In this document: piece by piece, positions 1-61,640 of the stretch
Position numbering within the stretch: position 1 is the stretch's first letter
How the letters are laid out: each line of letters starts with the position of its first letter
Virus record (IMG/VR): IMGVR_UViG_3300002703_000110
Location: 1 to 61,640 of that record
DNA length: 61,640 nt
Source: a virus
Lineage: Duplodnaviria; Caudoviricetes
Strand: one strand, 5' to 3'
Translations under genes and position numbers: made by a program
Notes under the pieces: model-generated
Seen by the model: only the letters and a program-made list of their open reading frames with translations
What the model was told of the DNA's origin: nothing
The model's database searches: none

Positions 1-210
1 AACTTCTTTAAGTTTTGATTCTGGAATATTTTTCTCTACAATATACCAACAACCATCCCTTGAAACACCACATTCATAATAATTACAATCTGCTACATAA
101 CAAGTATCCACAATAATATTATCAAATTCATCATTAAATCGTGGATGTTCTTCTCTCTCTTTTTTCATTGTTTCGGCATTCGTTAATGCCCAAATATCAG
201 ACGACTTCAT
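1..210 (-). CDS. Hypothetical protein, runs off the window start (probably continues at the window end)
   Basis: Manually translated from ATG at 210: MKSSDIWALT...NIPESKLKEV, open to base 1. Confidence 0.6.
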   Translation of the reverse strand, partial: MKSSDIWALTNAETMKKEREEHPRFNDEFDNIIVDTCYVADCNYYECGVSRDGCWYIVEKNIPESKLKEV

Positions 211-565
211 TTGTAATTACCTCCGTATATAAATGTTTCCAATTTGGTATTTTGTGATATTCACCCAAACAAATCGATTTATTACGTAAACGTTCAATTA
301 ATAAATCTTCATAGCGCTGAATGCGTTCAGAGCCCACAGAACAAACAAATCCAAAATCACATGGGCATTGAGAAGAACATGCAGTACACTGACAAACTAT
401 TCTATAGAGCAAAACCATATAAATCACTTTTCCTTTATAAGTTCTTTCTGTCTTTTCTGAATACGTTTGAGAACATTAAGTTTCTTTTCGAGTGGTGCCT
501 CTTCTAAAAAATATTGGGTTTGTTCATCCACAAGTTTATTAAGTTTTAAATCTTTTAATGGCATA

Positions 566-808
566 TTAATCATCTTTTATAAGTGCGTCAATCTCGTCTT
601 TATCAATCACATAATATTCAAAACCATCAGGACGGCAATGTGTTGATTTATTTTCAAAAAGATATTTAACTACCTCTTTTTGTGCTTCTTTATATATATT
701 AATATCATGTGTTTTTAACCAATTCGTGTTTATACCAATATAGTTCATTTTATTCACCCATTTATCATAAACTTCTTTAAGTTTTGAATCTTTTAATGGT
801 ATAATCAT
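566..808 (-). CDS. Hypothetical protein
   Basis: 80-aa ORF in the minus-strand gene run; shares SKLKEVYDKWVNKM with the end-spanning ORF. Confidence 0.55.
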   Translation of the reverse strand: MIIPLKDSKLKEVYDKWVNKMNYIGINTNWLKTHDINIYKEAQKEVVKYLFENKSTHCRPDGFEYYVIDKDEIDALIKDD

Positions 809-925
809 TCTTCATTATAAATAATATCATCGTGGTATCCATAATCACACCAAAATTCATATCCATAATCAGTTCTACTTATTTCAACATAATCATCACA
901 CACTGGACAATTCATTGTTCGCCTC

Positions 926-1240
926 CTACTTGCTGATCCGAAGGGATTCAAACAAACAAGTTGATTTATGACCATCTACTTTTGCATTAAAACAAAATGG
1001 ACATGCTTTTGTAAACACACCCCAAGAATCCTCATAGTCGGTATGACTTCCAGACCACTCAAAAGGTTCAAAGAGTTTTAGTACCTTCTCCCGCTCCTCT
1101 GCCTTGGCCTTCGCTGCTACTGCGGCATCGCGGTTGTTTTTCCAACATTCTTTTTCGGTGCAATAGTTACACAAACATTCTCCATAATCCGGTTCCACCG
1201 GCCCTGGCTGCGGTGTCATGGGGCATAACCTCGCGGGCAT
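926..1240 (-). CDS. Hypothetical Cys-containing protein
   Basis: 104-aa ORF in a more GC-rich patch; shares REKVLK...ESLR with 1530..1817. Confidence 0.55.
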   Translation of the reverse strand: MPARLCPMTPQPGPVEPDYGECLCNYCTEKECWKNNRDAAVAAKAKAEEREKVLKLFEPFEWSGSHTDYEDSWGVFTKACPFCFNAKVDGHKSTCLFESLRISK

Positions 1241-1539
1241 TTCCTATCTGGAATGTTAATCTCACAGTATGTCAATGACCACCAATCATTGGATTTCAAC
1301 GCCTTACACACATGACCACCGGGTATCATAAAAGAAGACCCATCACAACGATCAGGACAATCTAAGAACGTCAGAGGTATGCTCCGAAGTTCTGGCACTA
1401 TGGGGCGGTTGCATTGCCGGCGGTCTCGGGAAGGAGTAATGTACGAGAGTGAGTGATCGGGCATCGGGTGTTTCTTCTTTGTCAGTTCTTTCATTTCTCG
1501 CTCTCTTCTCATGCTTCCAATTATAGGATTCATCGCCAC
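1216..1539 (-). CDS. Hypothetical Cys-rich protein
   Basis: 107-aa ORF overlapping both neighbours in operon fashion. Confidence 0.5.
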   Translation of the reverse strand: MAMNPIIGSMRREREMKELTKKKHPMPDHSLSYITPSRDRRQCNRPIVPELRSIPLTFLDCPDRCDGSSFMIPGGHVCKALKSNDWWSLTYCEINIPDRKCPRGYAP

Positions 1540-1817
1540 GCCTCACGGAGGGATTCGTCAATTATGTTACAACACTCAAGCAAACCCGAATTTCTACCGT
1601 TCGACCACTGATTTGTTGATGATATAAAACGGGATTCGAGATCCGTTTTGAGTTCCTTCAGCACCTTCTCCCGGGCTTTGGGATGGGAGAGGCAACCGTA
1701 ATTCCTAGAATGTGACCACGCCGCATTATTACAACCATATTCGTTAATATCTGCCTTTGAAGGATGGTAATAACAATCGGAGTTCGTGCACGTCTCACAC
1801 GAGCAGGGGTGCGTCAT
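1530..1817 (-). CDS. Hypothetical Cys-rich protein
   Basis: 95 aa, CSCETC...C; upstream GAGGGGG RBS-like sequence. Confidence 0.55.
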   Translation of the reverse strand: MTHPCSCETCTNSDCYYHPSKADINEYGCNNAAWSHSRNYGCLSHPKAREKVLKELKTDLESRFISSTNQWSNGRNSGLLECCNIIDESLREAWR

Positions 1818-1934
1818 TGAAACCCCCTCTTGTGTAATTCAATACCAAGAATTATCCCGCCGCTAAAGATTACGATTCCGATAAGTATTGCTTCTACCAT
1901 CACTCACCACTCTCCTGATTATTAACAACAATAC

Positions 1935-2150
1935 TCATTTTAATCCCTCAAATTTCTGTAACCATTCCAAAAATTCATCATCTTCTACATAAAAAAAATC
2001 TTTCGGCACTGGTCTTTTCTTATCAACACAAAATTGAGAATAAAGATTATAAGTCAACTGACCAAATCTCATATCTGGATGCTTTGCCCAAATAAGATAA
2101 ATAGCGCCCAAAATTTGTCGTATTCGTTGTGGATTACGCATAATCACCAA
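1935..2150 (-). CDS. YihD/DUF1040-like small protein
   Basis: MRNPxRI...IW.KHPDMRFGQL...FYVEDD pattern of this common phage family. Confidence 0.6.
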   Translation of the reverse strand: MVIMRNPQRIRQILGAIYLIWAKHPDMRFGQLTYNLYSQFCVDKKRPVPKDFFYVEDDEFLEWLQKFEGLK

Positions 2151-2709
2151 CTCTCTTCTGTGTATAATGCTTTTTTAATACCTGTTTAATACTTTTAATT
2201 CGTTCAGTGTGCGTTCCTGAAATTATATATAATGGAATCCCATAAATATCACACCAGATTGGAACCATCTGTGTTAAATAAGTATAAACCCATTCTTGCA
2301 TATCTTCATCCATTTCCCGAATGCCATTATCTTCAAGTTCAAAATAATCATCAATGAAAATAACAGCATCATATGGCTTATTAATCATATGTCTATTAAA
2401 ATAAGACATATATTCATCATATGCATCAATAAATAATTTCTTGGACGGTGCATTACGATAATGATATGTAAAATATGCAAGATTATCCATAACAGAACGA
2501 TCAGAAATAAAATTTGTATATTTCTCTTCGGTCTGAATTTGCTTTTTGATAATTTTAATTTGTGTTGACAGTTGTTTGCGTTCAGTTTTTGTAAATCCAC
2601 CAGCAATTTCAAGAATTATATCATGATTCTTAAATATTTTATGCTTATGAATATCATTTATTAATGTAGTTTTTCCACAATTACTAGTCCCAATTAGTGC
2701 TACCCTCAT
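2134..2709 (-). CDS. P-loop kinase (AAA_28/NadR-like, possibly nucleotide kinase)
   Basis: Walker A GTSNCGKTT, FISDRS motif, DNGIR lid. Confidence 0.7.
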   Translation of the reverse strand: MRVALIGTSNCGKTTLINDIHKHKIFKNHDIILEIAGGFTKTERKQLSTQIKIIKKQIQTEEKYTNFISDRSVMDNLAYFTYHYRNAPSKKLFIDAYDEYMSYFNRHMINKPYDAVIFIDDYFELEDNGIREMDEDMQEWVYTYLTQMVPIWCDIYGIPLYIISGTHTERIKSIKQVLKKHYTQKRVGDYA

Positions 2710-2863
2710 TTAAATCACCAGTGCAACAAATACAAGTAATATACTTAACAAAACAACAAATAAAAAAATACCAACCATACCGCCCAAATCTTTTTTATAA
2801 CAAATAAAACTTTGAAATATACGTGGCATTAATAAAAATCCTTCTTTTAAACCATCAAAAAAT

Positions 2864-3172
2864 TCACTTTTCATTTTTCTCATTATCCTTTATTTTGTTA
2901 TTTCTGCCTTGCCGTAGTTTCTCAATATGTTCTGGCTTCAATACGCGACGCGGTGCTTTGTTTTTATTATAAGGCATAAAAGGATGTAATGGACATTCTT
3001 TGCACCCACAATCCCCCGCACCATCATCATATTCAGACATACATATATAACAATATGCCTTAATCGCCGCAGATGCAGGGATTTTATTACCTTTCTTAAA
3101 TTCAAGATATTCTTTGCGTCCCTGATGGCGTTTACCGCGTCCAATTTCTGGCTCACTTTTCTTCGGTGGCAT
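2864..3172 (-). CDS. Zn-binding hypothetical protein
   Basis: AIKAYCYICM...C...CPLHPF motif seen in many viral proteins. Confidence 0.55.
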   Translation of the reverse strand: MPPKKSEPEIGRGKRHQGRKEYLEFKKGNKIPASAAIKAYCYICMSEYDDGAGDCGCKECPLHPFMPYNKNKAPRRVLKPEHIEKLRQGRNNKIKDNEKNEK

Positions 3173-3422
3173 TGTGTTTCCTCTGTGTTGTTTTATGTCT
3201 AAAAAGATTAATCATCTGTGTTGCTAAAAATTCTGCTGGGCACCCACAACGGTGCCAAGTAAATCCAAGATTAATACATTCACCGTCTTCATCTTCTCTA
3301 TAATCATACGCCATTAATTTATATTTATTTACACTTAATGGATCTGTAGAACCCTCAACACGCTGCGCGGATAAAACAACAAGTGGCGTATTATTTATCT
3401 GAATTTTTATAATAAGTGACAT
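3153..3422 (-). CDS. Hypothetical protein
   Basis: 89-aa ORF in operon context. Confidence 0.5.
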   Translation of the reverse strand: MSLIIKIQINNTPLVVLSAQRVEGSTDPLSVNKYKLMAYDYREDEDGECINLGFTWHRCGCPAEFLATQMINLFRHKTTQRKHNATEEK

Positions 3423-3737
3423 TATGCACCAAATATTTTATCCTGACATTTCTGGCACAGACCACCAACTCTATATTCTCTGTATGATAATTCATCTCTA
3501 AATTCGCCAACTTTACATTTACAAAGAGGGCAGCGGCCTTCATTTATAAGTTTCATAGCAGCAAAAAATTCTTTTGTCATAATATTACCTCAAAATTAAT
3601 GAGAATATAATGCCAAACATTAACCCACCAACAAAACAAAGAATACGATGTAACCATATCCATTCATTTGAAACAATATAAGAATTTTTAGATGATTGAT
3701 CTCCATCCTGATATGGAACTACTTCTAATTCAATCAT

Positions 3738-5009
3738 TTAAGATGCCTCCTCAATGTCTACAACGCCAGTGTCCTTAATTATACCTTCAAGAACCTTAAA
3801 TTCAAATGACTTGTGTTTATATGCTTCCCATTTTGACCCATCTATACGAACAACAACACCTTCCCTAATATGTTTTGGAGTGAGTGTCGAAGCACCATTA
3901 GCACAACGCTCTACGAATGCAATTGCATCATCTGGATTATCTACAATCATTGTCGAAAGAACTGGAATAAATGAAACTTCAAGTTCTTTACAGCGTTTGA
4001 TAATATGTTCCGTGGTATAGTCTATTTCAACGCCATCTTCATTGGTCATTGTAATTCTATAAACATACACACCGCACAGCCCTTCTGGATAACCATAATT
4101 AAATACTGTTTCTTCGCCGTATTGTTTTACAAATGCTTTATCTTTCAGTTTAAGATTATTTACCGCTGGCATAATACTACCAGAAGGTGTATAACCAACA
4201 ATTTCATAATAAACAGTTTCACCTTTATGAAGTTTATTTTCAAAATACATATGCGCGTGTGCACGAATTACTTCATCTGCACCATACCACCCGTCGATGC
4301 GCTCAAAATTTTTAATTACCACACGGCGGGAACCTGCAACATATTTCCACTCCTTTTTTGGGGAAATAATCTCACGTTTGAAAAGTCCATTTATAAAAGA
4401 ACTAATCCAAGACTGTGATACTGATAATGTATAAGCAGACCTACCAGATGTGCCATGAAGTTTTTCTGTAATTACAAGCACATTGCCTTGCCTGATACGA
4501 TTTTTATTATATACAAGTTGTTCCGTATCAATATGTCTATGGAAGCATGGAAATTTCACTTTGGGCTGTGCTTTCTTCTTCTGTCCAGCATATTCTTTGG
4601 TTTTTGTAGTAATATACTTTTCACAAATTTTATGCCCGCTGATCTCTGTAAATTGTGTGCCGTTGGTTAGAGTTGTAAAATCAACATTAGTATATGTTAG
4701 ATATGTTAGTGGACAATAAAACCCATCACTTTTTTCTTTTCTAAATTTTTGCGTTCTTACATGGCCTTTTTCATCAAAAAATCCACCACTTCTGTTGCCA
4801 TTTTCGTCAATCTTCCCAATCAAATTATTTGATTCCATAAATTCTATTGAAAGCCGACCACCCGTTGGAAAATAAATTCCAAGTTCATCTTCTTTTGTAT
4901 CAAGCCCGACAACTACTTGATTTCCAAAACATTCACCAAGAAGAAGCCTGTCTGCATCTGGATGTTTTCTCACATTTCTAATTCTAGTAATATATGCATT
5001 ATACGTCAT
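3738..5009 (-). CDS. RNA ligase, DRB0094/Rnl5-like with N-terminal OB-like domain
   Basis: HPDADRL N-terminal motif; nucleotidyltransferase motifs TEKLHGT, YYEIVG, REGVVVR, YKHKS. Confidence 0.85.
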   Translation of the reverse strand: MTYNAYITRIRNVRKHPDADRLLLGECFGNQVVVGLDTKEDELGIYFPTGGRLSIEFMESNNLIGKIDENGNRSGGFFDEKGHVRTQKFRKEKSDGFYCPLTYLTYTNVDFTTLTNGTQFTEISGHKICEKYITTKTKEYAGQKKKAQPKVKFPCFHRHIDTEQLVYNKNRIRQGNVLVITEKLHGTSGRSAYTLSVSQSWISSFINGLFKREIISPKKEWKYVAGSRRVVIKNFERIDGWYGADEVIRAHAHMYFENKLHKGETVYYEIVGYTPSGSIMPAVNNLKLKDKAFVKQYGEETVFNYGYPEGLCGVYVYRITMTNEDGVEIDYTTEHIIKRCKELEVSFIPVLSTMIVDNPDDAIAFVERCANGASTLTPKHIREGVVVRIDGSKWEAYKHKSFEFKVLEGIIKDTGVVDIEEAS

Positions 5010-5239
5010 TAAATTTCACCTGAAAAACTATATAGGTTCAACCCCAAAAATAGTTTAAAAATTTATTTAGGATTTGTATTTTCACAAGCCTTTTCTAAAT
5101 CTATAAAGCCCTCTGAAATTTTAATAAGTGCTGCTAGGCGCTCATGACTATTTTTATAATTAACCGCTTCAAAGCCTTTTGTCAAAATATAATTTTTTAT
5201 AATACAAAGTTCATCATCGTCATTCATTTTAATACCTCT

Positions 5240-5587
5240 TTAAATATAAATCCTTTCAATATTAATTGTCTCACCAGAGAACCAGAATCGCCACTTATTA
5301 ATAAACTCCTTTTTTTCTTTGCGCTTCACACAATTAAAATCATCAACATAATCATAATTTATAACTTGAAACTGCACCTCACCCTGAAGTCTATTTAGTT
5401 TATTCATAAATTTATGTTCATGAATTAAATAGCCATCCTCGCGTTTAAAATATTTATTTATAATAGATTTACCACCATCAGTTTTCACTTCGTGGATAAC
5501 ACGGGTATAAAGTGTGCCGTTAATACGAACCTCTTTAATACCAGAAATTTCAAATGTCATGTTACGAAACTTCATATCAATCACCAA
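5240..5587 (-). CDS. Hypothetical protein
   Basis: 115-aa ORF with GGTGA RBS. Confidence 0.5.
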   Translation of the reverse strand: MVIDMKFRNMTFEISGIKEVRINGTLYTRVIHEVKTDGGKSIINKYFKREDGYLIHEHKFMNKLNRLQGEVQFQVINYDYVDDFNCVKRKEKKEFINKWRFWFSGETINIERIYI

Positions 5588-5769
5588 CTTTTCGGAATCA
5601 AAAGAATAATCAAAAGTGCAATAAATAATTTTGAATTTTCATTAATTGAATATAAATCAAACCGCGTGCTTACAATATCACCAACTGTAAGACTCACAAT
5701 TATACACAATGCAGCATAAATAGCAACAAAAATAATTGCTATAACTCCAGCAACAACATCACTCTTCAT
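5581..5769 (-). CDS. Small membrane protein
   Basis: 62 aa with two hydrophobic segments. Confidence 0.5.
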   Translation of the reverse strand: MKSDVVAGVIAIIFVAIYAALCIIVSLTVGDIVSTRFDLYSINENSKLFIALLIILLIPKSW

Positions 5770-5938
5770 TATTCACATCCATAAATTTACAACCACATGT
5801 ATCGATCACGGCGAAAATTGTTGTTTCAAGCATGTCAGTTGGGATTCTACCAAAGGATGGGTTTTTGGTCACCTCAGGCTTAAAAATTGGACAATCTCCG
5901 CGCTTTACAGTATTACACTTACTACAAGTATATCTCAT

Positions 5939-6334
5939 TTAAATCAACTCCATCATCTGTTTATTCATTTTATCACATATTCCAATATATTTGTTTGTTC
6001 TAGGAACATTTTTAAATGTTACAGTCATTCCTGCGTTTTTTACTATTTCTTTTGCGGTGGAATATATTTCTTTTAATACAGCATCTTTAACTGCATATTC
6101 TCCATTCATTTGCTTAACAACAATTTCAGAATCAGAAAACAATGTGCATTTCCGTGAAACATTCATTATTGCCATAACAACAGCCATATATTCAGCCTGA
6201 TTATTAGTAAGACCATTTTTTATTAATGGAAAAGAATGAATATATTGAAGACACCCCCCATCAACCACTAAAAAGGTTGCCGCACCCTTTCCAGTTCCAA
6301 CCCTGCATCCACCATCAGTATAAACTTCAAGCAA
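5939..6334 (-). CDS. rnhA: Ribonuclease HI (archaeal/RVT_3 type)
   Basis: YTDGG, TNNQAEY, FSDSEIVVKQMNGEYAVK, VPRT.N...CD motifs. Confidence 0.9.
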   Translation of the reverse strand: MLEVYTDGGCRVGTGKGAATFLVVDGGCLQYIHSFPLIKNGLTNNQAEYMAVVMAIMNVSRKCTLFSDSEIVVKQMNGEYAVKDAVLKEIYSTAKEIVKNAGMTVTFKNVPRTNKYIGICDKMNKQMMELI

Positions 6335-6564
6335 ACCTATCGCCCGCTGTTCGTATTTTAATCATTCGTTCTTTCTCATCACTGTTTGCCACAATCGCAG
6401 CATAATCATTCAAAATTTTCTGAATATTATCACCGCCAAATGCCAAACACATAGCAATAATCCGTGCAGATTCTTTGTATAATACACCGTTAACATCGCT
6501 GTTGTTCCGATACTTTTCTTCAAATTTCATTACTTTTTCCATTGTTGTATTTTCTATTGTCATT

Positions 6565-6930
6565 TTACACCTCAAATGTGGCAATCGGGGTAGGAATGCT
6601 CGAAATATAATCTTTTACAATTTTACAGTGTTTTACCAGCACATTTTTGAAATATGCAAAGTTTACAGGGTAATGATCTTTGTTCGATAATTTTACAGTA
6701 TGTGATTTTCCGTTCAATGTAAATGTAATATCATACGTAAACAATGAACCACCCTGATATACAAGTTCAGCATTAAATAGATTTTTTAAAATAATATATG
6801 AGATAATGGCATGACCATAAATTATATCACCATTAACCAAAGACCTTGTAGATACTTCGGTTACAAGTTCATCACCAACCACTACTTCAAAATCATACAC
6901 CGAATTATACCTAAAAACTTCAATCTTCAT
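6565..6930 (-). CDS. Hypothetical protein
   Basis: 121-aa ORF with GGTGA RBS. Confidence 0.5.
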   Translation of the reverse strand: MKIEVFRYNSVYDFEVVVGDELVTEVSTRSLVNGDIIYGHAIISYIILKNLFNAELVYQGGSLFTYDITFTLNGKSHTVKLSNKDHYPVNFAYFKNVLVKHCKIVKDYISSIPTPIATFEV

Positions 6931-7591
6931 AAATTCACCTTATTTTTAATAGTTTCACAATACATCTTCATCATTATGTGATTTTCATAAACCATACCAA
7001 GAGTTATAATATCATTACTACAATAATATGTTAAAGCATCTCTTAACCTCACACATTCAACACACTGGTCTTCAATCATCTAAATCCCTTATATATTTCT
7101 GCAAAGCATTCAAATATATTTTTTTTCTGAAAAAATCATTCACTTCAGAAAAAATATACTCCAGCGGAAAAGATCCAAATAATTTTTCAATACTCTGTCT
7201 GAAAGTTTCCTCATTTACATATTTATTTTCATAATATTTATAATCAGAAAATAACTGCGTTTCAAATGTTGTCAGTTCTCCATGTTCAATCCCACTAACA
7301 ATATCATCAATTTCTGATTGTAATTCATGTGCTTTCTGTATTAGAAAGTCTTTTATTTCTTGAATGTTGTCTTCCATATTCAATTCCAACCCCCGATAAT
7401 TTAAATCTTGTAGGAACACCATTAATTGATTTATCAGTAATTATCATCTCTTGCTTGAGAAGACTTTTAAGAGTTGCGATATTAATTTTTTTTGCCCTGA
7501 CATACCATAGTTGTTGTTGCTCGCCACCATTCTCTTCAAATAATTTGATAATTATGCTATGTTGTATTGGTGTCATAATTATGTATTTGTT

Positions 7592-7957
7592 TTATTGGTT
7601 TAAATATGTTTCTCTTTGTGATGCCAAATAGTCATTAAAACTCTTCATGCTGTATTTTATTTTTAATTCATCACATAAATATATTACAAAACAATTATCG
7701 CCCGCTTGGATAATAGCTGCATGTGCGTATTTACAAGCAAATTCTTCGAGTATTTCAAGATATTCTTCGTCGTTAATGTAAATTTTATCATCTGGTATAT
7801 TAAATTTAGCATGTTGGGCTGCTTTTCGTATAAGTATATATAAACACCCCAAATTTTTATCATACAAACTACATTTTATACAACTGCGTTTTGATACGCA
7901 CAATGGATAATATTTTAATAAAATTTTTATATCATTGTGAAGCATAATCATCACCAA
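7592..7957 (-). CDS. Cys-rich hypothetical protein
   Basis: C-x5-C-x2-C-x8-C motif. Confidence 0.55.
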   Translation of the reverse strand: MVMIMLHNDIKILLKYYPLCVSKRSCIKCSLYDKNLGCLYILIRKAAQHAKFNIPDDKIYINDEEYLEILEEFACKYAHAAIIQAGDNCFVIYLCDELKIKYSMKSFNDYLASQRETYLNQ

Positions 7958-8324
7958 TATATTTTACATCCAAAAATTTTTTTAACTTTGGTAATATACA
8001 TTTTTTATTACGATAAAATGGACAACCCACACAAATTTTATATTCACATTTAACATCAATGAGTGTTAAAATATTATAAAATACTTCATAATTTTCATGA
8101 AAATTAATATCAGAGTGACGACTATGATTTTCAATTAAAATTTCTCTAATGCTAATACGCAAACAAAAATTTGAAACTTCATATTTATTCATTATACATT
8201 TGTAACACTGATCACCAGCAGATTGACATATATCAACAACTTGTGATTTTAATATATTAAAATGTTCTTCAATTTGTGCACTATTTTTCAGTATTATCAT
8301 ATTTCTTGTTCCACTCCTTAACAT
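7932..8324 (-). CDS. Cys-rich hypothetical protein (two Cys clusters)
   Basis: CQSAGDQCYKC...C and CEYKICVGC...C. Confidence 0.55.
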   Translation of the reverse strand: MLRSGTRNMIILKNSAQIEEHFNILKSQVVDICQSAGDQCYKCIMNKYEVSNFCLRISIREILIENHSRHSDINFHENYEVFYNILTLIDVKCEYKICVGCPFYRNKKCILPKLKKFLDVKYIGDDYASQ

Positions 8325-9147
8325 TTTTCATATACTCAATTGGCTCTGTGCAATTAATAGTATTAAAAGAGGGAAAAACAAAAGTCTTCTTATGAATTTT
8401 ATATAAAAGTTCTATATGATCGTCTGTTGGTCTGCCATACCCATATCCCCAATCACTACTAACGGGGAGTGTTTCAAGAACTTTGAAATAAAATCTTCGC
8501 AGCATACTTGAATGAATGAGTGGAAATGCAATGCGCTTTATAGAAATTGGCTCCGTGCTGTCTTTAATTTTGGTGATATAAAGTGTCTGTTCATTATAAT
8601 TTTTTGCCAATTCTGCAACATGTAAATTACACCTGTAACCAGCCATTTCCAACTGATTAATATAATTTACAATTACAACACCACGGCGATTAATTTCTGC
8701 CTGTGAAGTTCCACAACTTGCAGAGCAATTGGATACAATGTCAACAATTTTAAATTTCTTTGGATGCATCTCGGCATTATGCATTGTATCAGGTCTACCA
8801 ACTAAAAGGTGGGGAATACATGGGGTAAATCCAACAAGATCAGTGCGGGGAGTAAAGCGCCGATTCTGAATTTCTTCATCGACATCACGATCACGAAGGT
8901 TTTCTGCCAATTTCTTAAAACCCTCTTCCCACCCATCAGTTATAAGTTTTTCAGCATCTTCATAAGTTCTAGTGCCATACCAAGACTTATCATTTGTGCA
9001 CTGTGAACTACTATACGAAGCCATAGACGATGAATTTGGAGTATTTTTACAATACCGCACAAGTTCAACAATATTGTCAAATTTTACAAAAAATGTTTTC
9101 TTATCTTTCTCTTCGACCCAAATTTTCATTTTTCTATCTCCTAGCAA
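8281..9147 (-). CDS. vWA-like partner of MoxR AAA+ ATPase
   Basis: NCSAS degenerate MIDAS-like motif, HSSMLRR, GYG; lies just downstream of the AAA+ gene. Confidence 0.65.
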   Translation of the reverse strand: MLGDRKMKIWVEEKDKKTFFVKFDNIVELVRYCKNTPNSSSMASYSSSQCTNDKSWYGTRTYEDAEKLITDGWEEGFKKLAENLRDRDVDEEIQNRRFTPRTDLVGFTPCIPHLLVGRPDTMHNAEMHPKKFKIVDIVSNCSASCGTSQAEINRRGVVIVNYINQLEMAGYRCNLHVAELAKNYNEQTLYITKIKDSTEPISIKRIAFPLIHSSMLRRFYFKVLETLPVSSDWGYGYGRPTDDHIELLYKIHKKTFVFPSFNTINCTEPIEYMKNVKEWNKKYDNTEK

Positions 9148-9410
9148 ACATCTTGCCGTTCTTCTTCAACAATTGCCTGTGTTAGTTCATACACAACAAT
9201 CTCGCAGCCGGAATAATATTCTGGTGTTTTATCTATATAAATATATTTCTTGGTTTCAAAATCATATTTACAACGGTCTTTAAATTGATTAAGATGATTT
9301 TTAAAGTGTCCAATTTGATTCCATGTTTTGCCCGTTTTACTCCATTTAGGCACCATGCCACCTGTAGAAAAAAGCCCATCGGATTTTCTGCGAATTTTAT
9401 AAATTTTCAT
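9141..9410 (-). CDS. Hypothetical protein
   Basis: GLFSTGG..PKWSKTGKTW pattern typical of small phage proteins. Confidence 0.55.
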   Translation of the reverse strand: MKIYKIRRKSDGLFSTGGMVPKWSKTGKTWNQIGHFKNHLNQFKDRCKYDFETKKYIYIDKTPEYYSGCEIVVYELTQAIVEEERQDVC

Positions 9411-9412
9411 AA

Positions 9413-10597
9413 TTACACCATTACTTCTGCCAGTGCTTTGAGATATTTATTATGATTATTCTCAATTTTCGGCTTAATAATATTCATATCATCAACATGC
9501 ATTCCCTTCAGAATAACATATCGCATAACATCGGCAACTGGAAGGTTTTTGACGGTATGAAGTTTTGTAATCTGATTAATGGCACGATAAGACAGAATAA
9601 TTTTAATTCCCGCCTCTTCGGTAATTTTGCGCAGGGCATGAATTGCGTCAACCAGTTCAACATCACCATTTGCGATAATGCGCTCAACCTGCTCATCATA
9701 TGTTATATCAACAACAGCAAAACGGTCAAGGCTCGCACCATCTAATTGATAACGCCCTACATATGTCTGATTAGCACCACTCCCGAAAGTATTGCCCGCC
9801 GCAATGATCCTAAACTCTGGATGCGCGTCAAATTTGCCATGTGGGAAATTAAAGTATTTATTTTCAATTGCCGCATTAAGAAGGACAAGCACCTCTGGAA
9901 TAGATGCATCAATCTCATCAAAGAAGAACAGCCCACCTTTCGTGAATGCATCAAAAAACTGCGTGGTGTGGAAGTTGCCATTCGCATCAATAAAACCAGT
10001 CACTTTGTATTCATTTGTGATTGCATTTGAGAAATAAAAATCCAAGTCAAGCGCATCGGCAATCTGTTTTACCATATGATTTTTACCACAGCCCGCTTCT
10101 CCACGAAGAAAAACAGGAACATCGGCAGTCACCATTGTTACAATATCGGGGAATTTTTCGTGGGTTATTTCTTTAATTTTCTTGGGAGATTTACCCTCTT
10201 TTTCAATTGTGATAATTCTTTTTGGAATTTCGCCAAATTCTGCCGTTAATTCGTCAACAACACGCTTTTTTGCGAGTGTAATCTGTGTTTCTGCTTCGTT
10301 GGCGATGGCTTTAATATCACCACCAACACTGTCTTTTATATCTTTTACAGATTTATTTACAAACTGTGTTACCATCTTGTTAACAATTTTTTGAACCTTT
10401 ACTTTGTCAATTTTAACTTCTGCCGTATTAGTAGACTGTTCAACAACAATGGTATCGTCATTTGTCATATCACAGTTTTCACAATAAACCTTACGTGCTG
10501 GACGATCCCATTTAACAACACTACCTCTCGCAATAGTCTTCCCGCATTTGCCACACTTCGTATCGAATTTTGAAATAATCTCAATTAAATCAGCCAT
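9413..10597 (-). CDS. MoxR/CbbQ-like AAA+ ATPase with N-terminal Zn finger
   Basis: Walker A GEAGCGKN, Walker B FFFDEID, AAGNT.G.G, LDRF; N-terminal CGKC...CENC. Confidence 0.85.
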   Translation of the reverse strand: MADLIEIISKFDTKCGKCGKTIARGSVVKWDRPARKVYCENCDMTNDDTIVVEQSTNTAEVKIDKVKVQKIVNKMVTQFVNKSVKDIKDSVGGDIKAIANEAETQITLAKKRVVDELTAEFGEIPKRIITIEKEGKSPKKIKEITHEKFPDIVTMVTADVPVFLRGEAGCGKNHMVKQIADALDLDFYFSNAITNEYKVTGFIDANGNFHTTQFFDAFTKGGLFFFDEIDASIPEVLVLLNAAIENKYFNFPHGKFDAHPEFRIIAAGNTFGSGANQTYVGRYQLDGASLDRFAVVDITYDEQVERIIANGDVELVDAIHALRKITEEAGIKIILSYRAINQITKLHTVKNLPVADVMRYVILKGMHVDDMNIIKPKIENNHNKYLKALAEVMV

Positions 10598-10808
10598 TTA
10601 AATTCCTCAAGTAACATTCCTTTTTGCTGTCAATTCAATGCCATCATATTCCATTAAAATTGCTTTTTTAATCTCTTGATTTACAGCAATTTTATAAAAT
10701 TCACTTAATTCAGTGCGAAGGTCTTGGACTGATTTTGTTCCACTTTCAACCTCTCGCTCAAGTTCATTAATTTTTTTTATAATAATTCTATCTGGTAGCC
10801 CAACAAAA

Positions 10809-11081
10809 CTATACACTTTTAGTTCCATTTTTTAACCTCTCGTGCTCCACCTTGTGACAATTATTACAAAGTGGGATACATTTTTCAAGTTCATTTTTCA
10901 CTTCTTCAATAGATGTTGCAACTCGCACCAATCTTGCAATTTTCGTGCGTTTTTTCCCTATGTGGTGAAATTCTATAGTTTCTTTTTTTCCACAGTTGGC
11001 ACAGGTGCATTGGCTTTTATAATCCTTAAACCATTCACGAATGCCACGCACCTTGTTTAAAAATAATTTATTTTTCCTCAT
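10809..11081 (-). CDS. Small HNH endonuclease
   Basis: CANC...EFHH...LCNNCH...H. Confidence 0.75.
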   Translation of the reverse strand: MRKNKLFLNKVRGIREWFKDYKSQCTCANCGKKETIEFHHIGKKRTKIARLVRVATSIEEVKNELEKCIPLCNNCHKVEHERLKNGTKSV

Positions 11082-11410
11082 TCTTCAAACAACGCCTTAA
11101 CCCGTGACGCAGGAGTGTTTTTTTCGGAATTTTGGTGTTCATTAAACATCTGTTTAATCTCTTCTTCGGTCTTCCCCGTCCGTGCCATCGCTTCTTTTAA
11201 AAGAAGTTGTTCTCCAAATTTAATAAGATGCGATGTATTTTTACTGTGTGTAAATTCAACCTGCATAATCATTTTTACAAGTCGGCTGGAATCACCGGTT
11301 GCGATAGCGCCAAGTGCCGCACCATAAACACCGATCATACCACCAAGAACTGGTGCATCATCATATTCAAATACAAATTCTGTTCCATCATCAAATACAA
11401 ATTTAGCCAT
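11078..11410 (-). CDS. Hypothetical protein
   Basis: 110-aa ORF with GGAGG RBS. Confidence 0.55.
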   Translation of the reverse strand: MAKFVFDDGTEFVFEYDDAPVLGGMIGVYGAALGAIATGDSSRLVKMIMQVEFTHSKNTSHLIKFGEQLLLKEAMARTGKTEEEIKQMFNEHQNSEKNTPASRVKALFEE

Positions 11411-11528
11411 TTTTTATTCCTCCATTATGTTTTGTTCATTAGTCGATACCAAATCCATGCTGTTTTTTAGCATTTCATCTTCGGCAAGCATACAAGCAAT
11501 TTGCTGTTCCACCCAAAATTCTTGTTCA

Positions 11529-11807
11529 CTATTCATAAAGCAACATACCGTTTTTATAATCATCATCCAGTTTAAATTTATTTTTTTCCTTCATTTTATC
11601 AAGAATCCTATTTGAATTTGTTTGTAAAGAATGTAAAAAACATTCCCCATCAATATTCATGATACAATTAAGACAAGGTTCTCCATTTGCATTATATGGT
11701 AAATCCTTAAAAAAATTACAAAGAAGACCAAAATTGGTGGGAGTATCTTCAACAGATTGTAAATAACCAACAATTTCGGCCAATTTTAATTCTGTTTCGG
11801 TGAGCAT
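11529..11807 (-). CDS. Cys-motif protein, tandem paralog
   Basis: AEI.GYL..V...LLC.FFK...C..C...C shared with 11786..12088. Confidence 0.6.
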   Translation of the reverse strand: MLTETELKLAEIVGYLQSVEDTPTNFGLLCNFFKDLPYNANGEPCLNCIMNIDGECFLHSLQTNSNRILDKMKEKNKFKLDDDYKNGMLLYE

Positions 11808-12088
11808 ACATAGAACCCCCCTTTATATTCATCATCGACTTTAAGTAGATTTTTTTCTTCTATGATGTCTAATTTTTCGTTGGCAATTTTGGAAATTTCT
11901 GTTAACCAACATCTATTTCCCATTTTTGAATTTGTTATTTCAAAAACACAGCCCGTACAATATGGTGTATCACCATTAGATTTAAAAAATTTACACAACA
12001 AATTGCGACTGGGCGGCAATGATACTGCGTGTAAATATCCCATAATTTCTGCATGTTGTTTATCAAATTGATCCATAATAATCACCAA
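11786..12088 (-). CDS. Cys-motif protein, tandem paralog
   Basis: Clear paralog of 11529..11807, including the DD.YK.G C-terminus. Confidence 0.6.
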   Translation of the reverse strand: MVIIMDQFDKQHAEIMGYLHAVSLPPSRNLLCKFFKSNGDTPYCTGCVFEITNSKMGNRCWLTEISKIANEKLDIIEEKNLLKVDDEYKGGFYVCSPKQN

Positions 12089-12644
12089 TGGATATTGGTG
12101 GGTTTAACCCAACGATTATATATCCAATTCCTTGTTAATATATCTCGCCAATACCCGGAACGTGCACAAGAGTAATAACATGAAATAATCATTTCACAAT
12201 CAAAATAAATCACCTCAAATAATTAGCCCATAACGGGCAATTGAGAAAAAAGATATGACTCCAATTTTCCCATTTAATTTATATATTTATTAAAATATGT
12301 TCACTTTTAATTAATTTTACTTTAACAAACGTTTGATTAACTTTAGATTTTAATGAATTAACTCTATTTTCAATTAATTGTTCATCTGTAGTATTTGGTG
12401 TAAATTTACCATTTTTAACTATTACTCCATTCATTATAATGTAATAAAACATGTTACTCACCTTCAATATAAGGAATTGAATAAACATGTTTCCATTTTG
12501 GATCTTTAAGAGAATCACAAGCATGTGGACAATCCTGTGTGTCAACATCACTATCACAATGATCAACAAATATAAAAAAACACTGTCTAGATCTCGAACA
12601 TTGTCTGCATTCAAAACAATGTTGTAATAAATCAGGCATTTTAA

Positions 12645-12830
12645 TCATCCTTTCTGAGATGGTGCATACAAAAAACAACCAATACAAATTTTTTCTTTAC
12701 AACTTTTCATTTCTTCCATTTCTTCTGAATGATAATTTTCAAGATGGGATTTTATTCCTGATAGAGTATTAAATCTATCACCACAAATTGGGCATTTATA
12801 TCTAGTCATTTTGTTCACCAAGATTAGCAA
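12645..12830 (-). CDS. C2H2 zinc-finger protein
   Basis: YKCPICGDRFNTLSGIKSHLENYH. Confidence 0.65.
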   Translation of the reverse strand: MLILVNKMTRYKCPICGDRFNTLSGIKSHLENYHSEEMEEMKSCKEKICIGCFLYAPSQKG

Positions 12831-12980
12831 GATTGGTTACAAATTCATTCATAATATTTGCGCCTTTATCCGTCCATGTATAGCCAATTTGATGATTGGG
12901 GTATTCGATATATCCTTTTTTAACCAATTTGTCTAAAATTGCTTTGTCAGCAATTGGATAACTAATATAAAAGTTACTCA

Positions 12981-13688
12981 TTATAATTCCTCCAATTTTC
13001 CATTCTCAATTTTCACTTGATCCGATTTAATCATTTCATAAACTACAAAATGCTTATCACCGGGTGAATAGCACTTCATACACTCACGGCATTTGCCCGC
13101 ACAATTCGGCTTTTCATCAATAGCCTTAAACCATTTATAAGTGCACACATTGAACACACCGTCAAAACCTTTTGGTGCTATGGTTTGCGGAGCATCAATA
13201 TTGGGGTTTGAATATATTTTGGTAATATAATTATTATCAATTAATTTTGCAGCACTAATCTTTTTACTCCACATTGTGATTGGAAAATCAGACTTTTTGC
13301 CTTTAATATACATTGCGATTAAATTTAAATTTTCGCAATGAATATCGTTTATTAATTCACCCATTGAATTAAATCTTAACCCAATTGCCCGTTTTAAAAT
13401 ATAATCTCCAATCTGCTCAATTTCATGCACCGTTAACACGCGGGATGAAAGCGTATTGTAATTTTCCATGAGCGCACTTTTCAGTCGTGGATAGCGCGTG
13501 CTCATATAATATGCATAACAATGTTTGCAGATATTATCTGTTTTTCTCATCCCTGCGCAAAATGGATTAGAAATTATATCTACATTAATAGATAAAAATC
13601 CACCCATTTTTAAAGTGAGTTTATGTTCCGTCAAATTTATGTTGCCGATTTTAACCATTTCAACCAACTCTCTTTTATACACGCTCAT
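12981..13688 (-). CDS. GP88-like (radical-SAM-related) Cys-rich protein
   Basis: FC.....C..CYA, RFNSMGE, C-terminal C...C..C..CY. Confidence 0.6.
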   Translation of the reverse strand: MSVYKRELVEMVKIGNINLTEHKLTLKMGGFLSINVDIISNPFCAGMRKTDNICKHCYAYYMSTRYPRLKSALMENYNTLSSRVLTVHEIEQIGDYILKRAIGLRFNSMGELINDIHCENLNLIAMYIKGKKSDFPITMWSKKISAAKLIDNNYITKIYSNPNIDAPQTIAPKGFDGVFNVCTYKWFKAIDEKPNCAGKCRECMKCYSPGDKHFVVYEMIKSDQVKIENGKLEEL

Positions 13689-13903
13689 GTGGCACGCATT
13701 TTATTTGCGACCTCATAAATTTTATTTCAAGTGGGGTAAAAAATTTAGTCGTTTCTAAATTATAGATAATTTCTGTATATCTTTCCCTGTTATTTTCGCG
13801 CTTTATAAATGTGCCGTATGGAGATAAAAATTGCATATTCATTATCATTCGTTCTATCCGTGATAATGCTTTAATTATTATATATGTGTGTAAATTTGAC
13901 ATT

Positions 13904-14308
13904 TCACTTCTCCAGATTAGCCATAATTGCGGTGTGTATTCCGCTATCTTTGCAATCGCAGGCATTTGAATACATAAGTCTTTCAATAACAGAACCAATA
14001 TTTTTATCAGTCCAATTATTTTGTGGTGTTAAATTCTCACCATTCTGTTTAATGGTGCATGAGGGATTTAGTTTAAAGCACTCATCAAAAAAGTATCCGT
14101 AAACATGCCAACACGCGGCGTTTACCCGCTGACCTGAAAACCCAATCCTTGATCCGAGCGCTCTTGAATCCTTGACCTTGAGGGTAACAATATACCTGTT
14201 TCCGGTTTTTTCAAGCCTTTTAAAAGCAATATTATTATTAAAAACTTTATTTGTGTTCAAAAGTGCATTCTCAATATTTTCCCGTGTTAATCCAGTAATA
14301 TAAACCAT
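13904..14308 (-). CDS. Hypothetical early protein
   Basis: ACWHVYG.FF...W.D.NIGS...CDC motifs; GGAGG RBS. Confidence 0.6.
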   Translation of the reverse strand: MVYITGLTRENIENALLNTNKVFNNNIAFKRLEKTGNRYIVTLKVKDSRALGSRIGFSGQRVNAACWHVYGYFFDECFKLNPSCTIKQNGENLTPQNNWTDKNIGSVIERLMYSNACDCKDSGIHTAIMANLEK

Positions 14309-14648
14309 TTTATTCCTCCAGTCTTTTTAATGCCTCTTTGCATATATCATATATTTGGCACGGAATACATCCAGTGTGTTTATACTTTTCTGAAGTATAA
14401 TATTTACAGTTTTCCACATTGCACGCCTCATCCCCACTGTGTGGTGGACATTTAAAAAGATCCGTATAGAGAATCTCATTCTTTAAAAGTCTCATTGCGG
14501 CAATAAGTTGATCGTTGCTCATTTTTTAAAACTCCTTTAATGCACGTCATACCACAGTGCGCGATATGACTTTATGCCAAAAAGAATAATAATAATAGCC
14601 TGCGCTGTCAATTGTAATATATTTCTCTGAAAAAATATCTGGCTCCAT

Positions 14649-14813
14649 TTAATCAGACCCGTGGAAAATATCTGTATAAATGTCATCAATCATAGAGTTT
14701 AATTTACCCAATGGGCACGGCACTGTGTGATAAAATTTACAGCCTTCACAGTTTCCTTCTTGGCATTCACAATACCTTCTGATTTTTTTGTATCGTAATT
14801 CACATTGTTTCAT
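14649..14813 (-). CDS. Small Cys-rich protein (below ORF-track cutoff)
   Basis: Manually translated: MKQCELRYKKIRRYCECQEGNCEGCKFYHTVPCPL... Confidence 0.5.
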   Translation of the reverse strand: MKQCELRYKKIRRYCECQEGNCEGCKFYHTVPCPLGKLNSMIDDIYTDIFHGSD

Positions 14814-15014
14814 GTATTCCATTTAAATCACCTACATTGTGAACGGCACTTCAATCTCCATCCCTGCACGGGCTGTCATAATATGAGTGCTTATTTCACC
14901 AGCGGAATAAATGCGTCCCGTGTCAGCATCATTATTATACTCATCGAACTCAACATAATAACCATTGTCATAATAAACATTGGTTATGTTCCCAAAAATG
15001 GTTTTAACCTTCAT

Positions 15015-15299
15015 TTAAATCACCATTGAAGCAGAAACACACTTGTTTTCATTGTCGGTTTGAACAATAATTCTTTTTGTCCTGATCATTGTTGAGGCTG
15101 TATAAAAATTGCCGATAAATTGCCCATTTTTATACAGTGCGATAAGAATTTCTTTATCATTAAACGGAAGTGTTATAATTTCTTTTTCTTCGTTTGTTTG
15201 CATATTCCATACTGATATTTTAATAATTTTGTTTGATGAATGAATGCTTATGATTGTCCGTTCCCGCTTCTCATTTCGTGGTTCAAATTCATAGACCAT
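15015..15299 (-). CDS. Hypothetical protein, first gene of the leftward run
   Basis: 94-aa ORF with GGAG RBS. Confidence 0.5.
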   Translation of the reverse strand: MVYEFEPRNEKRERTIISIHSSNKIIKISVWNMQTNEEKEIITLPFNDKEILIALYKNGQFIGNFYTASTMIRTKRIIVQTDNENKCVSASMVI

Positions 15300-15420
15300 T
15301 TTCTAACTCCGCTTTGTGCACGTCCTAGTCCGCCACGGGCTAGAACTTTTCGCCAAAAGGAATTTTGGGATTATGGGGATTTTTCACCTTATCTTAAAGA
15401 GCATTCGCACGATAAGGATA

Positions 15421-15428
15421 TATTTAAG
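15421..15428 (+). promoter_or_regulatory. Possible TATA box for a plus-strand non-coding transcript
   Basis: TATTTAAG preceded by purine-rich GATAAGGATA, upstream of the structured region. Confidence 0.3.
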
Positions 15429-15439
15429 CGCCATAATCG

Positions 15440-16170
15440 GTTATTCATAAATCATGATTGTGTTATATTAGTTCATAACCAATCCAACACACCATCTTAT
15501 GGTTTTTCGTTGTTAACTACTAGACCCAATGGTGTTACTGTTATCCCTTTATTGCAGGACTAGACAAAACAACACATAAGCGTTTTTGCACATTGATTTG
15601 TGCGAGTATTTTTTTTGTTCTTTAAATCCCCCTACTTCTCCATATAGAAGGTTCGGGCTATCTGTCAACAAAAAATTCCCAAGAACTTAAAGAAGTTCAT
15701 CGCAGGGTTAACTTTCTGATATCCGGGACAAAACCTCAAACAACCAAAAAGATCCGCACAATACATGAATCCATCTAGCCAAGAACTTTTAGGATAATGA
15801 TAAGGATCAACCTTATCTTAATCCCCAAATTTCCTATAACATCATCGATGCTTTGTGCGGCACGTTCTTATTGTTCTGTTTGGTTTAGACCTGATCTTTC
15901 AGGTTTGTTAATTTTGCTTATAGGGATGATAAGAAAACCTGTCTTCAGATTGTAGTTGTCTACGGTCCGAAGTATGGTGTCTTATGTGCTCTCTTGCCAA
16001 TTGTCTCTCATCAGTGCTTTTTTGGTATAGTGACTTTAGCACTGGGCACATCAAATTATCTTATCCACTTCCGGCAGGGTAGCCAATCACAACCCACCGA
16101 AAAGACTTATAGATGTCTTCTCATCTGTGCTCTTGTGGTTATTGTGCGCAGGAGGGTTTTTCTCCCTTCT
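15440..16170 (+). ncRNA. Candidate large structured non-coding RNA (boundaries approximate)
   Basis: No credible ORF; several mutually nested long-range helices plus many local hairpins; G-U wobbles favour the plus strand. Confidence 0.5.
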
Positions 16171-16203
16171 CACCCAATCCATATACTATCTAGGACTCAT
16201 AAG

Positions 16204-16211
16204 TATATAAA
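16204..16211 (-). promoter_or_regulatory. Archaeal TATA box, leftward promoter
   Basis: Minus strand reads CCGACAGG-TTTATATA-CTTATGAG. Confidence 0.55.
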
Positions 16212-17533
16212 CCTGTCGGTTTGTTCTTTTGAGGGTCTAGGAACTGCAATTATTAGATAGTGCAAAAATGAACAGAAATTTTCTCATAGAACATATATGT
16301 ATTAGTACAGGAATTTTATGTACATATATGAGTAATTGGTAGTATAGTGATTTTGTAACTCATTTCCAACATATATATATAAGAAGTTCTTTTTCTTTGT
16401 ACTACTTTCTTTTTCTTCTTTCTTTATGTTACTTTCTTTCTTCTTTTTCTTATTATATATTAATTTTATCTCGTATATAGAGGTTAAAAACCTGCAAAAA
16501 TAACATAAAAAAATAAGTAACTCCCCCCCCACTATACGTATAAATTAAAAAAGTAGTTTTCAAAACATACATACACAGGGCGTAGAATTTGTATGAAAAA
16601 AAATTTCATGCTATACATATAGTTAAACAGAAAGAATTAACTTTTTTTTGCACTTTCAAAAAAGAAGCCCAAATTGAGGTTTTTTATTTTTTAAAATGGG
16701 CTTCGATTCGTAATTAAAGCCCAAAATGAACAGATAATTTTTAAGCATAATGCTGGCTCCAATTGGCTATATCTTCATGCTGTGGGCTTTGTTCATACAA
16801 AATAGACGATAGTGCCCAGACCCGCAAAGTAGCAACTTTATTTCTATTCGTAATACTAAATAATTAGGGGTATCCATCTACTAGTAATTATAAATGGGTA
16901 TGATTCATAATAATTTGTAAATTCGTAGCAACATAGTATATATTTATACAATAATAAATCATGTTGGTTAGTGCTACAAAAAGAAATATAATAACAACAT
17001 TGGTATTACCAAATTGTTTATTTATAATTAAAGGAACAATAATGGATGATCACTATAATACAATAATGGTCATAAATATACATAAGGTATGACATGTGGC
17101 TGACTGGTGGCAGACATAGAGCAGACAAGTGTCTGACGATGAGAAGGGGTTATTTATCGGTATTCAAGGTAGTGTCTGTATAAGTGTAGGGTCAAATTAA
17201 ATGGGCGGGCGATATGAACTTACATATAAAGGTTATCATTTAGATTTTTCAAATATTGCGTAAAGTGCTCTAATTTGAATTTAGACCATAAACTAACTTA
17301 TTTCATTTTGCATATTTAATTAGAATTATAATTAAATTTGAACGGGATGCGAAACACTAATAGTATATATATCTTTTGGTTTAGTTTTTGATAAGTGGCG
17401 AAAAATAAAAATTAAAATATACGTCGGTGATAATAAGCCGCACTCTAGATCAAAAATATCGTCTGACAAAAAATTACGAAAAATAAAAATAAAATACAAA
17501 ATATTTAAATATTATCAAATTAAAATATATATT

Positions 17534-18205
17534 ATGAAATTTTGTAGAATATGTAAAACGATGAAACCAGAAATAGAATTCCACAAAGATGTTAAAGCAC
17601 CAGATGGATTATGCAGAGAATGTAAAAGTTGTAGAATAGACATACAATTAAAATATCACAAAAGAACATATACGCCCAGAAAAAAAAGAACAACGTGTAT
17701 AAAATGTGGTTCTCCAATACAAACTGGAAGATTATGTAATAATTGTAAAAAGCCACCAAAAAAATTATTACCGCCACAAAGGTATTGTAAAACATGTGGG
17801 GGGCCAATTTCAAAGGGATTATCATTTTGTGATGATTGTAAAAAAATAAAAAGAGTTAAATATAACCTAGAGCAACCAAAAACAATAAAAATGTGGGCAC
17901 ATGGGTGTATATCCAACAAAAAACATAATAAAAAATTTAATGTCACATTGACAATAGAAGAGTTAATAATAAAAGCGGAAAATACAAAAGAGTGTCCACT
18001 GTGTGGGTGCAAATTAAATTATACAGAAAAGAGAGGAAAAACGACAGGCTGTTCTCCAACAATAGACAGAATTAATAATGAATCAATAGTTTCAAATGAT
18101 AATATATGGATTTTGTGCCACTCTTGTAATTCCACAAAGAGAAACAGAACACTTCAAGAATTTATTGATTATTGCAAAAAAATTGCTAATTACAAATATA
18201 AGTAA
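17534..18205 (+). CDS. HNH homing-type endonuclease with multiple Zn fingers
   Basis: Several CxxC pairs; CPLCG...SPTIDRIN...NIWILCHSCNSTK. Confidence 0.8.
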   Translation: MKFCRICKTMKPEIEFHKDVKAPDGLCRECKSCRIDIQLKYHKRTYTPRKKRTTCIKCGSPIQTGRLCNNCKKPPKKLLPPQRYCKTCGGPISKGLSFCDDCKKIKRVKYNLEQPKTIKMWAHGCISNKKHNKKFNVTLTIEELIIKAENTKECPLCGCKLNYTEKRGKTTGCSPTIDRINNESIVSNDNIWILCHSCNSTKRNRTLQEFIDYCKKIANYKYK

Positions 18206-18244
18206 AAATATAGATTAAATTTAAATATTTTATAATACAATCCA

Positions 18245-18260
18245 TTTATATATACTCAAA
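18245..18260 (+). promoter_or_regulatory. Putative late promoter
   Basis: TTTATATATACTCAAA, identical copy at 23110..23125. Confidence 0.6.
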
Positions 18261-19443
18261 AAGATAAATAGTAATATGTTAAAGGCAATTATATTTGATG
18301 ATGGGGCAGGTTATGGTGTTCTTATTTTTGAACAAAAATATGAAAAGCAAATAAGTGATATTTTAAATAAACTTACAGAATTTCAATATAGAGTTAATAG
18401 ACCACCAGACACTCCAAGATTCACTGAAGAGTTATTATTGAAGCGACTCTCCGAAACAAATATAGTTTATTCATATATAAAAACAAATAATGAATATGGA
18501 TTTGATTAATTATGGAAAGCAGAGAATTATCTAAACCTCTTATACAAACAGATAAACCGCACACGCTTTGTAGTATTTGTGGGTTGCTTGTTCCTGTAGA
18601 AGAGATTACAATGGAATTTGATGGTATATATACAGACTATAAAAAGAAAGCAATGGGCAAGTGGCATTTTGTGGTTTGCGAACAGTGCAGGCTTCGACTC
18701 AACGAAATCAATAATGGTGGCGAAACGGCGGCACTTATTAAAATGGGAGATGAATACACATGAAACTTTATTTATTTAATTATGACGCATTTTTAAAGAC
18801 AGAAAAGAACTGTAATAAATTCGGCACAGAACTCAAGCGGCGGGACATAACATTATTATCAATTGAATATTATAATGATTTTATGATACTTGACTTTGGT
18901 GACGGCGACCTTTCAGGCCACATAATTAAATACTGTGAGGCTTATTGGGAGGCAGATCCAAAAATGACTATCGAAATATCTGATGTCGATTATCATGGCA
19001 TCGCGTTATCGCTCTTTGAAATTATTGATGATATAGATACGGTGTCCGACATTGCAAAGGGCGATGATAAATTATACAGGCGGCTGGTCAGCCAGCGTGT
19101 TAAAGCCGTGGCAAAATATGTTGAGTGCGATGGTATGAATGTAAAATTTAAGGGTGAATAATATGATGGAAAATACATTAATACATGATAGAATCACAAA
19201 TCGTGCTATGGTTAGATTAGAGGGAAGAAATATACGTGTGTCTTTTGGTCTTACACCAGAAGAGAAAATTCAAATAGTTGCAGAAACTACGGCGGCGATG
19301 TTTAAAAATGAAATTTGATAGTATGAAACTTGCAGTCTTTTTAGATAAACATCGGGGCTGCCAAGGCACATTTAAACTTATGCAGAAAGGAAATTATATT
19401 AAGGTGCGATGCATGGACTGTGGTGAAGTAGAGAATATTACTG

Positions 19444-19974
19444 GTGAGAGTCATGAATGAACGCCAGTGCCCACTGTGTCAAGATAGGCGGGGAAAAAGA
19501 TGGACAGAGGCGCTTTCAAAGGGGCGTAAGACAATTCGGGAGGCGGCTGCTGCCTTCGGGATGTCTAAAGAAGATATAGAAGAACATTTATATAAACATC
19601 AGCCATCGTGGACAAATGAACCATCCAGTGTGGTAGAAACATCAGATAGAGAGTTTTATATTAGGCGGCTCGCACAGATGGGTGAAGACCTGCATGAGTT
19701 GTTAGATGATGTGATTGACTTTGGTAGCACAACGCCAGATACTATTAAGTCGGCAACCACATTAACACGCGAGATTAGAGAAACGCTGCGGCTTCTTGGG
19801 GAAATTACAAAGGTTTTAAAGAGTGAAGAGGAGCGAGAGGCGCTAATGGCTGCTGAAGAAATGAAGCAGCATTGTATGGGGCTTTCTAATATTATTGTGA
19901 CGCTTGCTTGTCCATCGTGTAGAGAAAAAATAATTGGTGCAATACAAGACCAGAAACGGATGATGTTAAAATGA
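19444..19974 (+). CDS. terS: Terminase small subunit (putative)
   Basis: HTH-like N-terminus, helical C-terminus; overlaps terL start. Confidence 0.6.
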   Translation: MRVMNERQCPLCQDRRGKRWTEALSKGRKTIREAAAAFGMSKEDIEEHLYKHQPSWTNEPSSVVETSDREFYIRRLAQMGEDLHELLDDVIDFGSTTPDTIKSATTLTREIRETLRLLGEITKVLKSEEEREALMAAEEMKQHCMGLSNIIVTLACPSCREKIIGAIQDQKRMMLK

Positions 19975-21425
19975 GTAATATGGCGATAGAGTCCCTTGAT
20001 TTTATGGAAATTATGATTAGGGGGCGGTCAGATCCAGTGTGGTTTATTGAGAACGTTCTTGAGCAACCGCTTTGGCCTGCTCAAAAACAAATGATTCGTA
20101 AATTCTATCGGCATAAATATGACCCAACAAAGAAGCCATACAAACGCTGTGTGTTGGCTTGGGGGCAGAGAAGTGGGAAGACAGCAATTATGGCTTGCAT
20201 CGGGCTTTATGAAATGTTTGATATATGCTGCCTTGAAAATCCGTCAAAACACTACGGGCTTATTAAAGATCAGATTATTATTATACCAGTGCTTTCTCCA
20301 TCAGAAGACCAGACGATTCGTGGTGTGTATGGAAATATGATTAATTATGTTGAAGGTTCAAACTTTTTAAAAAATTGGATGGGGTGGGAGGCAACAAAAA
20401 ATCACATTATATCAAAGTCAAAAAATGTGAGTATAGAGCCTTTCGGGTCATGGGCGCATACTGGGCGTGGGACAACCTCCAAGGCTGTAATTTTTGATGA
20501 GATGGATTATTTTGAAGATACAACAAATCGTCGTGGTGGTCAAGAAGTTTATACGGCAATGTCTAATTCTACAACCACATTGGGTGACGATGCTCATGTT
20601 TTTGTTATATCATCACTGAAGTCTTCTGTAAGCACAGTCAGTCGTATGCTTACTGATGCTGAAATAGAGAGGCGGCTTGTTGGAGAAGATAATACAACAA
20701 CATATACAGAGTGTAAGCCAACATGGGAGATTAACCCAAAACTATCTTTTGAAGATTGTAAAAAGATATGTAATAACAATATGGCGGCACTGTGGAGAGA
20801 TTTTGGTTGCAAGCCCGCTTTATGGTCTTCGATGACTTTTCCAAATGGTGTTATTCTTAAAGAGATGATAAATGTATTAGATCCTGTGGTTCGACCACAA
20901 ACATTTAGGCCGCGTGTTATGGCGATAGATCCAGCAGTTAAAAATGATGCTTTTGGTATCGCTGTTGGATATCGTGGAGAAAATGATATTATATATATTG
21001 ATGGTGTATATAAATATAGAAGAAAAGATGGAGAAGCGATTATATCTCCAACAGAAATAAAAGAATTTATTCGCAAGGCAATTATCCATCTTGGTGTTCA
21101 TACTTTGGTATATGATATATATATGTTCCCTGACATCCTAGAAATGGCTGAAAACATGGGGGTTACAACTGTGCAGCACATTGTTAAGAAATCGGATTAC
21201 GATACCCTGCGGTCATTGATGGAGCAGAAAGCGTGCACTGTAGTTTATAATTCAGAACTTAAAAAAGAACTTGAAGAATTAGAAAATAAAAGTGAAAAAC
21301 GCTGTGATCACCCGCTGAATGGGAGTAAGGATGCTGCCGACTGTGTTGCTAATGTTGTGTGGCATATTACAACAAATGAACCCATTAATCTTGTTAATAA
21401 TTTTGTTAGTATAAGAACATTTTGA
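19971..21425 (+). CDS. terL: Terminase large subunit
   Basis: Walker A WGQRSGKT, Walker B VIFDE, RNase H-like AIDPA...DAFG, DHP..GSKD.AD. Confidence 0.9.
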   Translation: MSNMAIESLDFMEIMIRGRSDPVWFIENVLEQPLWPAQKQMIRKFYRHKYDPTKKPYKRCVLAWGQRSGKTAIMACIGLYEMFDICCLENPSKHYGLIKDQIIIIPVLSPSEDQTIRGVYGNMINYVEGSNFLKNWMGWEATKNHIISKSKNVSIEPFGSWAHTGRGTTSKAVIFDEMDYFEDTTNRRGGQEVYTAMSNSTTTLGDDAHVFVISSLKSSVSTVSRMLTDAEIERRLVGEDNTTTYTECKPTWEINPKLSFEDCKKICNNNMAALWRDFGCKPALWSSMTFPNGVILKEMINVLDPVVRPQTFRPRVMAIDPAVKNDAFGIAVGYRGENDIIYIDGVYKYRRKDGEAIISPTEIKEFIRKAIIHLGVHTLVYDIYMFPDILEMAENMGVTTVQHIVKKSDYDTLRSLMEQKACTVVYNSELKKELEELENKSEKRCDHPLNGSKDAADCVANVVWHITTNEPINLVNNFVSIRTF

Positions 21426-21594
21426 GGTATTTTATGAATGATAAAGAAGAATTTGATATTATAGTTGATATTGAAGATATTTTTAATTCAATTATAAAGC
21501 ATAATCCAGACCTTACGCCACAACAGCGTATTGTCGTTTGGGATGCATGTAATAAAGCAGTAGAAGATATTATAAATGAATCGGAGAGGGTAAC

Positions 21595-23100
21595 ATGTTT
21601 GGACGTGTAATTGAAAAAGTAAAATTAAAGTTCTCACAAATTACAAGTGTGTCAACTGGTTCTACTCAAATAACCGCAAACAAAAATATTGTTCAGAATC
21701 TTACTGGTAACTGGATTGAATTATCCAAGTTTCATGAGATGACGAAGCCAGCAATATTTTCACAGTTTATGACGCTTGAGCCAGAAATTGCTGGTGCTAT
21801 TGATCGTTATGGAACTTTAACTGCTTCGGCATATAAAGGTGTATATGTTAGGCAAGGTAACGAACTTGATCAAAAAGAAATGGAGATGTTGGTAAAGGCT
21901 CATGAAATAGAAGAGTCGATGAAAATTAAAGACCATTTTGAGGCTATTGCAGAGATGTTAATGGGGCAAGGCAATTGTTTTATAATTCCAAATAAGGATT
22001 TATCTTTCACATATTTACCACCAGAATATGTTTCATACATTGAAGATATGAAGCAACTGGGAACACAGTCATCGACGCTGATTTTAACACATCCTGAAAT
22101 TCTTGTTGTTAATGAGCGCGGTGTGCAGGAGTTAGAACAGCAGATTTTTAAGAAGGGCAGTTTTGTACATATTAAATACAAAGAAACGCCACAGATTGTT
22201 TATGATATTATGGGGCGAAGAACTTTTGGGTTTTATGCCATTTCACCATTAGAAAGAACAATCATGTCTATTTGGTGGAAACGACAAATTACAATTGTCG
22301 ATGTTATGTGGAGATATAGAAATCTTCCAAGAGATCATCACAAAATCAATGCTGAAGTTTATTCACTTGACAAATATAGTGGTGGTGATTGGAGTGCAAA
22401 AAGAATTGCTGCTAAGAGAGACGCGGATTCGTTTATTAGTTCATATACTAACTCATTAACAGATCAGGCTCCAGACCAAGGCTATGTATCATTAGATACA
22501 GTTGATATTAAGCGTATTGGTGGAGATAGCATCAATATGGGCACGAATGAAATAATTAAGCAAATTGAAGACCATATTTGGACAGCGCTTAATATACCAC
22601 CGTCAACTGTAAATGGCTCTGGTGCTGGTTCTTATGCAAGTGAACTTGTTATAAGTAATTATGTTTCTGGTAAAGTCGTTCAACTGGCCGAAAAGATTAA
22701 GCCGTTCTTATTAGATATGATGAGAAAGAGGCTTTTAGCAATTGACTCTAGTTTCCCTGTTCATGAATTAGATATGAAGTTAGAATTAACAATGGCAACT
22801 TCACAGATGGAAAACGTAAGACAAATGACACTGATGGCTGCTGTGCCGATATTTACTGAAAATGAACTTCGTGCAAAGGTTGGTTTTGAATCATTATCTG
22901 ATGAAGAACGTAAAAGTATTGTAACAACAAAGACACCAGCGGGACAGCCAGAAAAGGAAAACATTACAACGGTTGGTAGTGAAGATAAGGAAGATGGTTC
23001 TTATCCAGATACTCCTATGTCAGAATCACAACACACCAGAGATACTGCTGATAACGTCTTACGAAGTGATGAAAATTCAAGAGAAGTAAGAAAGAAGTAA
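21595..23100 (+). CDS. Portal protein
   Basis: 501 aa directly after terL; GNCF, SPLE, I..ALNIPP, TENELRA.VGF portal-like motifs. Confidence 0.8.
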   Translation: MFGRVIEKVKLKFSQITSVSTGSTQITANKNIVQNLTGNWIELSKFHEMTKPAIFSQFMTLEPEIAGAIDRYGTLTASAYKGVYVRQGNELDQKEMEMLVKAHEIEESMKIKDHFEAIAEMLMGQGNCFIIPNKDLSFTYLPPEYVSYIEDMKQLGTQSSTLILTHPEILVVNERGVQELEQQIFKKGSFVHIKYKETPQIVYDIMGRRTFGFYAISPLERTIMSIWWKRQITIVDVMWRYRNLPRDHHKINAEVYSLDKYSGGDWSAKRIAAKRDADSFISSYTNSLTDQAPDQGYVSLDTVDIKRIGGDSINMGTNEIIKQIEDHIWTALNIPPSTVNGSGAGSYASELVISNYVSGKVVQLAEKIKPFLLDMMRKRLLAIDSSFPVHELDMKLELTMATSQMENVRQMTLMAAVPIFTENELRAKVGFESLSDEERKSIVTTKTPAGQPEKENITTVGSEDKEDGSYPDTPMSESQHTRDTADNVLRSDENSREVRKK

Positions 23101-23109
23101 TACAACATG

Positions 23110-23125
23110 TTTATATATACTCAAA
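23110..23125 (+). promoter_or_regulatory. Putative late promoter upstream of the head genes
   Basis: TTTATATATACTCAAA, identical to 18245..18260. Confidence 0.6.
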
Positions 23126-23183
23126 TATATAAATATAGGATAAGGTTATATTTAAACCTTTCTATATCTTTTTAGGTGGTAGC

Positions 23184-24536
23184 ATGGTTACATCTTCAGA
23201 CCCTATAGAGTGGCGGAATTCATCTGTTTTAAAGGTGAAAGGCGTAACTGCTAGACCCGGAACATTTATTAGTAGAGAAGGAAAAGTAACTCCTTTTACA
23301 AAAGAGTTATGCAAAACACTATTTTCTAATTTTGATTCTTCTACTCCTTCTTATTTAACACATGATGACAGAGATCCTTGTGGTTATATGTATAAGTTTG
23401 GGTATGATCCCGAAACTGATTATATTCACTACGAAGGATTTGTGTTTGATAAAAATAAAGCAGAAAAAATACAAGAAGAAGGATTCGATTTTGTTTCACC
23501 AGAACTTGAACTTGATGTTGAAGGAAACAATGTTTTAAATGGTAAAATTACAGGTGTTGCATTTGTAAGAAAACCATCAATTCAAGGAACAACTGTTGAA
23601 AAACAATTAGTGGCATTTAGCACACCTTCTCATAGATGGGATTACGGGGAATCTACTAGCGCATGGTCAAAGCCATCTCTACAAGACTTTACTGATAAAT
23701 CATGGGATGAATTATCTAATAAAGAAAAAAGAGATGTTGCTGGACATTATGCGTATTCTGCCAATATGCCTCCAGTTTCTTTTGGAGATTTGAAATTTCC
23801 ACATCATGAACCAAAATCACACAATGTGGTCTGGAGCGCGGTAAGCAATGCAATGGCTCGTTTAAAACAATCAAATATATCAGAGTCAGACAAAAAGGCT
23901 GTTTATAAACATCTTTCAGAACATTATAAAGAATTTAATAAAGAGCCTCCAAGAATGTTTGACGATGGAAGTGTAGAAAATATGGTAAATAGTTCGTATA
24001 ATTTAACTACTTCAGACGGATCTTATGTATTCACACCCGGAACCATTACTGTTCCAAATGTTGGGCAAACACAAACTGCTCCAACAACACAGAATGTTAC
24101 ATACGGTGTAGCAGAAGACCCCAAAGAAAAAGAAATCGCTGATTTAAGAAAAGAAGTTGAAACTCTTAAGAATACGGTTGTAAAACCAACTGTTCAATCA
24201 GAGCAACCTCCTGTGCCAGTGCAGCAACCCACTGTGAATCCTTATAAAGAAAAATATGAGGGTGTTATTAAAACACAGTTAGATTCTGTTATTGGTGAAT
24301 TAAAGAATCTAGGCGCAAAAAATGTTGAAAACATTGGAGTAGGATTAGATTCAGAACAGAGATATGCAATGCTTCGTGCTCTTAAAGAAACGATGGTGAT
24401 TAATGCTCCTACGACAACTCCTCCAGAAACTATTGTAACACATTCTGTTGGGGAGTCGAATGAGTTAAAAATTGATAAGATTATGAAAGAAGCAGGTATT
24501 GATCCTGAATATAAGAAATATTTAAAAAATAGGTGA
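23184..24536 (+). CDS. Prohead protease/scaffold fusion with an internal extra domain
   Basis: PGTF...TH...VSPEL...GVAFV.KP protease-like N-domain; low-complexity and coiled-coil C-terminus; position between portal and capsid genes. Confidence 0.7.
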   Translation: MVTSSDPIEWRNSSVLKVKGVTARPGTFISREGKVTPFTKELCKTLFSNFDSSTPSYLTHDDRDPCGYMYKFGYDPETDYIHYEGFVFDKNKAEKIQEEGFDFVSPELELDVEGNNVLNGKITGVAFVRKPSIQGTTVEKQLVAFSTPSHRWDYGESTSAWSKPSLQDFTDKSWDELSNKEKRDVAGHYAYSANMPPVSFGDLKFPHHEPKSHNVVWSAVSNAMARLKQSNISESDKKAVYKHLSEHYKEFNKEPPRMFDDGSVENMVNSSYNLTTSDGSYVFTPGTITVPNVGQTQTAPTTQNVTYGVAEDPKEKEIADLRKEVETLKNTVVKPTVQSEQPPVPVQQPTVNPYKEKYEGVIKTQLDSVIGELKNLGAKNVENIGVGLDSEQRYAMLRALKETMVINAPTTTPPETIVTHSVGESNELKIDKIMKEAGIDPEYKKYLKNR

Positions 24537-24542
24537 TTTAAA

Positions 24543-24965
24543 ATGTCAGGTGGATTTTTAGCAGGGGTTCAAAGCCCCGGTGTAGCATATACAATGGCAA
24601 CCGCAATTACAAAAGCAGGCACTCTTGTATCTAAAGACGCAACAGCAGGACAGATGGATGTAACTGGTGCTGGTGCAAAAGCAGATGGTTATACAATGGG
24701 AACAACTTATAATGCTTTCGGGGTTGCGGAGTCTGGCGTAAAGGCCGCTGTTCTGCCGCTTATTGAAGGTAATGTTATTGAAGTTCCTCTGTTAGCAACA
24801 AACGTGGAAATCGCTGTTGGTGACGAGTTAGAAACAACTGCGGCTGGAACCGTTGATAAGAAAGACGGTGCTGGTGAGATTATTGGTATTGCTCTTGAAG
24901 CAAAAGCAATTAATGATGGGACATATGTAAGATTACTTGTGAGCAAATATACGGCAAGTGCATAA
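24543..24965 (+). CDS. Capsid decoration/cement protein (DUF2190-like)
   Basis: Small Gly/Ala-rich protein, IAVGD.L...IGIALEA; precedes MCP. Confidence 0.7.
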   Translation: MSGGFLAGVQSPGVAYTMATAITKAGTLVSKDATAGQMDVTGAGAKADGYTMGTTYNAFGVAESGVKAAVLPLIEGNVIEVPLLATNVEIAVGDELETTAAGTVDKKDGAGEIIGIALEAKAINDGTYVRLLVSKYTASA

Positions 24966-24976
24966 GGTGATTTAAA

Positions 24977-25858
24977 ATGACTATTGAAACACGTAATTTT
25001 GGTTCTGGTGTAACTTCATCTGATGGAGATATTGCACTTGAAAATATTATTAAAGAAATCGTTTACCAGAAAGCAGATGAGATGATGAGTGGCAAGAATG
25101 CTATTCCGCTTCGTTCAACTCCGGGTCTTGATTATAAGTTTGTAATTCCTGAAAACTGGTTTATTGAAGCAGAGGAAATCTCTGAAGGTTCACGCGCAAA
25201 TATTAAGAATATGCCTGTGTATGAAATCAGCGGAAGCCTGAAGAAATATCAGATCCCTGTGTTCATTAATGATGAAGTTAAAGCAAGGCAGATTGCAAAC
25301 GCGCAGATGCAAATTTCTCTTGACGCTGCGGCTGCTGGTCTTGCATGGAAGAAAGATACTGAAATCTTTACGGCACTTTCAAGTGGTGCAGGAAATACTG
25401 TAGCGGCTACTGCAAATTGGGATGCTGCTGGTGCTGACCCCGCAACTGATATTGCAAATTCGATTGGTGCTATTCTTAATAACACGACAATCTCAGACAA
25501 TGAAATTAATAACATTGGTATTTTCTATCCTGCAATTCTGTTCGGCCACACCTCCAAGCCCCTTCAGATTGGTGACGTGCAGGAGTCTTTACGCTCATGG
25601 GTAAAGAAAGAGTTTAGTATTGGGCTTTATCCAACTCGTCAGTTAACCACAACTGCTCTTGCTGTTGTTAATACTCCGCGTATGGGTGTTCACTACACGC
25701 ACGACGGGACAGCAATTCCGGGTGCAGAAGAGTATCGTGAGCCGGGTGTTGGTAATGGTTATATTGTTACGTCTTACTTCAAGACTGTAATTATGCCATA
25801 TGCAGAAGGCGAATCTACAACCAAATATATCACGAAATTAACAGGCGTGGATACTTAA
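24977..25858 (+). CDS. Major capsid protein (HK97 fold, putative)
   Basis: Position; EISEG motif, I.DE, long backbone helix; followed by an oligo-T terminator. Confidence 0.8.
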   Translation: MTIETRNFGSGVTSSDGDIALENIIKEIVYQKADEMMSGKNAIPLRSTPGLDYKFVIPENWFIEAEEISEGSRANIKNMPVYEISGSLKKYQIPVFINDEVKARQIANAQMQISLDAAAAGLAWKKDTEIFTALSSGAGNTVAATANWDAAGADPATDIANSIGAILNNTTISDNEINNIGIFYPAILFGHTSKPLQIGDVQESLRSWVKKEFSIGLYPTRQLTTTALAVVNTPRMGVHYTHDGTAIPGAEEYREPGVGNGYIVTSYFKTVIMPYAEGESTTKYITKLTGVDT

Positions 25859-25868
25859 ATATCCAAAA

Positions 25869-25877
25869 TTTTTTTTT
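25869..25877 (+). terminator. Oligo-T terminator after MCP
   Basis: T9 run just after the MCP stop codon. Confidence 0.55.
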
Positions 25878-25909
25878 CGGTGTAAACCGATTAAATTAGG
25901 AGATATAAT

Positions 25910-26320
25910 ATGGCAGTTAATTTAGCATCTTTAATATTAAGGGTTCAGGCGGTTCTTTCAGATTTACCTTCTAGTATGTGTACCGACGAACAAATATATA
26001 TAGATTTGAAATCTGCAAAAATATATTTTGATTCAATTAAGCGTGCTGATTTTAATAATGATTCTTTAGAAGAAGAAACATTAGTTCGACTCGGAAGTTA
26101 TTTTACATTTATAAATTATACAAGCCTTGCGGAACGCCAGTTAGGAACTATTCCCCAAACTTCAGATATAAAACTTCAATCTCTGCGGCGCATGGCATTG
26201 GCATTTTTAAGACAGATAACCGATTTTACTCTCAATGATGATTTGTCTGTTGATAAAACAATAGAAGGAAAAGCATTGCCTGTTACGATTTCTATGATGC
26301 CTTCAGTTTTTAGTGATTAA
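25910..26320 (+). CDS. Head-tail adaptor (putative)
   Basis: Helical 136-aa protein directly after MCP. Confidence 0.55.
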   Translation: MAVNLASLILRVQAVLSDLPSSMCTDEQIYIDLKSAKIYFDSIKRADFNNDSLEEETLVRLGSYFTFINYTSLAERQLGTIPQTSDIKLQSLRRMALAFLRQITDFTLNDDLSVDKTIEGKALPVTISMMPSVFSD

Positions 26321-26834
26321 AATGAGAATAACTGCTAGTAAATTTGGAATGAAAAATGCTTCTAAAAAAATTAAAGATTTGAAAGAATGGATGTCAGACC
26401 CAATTGTTAAATCTAATTATAATCAAGCAGTTAAAAATATTAAAGCAAAGTGGCAACGTGATGTTCTAAAAACATTTACAGTTCGTTCCAGTAAGGGACT
26501 ATTTTGTGATAATCTTTTGGCAAATGCACTTGGCATCGAGATCAAAAAAGATAGTGTTATTATTTATGTAAAGCCTATATCTCGTGCTGGAAAACAGCCA
26601 TATTTTAGTTCTGGCGGTGCTGTTAATAATCTTACATCAATATTATTTCATGGAAGCAAGGTATCTGCTGGAATGTATAGTTATAAATGGGATGCTCGTG
26701 TTCGTGATGGCATACATCCCGGAACTTCACCATCTCTCATGAGAACATTGTGGAAAAGATTTAATCAATATTCAAATGATCAATTTATAAAAAAAATGAG
26801 AGAAGGATTGGATAAGGCGAGGAAAAAACCATGA
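26313..26834 (+). CDS. Neck/tail-completion protein (putative)
   Basis: Basic protein with HPGT motif in the neck position. Confidence 0.5.
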   Translation: MIKMRITASKFGMKNASKKIKDLKEWMSDPIVKSNYNQAVKNIKAKWQRDVLKTFTVRSSKGLFCDNLLANALGIEIKKDSVIIYVKPISRAGKQPYFSSGGAVNNLTSILFHGSKVSAGMYSYKWDARVRDGIHPGTSPSLMRTLWKRFNQYSNDQFIKKMREGLDKARKKP

Positions 26835-27181
26835 CAACTATAGAAAATGTTATATCTGGCCTTAAAAGTATTGGTTATAAAGTAAATCTTTCTCCTCAAG
26901 AAGCAATTGGCGCAAGAGAAGTTGTAATAACTCTTGAAGAATTGGATATAGAAGTTGAAACATCACAGTGTTATTTCTATACCCAAACATATGCCTTAAA
27001 CTGGTATGCAGATAACATAGTTACGATAGTTTCTACTATTCAAGCATTAATTTCTGCTGTAGAAGCATCTACTGTTGCTACAGCAAGAAACTTTAAGTTT
27101 ATTACACCAGATATTACAAGAGAAGGAACAGCATATTTGATTACATTAAAATTTCAATTTACAGAAACAATTAGTACATAG
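26831..27181 (+). CDS. Tail terminator (putative)
   Basis: Position immediately before the tail tube gene. Confidence 0.5.
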   Translation: MTTIENVISGLKSIGYKVNLSPQEAIGAREVVITLEELDIEVETSQCYFYTQTYALNWYADNIVTIVSTIQALISAVEASTVATARNFKFITPDITREGTAYLITLKFQFTETIST

Positions 27182-28105
27182 GTGATTATAATGGGTATTT
27201 CATACGTAAAAGCAACGGCAGAAACAGGAGCATATGGTTCTGGTGGTGGAGCGCCTTCTGCTGCAACAGATGGCATTAAAATTAATGATATAGACTATAC
27301 TGTTGATCGTGGTGCAATGAAAGAAGAAACAACCGATAGTTATACAACCAATCAAATTCTCGGAGGGCCACTCAAAATTAGTGGTTCTATAGGCACGAAC
27401 TTTAGGCCGACTTCACAAGCGCCATTACTTGCTTCTTGTTTAGGAACGGCAGTTGCAGGTGTTTATGATATAGAAGAGCCAACATCGGCATGTCTGGCAA
27501 TCGGTGAAAAGGTTGGAAGCAATACTGTAGAAAGACTTCTTTATGGTGTCGGGGTTAATAGCATAGAATTTGGATTTGAAGCAAAAGAATATGTTACAGC
27601 CAAATATGATTTCATTGCTTGTGATATAGTTGATGGCACTTATGATACATCATTAACATATCCAGTTGAAGACCCTCTTGTGTTTTGGGGTGCAACGCTT
27701 GATTTGAGTGCAACAACTTTATATTCAAAATCTGTAACATTAACTATAGATCGTGCACTTGATGAAGATCAGTTTGTTCTTGGAAATTATAAATTATATA
27801 GATTAACAAGAACTGGTATTACTGATATTAGTGGGACACTGACAATTACAGAAGAACAAATTCCAGAATTAAATCGTGCAATTTACGGCACAACTGCTGG
27901 AACATCAATGCCCGTGTTAGATACATTGGGAACAGGGACACTTACAATTACTTGTATGAGGTCAAGTGGTGCTGGTGGTGCAACATTTGTTATTCCTGTA
28001 ACATATACGTCTTCTTCAATGAAGTCTTCTGGTGTTGGTGAATTTGAAAAGAGCATTGAATTTAGTGTGGTTGGGAATCCGACAACATTCTTGACGGTGA
28101 GTTAA
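27182..28105 (+). CDS. Major tail tube protein
   Basis: AETGAYG N-terminus, G.isGs, beta-rich; no sheath gene present, so siphovirus-like. Confidence 0.75.
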   Translation: MIIMGISYVKATAETGAYGSGGGAPSAATDGIKINDIDYTVDRGAMKEETTDSYTTNQILGGPLKISGSIGTNFRPTSQAPLLASCLGTAVAGVYDIEEPTSACLAIGEKVGSNTVERLLYGVGVNSIEFGFEAKEYVTAKYDFIACDIVDGTYDTSLTYPVEDPLVFWGATLDLSATTLYSKSVTLTIDRALDEDQFVLGNYKLYRLTRTGITDISGTLTITEEQIPELNRAIYGTTAGTSMPVLDTLGTGTLTITCMRSSGAGGATFVIPVTYTSSSMKSSGVGEFEKSIEFSVVGNPTTFLTVS

Positions 28106-28108
28106 GTT

Positions 28109-28456
28109 ATGTCAATTTATGTAGATATTAAAACAAAATCTGGTGTTTTCCGAGTCAGAAAACCAATGGGTCGTATTGGGGCAATTCATTTTGGTGTTAT
28201 TACCAAATATATGTCTGGTGGTGGTGGAGAAGAAGAAATGTCACCTGCACAGCGCGAGGCTCTTGGAGAAGGATTCATTGAGTGGGCAGAGAAAGTTCTT
28301 CCAAAAATTTTAATTTCTTATACACCCGAAGGCGGTGAAGTTATCAATGATTATAAAGTAGATGATGTGACTGGTGAAGATCAGTTTGCTATATTTACTG
28401 CCATGATGAGTATCATTGAGGTAAGTGAAGACTACTTTCAAATCATTTCAAAATGA
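28109..28456 (+). CDS. Tail assembly chaperone
   Basis: Between tail tube and tape measure genes. Confidence 0.65.
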   Translation: MSIYVDIKTKSGVFRVRKPMGRIGAIHFGVITKYMSGGGGEEEMSPAQREALGEGFIEWAEKVLPKILISYTPEGGEVINDYKVDDVTGEDQFAIFTAMMSIIEVSEDYFQIISK

Positions 28457-28640
28457 TACTTGTGTAATGATAGGTGCTTTATCCGAAATAACTGGTCAAC
28501 GCCCTTCTGAATTTTTCGGTTGGAACAATGAAGAAGAGTGGTTGGAAAGATTAATTTTTGACTTAAATGTTGTTGGTCTTCTTAAAAAAGAAGAAAAGAA
28601 ACAATATGATACAATGCAAAGAAAAATGAAGAGGCATTAA
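28425..28640 (+). CDS. Tail assembly chaperone frameshift extension
   Basis: Overlaps the chaperone end in the +1 frame; G.RPSE motif. Confidence 0.6.
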   Translation: MKTTFKSFQNDTCVMIGALSEITGQRPSEFFGWNNEEEWLERLIFDLNVVGLLKKEEKKQYDTMQRKMKRH

Positions 28641-28641
28641 T

Positions 28642-30357
28642 ATGGTCACAACAACAGACAAATTTATTATCAGTGTTGATACCAAATCTGGAATGGTTGA
28701 TCTTGATAAATTACAGAAAAAAATAAATTCTATTTATGGTGGAGTTAACAAACTTTCAACAACAAAAGATATTCCGAGCAAAGGTATAACCAGATATACT
28801 TTTGAAATAACAGAAGCAAAAAGAAAAGTCAATGAATTAACAAAGGCAAATCAAGCATTAAGAAAATCTTATCCAAAAAATATTTCTGGTGTTACTGGTA
28901 AATATGTTGCTGGAAAACAGAAAGTTGAACAGGCAATAAGTACTACAACCAAAACTACACGAGGAGCCATACAAAATGTAGTTCCTTTAGGTAAAAGTGA
29001 ATTTTTACCATCTATCAAAAAAGAAATATTAGGTGAATTAAAATCACAATTTGCCAGTGGTGCAGATTTGATGAGAGAGGTTCCCCGTGCTGTTACACAA
29101 TATAACAAACCAATAGGGCCATTTCCCCAAACATTTCAATATCCGCAAGCCATAGGGCCACAATTACCAACAGGGACAACACAATATAAACAACCAATTG
29201 GCCCAAAACCACCAAAAAATATTTATCAGTATTCTCAACCAATTGGTCCACAATTACCAACTTCAACATTACAATATAAACAACCCATTGGGCCAAAACA
29301 ACCACAACAAAAAGTAGAAACCCGCCTCGATAAATTTTCTAAAGGCTTAAGAAACGCAACAAAACAAGTTTTCATGATGCAAATGGGTATGCTTGGTGTA
29401 TCCTTTTCATCACAGGCACTTGTAGCAAGTCTTCAGGGACTTGGGATGTCTGCTCTTACTGGGCTTGCAGACACAGAAACAGCCATAAAAAATATGGTTA
29501 TTTCTGATGTTATGGGTGGGACAAATATTTTAAATGATATAAACCTTGACGATTTTGTAGATAATTCACTTAAAGCACAGGGGGCTGTTGCTGGATTAAG
29601 CACCATATTAGTTCAAATTGCAAATAAAGTATTTAGTAACCCCGCAGCAGCAGATAAAATAGCAAATGCCTTAACACAAGTTATTAATAAATTAACTGAA
29701 CAAGAATTTATTGATGCTGTTATTGGTATTGTTAATGCTATAACGAATCCAGACTTTGTTAAAAGTATGACAGATGCCGCACTTCAGATCGCAAATCTTA
29801 TAAAGTGGTTAGGCGAACAGGGATTATTAGATAAAGTTATATTATTAATTATTGCTTGTCAGTTCTTAATGCCTTTATTTGCGATGTTACAATTGGCATT
29901 GATAGGGCTTGGTGCTCTTCTGGCTGCTGAGGTGTTTGTTGCTATAGCAATTGTTATTGCAGTTTTATGGGCATTTACATCTTCATTAAGTGAGTTTGGG
30001 AAATCTGGTAATATTGCATTAGATGTATTTAATGTAATTTATTCATCATTTGTTAAATTATTTGAATTATTATTATATATTCCAACAGCAATATTTGATG
30101 TTATCTCTAGTGCGATTTCAGAATTATCTGGTGGTTTAATTAATATTGCTAATCCGTTTAAAGAATTTACAAATGGTCTTTGGGGATTAAAAGATATTTT
30201 GAATACAACATTTGGTAGTCCAACAAGTGGAACTTCTTATGATACTGGAACACATCAATATGTAAATATTAACTTCAACAAAAATGTTACAGGTAAAGAT
30301 GCTGCATATGATGTGCAAGGTGCATTGCGCAGTTATAATAACTCTGCTATAACATAG
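28642..30357 (+). CDS. Tape measure protein
   Basis: Position; helical Ala/Leu-rich body with hydrophobic segments. Confidence 0.75.
   Translation: MVTTTDKFIISVDTKSGMVDLDKLQKKINSIYGGVNKLSTTKDIPSKGITRYTFEITEAKRKVNELTKANQALRKSYPKNISGVTGKYVAGKQKVEQAISTTTKTTRGAIQNVVPLGKSEFLPSIKKEILGELKSQFASGADLMREVPRAVTQYNKPIGPFPQTFQYPQAIGPQLPTGTTQYKQPIGPKPPKNIYQYSQPIGPQLPTSTLQYKQPIGPKQPQQKVETRLDKFSKGLRNATKQVFMMQMGMLGVSFSSQALVASLQGLGMSALTGLADTETAIKNMVISDVMGGTNILNDINLDDFVDNSLKAQGAVAGLSTILVQIANKVFSNPAAADKIANALTQVINKLTEQEFIDAVIGIVNAITNPDFVKSMTDAALQIANLIKWLGEQGLLDKVILLIIACQFLMPLFAMLQLALIGLGALLAAEVFVAIAIVIAVLWAFTSSLSEFGKSGNIALDVFNVIYSSFVKLFELLLYIPTAIFDVISSAISELSGGLINIANPFKEFTNGLWGLKDILNTTFGSPTSGTSYDTGTHQYVNINFNKNVTGKDAAYDVQGALRSYNNSAIT
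29098..29300 (+). repeat. Five in-frame QYxx(P/A)IGP repeats in the tape measure gene
   Basis: QYNKPIGP, QYPQAIGP, QYKQPIGP, QYSQPIGP, QYKQPIGP. Confidence 0.85.
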
Positions 30358-30362
30358 GTGAT

Positions 30363-30755
30363 ATGATGAGTATTACATTACAAAAATATGGTGATGCAAC
30401 CTCTTCAATAACACTTGATTTTAAAACTGTTTCAGAAGACACAACATCATCAAAAATGAAAATTGGAACAGGAAGTGGTATTCCAGTTTATATTAAATTC
30501 GGATTTGAGAAAAGCATCACGGCAACAGGACAAATATTTTCATCTACAAATTATAATAAATTAAAAGCATGGGATGGAGATGTAATTCTTGATTGCACGG
30601 CATCTAGTTATCCTGAAATACCAGCGACGGCATCTACAAATTATTTAATTATCGACAAAATAAAATTATCAAGAAAAGGTGGATATTTAAATATTTGGGA
30701 TTTTAATATTACATTCATTCAAGGCGCATTAACAAAACTTAAAAGGTGGACATAA
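30363..30755 (+). CDS. Distal tail protein (putative)
   Basis: Position after TMP; beta-rich. Confidence 0.5.
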   Translation: MMSITLQKYGDATSSITLDFKTVSEDTTSSKMKIGTGSGIPVYIKFGFEKSITATGQIFSSTNYNKLKAWDGDVILDCTASSYPEIPATASTNYLIIDKIKLSRKGGYLNIWDFNITFIQGALTKLKRWT

Positions 30756-32552
30756 ATGGTTACAGTTACAGATGGCACGACAGTTCGTGATGTCTACGAT
30801 ATGGAAATCACAGAGTCTACAAATGAACTAGACGAGTGCGAGATATTAACTGATGGAATTTATTCAGATAATATCGCAATCACTGTGTTAGATGGTGCAA
30901 CCACACTTTTTACTGGCTACCAGAAAGATGTAGAGCAGAATGACAAATATAATGTTACATACCAGATTACTGCTCGTGAAAAGGCAGTAGAAATGCAATA
31001 TGTAATTCTTAATTCTGGTAGTTCAACAACATTTACAAAAACAGATACAGTTAATAATCTTGTTGCTTGGGCTGTTGCAGCAGTTAATACAGCATATGGT
31101 TATACTGGCGGAGATGCTTGGACAGTTGATTCTGGCTCCAGTTCAACCGAAACATTTACAATTGGTTGTTATTATACAAATGCATTGGCGTTTCTTCGTA
31201 AAGTGGTTGTAGATAATCTTGGCAAAAAAATATGGTTTGAATCGGCAACCAAAAAAGTATATTTTGGTGATTATTATACAGACCGAACAGCCAGCCCCAT
31301 AGATTATATAGATAAACAAGAAATCAGAGACTCGAATAAGCGTGGCTGCACCAAAGTAATTGTTATTGGGCAAGATTCTTCTATAACTGGAACTGCTGGA
31401 ACTGGCAATTTAACTCGCGTATTTGAATATTTGTCCGCAACAACCACAACAGAATGTGAGAACCTTGCTACTGCATTATTAGCAGACTTGCAAAATTCAA
31501 AAGTTCAATATAATGTAACGCTGGATGAAGGAGTGGCCTGCAATGTGGCGGATTATATTAATCTTGATGGAACCAATTATGTAGTAACAAAAAAAGTAAC
31601 AACTTTTGATAGAGTTGTAATAACTACTGGTGGCTTAACAACTTCTTTGCTTGATACGCTTGGAACATCAATCACCGAAATCAGTGGTGAGACCGTTACT
31701 GGTTCAGATGCCTCGTGGTCTGGCGGCAATACTAACGTCGCGGCAAATGCAGCATCAAATACAGAGTTTGTTTTTGATGTGGCCGATGTTAATATGATCT
31801 CAAATGCTGTGCTTGATGTTACTATTGGCAGTTTTATTAAGTCTGCAAGTGTAAATGCAACAACTGAATATCTTTCAGATGTAAGTCAAGTTTCTTCTGC
31901 GTCTGGTTCGGATTCTTCTAATTTTTTATCAGCAGGATCTCATTATTTTCCTGATTCAACTGGTGTGGATTTAACAAATGCTGGCGCTAATTATTTAAGT
32001 GGGTTTCAATTTGGACTTGTTCAATTCCATGCATCATTTGGTGTTACTGGTAATATGTCGAGCACGACATTAGAATTACAATATAAACTTACGGGTTCTT
32101 CTACTTGGTATTCGGCTGGATATTATGATTTATATTTAAGTTCATCGTCTGAACTTCAAGATTTTAATTTAATGGGATTATTTTCTGGTTCTACAATGCA
32201 AGAAACATCAAGTCTAAAACCATATGTGCGTGTGTTAATCTCGGTTCCATCAGTTGATGCCAACAAAATACGTCCGTATAGATGGAAAGTGTTTGGGCAG
32301 CGTGTTACACGTCATGCACATTCAGTTACTACAGTCTATGACAAATCAACAACGGGCACACCGCCAAGTTCAGTTAATGTAACAATTAATTCAACAAGCA
32401 TCGGTGCAGTTACACCGGGAACAACTCTGCCAGATATCACCAGCCACTTAATATCTGGTAAAAATATTATTAAAATAAAAACTCCAAGTGGTTCTAATAA
32501 CCAGTGTTCTGTTAATCCAACAATCACATATCAAACACTTGGTCGATCTTAA
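30756..32552 (+). CDS. Baseplate hub/tail tip protein
   Basis: gp27/gp44-like organisation (TKVIVIG, A.ALL..L) plus Ser/Thr-rich C-terminal extension. Confidence 0.65.
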   Translation: MVTVTDGTTVRDVYDMEITESTNELDECEILTDGIYSDNIAITVLDGATTLFTGYQKDVEQNDKYNVTYQITAREKAVEMQYVILNSGSSTTFTKTDTVNNLVAWAVAAVNTAYGYTGGDAWTVDSGSSSTETFTIGCYYTNALAFLRKVVVDNLGKKIWFESATKKVYFGDYYTDRTASPIDYIDKQEIRDSNKRGCTKVIVIGQDSSITGTAGTGNLTRVFEYLSATTTTECENLATALLADLQNSKVQYNVTLDEGVACNVADYINLDGTNYVVTKKVTTFDRVVITTGGLTTSLLDTLGTSITEISGETVTGSDASWSGGNTNVAANAASNTEFVFDVADVNMISNAVLDVTIGSFIKSASVNATTEYLSDVSQVSSASGSDSSNFLSAGSHYFPDSTGVDLTNAGANYLSGFQFGLVQFHASFGVTGNMSSTTLELQYKLTGSSTWYSAGYYDLYLSSSSELQDFNLMGLFSGSTMQETSSLKPYVRVLISVPSVDANKIRPYRWKVFGQRVTRHAHSVTTVYDKSTTGTPPSSVNVTINSTSIGAVTPGTTLPDITSHLISGKNIIKIKTPSGSNNQCSVNPTITYQTLGRS

Positions 32553-32602
32553 CTAGTTTTTTTGTGAATCATTACATATATATTCTGTGAGGGAATTAAA
32601 AC

Positions 32603-32749
32603 ATGCAAGAAAAACCAAAGATAATTAGGAAATTGACAGTAGTGCATATGAGGGATGGAAAAGTTTTACAAGTCGTAAAGCCCTATTCTGATGCCACGTT
32701 ATTTGAAAAAGTCTTATATTGGTTAGGACTGAAAAATTTTACCAGATAA
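32603..32749 (+). CDS. Small virion-module protein (48 aa)
   Basis: Manually translated MQEKPKIIRKLTVVHMRDGKVLQ...; GAGGG RBS. Confidence 0.5.
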   Translation: MQEKPKIIRKLTVVHMRDGKVLQVVKPYSDATLFEKVLYWLGLKNFTR

Positions 32750-32766
32750 AAGAAAGGTGATGAAAC

Positions 32767-33111
32767 ATGACTTTAATGAATGTCGGTATTAAGGATGTTG
32801 CCACGCTCATCAATACTAAATATGATTACGTGGCGATTGGAGAGGGAACAGCCCCAACTGCAACAGATACGACACTTGCCAGTGAAGCAATGCGTGTAAA
32901 TTCTGTGAATACATTAGCAACAACTACTGTTACAGATGATACTTCGCAGCAAACTGCTACGTTTAATATTACGTCCACGCTGGCAATTACTAACAGTGCT
33001 ATTTTTGATATAGATACTGCTGGAACAATGCTCTGTGGTCAGGGATTTTCTGTTATTAACGTTGTAAATGGTGATACATTGATAACGGTGTGGACTGAAG
33101 TGGTGAGTTAA
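32767..33111 (+). CDS. Tail fibre-associated structural protein
   Basis: YVAIGEG.APTATDTTL.SE...IFD...GTM motif typical of fibre N-terminal domains. Confidence 0.65.
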   Translation: MTLMNVGIKDVATLINTKYDYVAIGEGTAPTATDTTLASEAMRVNSVNTLATTTVTDDTSQQTATFNITSTLAITNSAIFDIDTAGTMLCGQGFSVINVVNGDTLITVWTEVVS

Positions 33112-33402
33112 ATGGCTGGTGCGGCTGTTACAGAAATAACTTCGGTTGCTGCTGGAGCATATCTTTCAATACAGCCCGGTGCTGGTGTAGAATGGACTAT
33201 CCATAATATTTCAGTTCCGATTGGGACTTCAGCAGAATTATATAAGTATAATGGAACAAATGAAATTCTTGTAGATAGCAACCCATCTGGTGGCTGGTCA
33301 GGAGAATTTTTCCACAATACAAATAGTATTTATTACCGCGTAAAGAACACGTCTGCCTCTACAGCGTATTTTGGGTATGACGGTATTATTAGTGTAGATT
33401 AA
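33112..33402 (+). CDS. Virion structural protein (putative)
   Basis: Beta-rich 96-aa ORF in the tail module. Confidence 0.5.
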   Translation: MAGAAVTEITSVAAGAYLSIQPGAGVEWTIHNISVPIGTSAELYKYNGTNEILVDSNPSGGWSGEFFHNTNSIYYRVKNTSASTAYFGYDGIISVD

Positions 33403-33412
33403 GGTGATTTAA

Positions 33413-34114
33413 ATGGCACTTAAACTTCGTGTAAATAGAATTAAAGCACAAGAAATGGTTGGGGCTTCTGGAGCCACAATCAATGAATTTAGTACAGACG
33501 GAACAATGGCGGGCAACTCTGATGCTGCTGTTCCAACAGAAAAAGCCGTGAGAACATATGTGGCATCGGCGGTTACTACCCCTGATATTGAAGGAACAAC
33601 AAATGAGTCTTTCACTATTGATAATGATGCGACTACTGGTAAGATCAAAGTTCAGCCGACTGCTGGTGCAGCCGATAAGACGATGACTCTCACTAACACG
33701 GCTCTTACTGACAACAGAACTATTAATTTTAAGGATGCAGATGGAACGGTTGCTTTTACAAGTGATCTTTTGCTTCGTGAGGTTCGAGACTTTAGTATGT
33801 CTTTTGAAACTGGCGAGCAGACAACCACAAAGATTTACTTCCCTTATAAAGTAACAATTACACAGATTCGTACTATTGTTATGAAGGAGATCGCTGGCAC
33901 GGACGATGCTACTATTACTTGTGGTAATTCTACAGGCGCATCAACAGGTGGTGTTGTAACCATTACTGCTGCGGCTACTCTTAACGACGAGGATAGCGCT
34001 ACGCCAACAGATAACAACGTTGTTAATTCTGAATCTTATTATTACTTAACAACCGCCAAATCAACAGCGGGTGGCAAGGTTTTAGTTTCTTTAGAATATC
34101 TTCGCACAGCATAA
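33413..34114 (+). CDS. Tail fibre/minor structural protein
   Basis: SDAAVPTEKAV and RTI.F.DADGTVA fibre motifs. Confidence 0.6.
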   Translation: MALKLRVNRIKAQEMVGASGATINEFSTDGTMAGNSDAAVPTEKAVRTYVASAVTTPDIEGTTNESFTIDNDATTGKIKVQPTAGAADKTMTLTNTALTDNRTINFKDADGTVAFTSDLLLREVRDFSMSFETGEQTTTKIYFPYKVTITQIRTIVMKEIAGTDDATITCGNSTGASTGGVVTITAAATLNDEDSATPTDNNVVNSESYYYLTTAKSTAGGKVLVSLEYLRTA

Positions 34115-34152
34115 GAATATCAATTATTTTTTTTAAAAAAAGGTGAACATAG

Positions 34153-35592
34153 ATGCCACGTAAAATTCATGGTCAAAATACAAAAGATATTATACTTACT
34201 GGTGTTGGAGATCCAACATACAAAAAATTGGATAAATTTCTCGATGCTTACGGTAGTGCTGGTATTTTTGAGGGTGGCACTATTTCAGATTCAGGAAGTG
34301 GACAGATTGATGTTTCGGCGGCAATGGGTGTTATAAGAACAACTGATTCCGAAGTCGGAGAACTTATAGCATTTGACATTGACACTATAACAAATGTTTC
34401 TCTTACTGACAACTCAATGAATTATATTTATATTGATTATAATTCAGGCACACCAATATATGCAGTAACAACTAATTACGATAGCATTAATCTTCATTCC
34501 CAAATTATTATTGGGCGTGTTTATAGATTAGGAACATCATTATTCATTTCTAATGTTGGGCAAGATATTCAAGATACCATTTTAAGAGATTTAGTCCGTA
34601 TTCAAACCGCAAGGCGTTTAGAGTGGGCTTCTGGTTCTATATTATCATTTGTTACGGCAACTCGGCAGCCAATTGTGTCTGCTGGTGTATTCTTTTCAAA
34701 TTATGATAAAATTAATATGGCGGCTTTTAATGCCAGCGGAACTGATAGATTTACTACATGGTATCGAAATGGTTCTGGTGGGTGGTCATATGTTACAGCA
34801 CAACAAAATATAGATAATGCTAATTATGACAATAACTCTGGCACGCTCCAAGCATTGGGTGTGGGGGATTATGGTGTCCATTGGATTTATCAATTAACAG
34901 ATGGTTCTATCCATGCACAATATGGTCAAAATACATATAGCAGTATTGCAAATGCGCGTAATTCAACTGTGCCAGCATCGCAGCCACCGCCCGTGATAGG
35001 ACTTGGTATTTTAATAGGAAGATTAATAATAGCAAGAAACGCAACAACAATTTATGAAGCATCTTCAGCGTTTTCAACAACTTTTACTGGAACATCAACA
35101 ACAAACCACAATGATCTTGCAAATATACAGGGCGGAACTAGTGGAGAATATTACCACTTAACATCGGCGGAACAAGTAGCCGTTGGAACTATCGGAGATA
35201 AGATAGCAAAGGCAACAAATATTACTGCTATTAATGATTCTGGTATTGCCGATGGGGAGATTGCAGTATTCAATCTTACTAATAAAGATATTAGAACTTC
35301 TGATAAAACAATTGTAACCACTCTTGGCTCCGATGATACAAGTGTTCCAACCTCAAAAGCAGTTAAAGATGTTACTGACGGCAAAATAGCAGCGCCGGCA
35401 ACACCAGCACAGGGAGATATATTATATTATAATGGAACTACTTGGGTTGTTCTTACGGCTGGAACAAATGGTTATGTTTTAACAACTGGCGGCACTGGGG
35501 CAAATCCTTCGTGGGCTGCTGGTGGAAGTGGCGGCGGTTTATCGGAAGAAGAAGTAATTGCTCGTGCAATTATATTTGGAGGAATGATTTAA
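34153..35592 (+). CDS. Tail fibre protein
   Basis: HNDL..IQGG...EYYHLT, VPTSKAV, GDILYYNG..W..L..G..G.VL fibre motifs. Confidence 0.7.
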   Translation: MPRKIHGQNTKDIILTGVGDPTYKKLDKFLDAYGSAGIFEGGTISDSGSGQIDVSAAMGVIRTTDSEVGELIAFDIDTITNVSLTDNSMNYIYIDYNSGTPIYAVTTNYDSINLHSQIIIGRVYRLGTSLFISNVGQDIQDTILRDLVRIQTARRLEWASGSILSFVTATRQPIVSAGVFFSNYDKINMAAFNASGTDRFTTWYRNGSGGWSYVTAQQNIDNANYDNNSGTLQALGVGDYGVHWIYQLTDGSIHAQYGQNTYSSIANARNSTVPASQPPPVIGLGILIGRLIIARNATTIYEASSAFSTTFTGTSTTNHNDLANIQGGTSGEYYHLTSAEQVAVGTIGDKIAKATNITAINDSGIADGEIAVFNLTNKDIRTSDKTIVTTLGSDDTSVPTSKAVKDVTDGKIAAPATPAQGDILYYNGTTWVVLTAGTNGYVLTTGGTGANPSWAAGGSGGGLSEEEVIARAIIFGGMI

Positions 35593-35593
35593 T

Positions 35594-35935
35594 ATGGCAG
35601 TTAATTATGCAAACATATCATCTTATGAGATAAGTTATTCAGCGGCTACAGTCGCAGATTTATTTACGGCGACATCAGATACGGTTATTATGGGTGTAAC
35701 TGTAACTGGTTTATATGCGGCTGGTTGCACCGTGGAATTACAAATTACAGATGGTTCAAATAATATTCTTGGATATCTTATCCCGCCATCGACATCATTA
35801 TCGCAGAATAATGGTTATGATAATAACATCAAGCACGTTCTTGAAAGTGGATATAAACTTCGTTTAATTTGTTCGGTGGCTTCGACATCAACGCCTATGA
35901 AACTCGTTGTTAGTTATGCAGAAGGAATGTCGTAA
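35594..35935 (+). CDS. Fibre-associated beta-sandwich protein
   Basis: VLESG.KL motif; follows the fibre gene. Confidence 0.5.
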   Translation: MAVNYANISSYEISYSAATVADLFTATSDTVIMGVTVTGLYAAGCTVELQITDGSNNILGYLIPPSTSLSQNNGYDNNIKHVLESGYKLRLICSVASTSTPMKLVVSYAEGMS

Positions 35936-35945
35936 GGTGATTTAG

Positions 35946-36611
35946 ATGGAAGTCCAGAATAAGTGGGCTAAAGACCCTCGATGCGTCCTACTCATGCATA
36001 TGAACGGGGAGAACGACGGGACAGTCTTTTTAGACGAATCCCCATCTCCAAAGACCATTACTCGTTATGGGGATACCAAAACATCAACGACAAAAAAGCG
36101 ATTTGGTAATACTTCTGCATTTTTTGACGGAACTAGTGATTATATTACATGTGGAACGAGCGCGTGGGGAACGAATGATCTCACAATATCTGTTTGGTTT
36201 TATCCAACGGCATATGCAGGATATATTTTGGATAGCATTACTAATTCTTTACGTGGTTTTATTTATCTACAAGATGCAACACATGTGCGTTTTGGACCAG
36301 ACTCAGGATTTTTAACATTCACGGTGTCAACGATTGATTTGAATGCGTGGCATAACATAGTAATTACAAGAAAATCTGGTTCTGTTACGATGTGCATAGA
36401 TGGAGTCTCTTACACACCGCAAACACTCACAACAAATTTCACTGATACGGGACTAACTGTGGGCACGTATAATCTTCACAATGCTTATTTTTTTAATGGA
36501 TATTTAGATGAATTGGCAGTTTGGATTGGAGTAGCAATTCCCATCGAAGATTTATATCCAGCCCGTGCGCCATTATACGACTACGCAATCGCTGAATGGG
36601 AGGGACAATAA
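35946..36611 (+). CDS. LamG/concanavalin A-like adhesin 1
   Basis: LLMHMNG, FDGT.DYI, TISVWFY, WHNIVITR, GYLDEL. Confidence 0.85.
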   Translation: MEVQNKWAKDPRCVLLMHMNGENDGTVFLDESPSPKTITRYGDTKTSTTKKRFGNTSAFFDGTSDYITCGTSAWGTNDLTISVWFYPTAYAGYILDSITNSLRGFIYLQDATHVRFGPDSGFLTFTVSTIDLNAWHNIVITRKSGSVTMCIDGVSYTPQTLTTNFTDTGLTVGTYNLHNAYFFNGYLDELAVWIGVAIPIEDLYPARAPLYDYAIAEWEGQ

Positions 36612-37327
36612 TGGTAGTAAAACCGCAGATTGACAGGTTTGATCAATACATTCCATACCCGCAAAATCTGAAACTTCTGCTCCGTGCTACTGATGCCACA
36701 ACAAGCGGGATGAAAGATTTCTCTGGATACGGACGAGTTGTTACAAATTCAACTGGTGCAACTGGTTCAACCACGCAGAAAAAGGTTAACCCATACTCGA
36801 TGTATTTTGATGGGACTGATGATGTGATAAGCATTCCAGATTCTACAGATTTTGCTTTTGGGGCCGTTAACTGGACATATTCTTTTTGGATTTATCCATT
36901 AGCACTTCCAACGTCAACGGATTCCATAATGATTATATCACAATACGTTGATGCAAATAATTATCAATACATACATTTATATGGAGATGGGACTATATAT
37001 TATATAAATCGTTCTAGTTCTACAACAATAACAGAATTTCACGCAACACACGGAATGACTATTAATAACTGGTATCATCTTTCTGTTTGTAGAAGTGAAA
37101 GTAATCCACGTATTTATATAAATGGTATCTCTTTATCAGTTACAGAAGACACGACAATATCTGGAAAAACTCTCGGAGATATATCAAGTGTTCTTTATGT
37201 CGGGGCAAACAATACCACGGGTTTTAGTAATGTTTATTTAGATTGTATTAATATTTGGAAAGGTGTTGCAGTCCCAATTGAAGACCTCTATCCACAACCA
37301 AAATCATTCAGTTTCAGGAGAGCATAA
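36596..37327 (+). CDS. LamG/concanavalin A-like adhesin 2
   Basis: YFDGTDD, WTYSFWIY, WYHL, IYING. Confidence 0.85.
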   Translation: MGGTIMVVKPQIDRFDQYIPYPQNLKLLLRATDATTSGMKDFSGYGRVVTNSTGATGSTTQKKVNPYSMYFDGTDDVISIPDSTDFAFGAVNWTYSFWIYPLALPTSTDSIMIISQYVDANNYQYIHLYGDGTIYYINRSSSTTITEFHATHGMTINNWYHLSVCRSESNPRIYINGISLSVTEDTTISGKTLGDISSVLYVGANNTTGFSNVYLDCINIWKGVAVPIEDLYPQPKSFSFRRA

Positions 37328-37329
37328 TC

Positions 37330-38016
37330 ATGTTACGTCCACAGCACATTGAGCAGAAACAGCCTTACGTGGATGACTCCTGCAAACTACTCCTGCACAT
37401 GAATGGCGTGAGTGGCAATCAGCAGTTTATTGATTCCTCGAATAATTCAAAGGTTGTTACACCTTATGGTAATGCTTGTCTGTCTAACTCACACTATAGA
37501 TTTGGTGGAACGAGTGCGTATTTTGATGGGACTGGGGATTATTTAAGAATTGTATCATCCAGTATTCCAACAGGAACATCAAATTTTACAGTGAGTTTTT
37601 GGTGGTATGAATCTAGTGGAACACCAAATTATCCAACCCCATTTTCGTTTTCCACGGGTGGTACGTATGCAACCAGCAAAATATTTATTGAAGGTCGAAC
37701 TGGTTTAGGTTCGTTCTTGCTTCACACACCAAGCGTCAATTCTACGTTTACGTTCACAAGAACGCAAACTACTTGGAATCATTGGTGTCTAACACGAGAA
37801 AATGGTTTATATACATTATATTATAATGGTATATCTGTTGGAACAGTGTCAGATACCACCAGTAATACTTCTACATATCTACAAATTGGTGGAGATGGTA
37901 GTTTTTATACCACTGGATATATTGATGAATTTATTTATTGGAATGGAATTGCTTTTCCGATAGGGATGCTCTACCCACAACTTCGACCATATGGCTACCC
38001 AATAGGAGGAACTTAA
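37330..38016 (+). CDS. LamG/concanavalin A-like adhesin 3
   Basis: LLLHMNG, YFDGTGDYL, FTVSFW, WNH, GYIDEF. Confidence 0.85.
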   Translation: MLRPQHIEQKQPYVDDSCKLLLHMNGVSGNQQFIDSSNNSKVVTPYGNACLSNSHYRFGGTSAYFDGTGDYLRIVSSSIPTGTSNFTVSFWWYESSGTPNYPTPFSFSTGGTYATSKIFIEGRTGLGSFLLHTPSVNSTFTFTRTQTTWNHWCLTRENGLYTLYYNGISVGTVSDTTSNTSTYLQIGGDGSFYTTGYIDEFIYWNGIAFPIGMLYPQLRPYGYPIGGT

Positions 38017-38017
38017 A

Positions 38018-38440
38018 ATGTTTGTAATAATGGATCAACAGTATCTCTCACAATTTCCACAAGATATAATGTCAGAGGATGGAATGACAGTTGTAACTGC
38101 CGCCGCATATGGCTATCATCAACTCGGCGCAGACCCCAACTCTGACATGAGATTCTTGTTTATTGATGGAGATATTGCGCAGTTTATAGTTGACTTTAGT
38201 GGCAATTATACAGAATCAACTGTATTGCCCCAAAATTATCAGCAAACATGTTGCCATGAATTTATTTATGGGCGCACACTTACCAAGGCTACTATTGTGG
38301 CGTGGCAATATAAGTATCATGAAGAGAATGCATTGGTGCGGCAGCGCATTGATAGTGGAGAAGATACTGATGAGTATCTGGTTTATACTAATTTCGTAGA
38401 TTCTATACCAAGCGAAAATGGATACATAGCAGAATATTAA
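38018..38440 (+). CDS. Hypothetical protein (possible fibre chaperone)
   Basis: 140 aa after the adhesins; GGAGG RBS. Confidence 0.5.
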   Translation: MFVIMDQQYLSQFPQDIMSEDGMTVVTAAAYGYHQLGADPNSDMRFLFIDGDIAQFIVDFSGNYTESTVLPQNYQQTCCHEFIYGRTLTKATIVAWQYKYHEENALVRQRIDSGEDTDEYLVYTNFVDSIPSENGYIAEY

Positions 38441-38457
38441 ACAAAAGAGGAATAAAA

Positions 38458-38805
38458 ATGCCAGACAGCGTATGTAGTATATATAAAGAAAACACAACTG
38501 GTGCTTTAACATCAGTAAATGCAGGAACAGCGACAACTATTGATTGTAGAAATTTCACTTCTGGTTTAATAGCCATAAAAAATACAGGTGAAACTAACAC
38601 GTTACAATATAAAATTGACGGATATTCTAATTATAGTGGTGTGGCTGGAGCAATAGCAGATGCAGCATTAGCAGATATAGCACCGGGCGCAACTGTAACA
38701 CTTGCTTTCAGTTCTGTGCCTCGCGCCAAGCGTGTTATTACAATTACCCCAAAGGTTGCAAGTTCACAAAGCACATATGTTATTGAACATTGTTTAGGAT
38801 TATAA
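38458..38805 (+). CDS. Virion structural protein (putative)
   Basis: Beta-rich, IKNTG.TN.L motif. Confidence 0.5.
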   Translation: MPDSVCSIYKENTTGALTSVNAGTATTIDCRNFTSGLIAIKNTGETNTLQYKIDGYSNYSGVAGAIADAALADIAPGATVTLAFSSVPRAKRVITITPKVASSQSTYVIEHCLGL

Positions 38806-38806
38806 G

Positions 38807-39247
38807 GTGATTAATATGAAAATTACATGTGAAGGTATATATTTTAATAAATCAAGTATTGCCAGCGATGATGAGCCATTTACAAATTTAGTTATTGAAA
38901 AAGATGTTCTTGACCGTTCATCTGGTAATATTATTGCACGGTTTGATTTTGAAATTGAGTCAAAAAGTAAACTTGTGTTTGAAGTATTTTTCGATGGTAT
39001 AAAATTAGATGAATATGGCACAAATCTTCCATACATGGAAACCAGTGGAAAATACGACACCGTGCTTTTCAGGTATCCAAATTCAGCAAAAGCAAATCGC
39101 GCAGGTGTTCATAAAATTCATGTAAAATGTGGTTTAATTTCAGGCATTGTTGAAGCATCTGAAATCACAGAATGGAAAGAAGTTGAAGCCATTTCAGAAG
39201 CAGACTTTTATATTAAATTAAATCCAAATAAAGCCCCGCGTGATTAA
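38807..39247 (+). CDS. Hypothetical protein
   Basis: ORF with GGTGA RBS in the late operon. Confidence 0.5.
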   Translation: MINMKITCEGIYFNKSSIASDDEPFTNLVIEKDVLDRSSGNIIARFDFEIESKSKLVFEVFFDGIKLDEYGTNLPYMETSGKYDTVLFRYPNSAKANRAGVHKIHVKCGLISGIVEASEITEWKEVEAISEADFYIKLNPNKAPRD

Positions 39248-39385
39248 AATGACAAAAACTTTTTTAATTACCGAAGAATTAGCAAATGAAATTCTTGATT
39301 ATCTTGATGATAAGCCGTATAAAGAAGTTTATAAAATATGTGAGGGGCTTCTGCACCTAAAAGAACTTACAACAGAGGTAAAACC

Positions 39386-39781
39386 ATGAGCGACATTAAA
39401 GTTGGTGCCGAAGAAATTGAACAGGTTCATGCTACAATTGTAGAAACAAAGCCAAATGACCCATATGATACGCCAGCAGAACACGCCGAAACAAATGATT
39501 TTATTTTTAATACTTTCTTCTTTTGGACGGGCGCAGGTGGCACTTTTAGCACATGGCGGGAAAGACATATATTTCTTCGTGGCTTTTTTAATGGCTTTAA
39601 AACAGAACTTCAGGCAAAGTTTGATGCCGTGCCTGTTATATGGGAAGATGAAGGACAGTATTATGAGTTTGGACAAGAGGCTGGATACGTGGTTCGCAAT
39701 GCATTAATATTTGCTTTCTCTGGAAGTATTGCAACGCTCTCGGCTCCAACTATTTTAGATATTATTAAAAGTGTGATATAA
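39386..39781 (+). CDS. Hypothetical protein with C-terminal hydrophobic segment
   Basis: 131 aa; GAGGT RBS. Confidence 0.5.
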   Translation: MSDIKVGAEEIEQVHATIVETKPNDPYDTPAEHAETNDFIFNTFFFWTGAGGTFSTWRERHIFLRGFFNGFKTELQAKFDAVPVIWEDEGQYYEFGQEAGYVVRNALIFAFSGSIATLSAPTILDIIKSVI

Positions 39782-40873
39782 ATGCCATACGATGAAACTG
39801 GTAAATTCTATACAATAGATGGTATTGGCGAAACAGGTGAACAAATTTATTTTCACTCTGTTACTTCTACTGGAAGGCGCACATTTTATAATACAGTTTA
39901 TACATATCTAGGTGAAACATATAACATATCTGATATATTATTAAAATCTGCTGGTAAAACACTGGAAGAAAATATTATATTGGTGGCGACTCCAATTAAA
40001 TCAATTACAAGAAATATAATAGAATCTATATATATTAGTGATTTAATTTCTAAAATATTAACAAGAACGATGAGCACAGAGAACATTGCCATACTGAATA
40101 ATATCACTAAAAAGCCATTAAAACCGCTGACTGAATCAATCGGTGTAAACGACTCATTAACAAAGGCTCTGTCCCGCACTGTGGTAGAATCAGTTAACAT
40201 AACTTGTAATTTAATAAAAACAATAACAAGAAACATAGCAGAAGTTATAACCATAAATGATTATGTTGATTCTTTTCGTGCTATCCTGAAGTATTTATCT
40301 GAAACTATTACAATAACGGCAACAATGGGGCAGCGTTCAATTAGTAAAGTGCTCACAGAAGGTATTTATTTAACTTCCAACATAAGTAAGGTAATTACAC
40401 GCATAATACCTGCGGAATCTGTAGTTCTAAACATATATATTCTACGAGCAACTTCAAAGCGATTCTATGAGTCTATTGTAATTGTCAATTCGCTAGTTAA
40501 AAGTTTAACAAGAAATATCATTGAACCAATTACTATAACCACAACTGGTATTTTAAGTAGATATGTTTATTTGATATTAAATGAATCAATCGCGGTTGTT
40601 GATGCTCTTATTAAAACACCAATGAAAACGTTGAGTGAAAACATAATAATAAGTGAGAACAGGCCAGTTATAACACTTACCAGAGTAATAAGACAACCAA
40701 TCAATATAATAGCAACGTGGCACAAGGCGTTTATGTTGTATTTAAATGAGAATATTAATATCACTGATGGTTTAAACAGGTTGCGCCCACTGGCGGTTAC
40801 AGCACGGGCTACTGTTGCTGCATCTTTGACTAAAATAACACAAGTGTTTTTGGGTGGTGATAAAGTTGAGTGA
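39782..40873 (+). CDS. Repetitive fibrous virion protein (~18-19-aa repeats)
   Basis: About 15 imperfect copies of (K/R)xxxE(S/N)IxIxxxxxK. Confidence 0.65.
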   Translation: MPYDETGKFYTIDGIGETGEQIYFHSVTSTGRRTFYNTVYTYLGETYNISDILLKSAGKTLEENIILVATPIKSITRNIIESIYISDLISKILTRTMSTENIAILNNITKKPLKPLTESIGVNDSLTKALSRTVVESVNITCNLIKTITRNIAEVITINDYVDSFRAILKYLSETITITATMGQRSISKVLTEGIYLTSNISKVITRIIPAESVVLNIYILRATSKRFYESIVIVNSLVKSLTRNIIEPITITTTGILSRYVYLILNESIAVVDALIKTPMKTLSENIIISENRPVITLTRVIRQPINIIATWHKAFMLYLNENINITDGLNRLRPLAVTARATVAASLTKITQVFLGGDKVE

Positions 40874-41192
40874 CCGCAGGATTATAGGAGATACACTTCC
40901 TTTTGAATATGAATTGAAGTGGAATGACGGAACCCCAATTGATTTAAGAGATGTCGCAACTGTTTATTTAATTATGCGGCTTGATGATGCATCTTCCGAT
41001 GAGATAAACGGCGAATGTGTTATAACCGATGCCGAAAATGGGAAAGTTGCATACAATTTTTCTTCTACTGAAATTGACACGGGTGGCATGTATAAGTATA
41101 GATATAAAATCAATTACGTTTCAGGTAAAATATTAACAGTCCCAAGCAATGATGTGTTGTGGCTTTATTTAATTGATCCCACTTGGATGTGA
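40854..41192 (+). CDS. BppU N-terminal-like (baseplate upper) domain protein
   Basis: GDT...DGTPIDL...ITDAENGKVAY.F...DT.G.Y...T.P. Confidence 0.75.
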   Translation: MVIKLSDRRIIGDTLPFEYELKWNDGTPIDLRDVATVYLIMRLDDASSDEINGECVITDAENGKVAYNFSSTEIDTGGMYKYRYKINYVSGKILTVPSNDVLWLYLIDPTWM

Positions 41193-41335
41193 TTATGATG
41201 TGTGAATATCAACCAGTTTCTTTTTTACCCATCATTAAACAGATTCATGAGCGCATCACAAAGAAAGAAGAAGACTGTGAAGAATTATTTGATGATTCTT
41301 ATAAAAAATTTGAAAATTATAAAACGGGGTGAAAC

Positions 41336-41560
41336 ATGGGATGCTCTGACCCAATTAATAATAATGAAGATTGGAAAGAATGGAGAAATTATGTATTAAA
41401 AGAATTAGAGCGTCTTAACAATAATTTTGACAGCCTACAAGAAAAGCAACAAGAAATTAGATTAGATATACGAGAGATACAAACAAAAATTTATATTGGT
41501 TCTATAATATTGTCACTTGTAGTATCTATAATAACAACAATAGCCATGAAATTAATTTAA
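41336..41560 (+). CDS. Small coiled-coil plus TM protein (holin-like)
   Basis: Coiled coil followed by a C-terminal TM helix; last gene of the late operon. Confidence 0.5.
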   Translation: MGCSDPINNNEDWKEWRNYVLKELERLNNNFDSLQEKQQEIRLDIREIQTKIYIGSIILSLVVSIITTIAMKLI

Positions 41561-42039
41561 GTTCTAAAATTCTTCATAATTTCGATTTGTTTATCAAGAC
41601 TAAATGATGGCATTAATTCGCACAGTTCGTCCACAGTGTTTGCGGCGATGGCAGCGGTTTTGTCATGGTCATAATCTTCATCAATAATTACCGAATTAAG
41701 TTCACGGAGCAATTCTGTAATGCGGTCAGCACTCTCGTCTTCTTTGTCCTGCCGTTCTAATGCTCCTATTTCTTCGGATATAGCCTTAATTTCCATCTCC
41801 AGTTTTTCTTTTTTTGCTCTTATAGCCAACTCTTTTACAGTAAGGTCTGTAGATTTTCCCATAAGGGCGGTGCGCTTCTTCTTCAATTCATTAAGAAGTG
41901 TAAGGTCTTTTATTACGATGCCAGTAATATATTGATCGAGTGCACGGTCTAAAATATTGGTAAGGGTATAACCCATGCTTTTAATTGCTTCATACTTCTC
42001 TGGATCAACATTAACCGTTGTTGCTTGTTTCTTCGCCAT
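41557..42039 (-). CDS. RHH-domain plus coiled-coil protein
   Basis: TTVNVDPE.Y..IK..G.TL..IL..AL ribbon-helix-helix-like N-terminus. Confidence 0.55.
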   Translation of the reverse strand: MAKKQATTVNVDPEKYEAIKSMGYTLTNILDRALDQYITGIVIKDLTLLNELKKKRTALMGKSTDLTVKELAIRAKKEKLEMEIKAISEEIGALERQDKEDESADRITELLRELNSVIIDEDYDHDKTAAIAANTVDELCELMPSFSLDKQIEIMKNFRT

Positions 42040-42507
42040 AAATATTACCTATAAAATATTTATTATTTTTATAATTTGTAGTTTCAATTTTATATACATT
42101 ACCAGTTGATAAATTAATATCAACTGCATTCCATGTGTCGTCACTATGAGACTCCTCTCTAAACCACAAACAATTTTCATGTAAATACAACGAATGTGTA
42201 TCCGATGTAAATGAAAGTGTTTCAATTTTATTTTCATCAGAAATATATTGAATATCAAATGAATACATTTGAGGATATTTATGATCAATTTTATATTTTC
42301 TTTTAACTAATTTACCAATTGGATCTGATATAAGTGAATTTATTGTGACTGTATTTTTACAAATATCAAATGTATAATAATAAGAATTGTTTCTTGATAA
42401 TTTTAAATATTTATAATTTGATTTAATTGTAAAAAAATTACTATTAAATGATATTTGTTTATAACATTTATCAATTTTACAATAATACCATGTATGAAAA
42501 AAGAATT

Positions 42508-43653
42508 TCATTTTTTAAACACTTCTACTTTTGAACCACGCTTCTGAATCATTCCATAGCGCACCATGTCGGTGATAAGATCAGTAACTTGTGGAATATT
42601 AAGACCAAGCATTGTGCACTCTTCATATACTTCTGCAATATCAGCAGAGCCACCAAGACCGTGAATGATGCTCATCATCTGAATATATGTTACGCCCTGA
42701 TTAATCTTCTTGCGCCATTCCTTTTCATGATTAAAAAGTTCTTTGACGCGCTTATCTTTCATATCAACATAAATTTCTTTTTCAATTTCTGTCTGTGTTG
42801 CAAGGGTTGCCCCAAGCAGCATATTATTGAAAAATGTTGACTCGTAAGAATAAATCTTTGCACGCTTGTATTCAGTCCATACTTCGGGTGCATACGTTAC
42901 ACGTTCAATTTTATCTAAATCTTTAATGAATGTTTTCTGCCGAAGCCAAATTTTATTCATTTTGACGATATCGGGTCTTTGTCCCTGCTGTTCTTCCTGT
43001 GATTCCAGTAAAATGTCATTATCTTTTCTGGTTGGAATAAAAAGTAAATAACAAAGTCTGCGTCCAAGACCAGAACTAATATTTAACACAGCGGGCTGAA
43101 TACCTGTCCATAGTGTCAAGTGCGAAGTATATTCAATGCGCTCATTACTTAATCGCTTAACAATTTGCCCAGAGTCGAGGGCAGAAAGTAACTGGCTCTC
43201 CATCTGCCCGTTACCTTGCACAGAAAGAGCATCAGTTAAACCTTTAAATTCATCAATGAGCATTATGCCATCTTGATACTCTTCTGCTGCTCCAACATAT
43301 CTTGTTTTTATGCCGTTTGTTGTTGCTGCGGTTCCTGTAAAGGCGGGGCTTGTCATTTCTTGTTCGCGCCCAATTTTCACACCAGAACCTTTAAAGATTG
43401 CATACTCATCTCCTGCCATTTGTCGTAAAAAATACGACTTCATGTAGCCAGCAGGTGCACAAAATAACAGATGAAGCCTATTATTTGGTAACATGCGTCC
43501 GACATAATAAATTTTTCTCTTACGATTCATTAAATTAAAATTGTGTAACGCAAAACTAGAAATGTAAAATGGGGCATATGTTTCATACTTGTAAATATCG
43601 CGCTCCTTCAATTCTTCCATTGCATCATCATAAATTGACATTTGGTTCTCCAA
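42508..43653 (-). CDS. mcm: Short MCM-like AAA+ helicase
   Basis: APAGYMKS Walker A, MLIDEF Walker B, LLSALDSG, LGRR finger, C-terminal wHTH; no N-terminal OB/Zn domain. Confidence 0.65.
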   Translation of the reverse strand: MENQMSIYDDAMEELKERDIYKYETYAPFYISSFALHNFNLMNRKRKIYYVGRMLPNNRLHLLFCAPAGYMKSYFLRQMAGDEYAIFKGSGVKIGREQEMTSPAFTGTAATTNGIKTRYVGAAEEYQDGIMLIDEFKGLTDALSVQGNGQMESQLLSALDSGQIVKRLSNERIEYTSHLTLWTGIQPAVLNISSGLGRRLCYLLFIPTRKDNDILLESQEEQQGQRPDIVKMNKIWLRQKTFIKDLDKIERVTYAPEVWTEYKRAKIYSYESTFFNNMLLGATLATQTEIEKEIYVDMKDKRVKELFNHEKEWRKKINQGVTYIQMMSIIHGLGGSADIAEVYEECTMLGLNIPQVTDLITDMVRYGMIQKRGSKVEVFKK

Positions 43654-44455
43654 TTACTTCTTTTATTTCACCAGTATTTTTATTTCCATATAAATATATT
43701 TGTTTTCCTTTCCAACAGCCGCCACCCAAAATCTTCCATTCACTTTCTTTTTCTTGCATCCCGTTTCACTCTCGCTGCTTCTTGTCTTTCTTTGATTGGA
43801 ATAAATAACTCTTTTAAAATAGTTTTGCTCGCATCACCAAGCATCGCGTCCAACTGTGTTTGTATAGTTTCAATAGGAAGGTTTTCATCTATTGCTATTC
43901 TAATACCTTCATCAAGTTCAAAATGTAAAGTAATATATTTCATGATAAACTTGCACCACACGTAGGACAAACAAAATCATTATCAGTTCCAGATTTTTTA
44001 ATATAAATTAAAGGATGTTCAAAAAATTCATAGAGTTGTTCTTGTGTCATGGTTACACTTATCTCCATTCTGATTCTTCGATGAATAGGCCCATAATGTT
44101 CTATCGTATAATTTAAACAATTTACTTCTTTTAACATTTAATCACCGGTCGGATGTTTAGCATCATAATCATTAATAGCACGTTGATGCTTTTTTATTGC
44201 TTCCATATAATATTTTATTTCAAATTCTCTTTTAATTATTTCTGCTTCTTCTGTTTTAATAATTTTTTCGAGAATTTGTCTTACTAAAATAGATGTTATT
44301 TCCAAAACTCCCACCACTTCTTTTTAGATGACACTTGTTTATATTCATCAATTTTAAATCCTTTCAATAGAATTGATATTTCATCGCCAGTAATTATGTT
44401 TTCACTTACAACTTTTTCCCATTGAGTTCCGTCATAATCACAGATAACAACTATT

Positions 44456-45175
44456 TTATACGTTAGTTTTGCGTTTAGTTCGTTTTGCATTTGTTCTAGT
44501 GCTTTTTTTGGTATCATTGTTTTCAACCTTTCCATTAAGAATATTCAAAATATGCTGTGCTTTTACTTCACCAATGCCTTTAACACGCATGAGTTGTGTT
44601 TTTGTTGATTTTGCAATTTGGCTTACATTGCCAACAATCTTGGTTAATTCTTGAAATTGTTTTACATTAATTTTAAAGGCGCGAGCAAACAACTGCTCTG
44701 GTTTACAGGTTCCGGGCTGCATGTATTTTTCTTCTTCTATATCAACAATCAATGACACCATTAATGACAAACAATTGTGTATATCTTCAGTCCAAATTAC
44801 CAGCATGTGATATTGACACATACATTCGGCTATTATAGAAATAACCATTTGTTCATTCACAATAATTTTCTTTTTGTATCGAATCATTTTTGCATATTCT
44901 GTTAAATTGCCATGAATGACAAGAACAGGCACTTTATCATGGAGCGCCATTTTACAGCATTGATTTTTTAATCTACCATCTAAAATAGAAGAATATAAAT
45001 CCCCAATTTCTTTTCGTTCAACAATCGCGTGGTCTGAAAGAAAATCACCCTCATTGAGTAATACAGTATTAAAATTAATCTTTCCTTTATATTTGCGTTT
45101 AAGATATGAAATTACTGCCTGCGGTTCACGACTATCAATAGTAATATTAATCAATTTAACCCGCCCTCGTCGCAA
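44456..45175 (-). CDS. ERCC4/XPF (Hef-like) nuclease with HhH domain
   Basis: IDSRE, GDF, VERK...DL..SI.DGRL..Q, VKGIGEVKA. Confidence 0.9.
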   Translation of the reverse strand: MRRGRVKLINITIDSREPQAVISYLKRKYKGKINFNTVLLNEGDFLSDHAIVERKEIGDLYSSILDGRLKNQCCKMALHDKVPVLVIHGNLTEYAKMIRYKKKIIVNEQMVISIIAECMCQYHMLVIWTEDIHNCLSLMVSLIVDIEEEKYMQPGTCKPEQLFARAFKINVKQFQELTKIVGNVSQIAKSTKTQLMRVKGIGEVKAQHILNILNGKVENNDTKKSTRTNAKRTKRKTNV

Positions 45176-45555
45176 TTATAGATTTTTCATGAACCCAACA
45201 TCTATTAAAAGTGTAATTATTATTTTTTGTTGAATCAAAATCAAGTAAAAAATATTCACCAAGTATATCTACAACAGTTGCATTTTTTATATACACAGTA
45301 TCTACAACATCACCAAGATTTACTTCCATAATATTTTCTCCGTGATTTTGTCATAAATTACTCCTTCGTTTTTAAGAAATTCAATAAACAAAAATAAATC
45401 AGACGGATTCAAAACTTTTAAATCATATTTATATTTAAATTCATCAATATAATTAATAAGTCTTGTTTTTGAGATATTAATTCTGATGGTTCCGTGCGGT
45501 ATTCCGCGCTGATCAACTAAAGTAAAATTATTAAATTTAATTTCTTTTTTTACCA

Positions 45556-45828
45556 TTATTCTTCCCCCCATTCTGCATGAATAATCCTGTGGCAGTTTGC
45601 ACAAACAACAACTGTTTTCTTTATTTCTTCTTGCACACTTTTTATTGAGTAACGGTTATGCACGGCGTGAAAGATACTAAATTTCTTTTCTGCGGGATTA
45701 ACATGATGAAATTCCAGCACTCTCACATCGGTTTCTCCACACCGTGTGCAAGGATTATTCCGTTTATAATCTTCTATAAATTGTTTTAATTCTTGTCTTT
45801 TCTTTTTTGCATATTCAGACCGATTCAT
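45556..45828 (-). CDS. Small HNH endonuclease (paralog of 10809..11081)
   Basis: CTRCG...LEFHH...VCANCHRIIH. Confidence 0.8.
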   Translation of the reverse strand: MNRSEYAKKKRQELKQFIEDYKRNNPCTRCGETDVRVLEFHHVNPAEKKFSIFHAVHNRYSIKSVQEEIKKTVVVCANCHRIIHAEWGEE

Positions 45829-46303
45829 TAATTAAACCCCGCACTGTGCATATAGTTCCATAAATAATAATTGGAATACAAATTATCATCATTATTAATT
45901 CAATGTCCCGTTCTCCATAATTATTAATTGTAAACACAGTTGTATCACAATTAAAAAAAGCAGTAAACCAAAGCCCAATTAAAATAAATGACCATGCAAA
46001 TGTGATTCCTGTTGAAAATAACATTAATTTTCTTTTAGTGTCCATATAATACACTCCTTACCGTCAAATCTTTCTACACTTGGGGTCATGTTGTAATGTA
46101 TGCATATTTTTTCCATTGTGGTCATTGGGTCAACAATTTTCACGGTATATTTTAACAAAAGCAAATTCTTTAAAAATTTTCGTAAATAACCACGATTCTT
46201 GTGTTTTGACTGTATCACTTTAATCCATACTGTTTTATGACAAATTGCAATATAACCACAAAATTTATTAGGTGTCCAACCAATAACAGAAGATGGTGAT
46301 GGT

Positions 46304-46567
46304 TCAATTAGTTCCATTACACAACTCCTTTAAATACTCAAGGTTTGGTTTTCCGTCTTTAAAAGTATCTTTTGATTCATAGAAATTGTCTTCTATTTGA
46401 AGCACAGGAGCCTCAATCGTAAAACAGCCATTAACACGCATCTCTGCAATTGACTCTGGTGACTGCATATCAGTTTCGACAAATTTGATATTTAAGTTCT
46501 TTAGTGCGTCCTTGAGTTGCACACAATTTGGGCAAACCTCTAAAGTATAAACGATAATATTACTCAT
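46304..46567 (-). CDS. nrdH: NrdH/glutaredoxin-like redoxin
   Basis: VYT...CPNC..LK, E.RVNG.F...APVLQI; adjacent to an NrdD-like gene. Confidence 0.8.
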   Translation of the reverse strand: MSNIIVYTLEVCPNCVQLKDALKNLNIKFVETDMQSPESIAEMRVNGCFTIEAPVLQIEDNFYESKDTFKDGKPNLEYLKELCNGTN

Positions 46568-46823
46568 TATTTTTCCACCCTCTATAAGCAGTAATTAAAT
46601 AATACCCCTGCACACAGATAGTTATTACAAGAGGCAAGCATGTCCAAACTCCGACAATTGCACCAAGTATAACAATCATATTAATTGGATTTCCGACCAT
46701 CCAAATTAAATAGCCAACTCTTCGTTCATACTGCACATCACTTGATACAAACCAAGATCCAGCAATACTTAAAACAGCACCAAGTATTGCCAGAGAATAT
46801 CCCACCAATTCATACATATTCAA
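46560..46823 (-). CDS. Small membrane protein
   Basis: Three hydrophobic segments in 87 aa. Confidence 0.6.
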   Translation of the reverse strand: MNMYELVGYSLAILGAVLSIAGSWFVSSDVQYERRVGYLIWMVGNPINMIVILGAIVGVWTCLPLVITICVQGYYLITAYRGWKNNE

Positions 46824-47188
46824 TCTCCTATATTAACCCTGTGTCTGTCTCTGACTTCTTGTTCTTTACCGGCATTAAAGCCCCGCAGATCATTTAAATA
46901 GCCTGTGACCCGTGTAATTACTGTGACATCATGACAACCACAAACAGGGCAAACATAATCGCCACACACGGGGCAAACATGAACGCCTTCTGTAATTTCG
47001 TGATGGCAGTTAGTGTGATCTAAAATACACATTAATATGGAATCTGGAAAACCACAGTCTGGACAAGTTTTTGTATTATAGCCAGCGGCATGACAAATAG
47101 GACATTTATAACGCTTTAATTCTTCTGGCAATTTGGTTAAATCATTTAAACCAATATACTTTTTGTATTTTTCTGGAACGTTAATCAT
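46820..47188 (-). CDS. nrdD: Stand-alone class III RNR (NrdD) C-terminal Zn-ribbon/glycyl-radical domain
   Basis: Multiple CxxC; CPVCG...ITRVTGYL.....FNAGK.QE..DR. Confidence 0.8.
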   Translation of the reverse strand: MINVPEKYKKYIGLNDLTKLPEELKRYKCPICHAAGYNTKTCPDCGFPDSILMCILDHTNCHHEITEGVHVCPVCGDYVCPVCGCHDVTVITRVTGYLNDLRGFNAGKEQEVRDRHRVNIGD

Positions 47189-48041
47189 TTACTATCTCCT
47201 CAATTTCGGCAACCAATGCATTAGTTATTGCCATATTAATTGTTCTTTCTCTATAATAATTATTATTCCACTTTGTTCTATATAATTTTGAACTTCTGAA
47301 AATAATATCAACATCTACTGGATTTGTTGTGTAACGTGCAATAATATAACAAAGAGCGAAATCTGCCTCTGATTGTGAATTATATTTTTTATAATCACCA
47401 CTAAATAATTGTTTAAATAAATCATTGTGCCGCCCACGTAAACATTTATTATATACATTTTTTACTTGTTCTTTACTTGTTTTGGAGTATTTATGTATAA
47501 CAGAAATATTATCAATAGAAGAAAGTGTTTGCTTTTTTGTTGGGGGTGTAAGTTTCTCAATAAAATCGTTTATAACTTGCTCACAGGACATATTTATATG
47601 GAATGGCGTTCCTGCAATGTGATTACCAGTAAATGTAAAGAATCGTCCATGTGAATATATTTCTTTATTGCCAGAACGACATCTTGATCCATCTGGTATT
47701 TTACCTTGACATATACAATGAACACCCTTTCCCGATGGAGAAAATTCAGCATATGAATTAAACGATTTTACTTCGTCAAAAATTTCAGATAGTTCAATTT
47801 TATCCCAATCAATTCCTATAAATGGATCATTTTTTGTAAACACGAATCCAATGCCATCAAAGCCAGTTGTGGTCAATGAAGTATCAACATCAGTCCATGT
47901 GTTGGAGTCTGTAGAACTAGCACGTTTACCACCAACTGTATATGGAACTTTTGTTTGTTTTCCACCACGATGTTCATATTTCCACATAACCCATTGATTA
48001 TATGGTTTTAATTCTTCGGGAATAAAAATTATATTGTTCAT
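47181..48041 (-). CDS. AEP-family primase-polymerase (NrS-1-like) with helical C-terminal domain
   Basis: QWV.W, KVPY, GIGFVF, IGIDWD, YAEFSPSGKGVH, EIYS.GRFFT.TG, SQSEAD.AL. Confidence 0.85.
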   Translation of the reverse strand: MNNIIFIPEELKPYNQWVMWKYEHRGGKQTKVPYTVGGKRASSTDSNTWTDVDTSLTTTGFDGIGFVFTKNDPFIGIDWDKIELSEIFDEVKSFNSYAEFSPSGKGVHCICQGKIPDGSRCRSGNKEIYSHGRFFTFTGNHIAGTPFHINMSCEQVINDFIEKLTPPTKKQTLSSIDNISVIHKYSKTSKEQVKNVYNKCLRGRHNDLFKQLFSGDYKKYNSQSEADFALCYIIARYTTNPVDVDIIFRSSKLYRTKWNNNYYRERTINMAITNALVAEIEEIVND

Positions 48042-48556
48042 TTTCTTATACTTCCAACATTCCAGTCGTCTTTGTCGGGCTTAAAAATTACAACTACACT
48101 TGGGAACGGTGCGGCATTAGGAGCACCACCAAATTTTACACGCCCCTCAATAAAGCGAATTTCAGCGGCATTGGGAATAATAATTTCATGCCACCAACGC
48201 TGATCAGTCTTTGTTGTTGGTAATAAAAATACTACAGTGCATCCATATAAACTTGCTTCATATCCGTGGTTTATCCACTTCTCCAAATTATGATATGGTG
48301 GATTACACCAAATCTGTGTTATGGGTCTGCGGCACTCATCTATCCAGCCATGCCACTGCTTGTTAATAGCATTAATGTGATAGTGACTTTTAAAACCAAA
48401 CACAGTATTGTCTAATCCCCAACCATCTTTGCATTTTTGATTTTTTACAGTGCACGCCACATCTAATTGAAAATGAAATTCATCATCTAATTGTTTAAAC
48501 AACCATTCTGGTGTGCTCCATTCACCTGTTTTGGAAGATGTAAAAATTGAATTCAT
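48038..48556 (-). CDS. dam: Phage-type DNA N6-adenine methyltransferase
   Basis: W.TP..LF..LD.EF.F.LD, WCNPPY, IRFI.GR.KF, APFPS. Confidence 0.85.
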   Translation of the reverse strand: MNSIFTSSKTGEWSTPEWLFKQLDDEFHFQLDVACTVKNQKCKDGWGLDNTVFGFKSHYHINAINKQWHGWIDECRRPITQIWCNPPYHNLEKWINHGYEASLYGCTVVFLLPTTKTDQRWWHEIIIPNAAEIRFIEGRVKFGGAPNAAPFPSVVVIFKPDKDDWNVGSIRK

Positions 48557-49421
48557 TCTTCTTTCGCCCTATTAAGAATTTCTTCTGGTTTTACACCATA
48601 ATCTAACTGACAAGACCGCTGACAAAGTGTGCATCGCCCGTCTTTAATATTTTTATGACAACCATTCATTAGAAGAGAATCATCGACCTCTGCTTCTACC
48701 CAACTACAAAAAACTTTAATCATTACACCCTCTTTAAATAATATCTAATTTTGGATTCAAGTATTGTTGTATCAGTGCATCCATCAATTAATAATGGTAA
48801 TGAAAACTTACATTTACAACATTTTTCTGGTTGAATTATACATCCACAAGAACAAATTTCTGTATCATATAGTTGACCACACATGGGACATCTTCTAATA
48901 ACAATTTCATCCATATTTATTCCCCACTAAATTTAGTAAATCTACTACCACAATATTTACATTCAAAATATGCATAATGAACGTTACCATCTCTTTTTGT
49001 AAATTTTAATTTTAAATTAGATGGTGTGCAACAAGAATTTTCATGCTTGTCGGGAAAAATATTTTGTTCATCTTCTTCTTTAAAAATATGCATAAAACAA
49101 CACCCTATACCCATACAATACCACCACAACAATATTCTGAATCTGTTGGGAATATAAAAAGCCATTCGAGCGGAATTTCTGATTGAAACTCTATCCATTC
49201 AGTGTTTCCGTCCCTACAAACTTTAACTTGATACAAATTTCTACCAGTAGATAGAATTCCTGCGTAATGACCTATATACCTTACTATAAGACCACAGTTT
49301 AAACACAATTCAAAGTTCTCGTGTGGCAAATCATAAATATGTTCTTTACCATTCATAAAAATAGATACTGAATTTTTACTATGATTATGTAACCAAATTT
49401 CATACTTATACATTTTCTCAC

Positions 49422-50144
49422 CTATAAATTTGATAAATCTAATGATTCGACATAACGACACATACCACAAACAGCACATTTTTTGTCATATGGTTTTCTT
49501 GGGAAATCTTGATTATCTATGGCACAACGAAGTTTTTCAATTTGCTTCTCCATTGCTTTGAGACTTTTATCATATGCTTTCATATACATATAAACCTCTC
49601 GCTTTGGATTAATTAATAAGAACTGTGTTACTTTACCATGTTCTTCTGCTCGCTGGTCATCCCACAACAATCTATAAAAAGAAAGTTCTCCGCGCAAACC
49701 AGATAAATCCATACCCCAACCTGTTTTATATTCAACAATTGTAACTTCTTTACCACGAATGCGCGTGTCAACCCTGTCAATATAACCCTTCAAATCCAGT
49801 GCATCTGATTCAATGCGTTTTTCTTTTTCAATTGGGTAAAAATCTCGTTCTCTGCCAGCCTTTACCAATGTATTAAAACGAAATGTTTCTTGCTGTAAAA
49901 AGAACGATACTTGTTTGCGCTCTGGTTCATCCATATCATCTGTTTTAATAAGTTTACTCCAATTTTCAGGCTTAACACCATAACAATCATCAAAGAACTT
50001 ATCAAACACATTGTGCATTTTAGTTCCAGAAAACATTGCTGGTGTTGTTGGTTGCCGTATTTTTTTAATATACGTTAAATAAAATTTGTTGGGGCAAAAC
50101 TTATATGATGTTACCATTGATTTAGATAATCTCAATTTCTTCAA
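49422..50144 (-). CDS. Cas4/RecB-like PD-(D/E)xK exonuclease
   Basis: LS.S.....CP, G...H, KGYIDRVD, EYKTG, C-terminal CxxC..C. Confidence 0.8.
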   Translation of the reverse strand: MKKLRLSKSMVTSYKFCPNKFYLTYIKKIRQPTTPAMFSGTKMHNVFDKFFDDCYGVKPENWSKLIKTDDMDEPERKQVSFFLQQETFRFNTLVKAGRERDFYPIEKEKRIESDALDLKGYIDRVDTRIRGKEVTIVEYKTGWGMDLSGLRGELSFYRLLWDDQRAEEHGKVTQFLLINPKREVYMYMKAYDKSLKAMEKQIEKLRCAIDNQDFPRKPYDKKCAVCGMCRYVESLDLSNL

Positions 50145-50866
50145 TCTCCTTCCACAATGGGGGCAAGAACATACTCGATATCAACATCATCATCTTTGAT
50201 ATTAAATAATAATTGTGAACTATTACCAAAAGATAATGATACAGAAGACGAATTAATTTTCTTAAACACACCACTGAAGTTTTTTAAATAATCATGAGGA
50301 TAATAAGAAACAAACTGCTCCCCTTTTCCCTTTTCAACGGAGATAATTTCAAAAGGACGCTCAATACAATCATCAATATTATCTGCTGTTTTTACATTGA
50401 GTTCCTTGCCGTCAAATGACAATTCTATTTTAGCATTTGTGTTGGCCTGAACACCCATTGTTTTGTCAATACCATCAATGATGCTTATAAATTCGTTTTT
50501 ATCAATTTCTATTTTGCATGGAAACTGCATATTTTCAACTACATATGGGCGAATGGGGCGAAGTGTTTCAATTACAATGTTGCGCATTGTTCGTTTAAGT
50601 TCAAATTTAACTGACAGCGATTTTGTGGTTAAATTAAACTCTCCCTCTGGATTTTTCACAATGGCAATAAAGTTTTTTATTTTTTCAATATCAAGACCAT
50701 ATATTCCATTTTCAACATCGAAACCATTGGCTTTAATATAACCAAGACTAACACCCGCCGTGCAAGTGTGTGCCATAAATGCCTGTCCATTAGTAAAAGT
50801 GATTTGGCCGTCAGGAGCAACTGCGGCACAAGCAGTAAAAAATTTTAAAAGTTTCTCTCGTTTCAT
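50141..50866 (-). CDS. pcn: DNA sliding clamp (PCNA-like)
   Basis: 241 aa two-domain size; GLDIEKI, S.Y..DYL, C-terminal YVLAP.VE; near PolB with a PIP box. Confidence 0.75.
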   Translation of the reverse strand: MKREKLLKFFTACAAVAPDGQITFTNGQAFMAHTCTAGVSLGYIKANGFDVENGIYGLDIEKIKNFIAIVKNPEGEFNLTTKSLSVKFELKRTMRNIVIETLRPIRPYVVENMQFPCKIEIDKNEFISIIDGIDKTMGVQANTNAKIELSFDGKELNVKTADNIDDCIERPFEIISVEKGKGEQFVSYYPHDYLKNFSGVFKKINSSSVSLSFGNSSQLLFNIKDDDVDIEYVLAPIVEGD

Positions 50867-51526
50867 TGCATCACCACATGTGGCCTTTGGTTTGTCCTAT
50901 TATTATATAAAAAATCTATGGCCTCTTGATAAGCATCATATTTTCCTTTATGATATTTTTCTTCTTTAATATCATGTTTTAAAATTGCATTATAAATAAT
51001 AAGTGCTTCATTATTTTGAAGCGTGTGTAAATGAGATATAAAACTTGTATCATCAATTAGTCGTGACATAAATATCAAGAAACACGGTGTTATTCAGTTC
51101 ATCAACAGAAACATTTATTTCTGCAATTTTACAATCATAATAAATTTCAAAGGTTGCTGGTGCATCAAAGCCAATTGACACTTTACCATTAATAAATATA
51201 TTGCCCGAAACAAATGATGTTTCAATTGTTTTAATTGTTCCATCATTAGATGTAATAGAAATTAAATATACATCTGGACACATTCGTTCCAGAGCAAAAA
51301 ATGTCGGTTCTTTAAAAATTAAATCGTCCATATTAATCCTCAACGATATCCAAACTAAAAACATGTTCCATTTTTGCTACAAAACATCTATATTTACCAT
51401 CATCCAGAATATATTCAATTGCTAATATTCCGTCATTAATGCCCATTGATGTTTTTGTTTCGATTTTAAATTTAATTTCGTAATTTTCATCTACATGATC
51501 TTCATAATATATTGTAACTGTGTAAG

Positions 51527-53749
51527 TCATTTTTCATCTCCAAATAATTTATTTAAATTTGTTTGCCCACCAACCACAGCATCCCAATTATAGCCCAAAG
51601 ATTCAATCAATGACCGCATTTTCTGTGCAATTACTCTGTCGGCCATTTTCTCATAATCTATAGTGACTTTCTTTTTTATTTCCTCTTCGGTGATTGTATC
51701 ATCAACACAAAGTTCGGTGTATGGTGTTTTACAATATAATAATTTTGGCTTCATAGAAGCATCAAATTTAATATTAAAAAGTTTTATACCATTACGAAGC
51801 CCCTTTACATGTGCTGTGTTGTTATCAATTTTGTTTACACCCTTCGGCACAGCAATCTCGTGTGCAGATACATTACCAATATTTACTTTATTAAAAACGT
51901 CTTTAACATTTTTTATTGCCTTTTCTGGATTGTTTTCTAAAAGAATTGTTTTAAAAAATTCTTCCATTAAGGTTTTTGTTATTGGTGCTGTGTCGCTGCG
52001 TTTAGTTTCAATACCTGTATATTCAAGCGTGTCTTTTTCAAGACCATCTTTCCAAATCAAGTGTCCAACATATTTTTTCTTTGCGGCTTCTTCACCACCA
52101 GATTTTTTCTTAAAAAACATTTTCTTATAATATTTTTCAAATTTTACTGTTGGGGCAAACTCATCACTTATCTGATTTTTTCTTGCCCAATTTAAAAGCG
52201 CATCATTTACTTTTGTTTCAAGATTTTCACCATCATCCACCGATGGTATGTCTGATATTGCAACCGAGTCGGTGTCACCAGCGACAATTGTTCGTCCATC
52301 ATTTTTCACAACCTGTTGAATGTATTGATTAATTTCTCTGCCTTTTTCTGTAATGAAAGCAGCAATTGTTGGATCATACAATTTGAACATAGGTGTTCCC
52401 ATTGCACCATAGAATGAATTTGCAATATATTTAAGTGATTGTTCTGTAACCTTGTCACTTTCGGTTGCTTTGCCCTCTAATTTTAATTTGCGATATTTTT
52501 CACGTTCATTTAAGATATAGATAATTGCTTTTGGAATCATCTTATCTATATCAGGTGATAAATTGAATGCAATAATAATTGAAGGATAAAGCGATTTAGC
52601 ATCAAGGAAGATTACATTCTCTTTAATACCAGCAGTTGGCTGCAAAACAACAGCACCATCAAAATCAACTTTTTCATGCTTGCGTCTTGGTGGAATTGGT
52701 TTAATTCCTAGCCGAAGCAATAAAGTTTCAATGATGTGTGTTCTTTTGATTGTACTATCGAATTTAATACCAACAATGCGTCGTAAATTTTCGTGATAAA
52801 GAATAAGTCCTGCTTTTTTATCTATTTTATGAAGTGCTATCACATCATTTAAGTTGTATTCAACAATTGTATTCCAATCATTTGCTTCAACAAGATCATG
52901 AATCTTTGCACCAAAGGCTTCATATTTAAAGTCAACATAATGTTCAGAAATATATTTTAATCCATAAGATGGAAACTGCCCCATCGGTTTAGACCAGTCC
53001 TTAAAGAACACCATCATATCCATGTGTGTTCTGCCAGTCAATACATATCTATTCCCAATGTCCATTCCATTACGATTTAATTGTTTTGTGGGTATAGAAT
53101 GATATTTAGAACGTCCAATAATATATGGTAAATCAAATTCAACTGAATTCCAACCAGCAATAATATCTGGATCTGTTTCTTCTATATAATTAAAAAATTC
53201 ACGCAAAAGACTTTTTTCATCGCCACAAGGCACTTGCTGCTCATGAACTTTCTTTTCACCAATTGTAAAAACTTTGGACTCACCAATATAACTATCTAAT
53301 ACGGCAATGGCAATAATAGGATATTTACATAACTCACTATCTATGCCCTCTCCTTTGGGAATATTAATTTCAATATCATAAAACACGGTGCGCGGTTCGA
53401 GAAGCGGGGCATCAACGGGATTTAAATTTTCATCGAACCCATATACAATTTTTTTATCAATGAGATATTGCATCTCATATTGTATATCTGAATTAAAAGT
53501 ATTTATTCCATCTATTTTACATTTTGTTCGTTCATCGCTGACTTCCATTGGAGTTTTACAAACAACTTTCTTAATTGGTGCACCATAACAATTTATATCC
53601 CCGCCATTTGAACTTTCCACATAAAAATATGGTTTAAAATTTTTAATGGCAATTTTTTTTATTTTTCTTGTTTCTACATCACGGGCAAAAATAAAAATAG
53701 TTGGTCTGCCCTGATGAAATTGCCAAGTTATAGATTCCCAAATATACAT
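51527..53749 (-). CDS. polB: Family B DNA polymerase (start reassigned to MYIWE at 53749)
   Basis: Exo motifs YDIE, GWNSVEFD, YNLND; pol motifs DAKSLYPS, K..ANSFYG, GDTDS, KKKY; C-terminal PIP box QTNLNKLF. The 53842 start overlaps the upstream gene. Confidence 0.95.
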   Translation of the reverse strand: MYIWESITWQFHQGRPTIFIFARDVETRKIKKIAIKNFKPYFYVESSNGGDINCYGAPIKKVVCKTPMEVSDERTKCKIDGINTFNSDIQYEMQYLIDKKIVYGFDENLNPVDAPLLEPRTVFYDIEINIPKGEGIDSELCKYPIIAIAVLDSYIGESKVFTIGEKKVHEQQVPCGDEKSLLREFFNYIEETDPDIIAGWNSVEFDLPYIIGRSKYHSIPTKQLNRNGMDIGNRYVLTGRTHMDMMVFFKDWSKPMGQFPSYGLKYISEHYVDFKYEAFGAKIHDLVEANDWNTIVEYNLNDVIALHKIDKKAGLILYHENLRRIVGIKFDSTIKRTHIIETLLLRLGIKPIPPRRKHEKVDFDGAVVLQPTAGIKENVIFLDAKSLYPSIIIAFNLSPDIDKMIPKAIIYILNEREKYRKLKLEGKATESDKVTEQSLKYIANSFYGAMGTPMFKLYDPTIAAFITEKGREINQYIQQVVKNDGRTIVAGDTDSVAISDIPSVDDGENLETKVNDALLNWARKNQISDEFAPTVKFEKYYKKMFFKKKSGGEEAAKKKYVGHLIWKDGLEKDTLEYTGIETKRSDTAPITKTLMEEFFKTILLENNPEKAIKNVKDVFNKVNIGNVSAHEIAVPKGVNKIDNNTAHVKGLRNGIKLFNIKFDASMKPKLLYCKTPYTELCVDDTITEEEIKKKVTIDYEKMADRVIAQKMRSLIESLGYNWDAVVGGQTNLNKLFGDEK

Positions 53750-53750
53750 A

Positions 53751-54317
53751 TTAATCGAGCGCCACAACAAGTAACATAATAATGAAAAACAACAGTAAAC
53801 ACAGACCACCAATAATACCAGCAAGAACATACATAAATCCAAAATTCAGTTTGTATGCCCCCTCTGCAATATCATCGCTCCAACCATCTTCTTGAATAAA
53901 GAATCTTACATTATTAAGTTTTTCTGTATATACATCTTTCATTTGCTGCGAGGAGCCAGATGATGCAGACTGTGACTCTTCCCATTGTTTAAATTCTTCA
54001 ATTCTTATAATAATAGAATCAATATGCTTATATTGCCACTTCATGCTTCTATCCGGTGTTTTATCCCACGGGAAAAGTGCATTATACATATTGTCAGTTA
54101 AACCAACATTTTTCATTCCTTCTTTTGCAGCCACAATTTCTTCAAGCATTGTGTCTGGATCAGCAGCATAATACGCATTTTCTATATGTGAATGAACTTC
54201 TGTATTATACTTAAAGCCTTCAGCGCTCATCGGATATATACCAGCAAAAATTCCACAAATAATACCAAATACAATAAACACAACAACAATAAGTGATGCT
54301 ATAAAATTTCCAGTCAT
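53751..54317 (-). CDS. Membrane protein (N- and C-terminal TM helices)
   Basis: Hydrophobic termini flanking a soluble domain. Confidence 0.6.
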   Translation of the reverse strand: MTGNFIASLIVVVFIVFGIICGIFAGIYPMSAEGFKYNTEVHSHIENAYYAADPDTMLEEIVAAKEGMKNVGLTDNMYNALFPWDKTPDRSMKWQYKHIDSIIIRIEEFKQWEESQSASSGSSQQMKDVYTEKLNNVRFFIQEDGWSDDIAEGAYKLNFGFMYVLAGIIGGLCLLLFFIIMLLVVALD

Positions 54318-55052
54318 TTATTCACCAAGCCACTTAAGAATTTTCTTTCCAACATCTTCAGAAAGTTTTACAGTTTGATTATCAAACATAGATGTTCTGT
54401 CCTTACTCGGAAATGCATTGTGTTCGGAATCAACATCAAACACAATCGTAAATTCATGATCCATTCCTTCTCTTTGAACTGGTGCCAATCCAAGTTTACG
54501 AATTGATGTGCGCCCATCAGCACTCTTATCAATAACATATTCGGGCTTTGACCGCATGGTTGCGATAAGATGTGCTTTGCATCCAAGCATTTTTTCAACG
54601 AACTTCTGATGGATTGGTGTAATTTCAGCCCACGCGGTATATGAATTGCCAGTGCGCTTTGCGGCATAATTTTGTCGTTCAAGTAAACCGCCCTGACCAG
54701 CCCAAGCGTGTGAAATGCTATCTAAAATAATAACATCATAACCAGCATTTTCACCCATCTCAATTGCTTTCATATATTTTTCTGCTGTATATGGGGCATC
54801 CAGCGGCAGAACATCATATTCAACAAGAGATGCATATAAATCACCAGAACCACTTTCTGTATCGACAAGCAAAATTTTCTTTCCGAGTCCTTTTGCAACA
54901 AGAAGAGAACTATATGTTTTTCCAGCGCCCGCTGTGCCACAAATTCCAAGACGGATTTTTGCTTGCTTGCGTTCTGCTTTACGAATTACAAGTTCATCAT
55001 TTCCAGTGGGTTTTACTTCTTCTGTTGGTGCATCTGTTCTTTTAATCGCCAT
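54318..55052 (-). CDS. AAA_24/Sak4-like ssDNA-annealing ATPase
   Basis: GTAGAGKT, VDTE.GS, ILDSISHAW, ATMRSK, EF..VFD, KDRT. Confidence 0.85.
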   Translation of the reverse strand: MAIKRTDAPTEEVKPTGNDELVIRKAERKQAKIRLGICGTAGAGKTYSSLLVAKGLGKKILLVDTESGSGDLYASLVEYDVLPLDAPYTAEKYMKAIEMGENAGYDVIILDSISHAWAGQGGLLERQNYAAKRTGNSYTAWAEITPIHQKFVEKMLGCKAHLIATMRSKPEYVIDKSADGRTSIRKLGLAPVQREGMDHEFTIVFDVDSEHNAFPSKDRTSMFDNQTVKLSEDVGKKILKWLGE

Positions 55053-55262
55053 TATCCATCTCCCTTACAACTTTAATATATTTTCCATTCTTTGTTGTTT
55101 CAAATTTATTATATACATCAGCATATAATAAAAGTTCTCCCTGTGGTGTAAATTTACAAACATAAGGATTTACATAAGAATCAATTTTAACATCTACTCC
55201 ACCATCAGCCTGTTTTTCAAGAGATAGTTCATAAAAATGTTCATTGAGTTTAAATATAACCA

Positions 55263-56291
55263 TTAATCTCCCTCAATGAAAATTTCAATATCGCCAATTA
55301 ATTCTGCATTTGAAGCACTTTCAGGATTTACAATTACAGACAGAATACTAACAGCCCTAGTATCGCGTGTTGGGTCTTCTTTCATACCACGCACGAGCGC
55401 GAACACCTCATTACCAACGAGTGTTGTAGACAGAACAGCAGCAGCATCTTCATTTGTAGAAAAGCCAAACTGTCCCTGCTGATACATATCATTGTTAATT
55501 ACAGCCCATCGCCCACCAGTTCTTGTGTCACCACCATTCTTAATATATCCAGTAGTTAACTTGGTTTCGTTGGGCTTGATTGTTGGCACATCTTCAAGCG
55601 GAATGGCAAATTCAGATGTTTCAGCAAATTTATAAATCGCATCCCACAGTTCTGCATTAGAAAGAGATGCGGCTTTCTGAATACCAGATTTTCCAACATT
55701 GATATATAATTTACCACCAGATTCTTTCTTCTTGCCATAAATATAATATTCTGCGCCTGCTTCTGGATCAATGTTACCAGTTACAATGTTTAATTCATTT
55801 TCAATAACAAAATAACACTTGCGCTTATAGAATGACCGAAGAGGTTTCCTGAAATTCTGATTCTTCATTGTTTTATCTGGATTAAGATATTCTCTCATAT
55901 CAAGAGGAACAGCGACTTCAACGCCATCGACTTCCTTTAATGCAACCCCATACACAACTCCATCCAGAGTATAACCTGTGTCAGAATCTTTACCAATAAT
56001 GGTTTTTGCTTTGGTCTTTTCAGAATTGAAATATGTCAAAGTATTATCTGCATATTGTTTGTTCTGATCATATTTGTTTTCATAACCAATGCAAATGCCC
56101 TTATAACGCTCACCCTTACGAGATGAAATTTTAGAAATAGCAAATGAAATAAGAGCCTCTACTTCATTATCGGGCATATCTCCCTTTTCTTTCTTAATTT
56201 TCGCAACAGCCGACTTAATTTTATCGGTTGCTTTCGTCTTATCCATGCCTGTTGCTACAAGCACATCAACAAACTTTTTAATGTCCACCAT
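55263..56291 (-). CDS. Putative ssDNA-binding (OB-fold-like) protein
   Basis: Helical N-terminus, beta-rich body, acidic end, next to Sak4-like gene; function inferred from context only. Confidence 0.35.
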   Translation of the reverse strand: MVDIKKFVDVLVATGMDKTKATDKIKSAVAKIKKEKGDMPDNEVEALISFAISKISSRKGERYKGICIGYENKYDQNKQYADNTLTYFNSEKTKAKTIIGKDSDTGYTLDGVVYGVALKEVDGVEVAVPLDMREYLNPDKTMKNQNFRKPLRSFYKRKCYFVIENELNIVTGNIDPEAGAEYYIYGKKKESGGKLYINVGKSGIQKAASLSNAELWDAIYKFAETSEFAIPLEDVPTIKPNETKLTTGYIKNGGDTRTGGRWAVINNDMYQQGQFGFSTNEDAAAVLSTTLVGNEVFALVRGMKEDPTRDTRAVSILSVIVNPESASNAELIGDIEIFIEGD

Positions 56292-56354
56292 AATAAAACT
56301 CTATATCTTTTTATTCAAATGTGTTAACACGGTGTTTTACATGCCCTCGCATCA

Positions 56355-56426
56355 TGCACATAAACAGAATCGGACTGTTGATATCTTCTCTGTAAAAGAA
56401 GCACCTTTCCACTAGGTTATACGTGC
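56355..56426 (-). tRNA. tRNA-Val(TAC)
   Basis: Cloverleaf; anticodon arm CTTCT-TTTACAG-AGAAG. Confidence 0.8.
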
Positions 56427-56444
56427 CATTTTTCAAACTTCATA

Positions 56445-56526
56445 CGTCAGCAGAAGGACTTGAACCTTCGAGAGCAATGCCCCACAGGTTAGCAACCTGC
56501 TACCGTGACCTCTTGGTTATGCTGAC
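56445..56526 (-). tRNA. tRNA-Ser(GCT)
   Basis: GCAGG-TTGCTAA-CCTGT, long variable arm, TTCAAGT T-loop, G73. Confidence 0.9.
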
Positions 56527-56534
56527 AATAATAA

Positions 56535-56608
56535 GGTGGCTGAATTGATTATTCGCGGGTCTAACGATACGTCAACCATTTAACTTCACCCGATTAAATT
56601 GAAGCACC
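56535..56608 (-). ncRNA. Small structured non-tRNA element between tRNAs
   Basis: Terminal GGTGCT/AGCCACC helix, CGGGT/ACCCG helix, inner TTGACG/CGTTAG hairpin. Confidence 0.4.
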
Positions 56609-56614
56609 ACAAAA

Positions 56615-56685
56615 TGGACTATACGGGTAATGCTCCCGTGCTATCGGATTAAAAGTCCGATGTGCTACTATTACACCAATAGTCC
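56615..56685 (-). tRNA. tRNA-Lys(TTT), atypical T-loop
   Basis: TCGGA-CTTTTAA-TCCGA; T-loop AGCATTA. Confidence 0.85.
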
Positions 56686-56690
56686 AAAAA

Positions 56691-57173
56691 TTAAAGTGAT
56701 AAAATATAATTTACCAACTCTTTTGTTTTCTTCAAAGATTCAATTTGTTTATCTAAAGAACAATCTTCATATGATTTTACACAAATCTTAAGTTTAAACT
56801 TTTTTATTACTTCTTCTACTTTATCCTTTGCTATACGAAGTGATATACATCCATCACTTCCGCAAACATCTAAAACATTTGGAATTATATCAAATGTGTA
56901 ATGATAATTACCAGCACAAGAGAGATTTAAAAATTCGTCTTCCCAATCAGATTCATCATCCGCATCACCAAAATACGAGAAATAATAATGAATAGAAGAT
57001 TTAATATCATATTCAAATTTCCATTGGGGTTTTGAAATAAGCCCAGAATCAATAATTAATTGTTGCCTCTCATTTGTTATAAATTCATCTATTTCATTTG
57101 CTTTTTCCCGCAATTTAGAACTTTGATTATAAAGTTCCTTTTTTTGTTTTAGTAACTCATCGAGTTTTGTCAT
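56691..57173 (-). CDS. Hypothetical protein
   Basis: 160-aa ORF downstream of a conserved promoter motif. Confidence 0.55.
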   Translation of the reverse strand: MTKLDELLKQKKELYNQSSKLREKANEIDEFITNERQQLIIDSGLISKPQWKFEYDIKSSIHYYFSYFGDADDESDWEDEFLNLSCAGNYHYTFDIIPNVLDVCGSDGCISLRIAKDKVEEVIKKFKLKICVKSYEDCSLDKQIESLKKTKELVNYILSL

Positions 57174-57198
57174 AACAACTTCCCATTTAGTATTTGTT

Positions 57199-57211
57199 TT
57201 AAAAGTATTTA
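57199..57211 (-). promoter_or_regulatory. Conserved viral promoter core TAAATACTTTTAA
   Basis: Identical 13-mer also at 58635..58647 and 61405..61417, each upstream of a minus-strand gene. Confidence 0.6.
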
Positions 57212-57218
57212 ATACTTA

Positions 57219-57512
57219 CTAACACCACAATAATTCATTAACTTCTTGTTTTAATTCTATAAGTTTTTTTAAACTATCTCCATGACACCGCTTTGGTTTA
57301 CAAAAACAACCAAAACGCCTTGCTTTCATCAGTGGTGATAAATCAAGTTTTGGGATAATATATTTTTCATAAAGATCAATCACACGGTCGCGCTCCGCCA
57401 CTGTGTTATTTTTTATTCTAAAAGGATTTCCCCACGGAGAGCCACGACCAATATAAACATCGCCCTCTTTACCCCAATCTTTACAAGTTTTTAAATTAAT
57501 AACTTTAACCAT
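57219..57512 (-). CDS. DUF4326 family protein
   Basis: DVYIGRGSPWGNPF...GCFCKP..CHGD.L. Confidence 0.85.
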   Translation of the reverse strand: MVKVINLKTCKDWGKEGDVYIGRGSPWGNPFRIKNNTVAERDRVIDLYEKYIIPKLDLSPLMKARRFGCFCKPKRCHGDSLKKLIELKQEVNELLWC

Positions 57513-57513
57513 A

Positions 57514-57584
57514 TACGGTATGTGGGAATTGAACCCACGATCTCTCGTTGGAAGCGAGAAATATTTCCACTATACTAATACCGT
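57514..57584 (-). tRNA. tRNA-Gly(TCC)
   Basis: TCTCG-CTTCCAA-CGAGA; TTCAATT T-loop. Confidence 0.9.
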
Positions 57585-58058
57585 TTATCTGTGGTAGTTA
57601 TATGGTCTACCATTACCATTGTTTTTTGAACCATAGTTTTCAGTAAAAGCATGACAATTTTTACACAACAATTTTAAATTACTTCTTTTATTATTTTTAA
57701 AATTACCATCAATATGATGAACATCCAATGAAATTGATTTGCCCATCCATTCGTGTAATCCGCATTCCTCACACTTATGTTATCTTTCTTGTATTAATAT
57801 TTTTCTTACTGTTTTTGGAGAAACATACATTCCACAATTAAATTTATTAATATTATCTGATTTAATAGATTTTTTATAACAAATTAAACATATTATATTG
57901 TCTGTGTGTCTAGGATTTTTGACAATTGCATTACATACTTTACAATGATAAACTTTCTTTTTTAATTTATTTCTAAAACTTGCAGCACAACTTCTATTAC
58001 AAAAAATATTATGTGGTTTATTTATTATTTCTTTTCCATACTATAAACAGATATTCAT
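57585..58058 (-). pseudogene. Inactivated HNH homing endonuclease
   Basis: One frame: MNICL*YGK...FCNRSC...IQER*HKCEECG...LDVHHIDG...NLKLLCKNCHA; internal TAG and TAA. Confidence 0.85.
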
Positions 58059-58073
58059 TATTATTCTCCAATA

Positions 58074-58144
58074 CGCTTAATGTGGGTAATGCTCCCACTT
58101 CTCATCCGTGACAGGAATGCATACTGCTTCTATACTAATTAAGC
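58074..58144 (-). tRNA. tRNA-Asp(GTC), atypical T-loop
   Basis: CATTC-CTGTCAC-GGATG; T-loop AGCATTA; G73. Confidence 0.85.
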
Positions 58145-58147
58145 AAA

Positions 58148-58220
58148 CGTGCCTAGAGCGACTTGAACGCTCAATCTTTTGGTTCGTAGCCAAACGGATT
58201 ATCCATTTTCCTATAGACAC
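58148..58220 (-). tRNA. tRNA-Arg(ACG)
   Basis: TTTGG-CTACGAA-CCAAA; canonical D and T loops. Confidence 0.9.
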
Positions 58221-58222
58221 CA

Positions 58223-58296
58223 CACTCTTGCGGAGAATTGAACTCCGATTATTTCTGATTAGAAGTCAGATGCCATATCCTTTAGGCGACAAGAGT
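58223..58296 (-). tRNA. tRNA-Arg(TCT)
   Basis: TCTGA-CTTCTAA-TCAGA. Confidence 0.9.
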
Positions 58297-58300
58297 AAAA

Positions 58301-58373
58301 TGCTTCGTGTGGAATTCGCGCCCACGTCGAGGGGTTGAAAGTCTTCCATGATTGACTGCTACACTAATGAAGC
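58301..58373 (-). tRNA. tRNA-Glu(TTC), degenerate or pseudo
   Basis: Acceptor and T stems present; anticodon stem poorly paired around CTTTCAA. Confidence 0.6.
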
Positions 58374-58376
58374 CTA

Positions 58377-58448
58377 TCTCAACAGCAGGAATTGAACCTG
58401 CATCATTTCGATCTACAGTTGAGTGCAAAACCATTATGCTATGTTGAG
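58377..58448 (-). tRNA. tRNA-Tyr(GTA), archaeal type
   Basis: C1:G72, A73, short variable loop; two mismatches in the anticodon stem. Confidence 0.75.
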
Positions 58449-58460
58449 TAATAATAAATT

Positions 58461-58530
58461 TCTGGTGATTCTATGCTTCTCACCAGTTGGCTCTGTAGTC
58501 TAATACAAGACTTCTTCCGCATACCAGAGC
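58461..58530 (-). ncRNA. Small structured non-tRNA element between tRNAs
   Basis: GCTCTG/CAGAGC enclosing AGTCT/AGACT, then CTGGTGA/TCACCAG hairpin. Confidence 0.4.
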
Positions 58531-58533
58531 CAA

Positions 58534-58616
58534 TGTATGGAACAGGATTTGCACCTGTGAACTCCTACGAGAGCGCATCTTAAGTGCGCCGGGTTTTACT
58601 ACTTCCCTATCCATAC
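58534..58616 (-). tRNA. tRNA-Leu(TAA)
   Basis: GCGCA-CTTAAGA-TGCGC, long variable arm, T-loop TGCAAAT. Confidence 0.9.
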
Positions 58617-58620
58617 TCCC

Positions 58621-58650
58621 TATACATATTAGTCTTAAAAGTATTTATAA
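58621..58650 (-). promoter_or_regulatory. Promoter of the tRNA sub-array
   Basis: TTATAAATACTTTTAA....ATATGTATAG, near-identical to 61391..61420. Confidence 0.65.
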
Positions 58651-58658
58651 TTTATCAT

Positions 58659-58979
58659 TTAATTTACTGCTCTTGCTTCTTCTTTAGTAAGACCATATTT
58701 ATAACACATATCCTTAAAAATTTTACCATGTCCATCATATCCTAATTCACGAATACACTTTACATGTATAAGTTCATGCTTTAAAAGACTTATAATTTTA
58801 TTGCATGTTAAATATGCAATTGAATATTTATTAAATTCAATTTTATCACTATAAGCAAGTGCAACTATAACACGATTACCGCAACGTGAATATTTTAATG
58901 GCACTACTTTTGGAACATCCGCAATTTCAAATTCTTTGCACAACTATTCACATATTTTATTTATTTGTTCGTAATTCAT
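58659..58979 (-). pseudogene. SprT-like zinc metalloprotease, interrupted by TAG near the N-terminus (or starting at TTG 58943)
   Basis: HELIH...GHG..F motif; ATG at 58979 is in frame but codon 12 is TAG. Confidence 0.55.
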
Positions 58980-59051
58980 GATGGGATCATCTATTCTCCG
59001 TTTATCTAATGACTTTTCTTCACCAAATATTTTAAAAATATCAATCAACTA

Positions 59052-59122
59052 TGAGGTTATTGTGAATTGAACACAAACTTAATCGTCCCAAACGACCAAT
59101 CATACCGCTAGATCATAACCCC
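59052..59122 (-). tRNA. tRNA-Pro(TGG)
   Basis: GGTCG-TTTGGGA-CGATT. Confidence 0.85.
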
Positions 59123-59126
59123 AAAA

Positions 59127-59199
59127 CGGGCTAGGTAAGGTTCGAACTTACATCCACTTCGTTAACAGCGAAGCGCACCACCAATTGTGCTACCAGCCC
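59127..59199 (-). tRNA. tRNA-Asn(GTT)
   Basis: CTTCG-CTGTTAA-CGAAG; TTCGAAC T-loop. Confidence 0.9.
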
Positions 59200-59433
59200 A
59201 AAAAATTATATAAGTCCTTTTTCTAATCTCCATTTTACATATTTTGACTCATTACTAAACAATAAATTATTTATTGTAATTATATTTAAATCACCACTAT
59301 ATTTATTTGTAATAATTTCACCATCCACATTTTTTATATAAAAATATGCATGATAATTACTACCACGATATTTACGAAAATTACCACCAATGGCTTTTAT
59401 TTTTTTTCTTAATGTTTTCATTGTTATCATAAA

Positions 59434-59507
59434 TTGTAAGTGCTGGACTCGAACCAGCAGTCTTCAGATTATGGGTCTGATGAGATGTCCATTTTCTCCA
59501 ACTCACA
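59434..59507 (-). tRNA. tRNA with CAT anticodon (Met, or Ile2), C33
   Basis: TCAGA-CCCATAA-TCTGA; TTCGAGT T-loop. Confidence 0.8.
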
Positions 59508-59735
59508 GAATATATATGTATGGCAGGGCAACTTTAGAACTATAATAAGCGCAATTCTACCATACACCAACTATACAAATTTCTAACATAATAAATATAT
59601 TCTACTATCAACCTACCGATTCGTAGTCTCAATAAAACATTGCACCACTTTAATAATAAGATGTGGTCATACGGTTGCGCTTACTCCTTGGACGAAGCCA
59701 TTTACTGTAATTTAGACATTGGCGCAATATAATAC

Positions 59736-59817
59736 TACTCGCTCATATTCCGATTGGCCTATCAGATATGACTTGATAATATTTGCAACTATTATCTCGA
59801 ACCCACGGTTACGAGTA
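59736..59817 (-). ncRNA. Four-way-junction tRNA-like RNA
   Basis: TACTCGT/GCGAGTA closing stem with three internal hairpins; begins immediately 3' of tRNA-Thr. Confidence 0.5.
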
Positions 59818-59818
59818 A

Positions 59819-59891
59819 AGCCAGTGACGGGGATCGAACCCGCTATTTCTCGCTTACAAGGCGAGCACCGTGCCATTACGGTTCCACTGGC
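59819..59891 (-). tRNA. tRNA-Thr(TGT)
   Basis: CTCGC-CTTGTAA-GCGAG; U73. Confidence 0.9.
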
Positions 59892-60010
59892 AAAAATTAT
59901 TATAGAGATTATTATTTGAAAACTTCGTAAGGAAACCTCTATAATTTTTTATTTTCTAGTTCTCTACCAAAATTATGAAAAAGAATAGTTTAACGTGTTA
60001 TTCAGCACCA

Positions 60011-60084
60011 TGCGCCATAACGGATTTGCACCGTTGTATCCACCTTTATAAGAAGTGTGCCGTAACTATCTTGGCTAATAGCGC
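60011..60084 (-). tRNA. tRNA-Ile(TAT)
   Basis: CACTT-CTTATAA-AGGTG; T-loop TGCAAAT. Confidence 0.85.
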
Positions 60085-60292
60085 AGAAAAATTTTATCTA
60101 TGATCTACAATCCAATCTCTTATTTCTTGTATCTCTGGGTGCATAGAACCAACTTTGTTTCCATCTTTAACAGTTTTCCAGAACCACACAGTAAATTCTA
60201 CATTTGCATAATTATATCCTCTATAGAAATCTTTGTTTTCAGTCTCAAACACAACTTCTGATGCTTCTTTCAAATCTACCATAATATCACCA

Positions 60293-60364
60293 TGCACGAT
60301 ACTGGACTCGAACCAGCGATCTCTTGCTTATCAGACAAGTGCATTCCCTCTATGCTAATCGTGC
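60293..60364 (-). tRNA. tRNA-Ile(GAT)
   Basis: CTTGT-CTGATAA-GCAAG. Confidence 0.9.
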
Positions 60365-60368
60365 TTAA

Positions 60369-60440
60369 TTCTCCCGGCCAGAGTTGCACTGACATCACCA
60401 GATCCAAAGTCTAGCATGATTACTATTACACTACGGGAGT
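60369..60440 (-). tRNA. tRNA-Gln(TTG)
   Basis: CTAGA-CTTTGGA-TCTGG; T-loop TGCAACT; 1:72 mismatch. Confidence 0.8.
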
Positions 60441-60856
60441 TCAAAAATATTTATTCTTCAAATTCACATTCTAATTTAAAATTACTACCAGAAGGCTCTT
60501 CACGTCCATATTTAAAAAACAAACATGATTGGTTTGGATCAAAATTATGTGGAAATGACTTATTAATTTCTTGTCCATCTGAAGGACCAAAAAGTTCAAT
60601 TCTTATACGGCAATTTCTACCACAATGATTACAATGAAATATTTTAACACGTTTCATTGTGTCCACCCACGATTTTTGGGTTTTTGATTATATTTTACTT
60701 CACCGAATTTTTTAAAATATTGCTTCTCTTCTTCTCTAAAAGACTGGTTCATTTCTCTTCGGATCGGAGTAATATCATGTTTATACCAAAAATCATTGTC
60801 ATCATTGTCTTTAAGACGAATTGTTTTGCCACAACCTTTGCGATATGTTCTACTCA

Positions 60857-61126
60857 TTAGAACACCTTAACATAATCTAATTTATTTTCAAAAATTTTAA
60901 AATGATCAAACCACTTTCTTTTCAAATAATATGTTTTATTGCGTATTTTAACACAACAAAGAACTTTATTATATGTTAATTTACGAAGATAATATTGTGA
61001 AACATTTTGTTTAATATTATAGTGTGATGAAAAATATACTAAATCATAAGCATCTTCATCTTTCCATTTTTTATTAATAAAATCAATAAAAAACTTATCT
61101 AAAGAGTCTGCTCCAACGCCAGCCAT
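60857..61126 (-). CDS. Winged-helix-like protein
   Basis: 89 aa; helix-turn-helix then wing (YYLRKL...VKIRNKTYY). Confidence 0.45.
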   Translation of the reverse strand: MAGVGADSLDKFFIDFINKKWKDEDAYDLVYFSSHYNIKQNVSQYYLRKLTYNKVLCCVKIRNKTYYLKRKWFDHFKIFENKLDYVKVF

Positions 61127-61386
61127 AATTCATCCTGTGGAGAATCGAAATCAACCCACACGCGATTGTCTTCTCTAAAAACACTCCAGCGCGTGCTGAT
61201 TACATTAAAAAAATAATCACGATTGCAACCCGAAACCTGTTTGTATTTTTTATAAATATCATTAAGCGGAATTATACCTGAATATTTTGAACAAAATTCA
61301 AATATAGATTGCTGTTTTTGTGTTGGTTTATTTTTTTCATTCACTTCCATCTTAAGTTCCTTCCAAATTTCATTAACTAAAAACAT
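61099..61386 (-). CDS. Hypothetical protein
   Basis: ORF directly downstream of the conserved promoter. Confidence 0.5.
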   Translation of the reverse strand: MFLVNEIWKELKMEVNEKNKPTQKQQSIFEFCSKYSGIIPLNDIYKKYKQVSGCNRDYFFNVISTRWSVFREDNRVWVDFDSPQDELWLALEQTL

Positions 61387-61390
61387 ACTC

Positions 61391-61420
61391 TATACATATA
61401 GGTGTTAAAAGTATTTAAAT
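61391..61420 (-). promoter_or_regulatory. Conserved viral promoter
   Basis: ATTTAAATACTTTTAACACCTATATGTATA, matches 58621..58650. Confidence 0.65.
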
Positions 61421-61640
61421 GTTTCTATTCATAGGTGAGTTTATCCCACTTTTTCCTCCAAAGGGCAACGCCGCCACTTCCCCCGAACGCATAACTTCTA
61501 TACATGTGCCCTCGTGAATAAGCATAACTTCCCCGTCTGCGCTTTACCATGTCAATCATCCAGCACATCTCCCTCTTCAGAATGCATATCATATAAGCGC
61601 CGCAGCGGATTTTCCTTCATTTTATTCACCCATTTATCAT

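Follow-up and report, generated by a model that had tools for sequence, protein, structure and literature searches.

An ORF-free stretch behind a leftward promoter

The window analysed here is an entire IMG/VR virus record (IMGVR_UViG_3300002703_000110; 61,640 bp; rated complete by CheckV). The genome encodes a large terminase, a portal protein recognized by a weak match, a family-B DNA polymerase, an RNA ligase, an AAA ATPase, an ERCC4-HhH nuclease, a Dam methylase, a PD-(D/E)XK nuclease, a primase-polymerase helix-bundle domain and 15 tRNA genes (56.3-60.4 kb), and its genes form a leftward block ending at 15299, a rightward block from 17534 to ~41.2 kb and a further leftward block beyond. 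With ORFs defined as at least 50 aa in length and counted in block orientation only, the longest gap in the genome is the 2234-nt interval 15300-17533 (the runner-up, in the tRNA zone, is 535 nt), and the stretch under study, 15440-16170, falls within this gap and within the 883-nt unit 15300-16182 that we propose below. The stretch lies at the switch between divergent transcription directions and at the minimum of cumulative GC skew, and the GC content of 15300-16220 is 0.39, exceeding that of most 1-kb windows of the genome. Immediately to the left lies the first protein gene of the leftward operon (15015-15299, minus strand; 94 aa; codon score 0.145), with GGAG 8 nt before its ATG.

The original prediction had called the stretch ORF-free, and both codon usage and comparison with relatives bear this out. 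Codon-usage log-odds, trained on 45 long genes and referenced against spurious, antisense ORFs (-0.107 ± 0.165, n = 290) and small sense ORFs (0.18 ± 0.13, n = 85), place the ORFs of at least 30 aa in 15300-16200 in the spurious class (-0.165 to +0.027). A tblastn search of 15250-17560 for remnants of relatives' proteins, using 9045 stop-to-stop frames from loci L002-L063, gives no significant match; the best per-query E value, 2.6e-5 at 17057-17137, lies outside 15300-16182 and is not significant given 9045 queries. From the spurious-class codon scores and the absence of a significant frame match, we conclude that the stretch is non-coding. One 31-codon ORF (16087-16182, minus strand) has its ATG 21 nt after a TATA box, the position of a leaderless start, and an ambiguous codon score of +0.027; at the position of this ATG the collinear relative G001, described below, has ATC and no equivalent ORF, and on this comparison the ORF is probably not a conserved gene.

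The stretch is headed by an archaeal-type promoter on the minus strand (16205-16219), in which a BRE-like CGACAGG is followed by the TATA box TTTATATA (16205-16212), and which points leftward and is kept in relatives. TTTAWATA boxes occur in the gap 15300-17533 only at 16204 (minus), 17502 (minus) and 17504 (plus). The HNH endonuclease gene at 17534 has its ATG 22 nt past the box at 17504, the box at 18245 lies 23 nt from the ATG of the gene at 18276, the box before 61386 has a spacing of 25 nt, and the box at 16205-16212 lies 21 nt from the ATG at 16182, which opens only 31 codons. The flanks of this last box (GG/TG before, CTYA after) are those of the boxes at the block-initial genes 17534, 18276 and 61386, and the same box orientation and flanks recur at the plus-strand gene promoters 18276 and 23184 and at a minus-strand site at 7837. 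In archaeal leaderless mRNAs (PMC5316973), the centre of an 8-bp TATA box lies ~27 nt upstream of the start and the BRE immediately precedes the box; at 16219-16205 (minus strand) a BRE-like element and a TATA box are oriented toward the proposed unit in a geometry that fits this description. The promoter spacing predicts a transcription start near 16182. The geometry, together with the occurrence of archaeal-type promoters (TTTAWATA, 21-25 nt, ATG) at block-initial genes, supports the earlier assignment of the record to an archaeal virus, and the host, judged from these promoters, appears to be archaeal.

The same promoter bears on the strand of any product. The original prediction placed a plus-strand RNA behind a TATA-like box at 15421, running antisense to the leftward promoter at 16204. 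There is no plus-strand TTTAWATA at 15421 or anywhere else in 15300-16200, and the leftward promoter is conserved and points into the stretch; the stretch is therefore likelier to be the sense, minus-strand product of that promoter than an RNA antisense to it.

Folding energy and the predicted minus-strand fold

The stretch 15440-16170 folds with lower energy than expected from its dinucleotide composition. On the plus strand the MFE is -191.6, as compared with -158.0 ± 7.3 in dinucleotide shuffles (z -4.62; 0 of 20 shuffles as good), and on the minus strand it is -199.8, as compared with -164.6 ± 7.5 (z -4.69; 0 of 20 as good), so that the shuffle check proposed with the original prediction comes out positive on both strands. 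The excess extends over both halves of the proposed unit, on the plus strand (z -4.52 and -2.46) as on the minus strand (16182 to 15745, z -4.06; 15744 to 15300, z -2.91; 0 of 100 shuffles as good for each). Folding energy does not discriminate between the strands.

Calibration against the rest of the genome tempers this result. Twenty arbitrary 731-nt windows gave z values from +2.12 to -4.57, one of the 20 (3001-3731) matching the stretch, and two further windows chosen for low energy gave -2.27 and -4.03; the gap 3423-3737, which overlaps the matching control window, is not structured when folded alone (z +0.83). By GC-regressed MFE the stretch ranks 11th of 205 windows, and 5 of the top 11 windows lie within the gap 15300-17533. 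The right part of the gap folds unremarkably in comparison with shuffles (z -1.58 and -1.09), and the excess structure is, relative to that part, specific to 15440-16170. The stretch thus folds beyond both its shuffles and the genome background, as a structured ncRNA would, less strongly so by GC-regressed MFE, and its foldability is unusual, not unique, in the genome.

The structural signal resides in the total energy and not in individual complementary segments. The seven complementary pairs on which the original prediction was built are all present where it placed them; as a class, they are no more frequent than chance would give. The interval 15440-16170 contains 8 perfect inverted 8-mers, where shuffles have 5.7 ± 3.3 (8 or more in 74 of 300), and 30 perfect inverted 7-mers, where shuffles have 21.9 (30 or more in 34 of 300). 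In the plus-strand ensemble, three of the seven pairs (15541/15922, 15754/15853 and 15611/15667) are favoured, with P 0.7-1.0, whereas the other four have P ~0-0.1. The local hairpins at 15585-15606, 15635-15650, 15683-15698, 15799-15817, 15886-15907 and 16108-16129 are present in the MFE structure with pair probabilities of at least 0.9. The putative pseudoknot pair, CACATAAG/CTTATGTG, is instead a main closing helix of the minus-strand fold (P 0.99). The suggestion that G-T pairs favour the plus strand is not upheld, there being 29 G-U pairs among 255 on the plus strand vs 33 among 277 on the minus strand over 15300-16182.

The proposed minus-strand unit (15300-16182; 883 nt) has an MFE of -250.2 kcal/mol and a predicted fold organized by nested long-range helices. 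The outer helix set pairs a 5' arm at 16045-16065 with a 3' arm at 15411-15432 (three helix segments, P 0.85-0.99); as DNA, these arms form an imperfect inverted repeat around ~655 nt. Within it, the main long-range helix pairs a 5' arm at 15981-15998 with a 3' arm at 15563-15580, includes the former pseudoknot pair, and comprises the segments 15998-15992/15569-15563 (P 0.97) and 15990-15981/15580-15571 (P 0.99). An imperfect rod-like hairpin of 115 nt (15750-15864; z -4.89, 0 of 200 shuffles as good) is closed by CCGCACAA/TTGTGCGG, with P 0.98-1.0 for the closing helix on both strands, carries an apical GATAAGG/CCTTATC, and is followed on the minus strand by a U5 run (15750-15746). Near the end of the unit, a predicted terminal hairpin (15305-15364, minus strand) pairs the Shine-Dalgarno GGAG of the first operon gene (15310-15307) with AAUUCC (15364-15359) at P 0.97-1.0; as an isolated 75-nt piece this hairpin folds at -22.2 kcal/mol (z -2.07; 9 of 200 shuffles as good).

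Three further features are weak hints for the minus strand. Oligo-T is a termination signal for archaeal RNA polymerase, and the plus strand has six T runs of at least 5 vs two on the minus strand, an asymmetry of 2 vs 6 that is the same in G001; one of the plus-strand runs, T8 at 15609-15616, follows a hairpin to form a terminator-like element (15585-15616, plus strand) that would stop a plus-strand transcript. In both the window virus and G001, the purine richness of the minus strand resembles that of the sense strands of coding blocks, and its MFE is 12-15 kcal/mol below that of the plus strand. For the T runs and the purines, the asymmetry may be no more than an extension of the compositional skew seen in the left arm.

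The stretch also contains repeated words at the DNA level. A 41-nt direct repeat has copies at 15357-15397 and 15781-15821 that are 71% identical and each end in the exact 12-mer ACCTTATCTTAA; four of the seven genome copies of CCTTATC lie within 15387-15817, as two inverted pairs; and the promoter-proximal word AACCTGTC (16210-16217) has a second copy, a candidate operator, at 15936-15943 on the plus strand. The word AACCTGTC occurs 3 times in the window vs 1.15 expected (12 of 100 shuffles reach 3). In G001, CCTGTCG occurs 4 times in 10.3 kb vs 0.17 expected (0 of 200 shuffles); three of the four copies lie in the leader/promoter, and two form a perfect 7-bp palindrome. These repeated words may be operator sites. 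The AT-rich unwinding region and iterated initiator sites of a replication origin do not appear in the stretch, which has a GC content of 0.39 and, in 15300-16200, no tandem array; tandem arrays occur at 16387-16451 and 17317-17503. The region 16220-17530, which is AT-rich, repeat-bearing and beside the HNH-terminase genes, resembles an origin or packaging region more than the stretch does.

A positional counterpart in a distant relative

On either side of the stretch, the window is collinear with the virus G001 (58,305 bp; 48% terminase identity): window 13128-14312 corresponds to 6239-7811 of locus L070, window 16152-16218 to 9615-9683 of the same locus, and window 17357-17426 to 830-941 of locus L007, and the CTT-rich repeats of the window also match in G001. 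(G001 has a 127-nt terminal repeat that may be merely the assembler overlap of a circular contig.) Around the stretch, the sole block similar in sequence is 16152-16218 (minus strand; 74% over 67-69 nt), which comprises the promoter and the first ~30 nt of the predicted transcript. In G001 the same promoter is followed by 870 nt in which no ORF is plausible (L070 8777-9647; 883 nt in the window), and then by a likely 50-aa gene at 8624-8776. The G001 counterpart folds at z -5.63 (plus) and -5.92 (minus), as compared with +0.73 to -1.85 for six G001 control windows.

No sequence similarity is detectable between the two stretches. Window 15300-16150 and G001 8611-9612 are not alignable, with a global-alignment z of ~1.9, barely above shuffles, and the numbers of shared 8-, 9- and 10-mers (27, 4 and 0) are those expected from shuffles (21.8, 5.7 and 1.5). 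Rfam at E<=1 and a search of phage records give no match to the G001 counterpart. We conclude that any homology of the window and G001 stretches is one of position, in one relative. In the predicted fold of G001 the Shine-Dalgarno of the first gene is unpaired, which argues that masking is not common to both viruses.

The promoter is more widely distributed than the stretch behind it. The motif GACTCnnAAGTATWTAAACCTnnCG is found at the syntenic place in G001, with an exact 15-mer, and with no more than 2 changes in L009/L022, L010 and L011/L062, the terminases of which are 43-44% identical. Small protein genes lie behind the same promoter in L009, L010 and L011; for L009 and L011, an ORF with the N-terminus MQKI (55 and 65 aa) follows the box on the same strand, and in L009 the box-to-ATG spacing, counted from the sequence context, is 21 nt, as for the ATG at 16182. 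Folding z is -2.06 for the gap of L009 and -3.02 for that of L010, and a 22-nt patch conserved in these two gaps is absent from the window and G001. An alignment search with the GP88-like protein recovered G001 and two 35% relatives, L083 and L084, in which the divergent gap is only ~450 nt. The protein genes of L009-L011 and the ~450-nt gap of L083/L084 indicate that the leader is not general. In L006, of the 50% group, there is no clear counterpart of the stretch. A promoter-motif scan of viral contigs gave 11 stretches, 5 already known and 6 new from 5 records; all 5 new records lack a terminase relative, and two of their stretches share an identical context.

Searches by sequence and by flanking genes add little to this set. 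A distant-mode blastn search of 15300-17530 against 50,697 phage records and a search of 15300-16200 against 72,556 plasmid records give no match, and searches for related loci through the flanking proteins at 17534-18205 and 12981-13688 give none. A search by terminase alone gave one locus from a 79% relative, L002, the contig of which ends 1.4 kb upstream of the terminase gene; a terminase-alignment search gave 38 viral, 22 metagenome and 2 genome loci, and none of these contains a significant blastn or nhmmer match to 15300-16200. The contigs of the 78-80% terminase relatives L040, L046 and L048 stop short of the stretch. Closer terminase relatives (P0002-P0009; 57-78% identical) are on record, in contigs of up to 34,969 nt. 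None of the 10 sequencing runs listed as containing this sequence is an RNA run. Contigs from four DNA runs include fragments that match the window at 100% identity, from a second study (X5, X6), and, in two runs from marine sediment (X9, X10), represent a relative at ~88-94% identity; a single 183-nt contig spans 15377-15554 with 20 other letters and 4 gaps, and 15555-16400 is uncovered among the pieces listed.

Interpretation and comparison with known RNAs

The stretch is ORF-free, folds with excess energy, lies behind a conserved leftward promoter motif and has a positional counterpart in a distant relative. We tentatively favour the reading, plausible though short of probable, that it is a minus-strand, ~880-nt structured leader or ncRNA of the leftward operon, extending from 16182 to 15300; its transcription, its strand, its end point and every functional step are matters that we infer from this arrangement. 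According to this model, the promoter (CGACAGG plus TTTATATA; 16219-16205, minus strand) would start transcription near 16182, and the transcript would run leftward via 16170-15440 into the leftward operon, the first gene of which (15299-15015) has its own Shine-Dalgarno. The RNA would fold into the nested helices 16065-16045/15432-15411 and 15998-15981/15580-15563, the rod 15864-15750 and the GGAG-pairing hairpin. Its likeliest role would be that of a cis-acting leader gating expression of the leftward genes, both through partial termination at U5 (15750-15746) and U6 (15675-15670), with RNAs of ~435 or ~510 nt as the released products, and through masking of the ribosome site; a released RNA might possibly also act in trans. 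Of the original prediction of a large structured ncRNA, an ORF-free, unusually foldable ~0.7-0.9 kb survives, and its strand and plus-strand TATA box are not supported.

The main rival is that the stretch is a set of DNA-level regulatory sites, a control region with operator sites and perhaps replication or packaging sites for proteins that recognize inverted and direct repeats, in which the fold is a by-product of palindromic sites and the transcript an unstructured by-product; we regard this as possible, if on balance not expected. Equal z on both strands is what DNA inverted repeats would give, and folding with DNA parameters yields z -3.3; the stretch is at the switch of divergent transcription and the minimum of cumulative GC skew; and the two inverted pairs of CCTTATC, the direct repeat with its exact 12-mer, the recurrence of the promoter-proximal word in both viruses' stretches and the perfect palindrome in G001 are all of the kind expected of protein-binding DNA. 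However, the repeated words span well under 100 of the ~880 nt and cannot explain all of the excess in energy, perfect inverted 8-mers are no more frequent than chance would give, the conserved promoter fires into the stretch, and it is 16220-17530, with average folding (z -1.6 and -1.1), that looks like an origin or packaging region, the GC content of the stretch being above that of most 1-kb windows and its sequence free of tandem arrays. A folded single-stranded DNA element, offered earlier as an alternative, has the DNA-parameter z of -3.3 in its favour, but nothing else here suggests a single-stranded stage in a virus that encodes a terminase and a portal. A functionless spacer, made up of decayed genes or fast-evolving filler, in which the folding excess is a tail-of-distribution effect, is unlikely. 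It would account for the one arbitrary window in 20 with an equal z, for the rank of 11 of 205, for the lack of sequence conservation relative to G001 and for the protein genes that occupy this position in L009-L011; it would not account for the retention of ~870-880 ORF-free nt in the gene-packed genomes of two viruses with terminases 48% identical, for the fact that both stretches are extreme among the tested windows of their own genomes, or for the finding that none of the 9045 tblastn frames detects a remnant of relatives' proteins.

The plus-strand version of the original prediction, a ~700-nt structured RNA starting at ~15421-15440 and antisense to the leftward promoter, is very unlikely. 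Plus-strand folding has a z of -4.62 for the stretch and of -4.52 and -2.46 for the two halves of 15300-16182, and two plus-strand hairpins followed by T runs could end shorter plus-strand RNAs; against this, 15300-16200 offers no plus-strand TTTAWATA, six T runs of at least 5, including the T8 at 15609-15616 only ~170 nt into the proposed RNA, would lie in its path, G-U pairs are not in its favour, and four of its seven long-range pairs have P ~0-0.1. Insertion behind the promoter of a non-autonomous mobile element (MITE-like or PATE-like), expressed as a structured RNA, is highly improbable. The imperfect inverted repeats 15411-15432 and 16045-16065 flank ~655 nt, the stretch is non-coding, structured and unrelated in sequence between otherwise collinear viruses, and there is a reported precedent in the 489-bp PATE of HRTV-DL1 (PMC10544981); but the stretch is single-copy in the genome, without a match in 50,697 phage or 72,556 plasmid records, no transposase-related gene is present among 30 proteins scanned, and two unrelated insertions of near-equal length at the same spot would be a coincidence.

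The stretch thus remains a well-placed candidate RNA, with the minus-strand leader as our preferred, tentative reading. If it is a functional RNA, ~1.5% of a tightly packed genome would be spent on an RNA-level device heading an operon, and it would provide a concrete case of an archaeal virus using RNA-based control, in which the promoter is defined and both the ends and a ribosome-site mask are predicted. If it is merely DNA operators or filler, it would be ordinary.

Comparison with catalogued RNA families agrees with the original prediction that the stretch belongs to no known family. At the gathering score, Rfam 15 finds only 14 tRNA matches in the whole window (56.3-60.4 kb); at E<=10, it finds 3 weak matches in 15000-17700, all at 16619-16762 and far below gathering. 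There is accordingly no Rfam match to 15300-16182, at the gathering score or at E<=10, including to GOLLD, ROOL, OLE, group I/II introns, RNase P, SRP, tmRNA and riboswitches, and ARAGORN finds no tmRNA.

As a leader, the proposed RNA resembles 5' leaders of the riboswitch or thermometer type that mask a ribosome-binding site, in that it lies between a promoter and a first gene and has a predicted terminal hairpin that pairs GGAG. It differs in having no riboswitch-model match and in the lack of masking in G001, and at ~880 nt it would be several times the length of the known leaders of this kind. The pRNA of phi29 is ~170 nt long, has its own known fold, and is made from an early promoter by a virus with a family-B DNA polymerase. 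The stretch, compared with pRNA only through the Rfam scan, shares with it a virus-encoded RNA structure, here a predicted one, and a family-B DNA polymerase. Among archaeal viruses, the haloarchaeal tailed virus HRTV-DL1 carries a 489-bp PATE (palindrome-associated transposable element) that is thought to act as an ncRNA (PMC10544981) and that is likewise structured, non-coding and a few hundred bp long, in a head-tailed virus; unlike a PATE, the stretch has no second copy in the genome or in phage or plasmid records and no IS200/IS605-type gene context. A full-text literature search returned, for large structured RNAs in archaeal tailed viruses, nothing beyond this PATE-derived ncRNA (PMC10544981).

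Large virus-carried structured RNAs are known from bacteriophages, among them GOLLD and ROOL, which are several hundred nt long and are associated with bacteria and their phages. The stretch resembles these large ornate RNAs, the subject of a cryo-EM preprint (10.1101/2024.12.08.627333), in size class, in being non-coding and virus-carried, and in having many nested helices, which here are predicted. It differs from them in having no covariance-model match and an apparently archaeal host, and in sitting behind an operon promoter, not beside the tRNA genes at 56.3-60.4 kb; and whereas those families were found by conservation, the sequence of the stretch is not conserved even between collinear relatives. 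A more far-reaching proposal, which we consider quite unlikely, is that the stretch represents a new class of ~0.9-kb, elaborately folded, fast-evolving ncRNAs of archaeal tailed viruses. They would be transcribed from a strongly conserved promoter where the leftward operon starts, would retain their position, length and foldability but not their sequence, and would be freed at internal U runs as RNAs of ~435-510 nt with a trans-acting function, such as a part in host takeover or that of a decoy for a host defence. Such a class, if real, would be the archaeal-virus counterpart of the large ornate RNAs of bacteriophages.

Folding in one control window and in the right part of the gap

One control window, positions 3001-3731, yields a folding energy on a par with that of the ORF-free stretch at 15440-16170 (z -4.57 relative to 18 dinucleotide shuffles). 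The apparent 315-nt gap that overlaps this control, 3423-3737, is unstructured when folded alone (z +0.83), and it looks as if small ORFs lie inside it.

The right part of the gap at 15300-17533, positions 16220-17533, is AT-rich (GC 0.21-0.37 per 100 nt), and its folding does not exceed the average (z -1.6 and -1.1). It contains a CTT-rich 27-nt tandem repeat (16387-16451; counterpart at L070 10038-10150 in the collinear relative G001), a C8 run (16524-16531), and repeated GTCTG/CAGAC words (~17094-17190). Because genes for an HNH endonuclease and the terminase follow immediately downstream, positions 16220-17533 may hold a packaging site, an origin, or both. Comparison of window positions 14000-19000 with four sequencing runs shows fragments 100% identical to the window in X5 and X6, from a second, later study, and a relative ~88-94% identical to the window in the two marine-sediment runs, X9 and X10. 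In the marine-sediment relative, the 75-nt segment 16511-16585 is swapped for 74 other letters.

Terminal repeat of the G001 record, terminase lineage and tRNA genes

The "direct terminal repeat" of the G001 record is 127 nt long (L070 10180-10306 and L007 1-127). Because 127 is a common maximal k-mer of assemblers, this repeat may be only a circular-assembly overlap, marking no physical genome end. Five terminase homologues (P0007, P0020, P0066, P0067 and P0072) are longer, with lengths of 589-838 aa, and contain Pfam domains typical of inteins or homing endonucleases (PF14528, PF14890, PF01079); inteins have therefore entered this lineage of terminases. The window also carries 15 clustered tRNA genes on the minus strand at 56355-60440 (Val, Ser, Lys, Gly, Arg x2, Tyr, Leu, Pro, Asn, Met, Thr, Ile x2 and Gln).

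Promoters in other viral records and at block-initial genes

In L009, L010 and L011, the viral loci with terminases 43-44% identical to that of the window, the conserved promoter heads a small protein of 55-65 aa that starts MQKI and has a leaderless-looking start (L009 7040-7207, L011 7833-8030 and L010 about 3445-3490, all on the minus strand). Farther downstream lie ORF-poor gaps of ~780-840 nt in L009 (z -2.06) and L010 (z -3.02), which share an identical 22-nt patch. A near-identical promoter word occurs in both L081, from provirus record G006, and L078, with L081 matching 23 of the 25 bases of GACTCATAAGTATATAAACCTGTCG; neither record contains a terminase relative of this virus group, and the likeness fits either chance or a host-type promoter consensus common to these viruses.

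Block-initial genes of the window have a TTTAWATA box 22-25 nt upstream of the ATG (box regions 17504-17536, 18245-18278, 61386-61419 and 23110-23117), with GG/TG 5' of the box and (TA)CTYA 3' of the box as common flanks. This box-to-ATG arrangement is a leaderless layout of archaeal type.

Follow-up and report, generated by a model that had tools for sequence, protein, structure and literature searches.

Coupled A18/G55 substitutions in the elbow of six phage-encoded tRNAs

The canonical tRNA elbow is held by the G18-pseudouridine-55, G19-C56 and T54-A58 contacts. The window, by which we mean the whole stretch of 61,640 nucleotides that was analysed, is a complete phage genome of 61.6 kb with 17 tRNA genes, all on the minus strand. 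Six of these genes have A at position 18 and G at position 55, which raises the question of whether they encode damaged tRNAs or tRNAs whose elbow is locked in another way.

The seventeen tRNA genes of the phage

With ARAGORN at a lowered threshold, 17 tRNAs were called on the minus strand between 56355 and 60440, while the default settings gave 15 and missed Asp and Glu. Sixteen of the 17 score above the Rfam tRNA (RF00005) cut-off of 29 bits, the Glu-like tRNA falling below it. ARAGORN under-detects A18/G55 tRNAs. The genes are as follows.

56614..56686, minus strand: tRNA-Lys(UUU); D-loop AATAGTA (A18 G19), T-loop AGCATTA (A54 G55 C56 A57 U58); default and lowered ARAGORN; Rfam 56615-56685, 59.9 bits
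58073..58145, minus strand: tRNA-Asp(GUC); D-loop AGAAGCA, T-loop AGCATTA; ARAGORN -ps80/-ps90 only, missed by default; Rfam 58074-58144, 42 bits
58301..58373, minus strand: Glu-like tRNA (UUC); D-loop AGCAGTCAA, T-loop CGCGAAT (C54 G55 C56 G57 A58); Rfam 27.5 bits (< 29); ARAGORN -ps80 gives an 8-nt anticodon loop
58534..58616, minus strand: tRNA-Leu(UAA) with a long variable arm; D-loop AAGTAGTAAAA, T-loop TGCAAAT; default and lowered ARAGORN; Rfam 52.5 bits
60010..60085, minus strand: tRNA-Ile(UAU); D-loop AGATAGTTA, T-loop TGCAAAT; default and lowered ARAGORN; Rfam 60011-60084, 50.5 bits
60369..60440, minus strand: tRNA-Gln(UUG); D-loop AATAGTAA, T-loop TGCAACT; default and lowered ARAGORN; Rfam 48 bits
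56355..60364, minus strand: the eleven canonical tRNAs, scattered among the six variants; G18-G19, U54-U55-C56 (C55 in Val)
56355-56426, minus strand: canonical Val, C55
56444-56527, minus strand: canonical Ser
57514-57584, minus strand: canonical Gly
58148-58220, minus strand: canonical Arg-ACG
58222-58297, minus strand: canonical Arg-UCU
58377-58448, minus strand: canonical Tyr
59051-59123, minus strand: canonical Pro
59126-59200, minus strand: canonical Asn
59434-59507, minus strand: canonical Met
59819-59891, minus strand: canonical Thr
60293-60364, minus strand: canonical Ile-GAU

The sequence-only reading had reported six tRNAs with an AG D-loop and the T-loops given above, and ARAGORN recovered exactly these. 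AG is present and GG absent in the D-loops of Lys, Asp, Glu-like, Leu-UAA, Ile-UAU and Gln, which read A18-G19 with N54-G55-C56, whereas the other tRNAs (11/11, again as reported) have a GG D-loop and a TTC T-loop (TCC in Val), that is, G18-G19 with U54-U/C55-C56. The two changes do always co-occur (6/6 vs 0/11), a split with a probability of 1 in 12376 (C(17,6)), and G19-C56 is kept in all six. The six did not arise by recent copying from one another: mean pairwise identity is 57% within the variants and 57% within the canonical group, and canonical genes are interspersed. Alignment to the Rfam covariance model, which does not depend on ARAGORN, gives the register in 6/6: the A of AG aligns with the first G of the model UGGU (position 18), and the G of the variant T-loop with the second U of its GGUUC (position 55).

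Judged by their sequences, five of the six variants are sound tRNAs, with a normal 7-nt anticodon loop and U33. The Glu-like gene is the exception, with three of its five anticodon-stem pairs non-standard, one mismatch in the acceptor stem and one in the D-stem; given this broken anticodon stem and the other mismatches, it may be a non-working tRNA, and it may be decaying.

Conservation and recurrence of A18/G55

A single, diverged relative was found, L001, in which a neighbouring protein is 55% identical. A18/G55 is kept in its Leu-UAA orthologue, where both partners differ in 5 of 24 stem pairs, and in its Ile-UAU orthologue, where both partners differ in 6 of 18 pairs and one partner in one more. 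No pair is broken in either tRNA, and the stem changes are compensatory or wobble only.

A survey of viral tRNAs extended the co-variation beyond the window. Of 955 tRNAs taken without selection from IMG/VR contigs, 12 had G55, all 12 with A18-G19, and none combined GG with G55; in the two unselected samples the G55 counts were 8/507 (Fisher p = 1e-13) and 4/448 (p = 2e-7). At a laxer ARAGORN threshold, the 27 G55 tRNAs among 1103 comprised 20 with AG, none with GG and seven with neither. A pooled set of 196 G55 tRNAs (177 distinct sequences) covers all 20 amino-acid identities, and in it C56 is kept in 185/196 and AG is in register in 185/196. Four pairs of homologous tRNAs differ by exactly the double switch, AG with G55 against the canonical state, without any shift of register: Trp of L315 versus L399 (82% identical), Glu of L023 versus L315 (88%), Gln of the window versus the canonical Gln of L236 with GG and TTC (81%), and Met of L026 versus phage phi92 (84.8%). 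Leaving the canonical state takes two substitutions, so the two states act as discrete alleles with few intermediates.

If AG were not really at positions 18-19, there would be no 18-55 co-variation to explain. D-loop lengths do vary, and in the survey positions 18-19 were placed by a simple rule on ARAGORN D-loops, with no structural alignment. Such an artefact is nevertheless hardly credible. The Rfam model puts A at position 18 in all six window tRNAs, and in the pooled survey the offset of AG matches that of canonical GG at equal D-loop length (for 7-nt D-loops, offset 3 in 29/30 with AG and 296/308 with GG). The four homologous pairs, moreover, show G to A at one and the same site, and the C56 retained in most G55 tRNAs calls for G19, so that G19 is expected in them.

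The same data bear on whether the six are simply pseudo-tRNAs that have lost conserved elbow bases. In favour of decay, the Glu-like gene scores below the cut-off and has five non-standard stem pairs, the other variants score lower on Rfam (42-59.9 bits) than the canonical tRNAs (38.8-68.5 bits), and some variants are missed by default gene finders. Decay, however, would not hit the same two positions in the same way in six genes while sparing C56, purine 57, A58/U58 and the stems, nor does it fit the compensatory or wobble stem changes of the L001 orthologues or the same pairing in 12/12 unselected viral G55 tRNAs, and as an account of all six it is very improbable. The sequence-only reading had argued for compensatory redesign rather than decay; the near-exceptionless co-variation, the L001 orthologues and the kept G19-C56 uphold this in general, but the Glu-like gene may be an exception.

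The combination is thus not peculiar to the window phage, and it recurs in a few bacterial tRNAs as well. It is present in bacterial tRNA arrays, four of which have it in every tRNA called by ARAGORN; of the 24 tRNAs called in the Anabaena 7120 array, one, Glu-CUC, has it. A complete Patescibacteria genome of 680 kb has it in 1 of 45 tRNAs; only two of the 45 are CAU tRNAs, and the variant is the one that resembles an initiator. In other Patescibacteria genomes it occurs in the tRNA-Tyr of a Thr-Tyr-Thr cluster and in an elongator-like tRNA-Met. As these look like housekeeping tRNAs, the A18/G55 elbow is no virus-only device. Overall, it is rare, at about 1-2% of viral tRNAs, and clustered in certain phages and bacterial arrays: in viral loci already holding one AGCRTTA tRNA, G55 was found in 74/742 other tRNAs vs 12/955 unselected ones, and in none of 25 tRNAs of T5, 17 of the phi92 array and 8 of the SE131 array. 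Its apparent enrichment in mobile elements is judged by the single genome with 1/45 and by literature in which, in the parts available to us, G18 and U55 are conserved or virtually universal (PMC7609411, PMC4117946).

Like the phage, the bacterial arrays in our sample are rich in A18/G55, and the bacterial L-arrays described in the available part of PMC8421152 likewise have many same-strand tRNA genes with interspersed HNH endonuclease genes. They are horizontally transferred, their tRNAs are supernumerary to the host set, and they differ in being bacterial, the window being a phage genome. That text reports 23 of 26 array tRNAs charged in vivo, without naming the three uncharged ones; in the part available to us it contains no occurrence of G18, U55, T-loop or D-loop.

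A predicted second elbow lock

The reading that we favour, with a probability of roughly 0.7, is that five, possibly six, of these are working tRNAs with a second elbow lock in which A18/G55 would replace G18-pseudouridine-55. The outer G19-C56 pair would be retained and the inner contact swapped for adenine 18 and guanine 55, in the same arrangement as in T-loops of other RNA such as riboswitches, where an adenosine of the partner strand slots between loop positions 4 and 5 and bonds to the G at position 2 on its sugar edge. RNase P and rRNA also contain such T-loops. Compared with the canonical elbow, the six share the cloverleaf, the 7-nt T-loop, G19-C56, purine 57 and some 54-58 pair, and differ in having A at position 18 and G at 55, with A54 and U58 in Lys and Asp and C54 in the Glu-like tRNA. 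Chemically, G55 is no substrate for conversion to pseudouridine, nor A18 for conversion to Gm18, nor A54 or C54 for conversion to m5U. The direct consequence is an elbow that can carry neither pseudouridine-55 nor Gm18 and, where 54 is A or C, no m5U54.

According to the available part of bioRxiv 10.1101/2022.12.26.521914, non-tRNA T-loops follow UGNRA in 88.7% and CGNRA in 10.9% of cases, the base that intercalates is nearly always an adenosine making two hydrogen bonds to the G sugar edge, and tRNA departs from other T-loops by the U at loop position 2; the FMN and cobalamin riboswitch modules are of the YGNRA type, with G at position 2 and an intercalated adenosine. Four of the six phage loops, UGCAA in Leu, Ile-UAU and Gln and CGCGA in the Glu-like tRNA, match Y-G-N-R-A, and a D-loop A stands in place of G18. 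Unlike the riboswitch modules, the phage module sits in a tRNA and keeps G19-C56, and its three-dimensional contact is one that we infer from sequence. The AGCAU loops of Lys and Asp would involve an extra swap of the 54-58 pair; they lie outside the consensus at loop positions 1 and 5, which counts against this explanation, as does the damaged-looking Glu-like gene.

One caution for evidence from yeast is that position 55 there is also within the internal promoter. A yeast suppressor screen (PMC4117946) counts against the explanation as well: in the part available to us, it had G18A rescued by U20G only, with no rescue at position 55 reported. No published description of an A18-G55 tRNA elbow was found in the literature.

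Possible reasons for the variant

On the favoured reading, the variant tRNAs would be charged and used in translation. The codons that they read include the majority codons of the phage, AAA (75%), GAT (80%), GAA (77%), TTA (38% of Leu) and CAA (58%), while ATA makes up 28% of its Ile codons. That the altered elbow instead marks decoys, tRNase sponges or amino-acid donors working off the ribosome seems improbable, since the variants read the commonest codons of the phage, keep G19-C56, in 5/6 cases have the normal anticodon loop, and have an initiator-like counterpart that is one of two CAU tRNAs in a complete small genome. There are precedents for such roles. Array tRNAs have been speculated to be sponges for toxin RNases by the authors of PMC8421152, and the hypomodified, non-proteogenic staphylococcal tRNA-Gly without G18-G19 and U55 is excluded from translation (PMC13443448, in the part available), so that loss of U55 can accompany a non-translational role. 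This tRNA-Gly, mitochondrial type II tRNAs and tRNA-Pyl are natural tRNAs without G18 and U55 (PMC13443448, PMC7609411), but they also lose G19 and the docking of D-loop and T-loop, whereas the window tRNAs have a specific paired replacement.

Mobile elements would hold more of the variant most likely because tRNA genes that are redundant and evolve fast have drifted, almost neutrally, to a second fitness peak. Alternatively, along the lines of the sequence-only reading, the elbow could have been selected in phages and mobile tRNA arrays for independence from host TruB, TrmA and TrmH, or because host enzymes or toxins reading U54, U55 or G18, such as T-loop-cutting tRNases, would act poorly on it. 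The modifications ruled out by the variant bases are consistent with this, as are a toxin that cuts the tRNA T-loop between the conserved T and pseudouridine (PMC9086364), the clustering in mobile elements and the arrays that carry A18/G55 throughout. Further, an RtcB RNA ligase gene adjoins two of the five arrays with flanks scanned and a gene of the RNA ligase family is present in the phage, together a hint that tRNAs are damaged and repaired in this setting. Changes at conserved loop positions are also known from phage tRNAs that evade anticodon nucleases (PMC10264068, PMC11555353), but in the anticodon loop, and the available part of PMC10264068 has no occurrence of T-loop, D-loop or elbow. 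We consider such selection unlikely: with the variant in only 6/17 phage tRNAs, a general evasion strategy fits poorly, the variant is also found in apparently housekeeping Patescibacteria tRNAs and is absent from the T5, phi92 and SE131 sets, and no phage enzyme targeting tRNA elbows was recognised among 49 small ORFs scanned.

An elbow pair altered on both sides is also seen in phage T5, where tRNA-Ile(GAU) has A19/U56, with a GA D-loop and a TTT T-loop, and, according to the record annotation, functions as a suppressor once its anticodon is altered; the co-variation there is in the Watson-Crick 19-56 pair, not in the 18-55 contact.

Loops, register and integrity of the variant tRNAs

The contact between G18 and pseudouridine-55 is taught as a near-universal feature of tRNA. 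The phage genome considered here (an entire IMG/VR virus record, 61,640 bases, 34.4% G+C, rated complete by CheckV) has 17 tRNA genes at 56355-60440, every one on the minus strand, when ARAGORN is run at a lowered threshold. The sequence-only reading had described six of these as lacking both the D-loop GG, which reads AG, and the T-loop TTC, and its loop sequences for the six match the ARAGORN output exactly. The two changes occur together in 6/6 of these tRNAs and in 0/11 of the others, which have D-loop GG and T-loop TTC (TCC in Val); by arithmetic, the probability of this 6-versus-11 split is 1 in 12376.

Loops and Rfam scores of the six variant tRNAs
tRNA-Lys: D-loop AATAGTA, T-loop AGCATTA; 59.9 bits, model positions 1-71
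tRNA-Asp: D-loop AGAAGCA, T-loop AGCATTA; 42 bits, model positions 1-71
Glu-like tRNA: D-loop AGCAGTCAA, T-loop CGCGAAT; 27.5 bits, under the cut-off
tRNA-Leu-UAA: D-loop AAGTAGTAAAA, T-loop TGCAAAT; 52.5 bits, model positions 1-71
tRNA-Ile-UAU: D-loop AGATAGTTA, T-loop TGCAAAT; 50.5 bits, model positions 1-71
tRNA-Gln: D-loop AATAGTAA, T-loop TGCAACT; 48 bits, model positions 1-71

The register of the AG had been named beforehand as a point on which the idea of a changed elbow could fall. It does not fall there, because the Rfam alignments, which are independent of ARAGORN, put the AG at positions 18-19 in all six tRNAs. In each, the A is aligned to the first G of UGGU (position 18) and a G to the second U of GGUUC (position 55). 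None of the six thus has the canonical G18 and U55; all have A18 and G55 instead. G19 and C56 are present in 6/6, and the two are predicted to pair. At positions 54 and 58 the sequences differ: Leu, Ile-UAU and Gln have U54/A58, Lys and Asp have A54/U58, and the Glu-like tRNA has C54/A58. Five of the genes (Lys, Asp, Leu, Ile-UAU and Gln) have a full cloverleaf, in which the anticodon loop is 7 nt long and contains U33 and all 5 bp of the anticodon stem are intact. The Glu-like gene has non-standard pairs at 3/5 positions of the anticodon stem and two other mismatches, and for this reason we treat it as doubtful. Mean pairwise identity is 57% both within the six and within the eleven, and the six are interleaved with canonical genes, so they are not recent copies of one another. 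The codons that they decode are the ones the phage prefers: AAA (75%), GAT (80%), GAA (77%), CAA (58%), TTA (38% of Leu) and ATA, the last at 28% of Ile.

Standard gene-finder settings under-call these tRNAs. Default ARAGORN gives 15 of the 17 genes, Asp and the Glu-like gene (two of the six variants) being added only at the lowered threshold. With Rfam RF00005, 16/17 exceed the 29-bit gathering cut-off, the Glu-like tRNA scoring 27.5 bits, and the fast gathering mode returns 14/17, the absent ones being Leu, Ile-UAU and the Glu-like tRNA (three of the six variants); laxer filters recover Leu (52.5 bits) and Ile-UAU (50.5 bits), both skipped in gathering mode. Since default gene finders under-call the variant, the tRNA repertoires of viruses and mobile elements are probably undercounted. 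Within the array, about 280 nt of non-coding sequence follow tRNA-Thr (59540-59818, minus strand), with a T-arm-like fragment directly after the tRNA.

Co-variation of positions 18 and 55 in viral tRNAs

The sole relative that we located, an IMG/VR locus (L001) with a neighbouring protein 55% identical to that of the phage, has three called tRNAs, of which Thr is canonical and the other two, Leu-UAA and Ile-UAU, are A18/G55. Comparing the two loci, both sides are altered in 5/24 pairs of Leu with none broken, and in 6/18 pairs of Ile-UAU, with one side altered in a single pair and again none broken. Compensatory stem changes of this kind, without broken pairs, point to selection on the folded RNA. 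The proposal that the elbow reflects compensatory redesign and not decay thus gains support from two orthologous pairs that keep A18/G55 while their stems change; the Glu-like gene, with its damaged anticodon stem, may be decaying. Between Leu and Ile-UAU of the relative, at ~9379-9450, lies a stretch that by eye is tRNA-like with canonical GG and TTC; it was called neither by ARAGORN nor by Rfam, which found 2 matches in that record. About 45 nt lying 3' of tRNA-Lys (~56570-56613, minus strand) are also kept in the relative, at ~9858-9905; as a candidate structured RNA this spacer was rejected, its folding being no better than that of shuffled sequence (z = -0.3).

A single metagenome scan gave two more short contigs, both without the tRNA side; the cultured-phage collection gave no DNA or protein match to the window, and a sensitive DNA search gave short tRNA-sized matches only. 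The DNA polymerase is at most 25.7% identical to the polymerases of haloarchaeal tailed viruses. In the cultured phages that we checked, A18/G55 was found in 0/25 tRNAs of T5, 0/17 of the phi92 array and 0/8 of the SE131 array, and for two loci that bear the variant or are rich in it BLAST found no useful cultured relative.

A survey of viral tRNAs bore out the co-variation. IMG/VR was scanned for two common T-arm motifs, ARAGORN was run on the resulting loci and the motif-bearing tRNAs were set aside; positions 18-19 were assigned by a simple rule on the ARAGORN D-loops, and the counts ignore shared ancestry. A MAFFT seed alignment of the window tRNAs was poor in the D-loop, and ARAGORN loops with an offset control were used instead of a covariance model of our own.

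Unselected tRNAs in the two survey samples
First sample: 120 loci, 507 tRNAs, 8 with G55, of which 8/8 have AG without an in-register GG; G55 with GG, 0
Second sample: 109 loci, 448 tRNAs, 4 with G55, of which 4/4 have AG without an in-register GG; G55 with GG, 0

Pooled, 12/955 (1.3%) had G55, and 12/12 of these had AG and none GG. At the laxer ARAGORN threshold the share rises to 27/1103, so the default figure is probably an underestimate; these 27 comprise 20 with AG, 7 with neither dinucleotide and 0 with GG. AG together with U55 was scored in 15 tRNAs of the survey, several of which are by eye plainly not A18. A third scan, with the T-arm type of Lys and Asp, placed the motif within a called tRNA in 27/118 loci (65 at the laxer threshold), and the D-loop had AG in 27/27. 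Among the remaining tRNAs of those loci 74/742 had G55, which indicates that A18/G55 clusters by genome.

The pooled set holds 196 G55 tRNAs (177 distinct sequences), with all twenty identities represented. C56 is kept in 185/196 and an in-register AG is found in 185/196; when loop length is matched, the offset of AG in the D-loop equals that of GG in canonical tRNAs. The main T-loop types are UGCAA (72), UGCGA (62), AGCGU (33) and AGCAU (9). Homologues that differ by exactly the double switch include a Trp pair (82% identical), a Glu pair (88%), the window Gln and a canonical Gln (81%), and an initiator-like tRNA-Met from IMG/VR and the Met of coliphage phi92 (84.8%). For 72 of the 177 distinct sequences the nearest tRNA is a canonical one with the same anticodon and not a G55 tRNA of another locus, which suggests repeated switching within this limited sample. 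The 54-58 swap alone, with U55 kept (A54 U55 C56 G57 U58, 'ATCGT'), was found in 46/1917 U55 tRNAs of the pooled survey; an instance is the phi92 tRNA-Phe (locus L514, 3249-3323), which is marked as a pseudogene in its record.

Bacterial arrays and Patescibacteria

The A18/G55 elbow is not peculiar to this phage, being found in bacteria as well as in other viral tRNAs. A prokaryote scan covering one genome per species with the G55 version of a common T-arm gave at least 120 loci. A called G55 tRNA was held by 28 of the 120 matches listed, and this low yield is in line with the number of chance matches that we estimate for that T-arm in 596 billion bases, about 120. Among the matches listed were dense bacterial arrays whose called tRNAs all have A18/G55 (10/10, 6/6, 10/10 and 12/12), and a further array in which 6/14 do. 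The flanks of five arrays were scanned, and in two cases a gene for the RNA ligase RtcB adjoins the array.

RtcB genes beside A18/G55-rich bacterial arrays
L205 (survey locus), 3344-4768: E = 4.6e-87
L201 (survey locus), 2881-4329: E = 6.8e-72

The arrays are similar to the L-arrays described in PMC8421152, long same-strand runs of supernumerary tRNA genes in bacterial replicons that spread by horizontal transfer, often with an HNH endonuclease gene. That paper connects L-arrays with translational stress, and with rtcB and HNH endonucleases. Its text gives 23/26 Anabaena array tRNAs as charged in vivo and is, in that part, silent on Glu-CUC; in the array of the Anabaena/Nostoc 7120 delta plasmid (L516), Glu-CUC (c5496-5573) is the one A18/G55 tRNA of 24 called. 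The array of our phage is like an L-array in its 17 same-strand tRNA genes and its HNH remnants, but lies in a complete phage genome; this is resemblance, not membership. One HNH frame within the tRNA array is probably a decaying homing endonuclease:

57585-58028, minus strand: HNH endonuclease frame with one in-frame TAA; zinc-finger-like CxxC and HH..D..N parts directly past the TAA

Some carriers are apparently housekeeping genes. In a complete Patescibacteria genome of 680 kb (G002; loci L254 and L511), 44/45 tRNAs are canonical, and the exception with A18/G55 is initiator-like, the genome having just one other CAU tRNA. A pattern search restricted to the G55 T-arm of this initiator-like Met found it in 5/401 Patescibacteria genomes. 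Three of the five loci have ARAGORN tRNAs (L509, L510 and G002): a Tyr in a Thr-Tyr-Thr cluster, an elongator-like Met and the initiator-like Met.

Likeness to general T-loops and possible origins of the variant

The changed T-loops approach a form known from other RNAs. According to bioRxiv 10.1101/2022.12.26.521914, riboswitch T-loops are UGNRA in 88.7% and CGNRA in 10.9%. [quoted passage not shown] Four of the six loops match the general YGNRA pattern: UGCAA in Leu, Ile-UAU and Gln, and CGCGA in the Glu-like tRNA. Lys and Asp (AGCAU) deviate at positions 1 and 5, where the 54-58 pair would be swapped. The Rfam alignments of all six tRNAs place an A at the site normally held by the intercalating G18. 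By analogy with those T-loops, A18 would stack into the T-loop and bond G55, and G19-C56 would cap the elbow as usual. The D- and T-loops are not docked in mitochondrial type II tRNAs, tRNA-Pyl and the staphylococcal non-proteogenic tRNA-Gly, which have lost G18-G19 and U54-U55-C56; the six differ from these in that G19 and C56 are kept in 6/6.

What is certain is that G55 excludes pseudouridine-55, A18 excludes Gm18, and A54 or C54 excludes m5U54. Freedom from host modification, or escape from nucleases that read the elbow, was offered in the sequence-only reading as a possible reason for the change. Both ideas are possible: a toxin that cuts the T-loop is on record in a review (PMC9086364), A18/G55 clusters in mobile elements, some of them next to RNA-repair ligases, and the phage itself encodes an RNA ligase family gene. 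Against them, the variant is confined to 6/17 of the phage tRNAs, it is shared by apparently housekeeping tRNAs of Patescibacteria, and no phage enzyme directed at the tRNA elbow was recognised among 69 scanned proteins. Because of these three points we favour a plainer account, in which there would be two discrete, roughly equivalent elbow states, a two-step change apart, and redundant, fast-evolving tRNA genes of phages and transferable arrays would switch state more readily than essential genes of cells. A more far-reaching reading seems to us unlikely, with a probability of roughly 15%: that A18-G55 is a discrete, heritable second elbow allele favoured by mobile elements, which folds without pseudouridine-55, m5U54 and Gm18, is unseen by host enzymes and toxins that read the canonical loops, and, often alongside RNA-repair ligases, lets phages and transferable arrays keep translation going while the tRNAs of the host are under attack or poorly modified.

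For tRNA-directed enzymes, 20 larger proteins and 49 small ORFs of the phage gave the RNA ligase family match only; none of these proteins was recognised as a CCA-adding enzyme, a kinase-phosphatase, a modification enzyme or a tRNase.

Candidate RNA-repair genes of the phage
3738-5009, minus strand: RNA ligase family gene (PF09414 at 30 bits, cut-off 27; phrog_968, 1.5e-62)
2134-2709, minus strand: AAA_28 P-loop protein, near the RNA ligase family gene

Neither protein had a sequence match in the PDB. The pair may serve tRNA repair, but the scan of these proteins recognised no kinase-phosphatase partner.

In the openly accessible literature on tRNA elbows, phage tRNA loops, T-loop motifs and tRNA arrays we found no description of the A18/G55 co-variation, though tRNA compilations may note it; a term look-up in PMC8421152, PMC4758250, PMC7609411, PMC10264068, PMC12482277 and PMC6409571 gave no mention of it. 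A natural, strongly co-varying replacement of the G18-pseudouridine-55 contact would show tRNA using the general T-loop solution of other RNAs, and would define a class of tRNA in which three of the best-conserved modifications cannot be made. If the variant is indeed selected in mobile elements, conflict over tRNA would extend to the elbow as well as the anticodon loop.

The variant also offers a clean two-site epistasis test for an RNA tertiary contact. In the yeast screen of PMC4117946, neither G18 nor U55 tolerated a change on its own, and G18A was rescued by U20G only; this fits a deep valley between the two states of the account that we favour, while giving no direct support for a peak at A18/G55. 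An analogous double change, at the 19-56 pair, is found in the tRNA-Ile(GAU) of T5 (locus L515, c4211-4287), which has G18-A19 with U54-U55-U56. According to the note in its record, this tRNA acts as a suppressor once its anticodon is changed.
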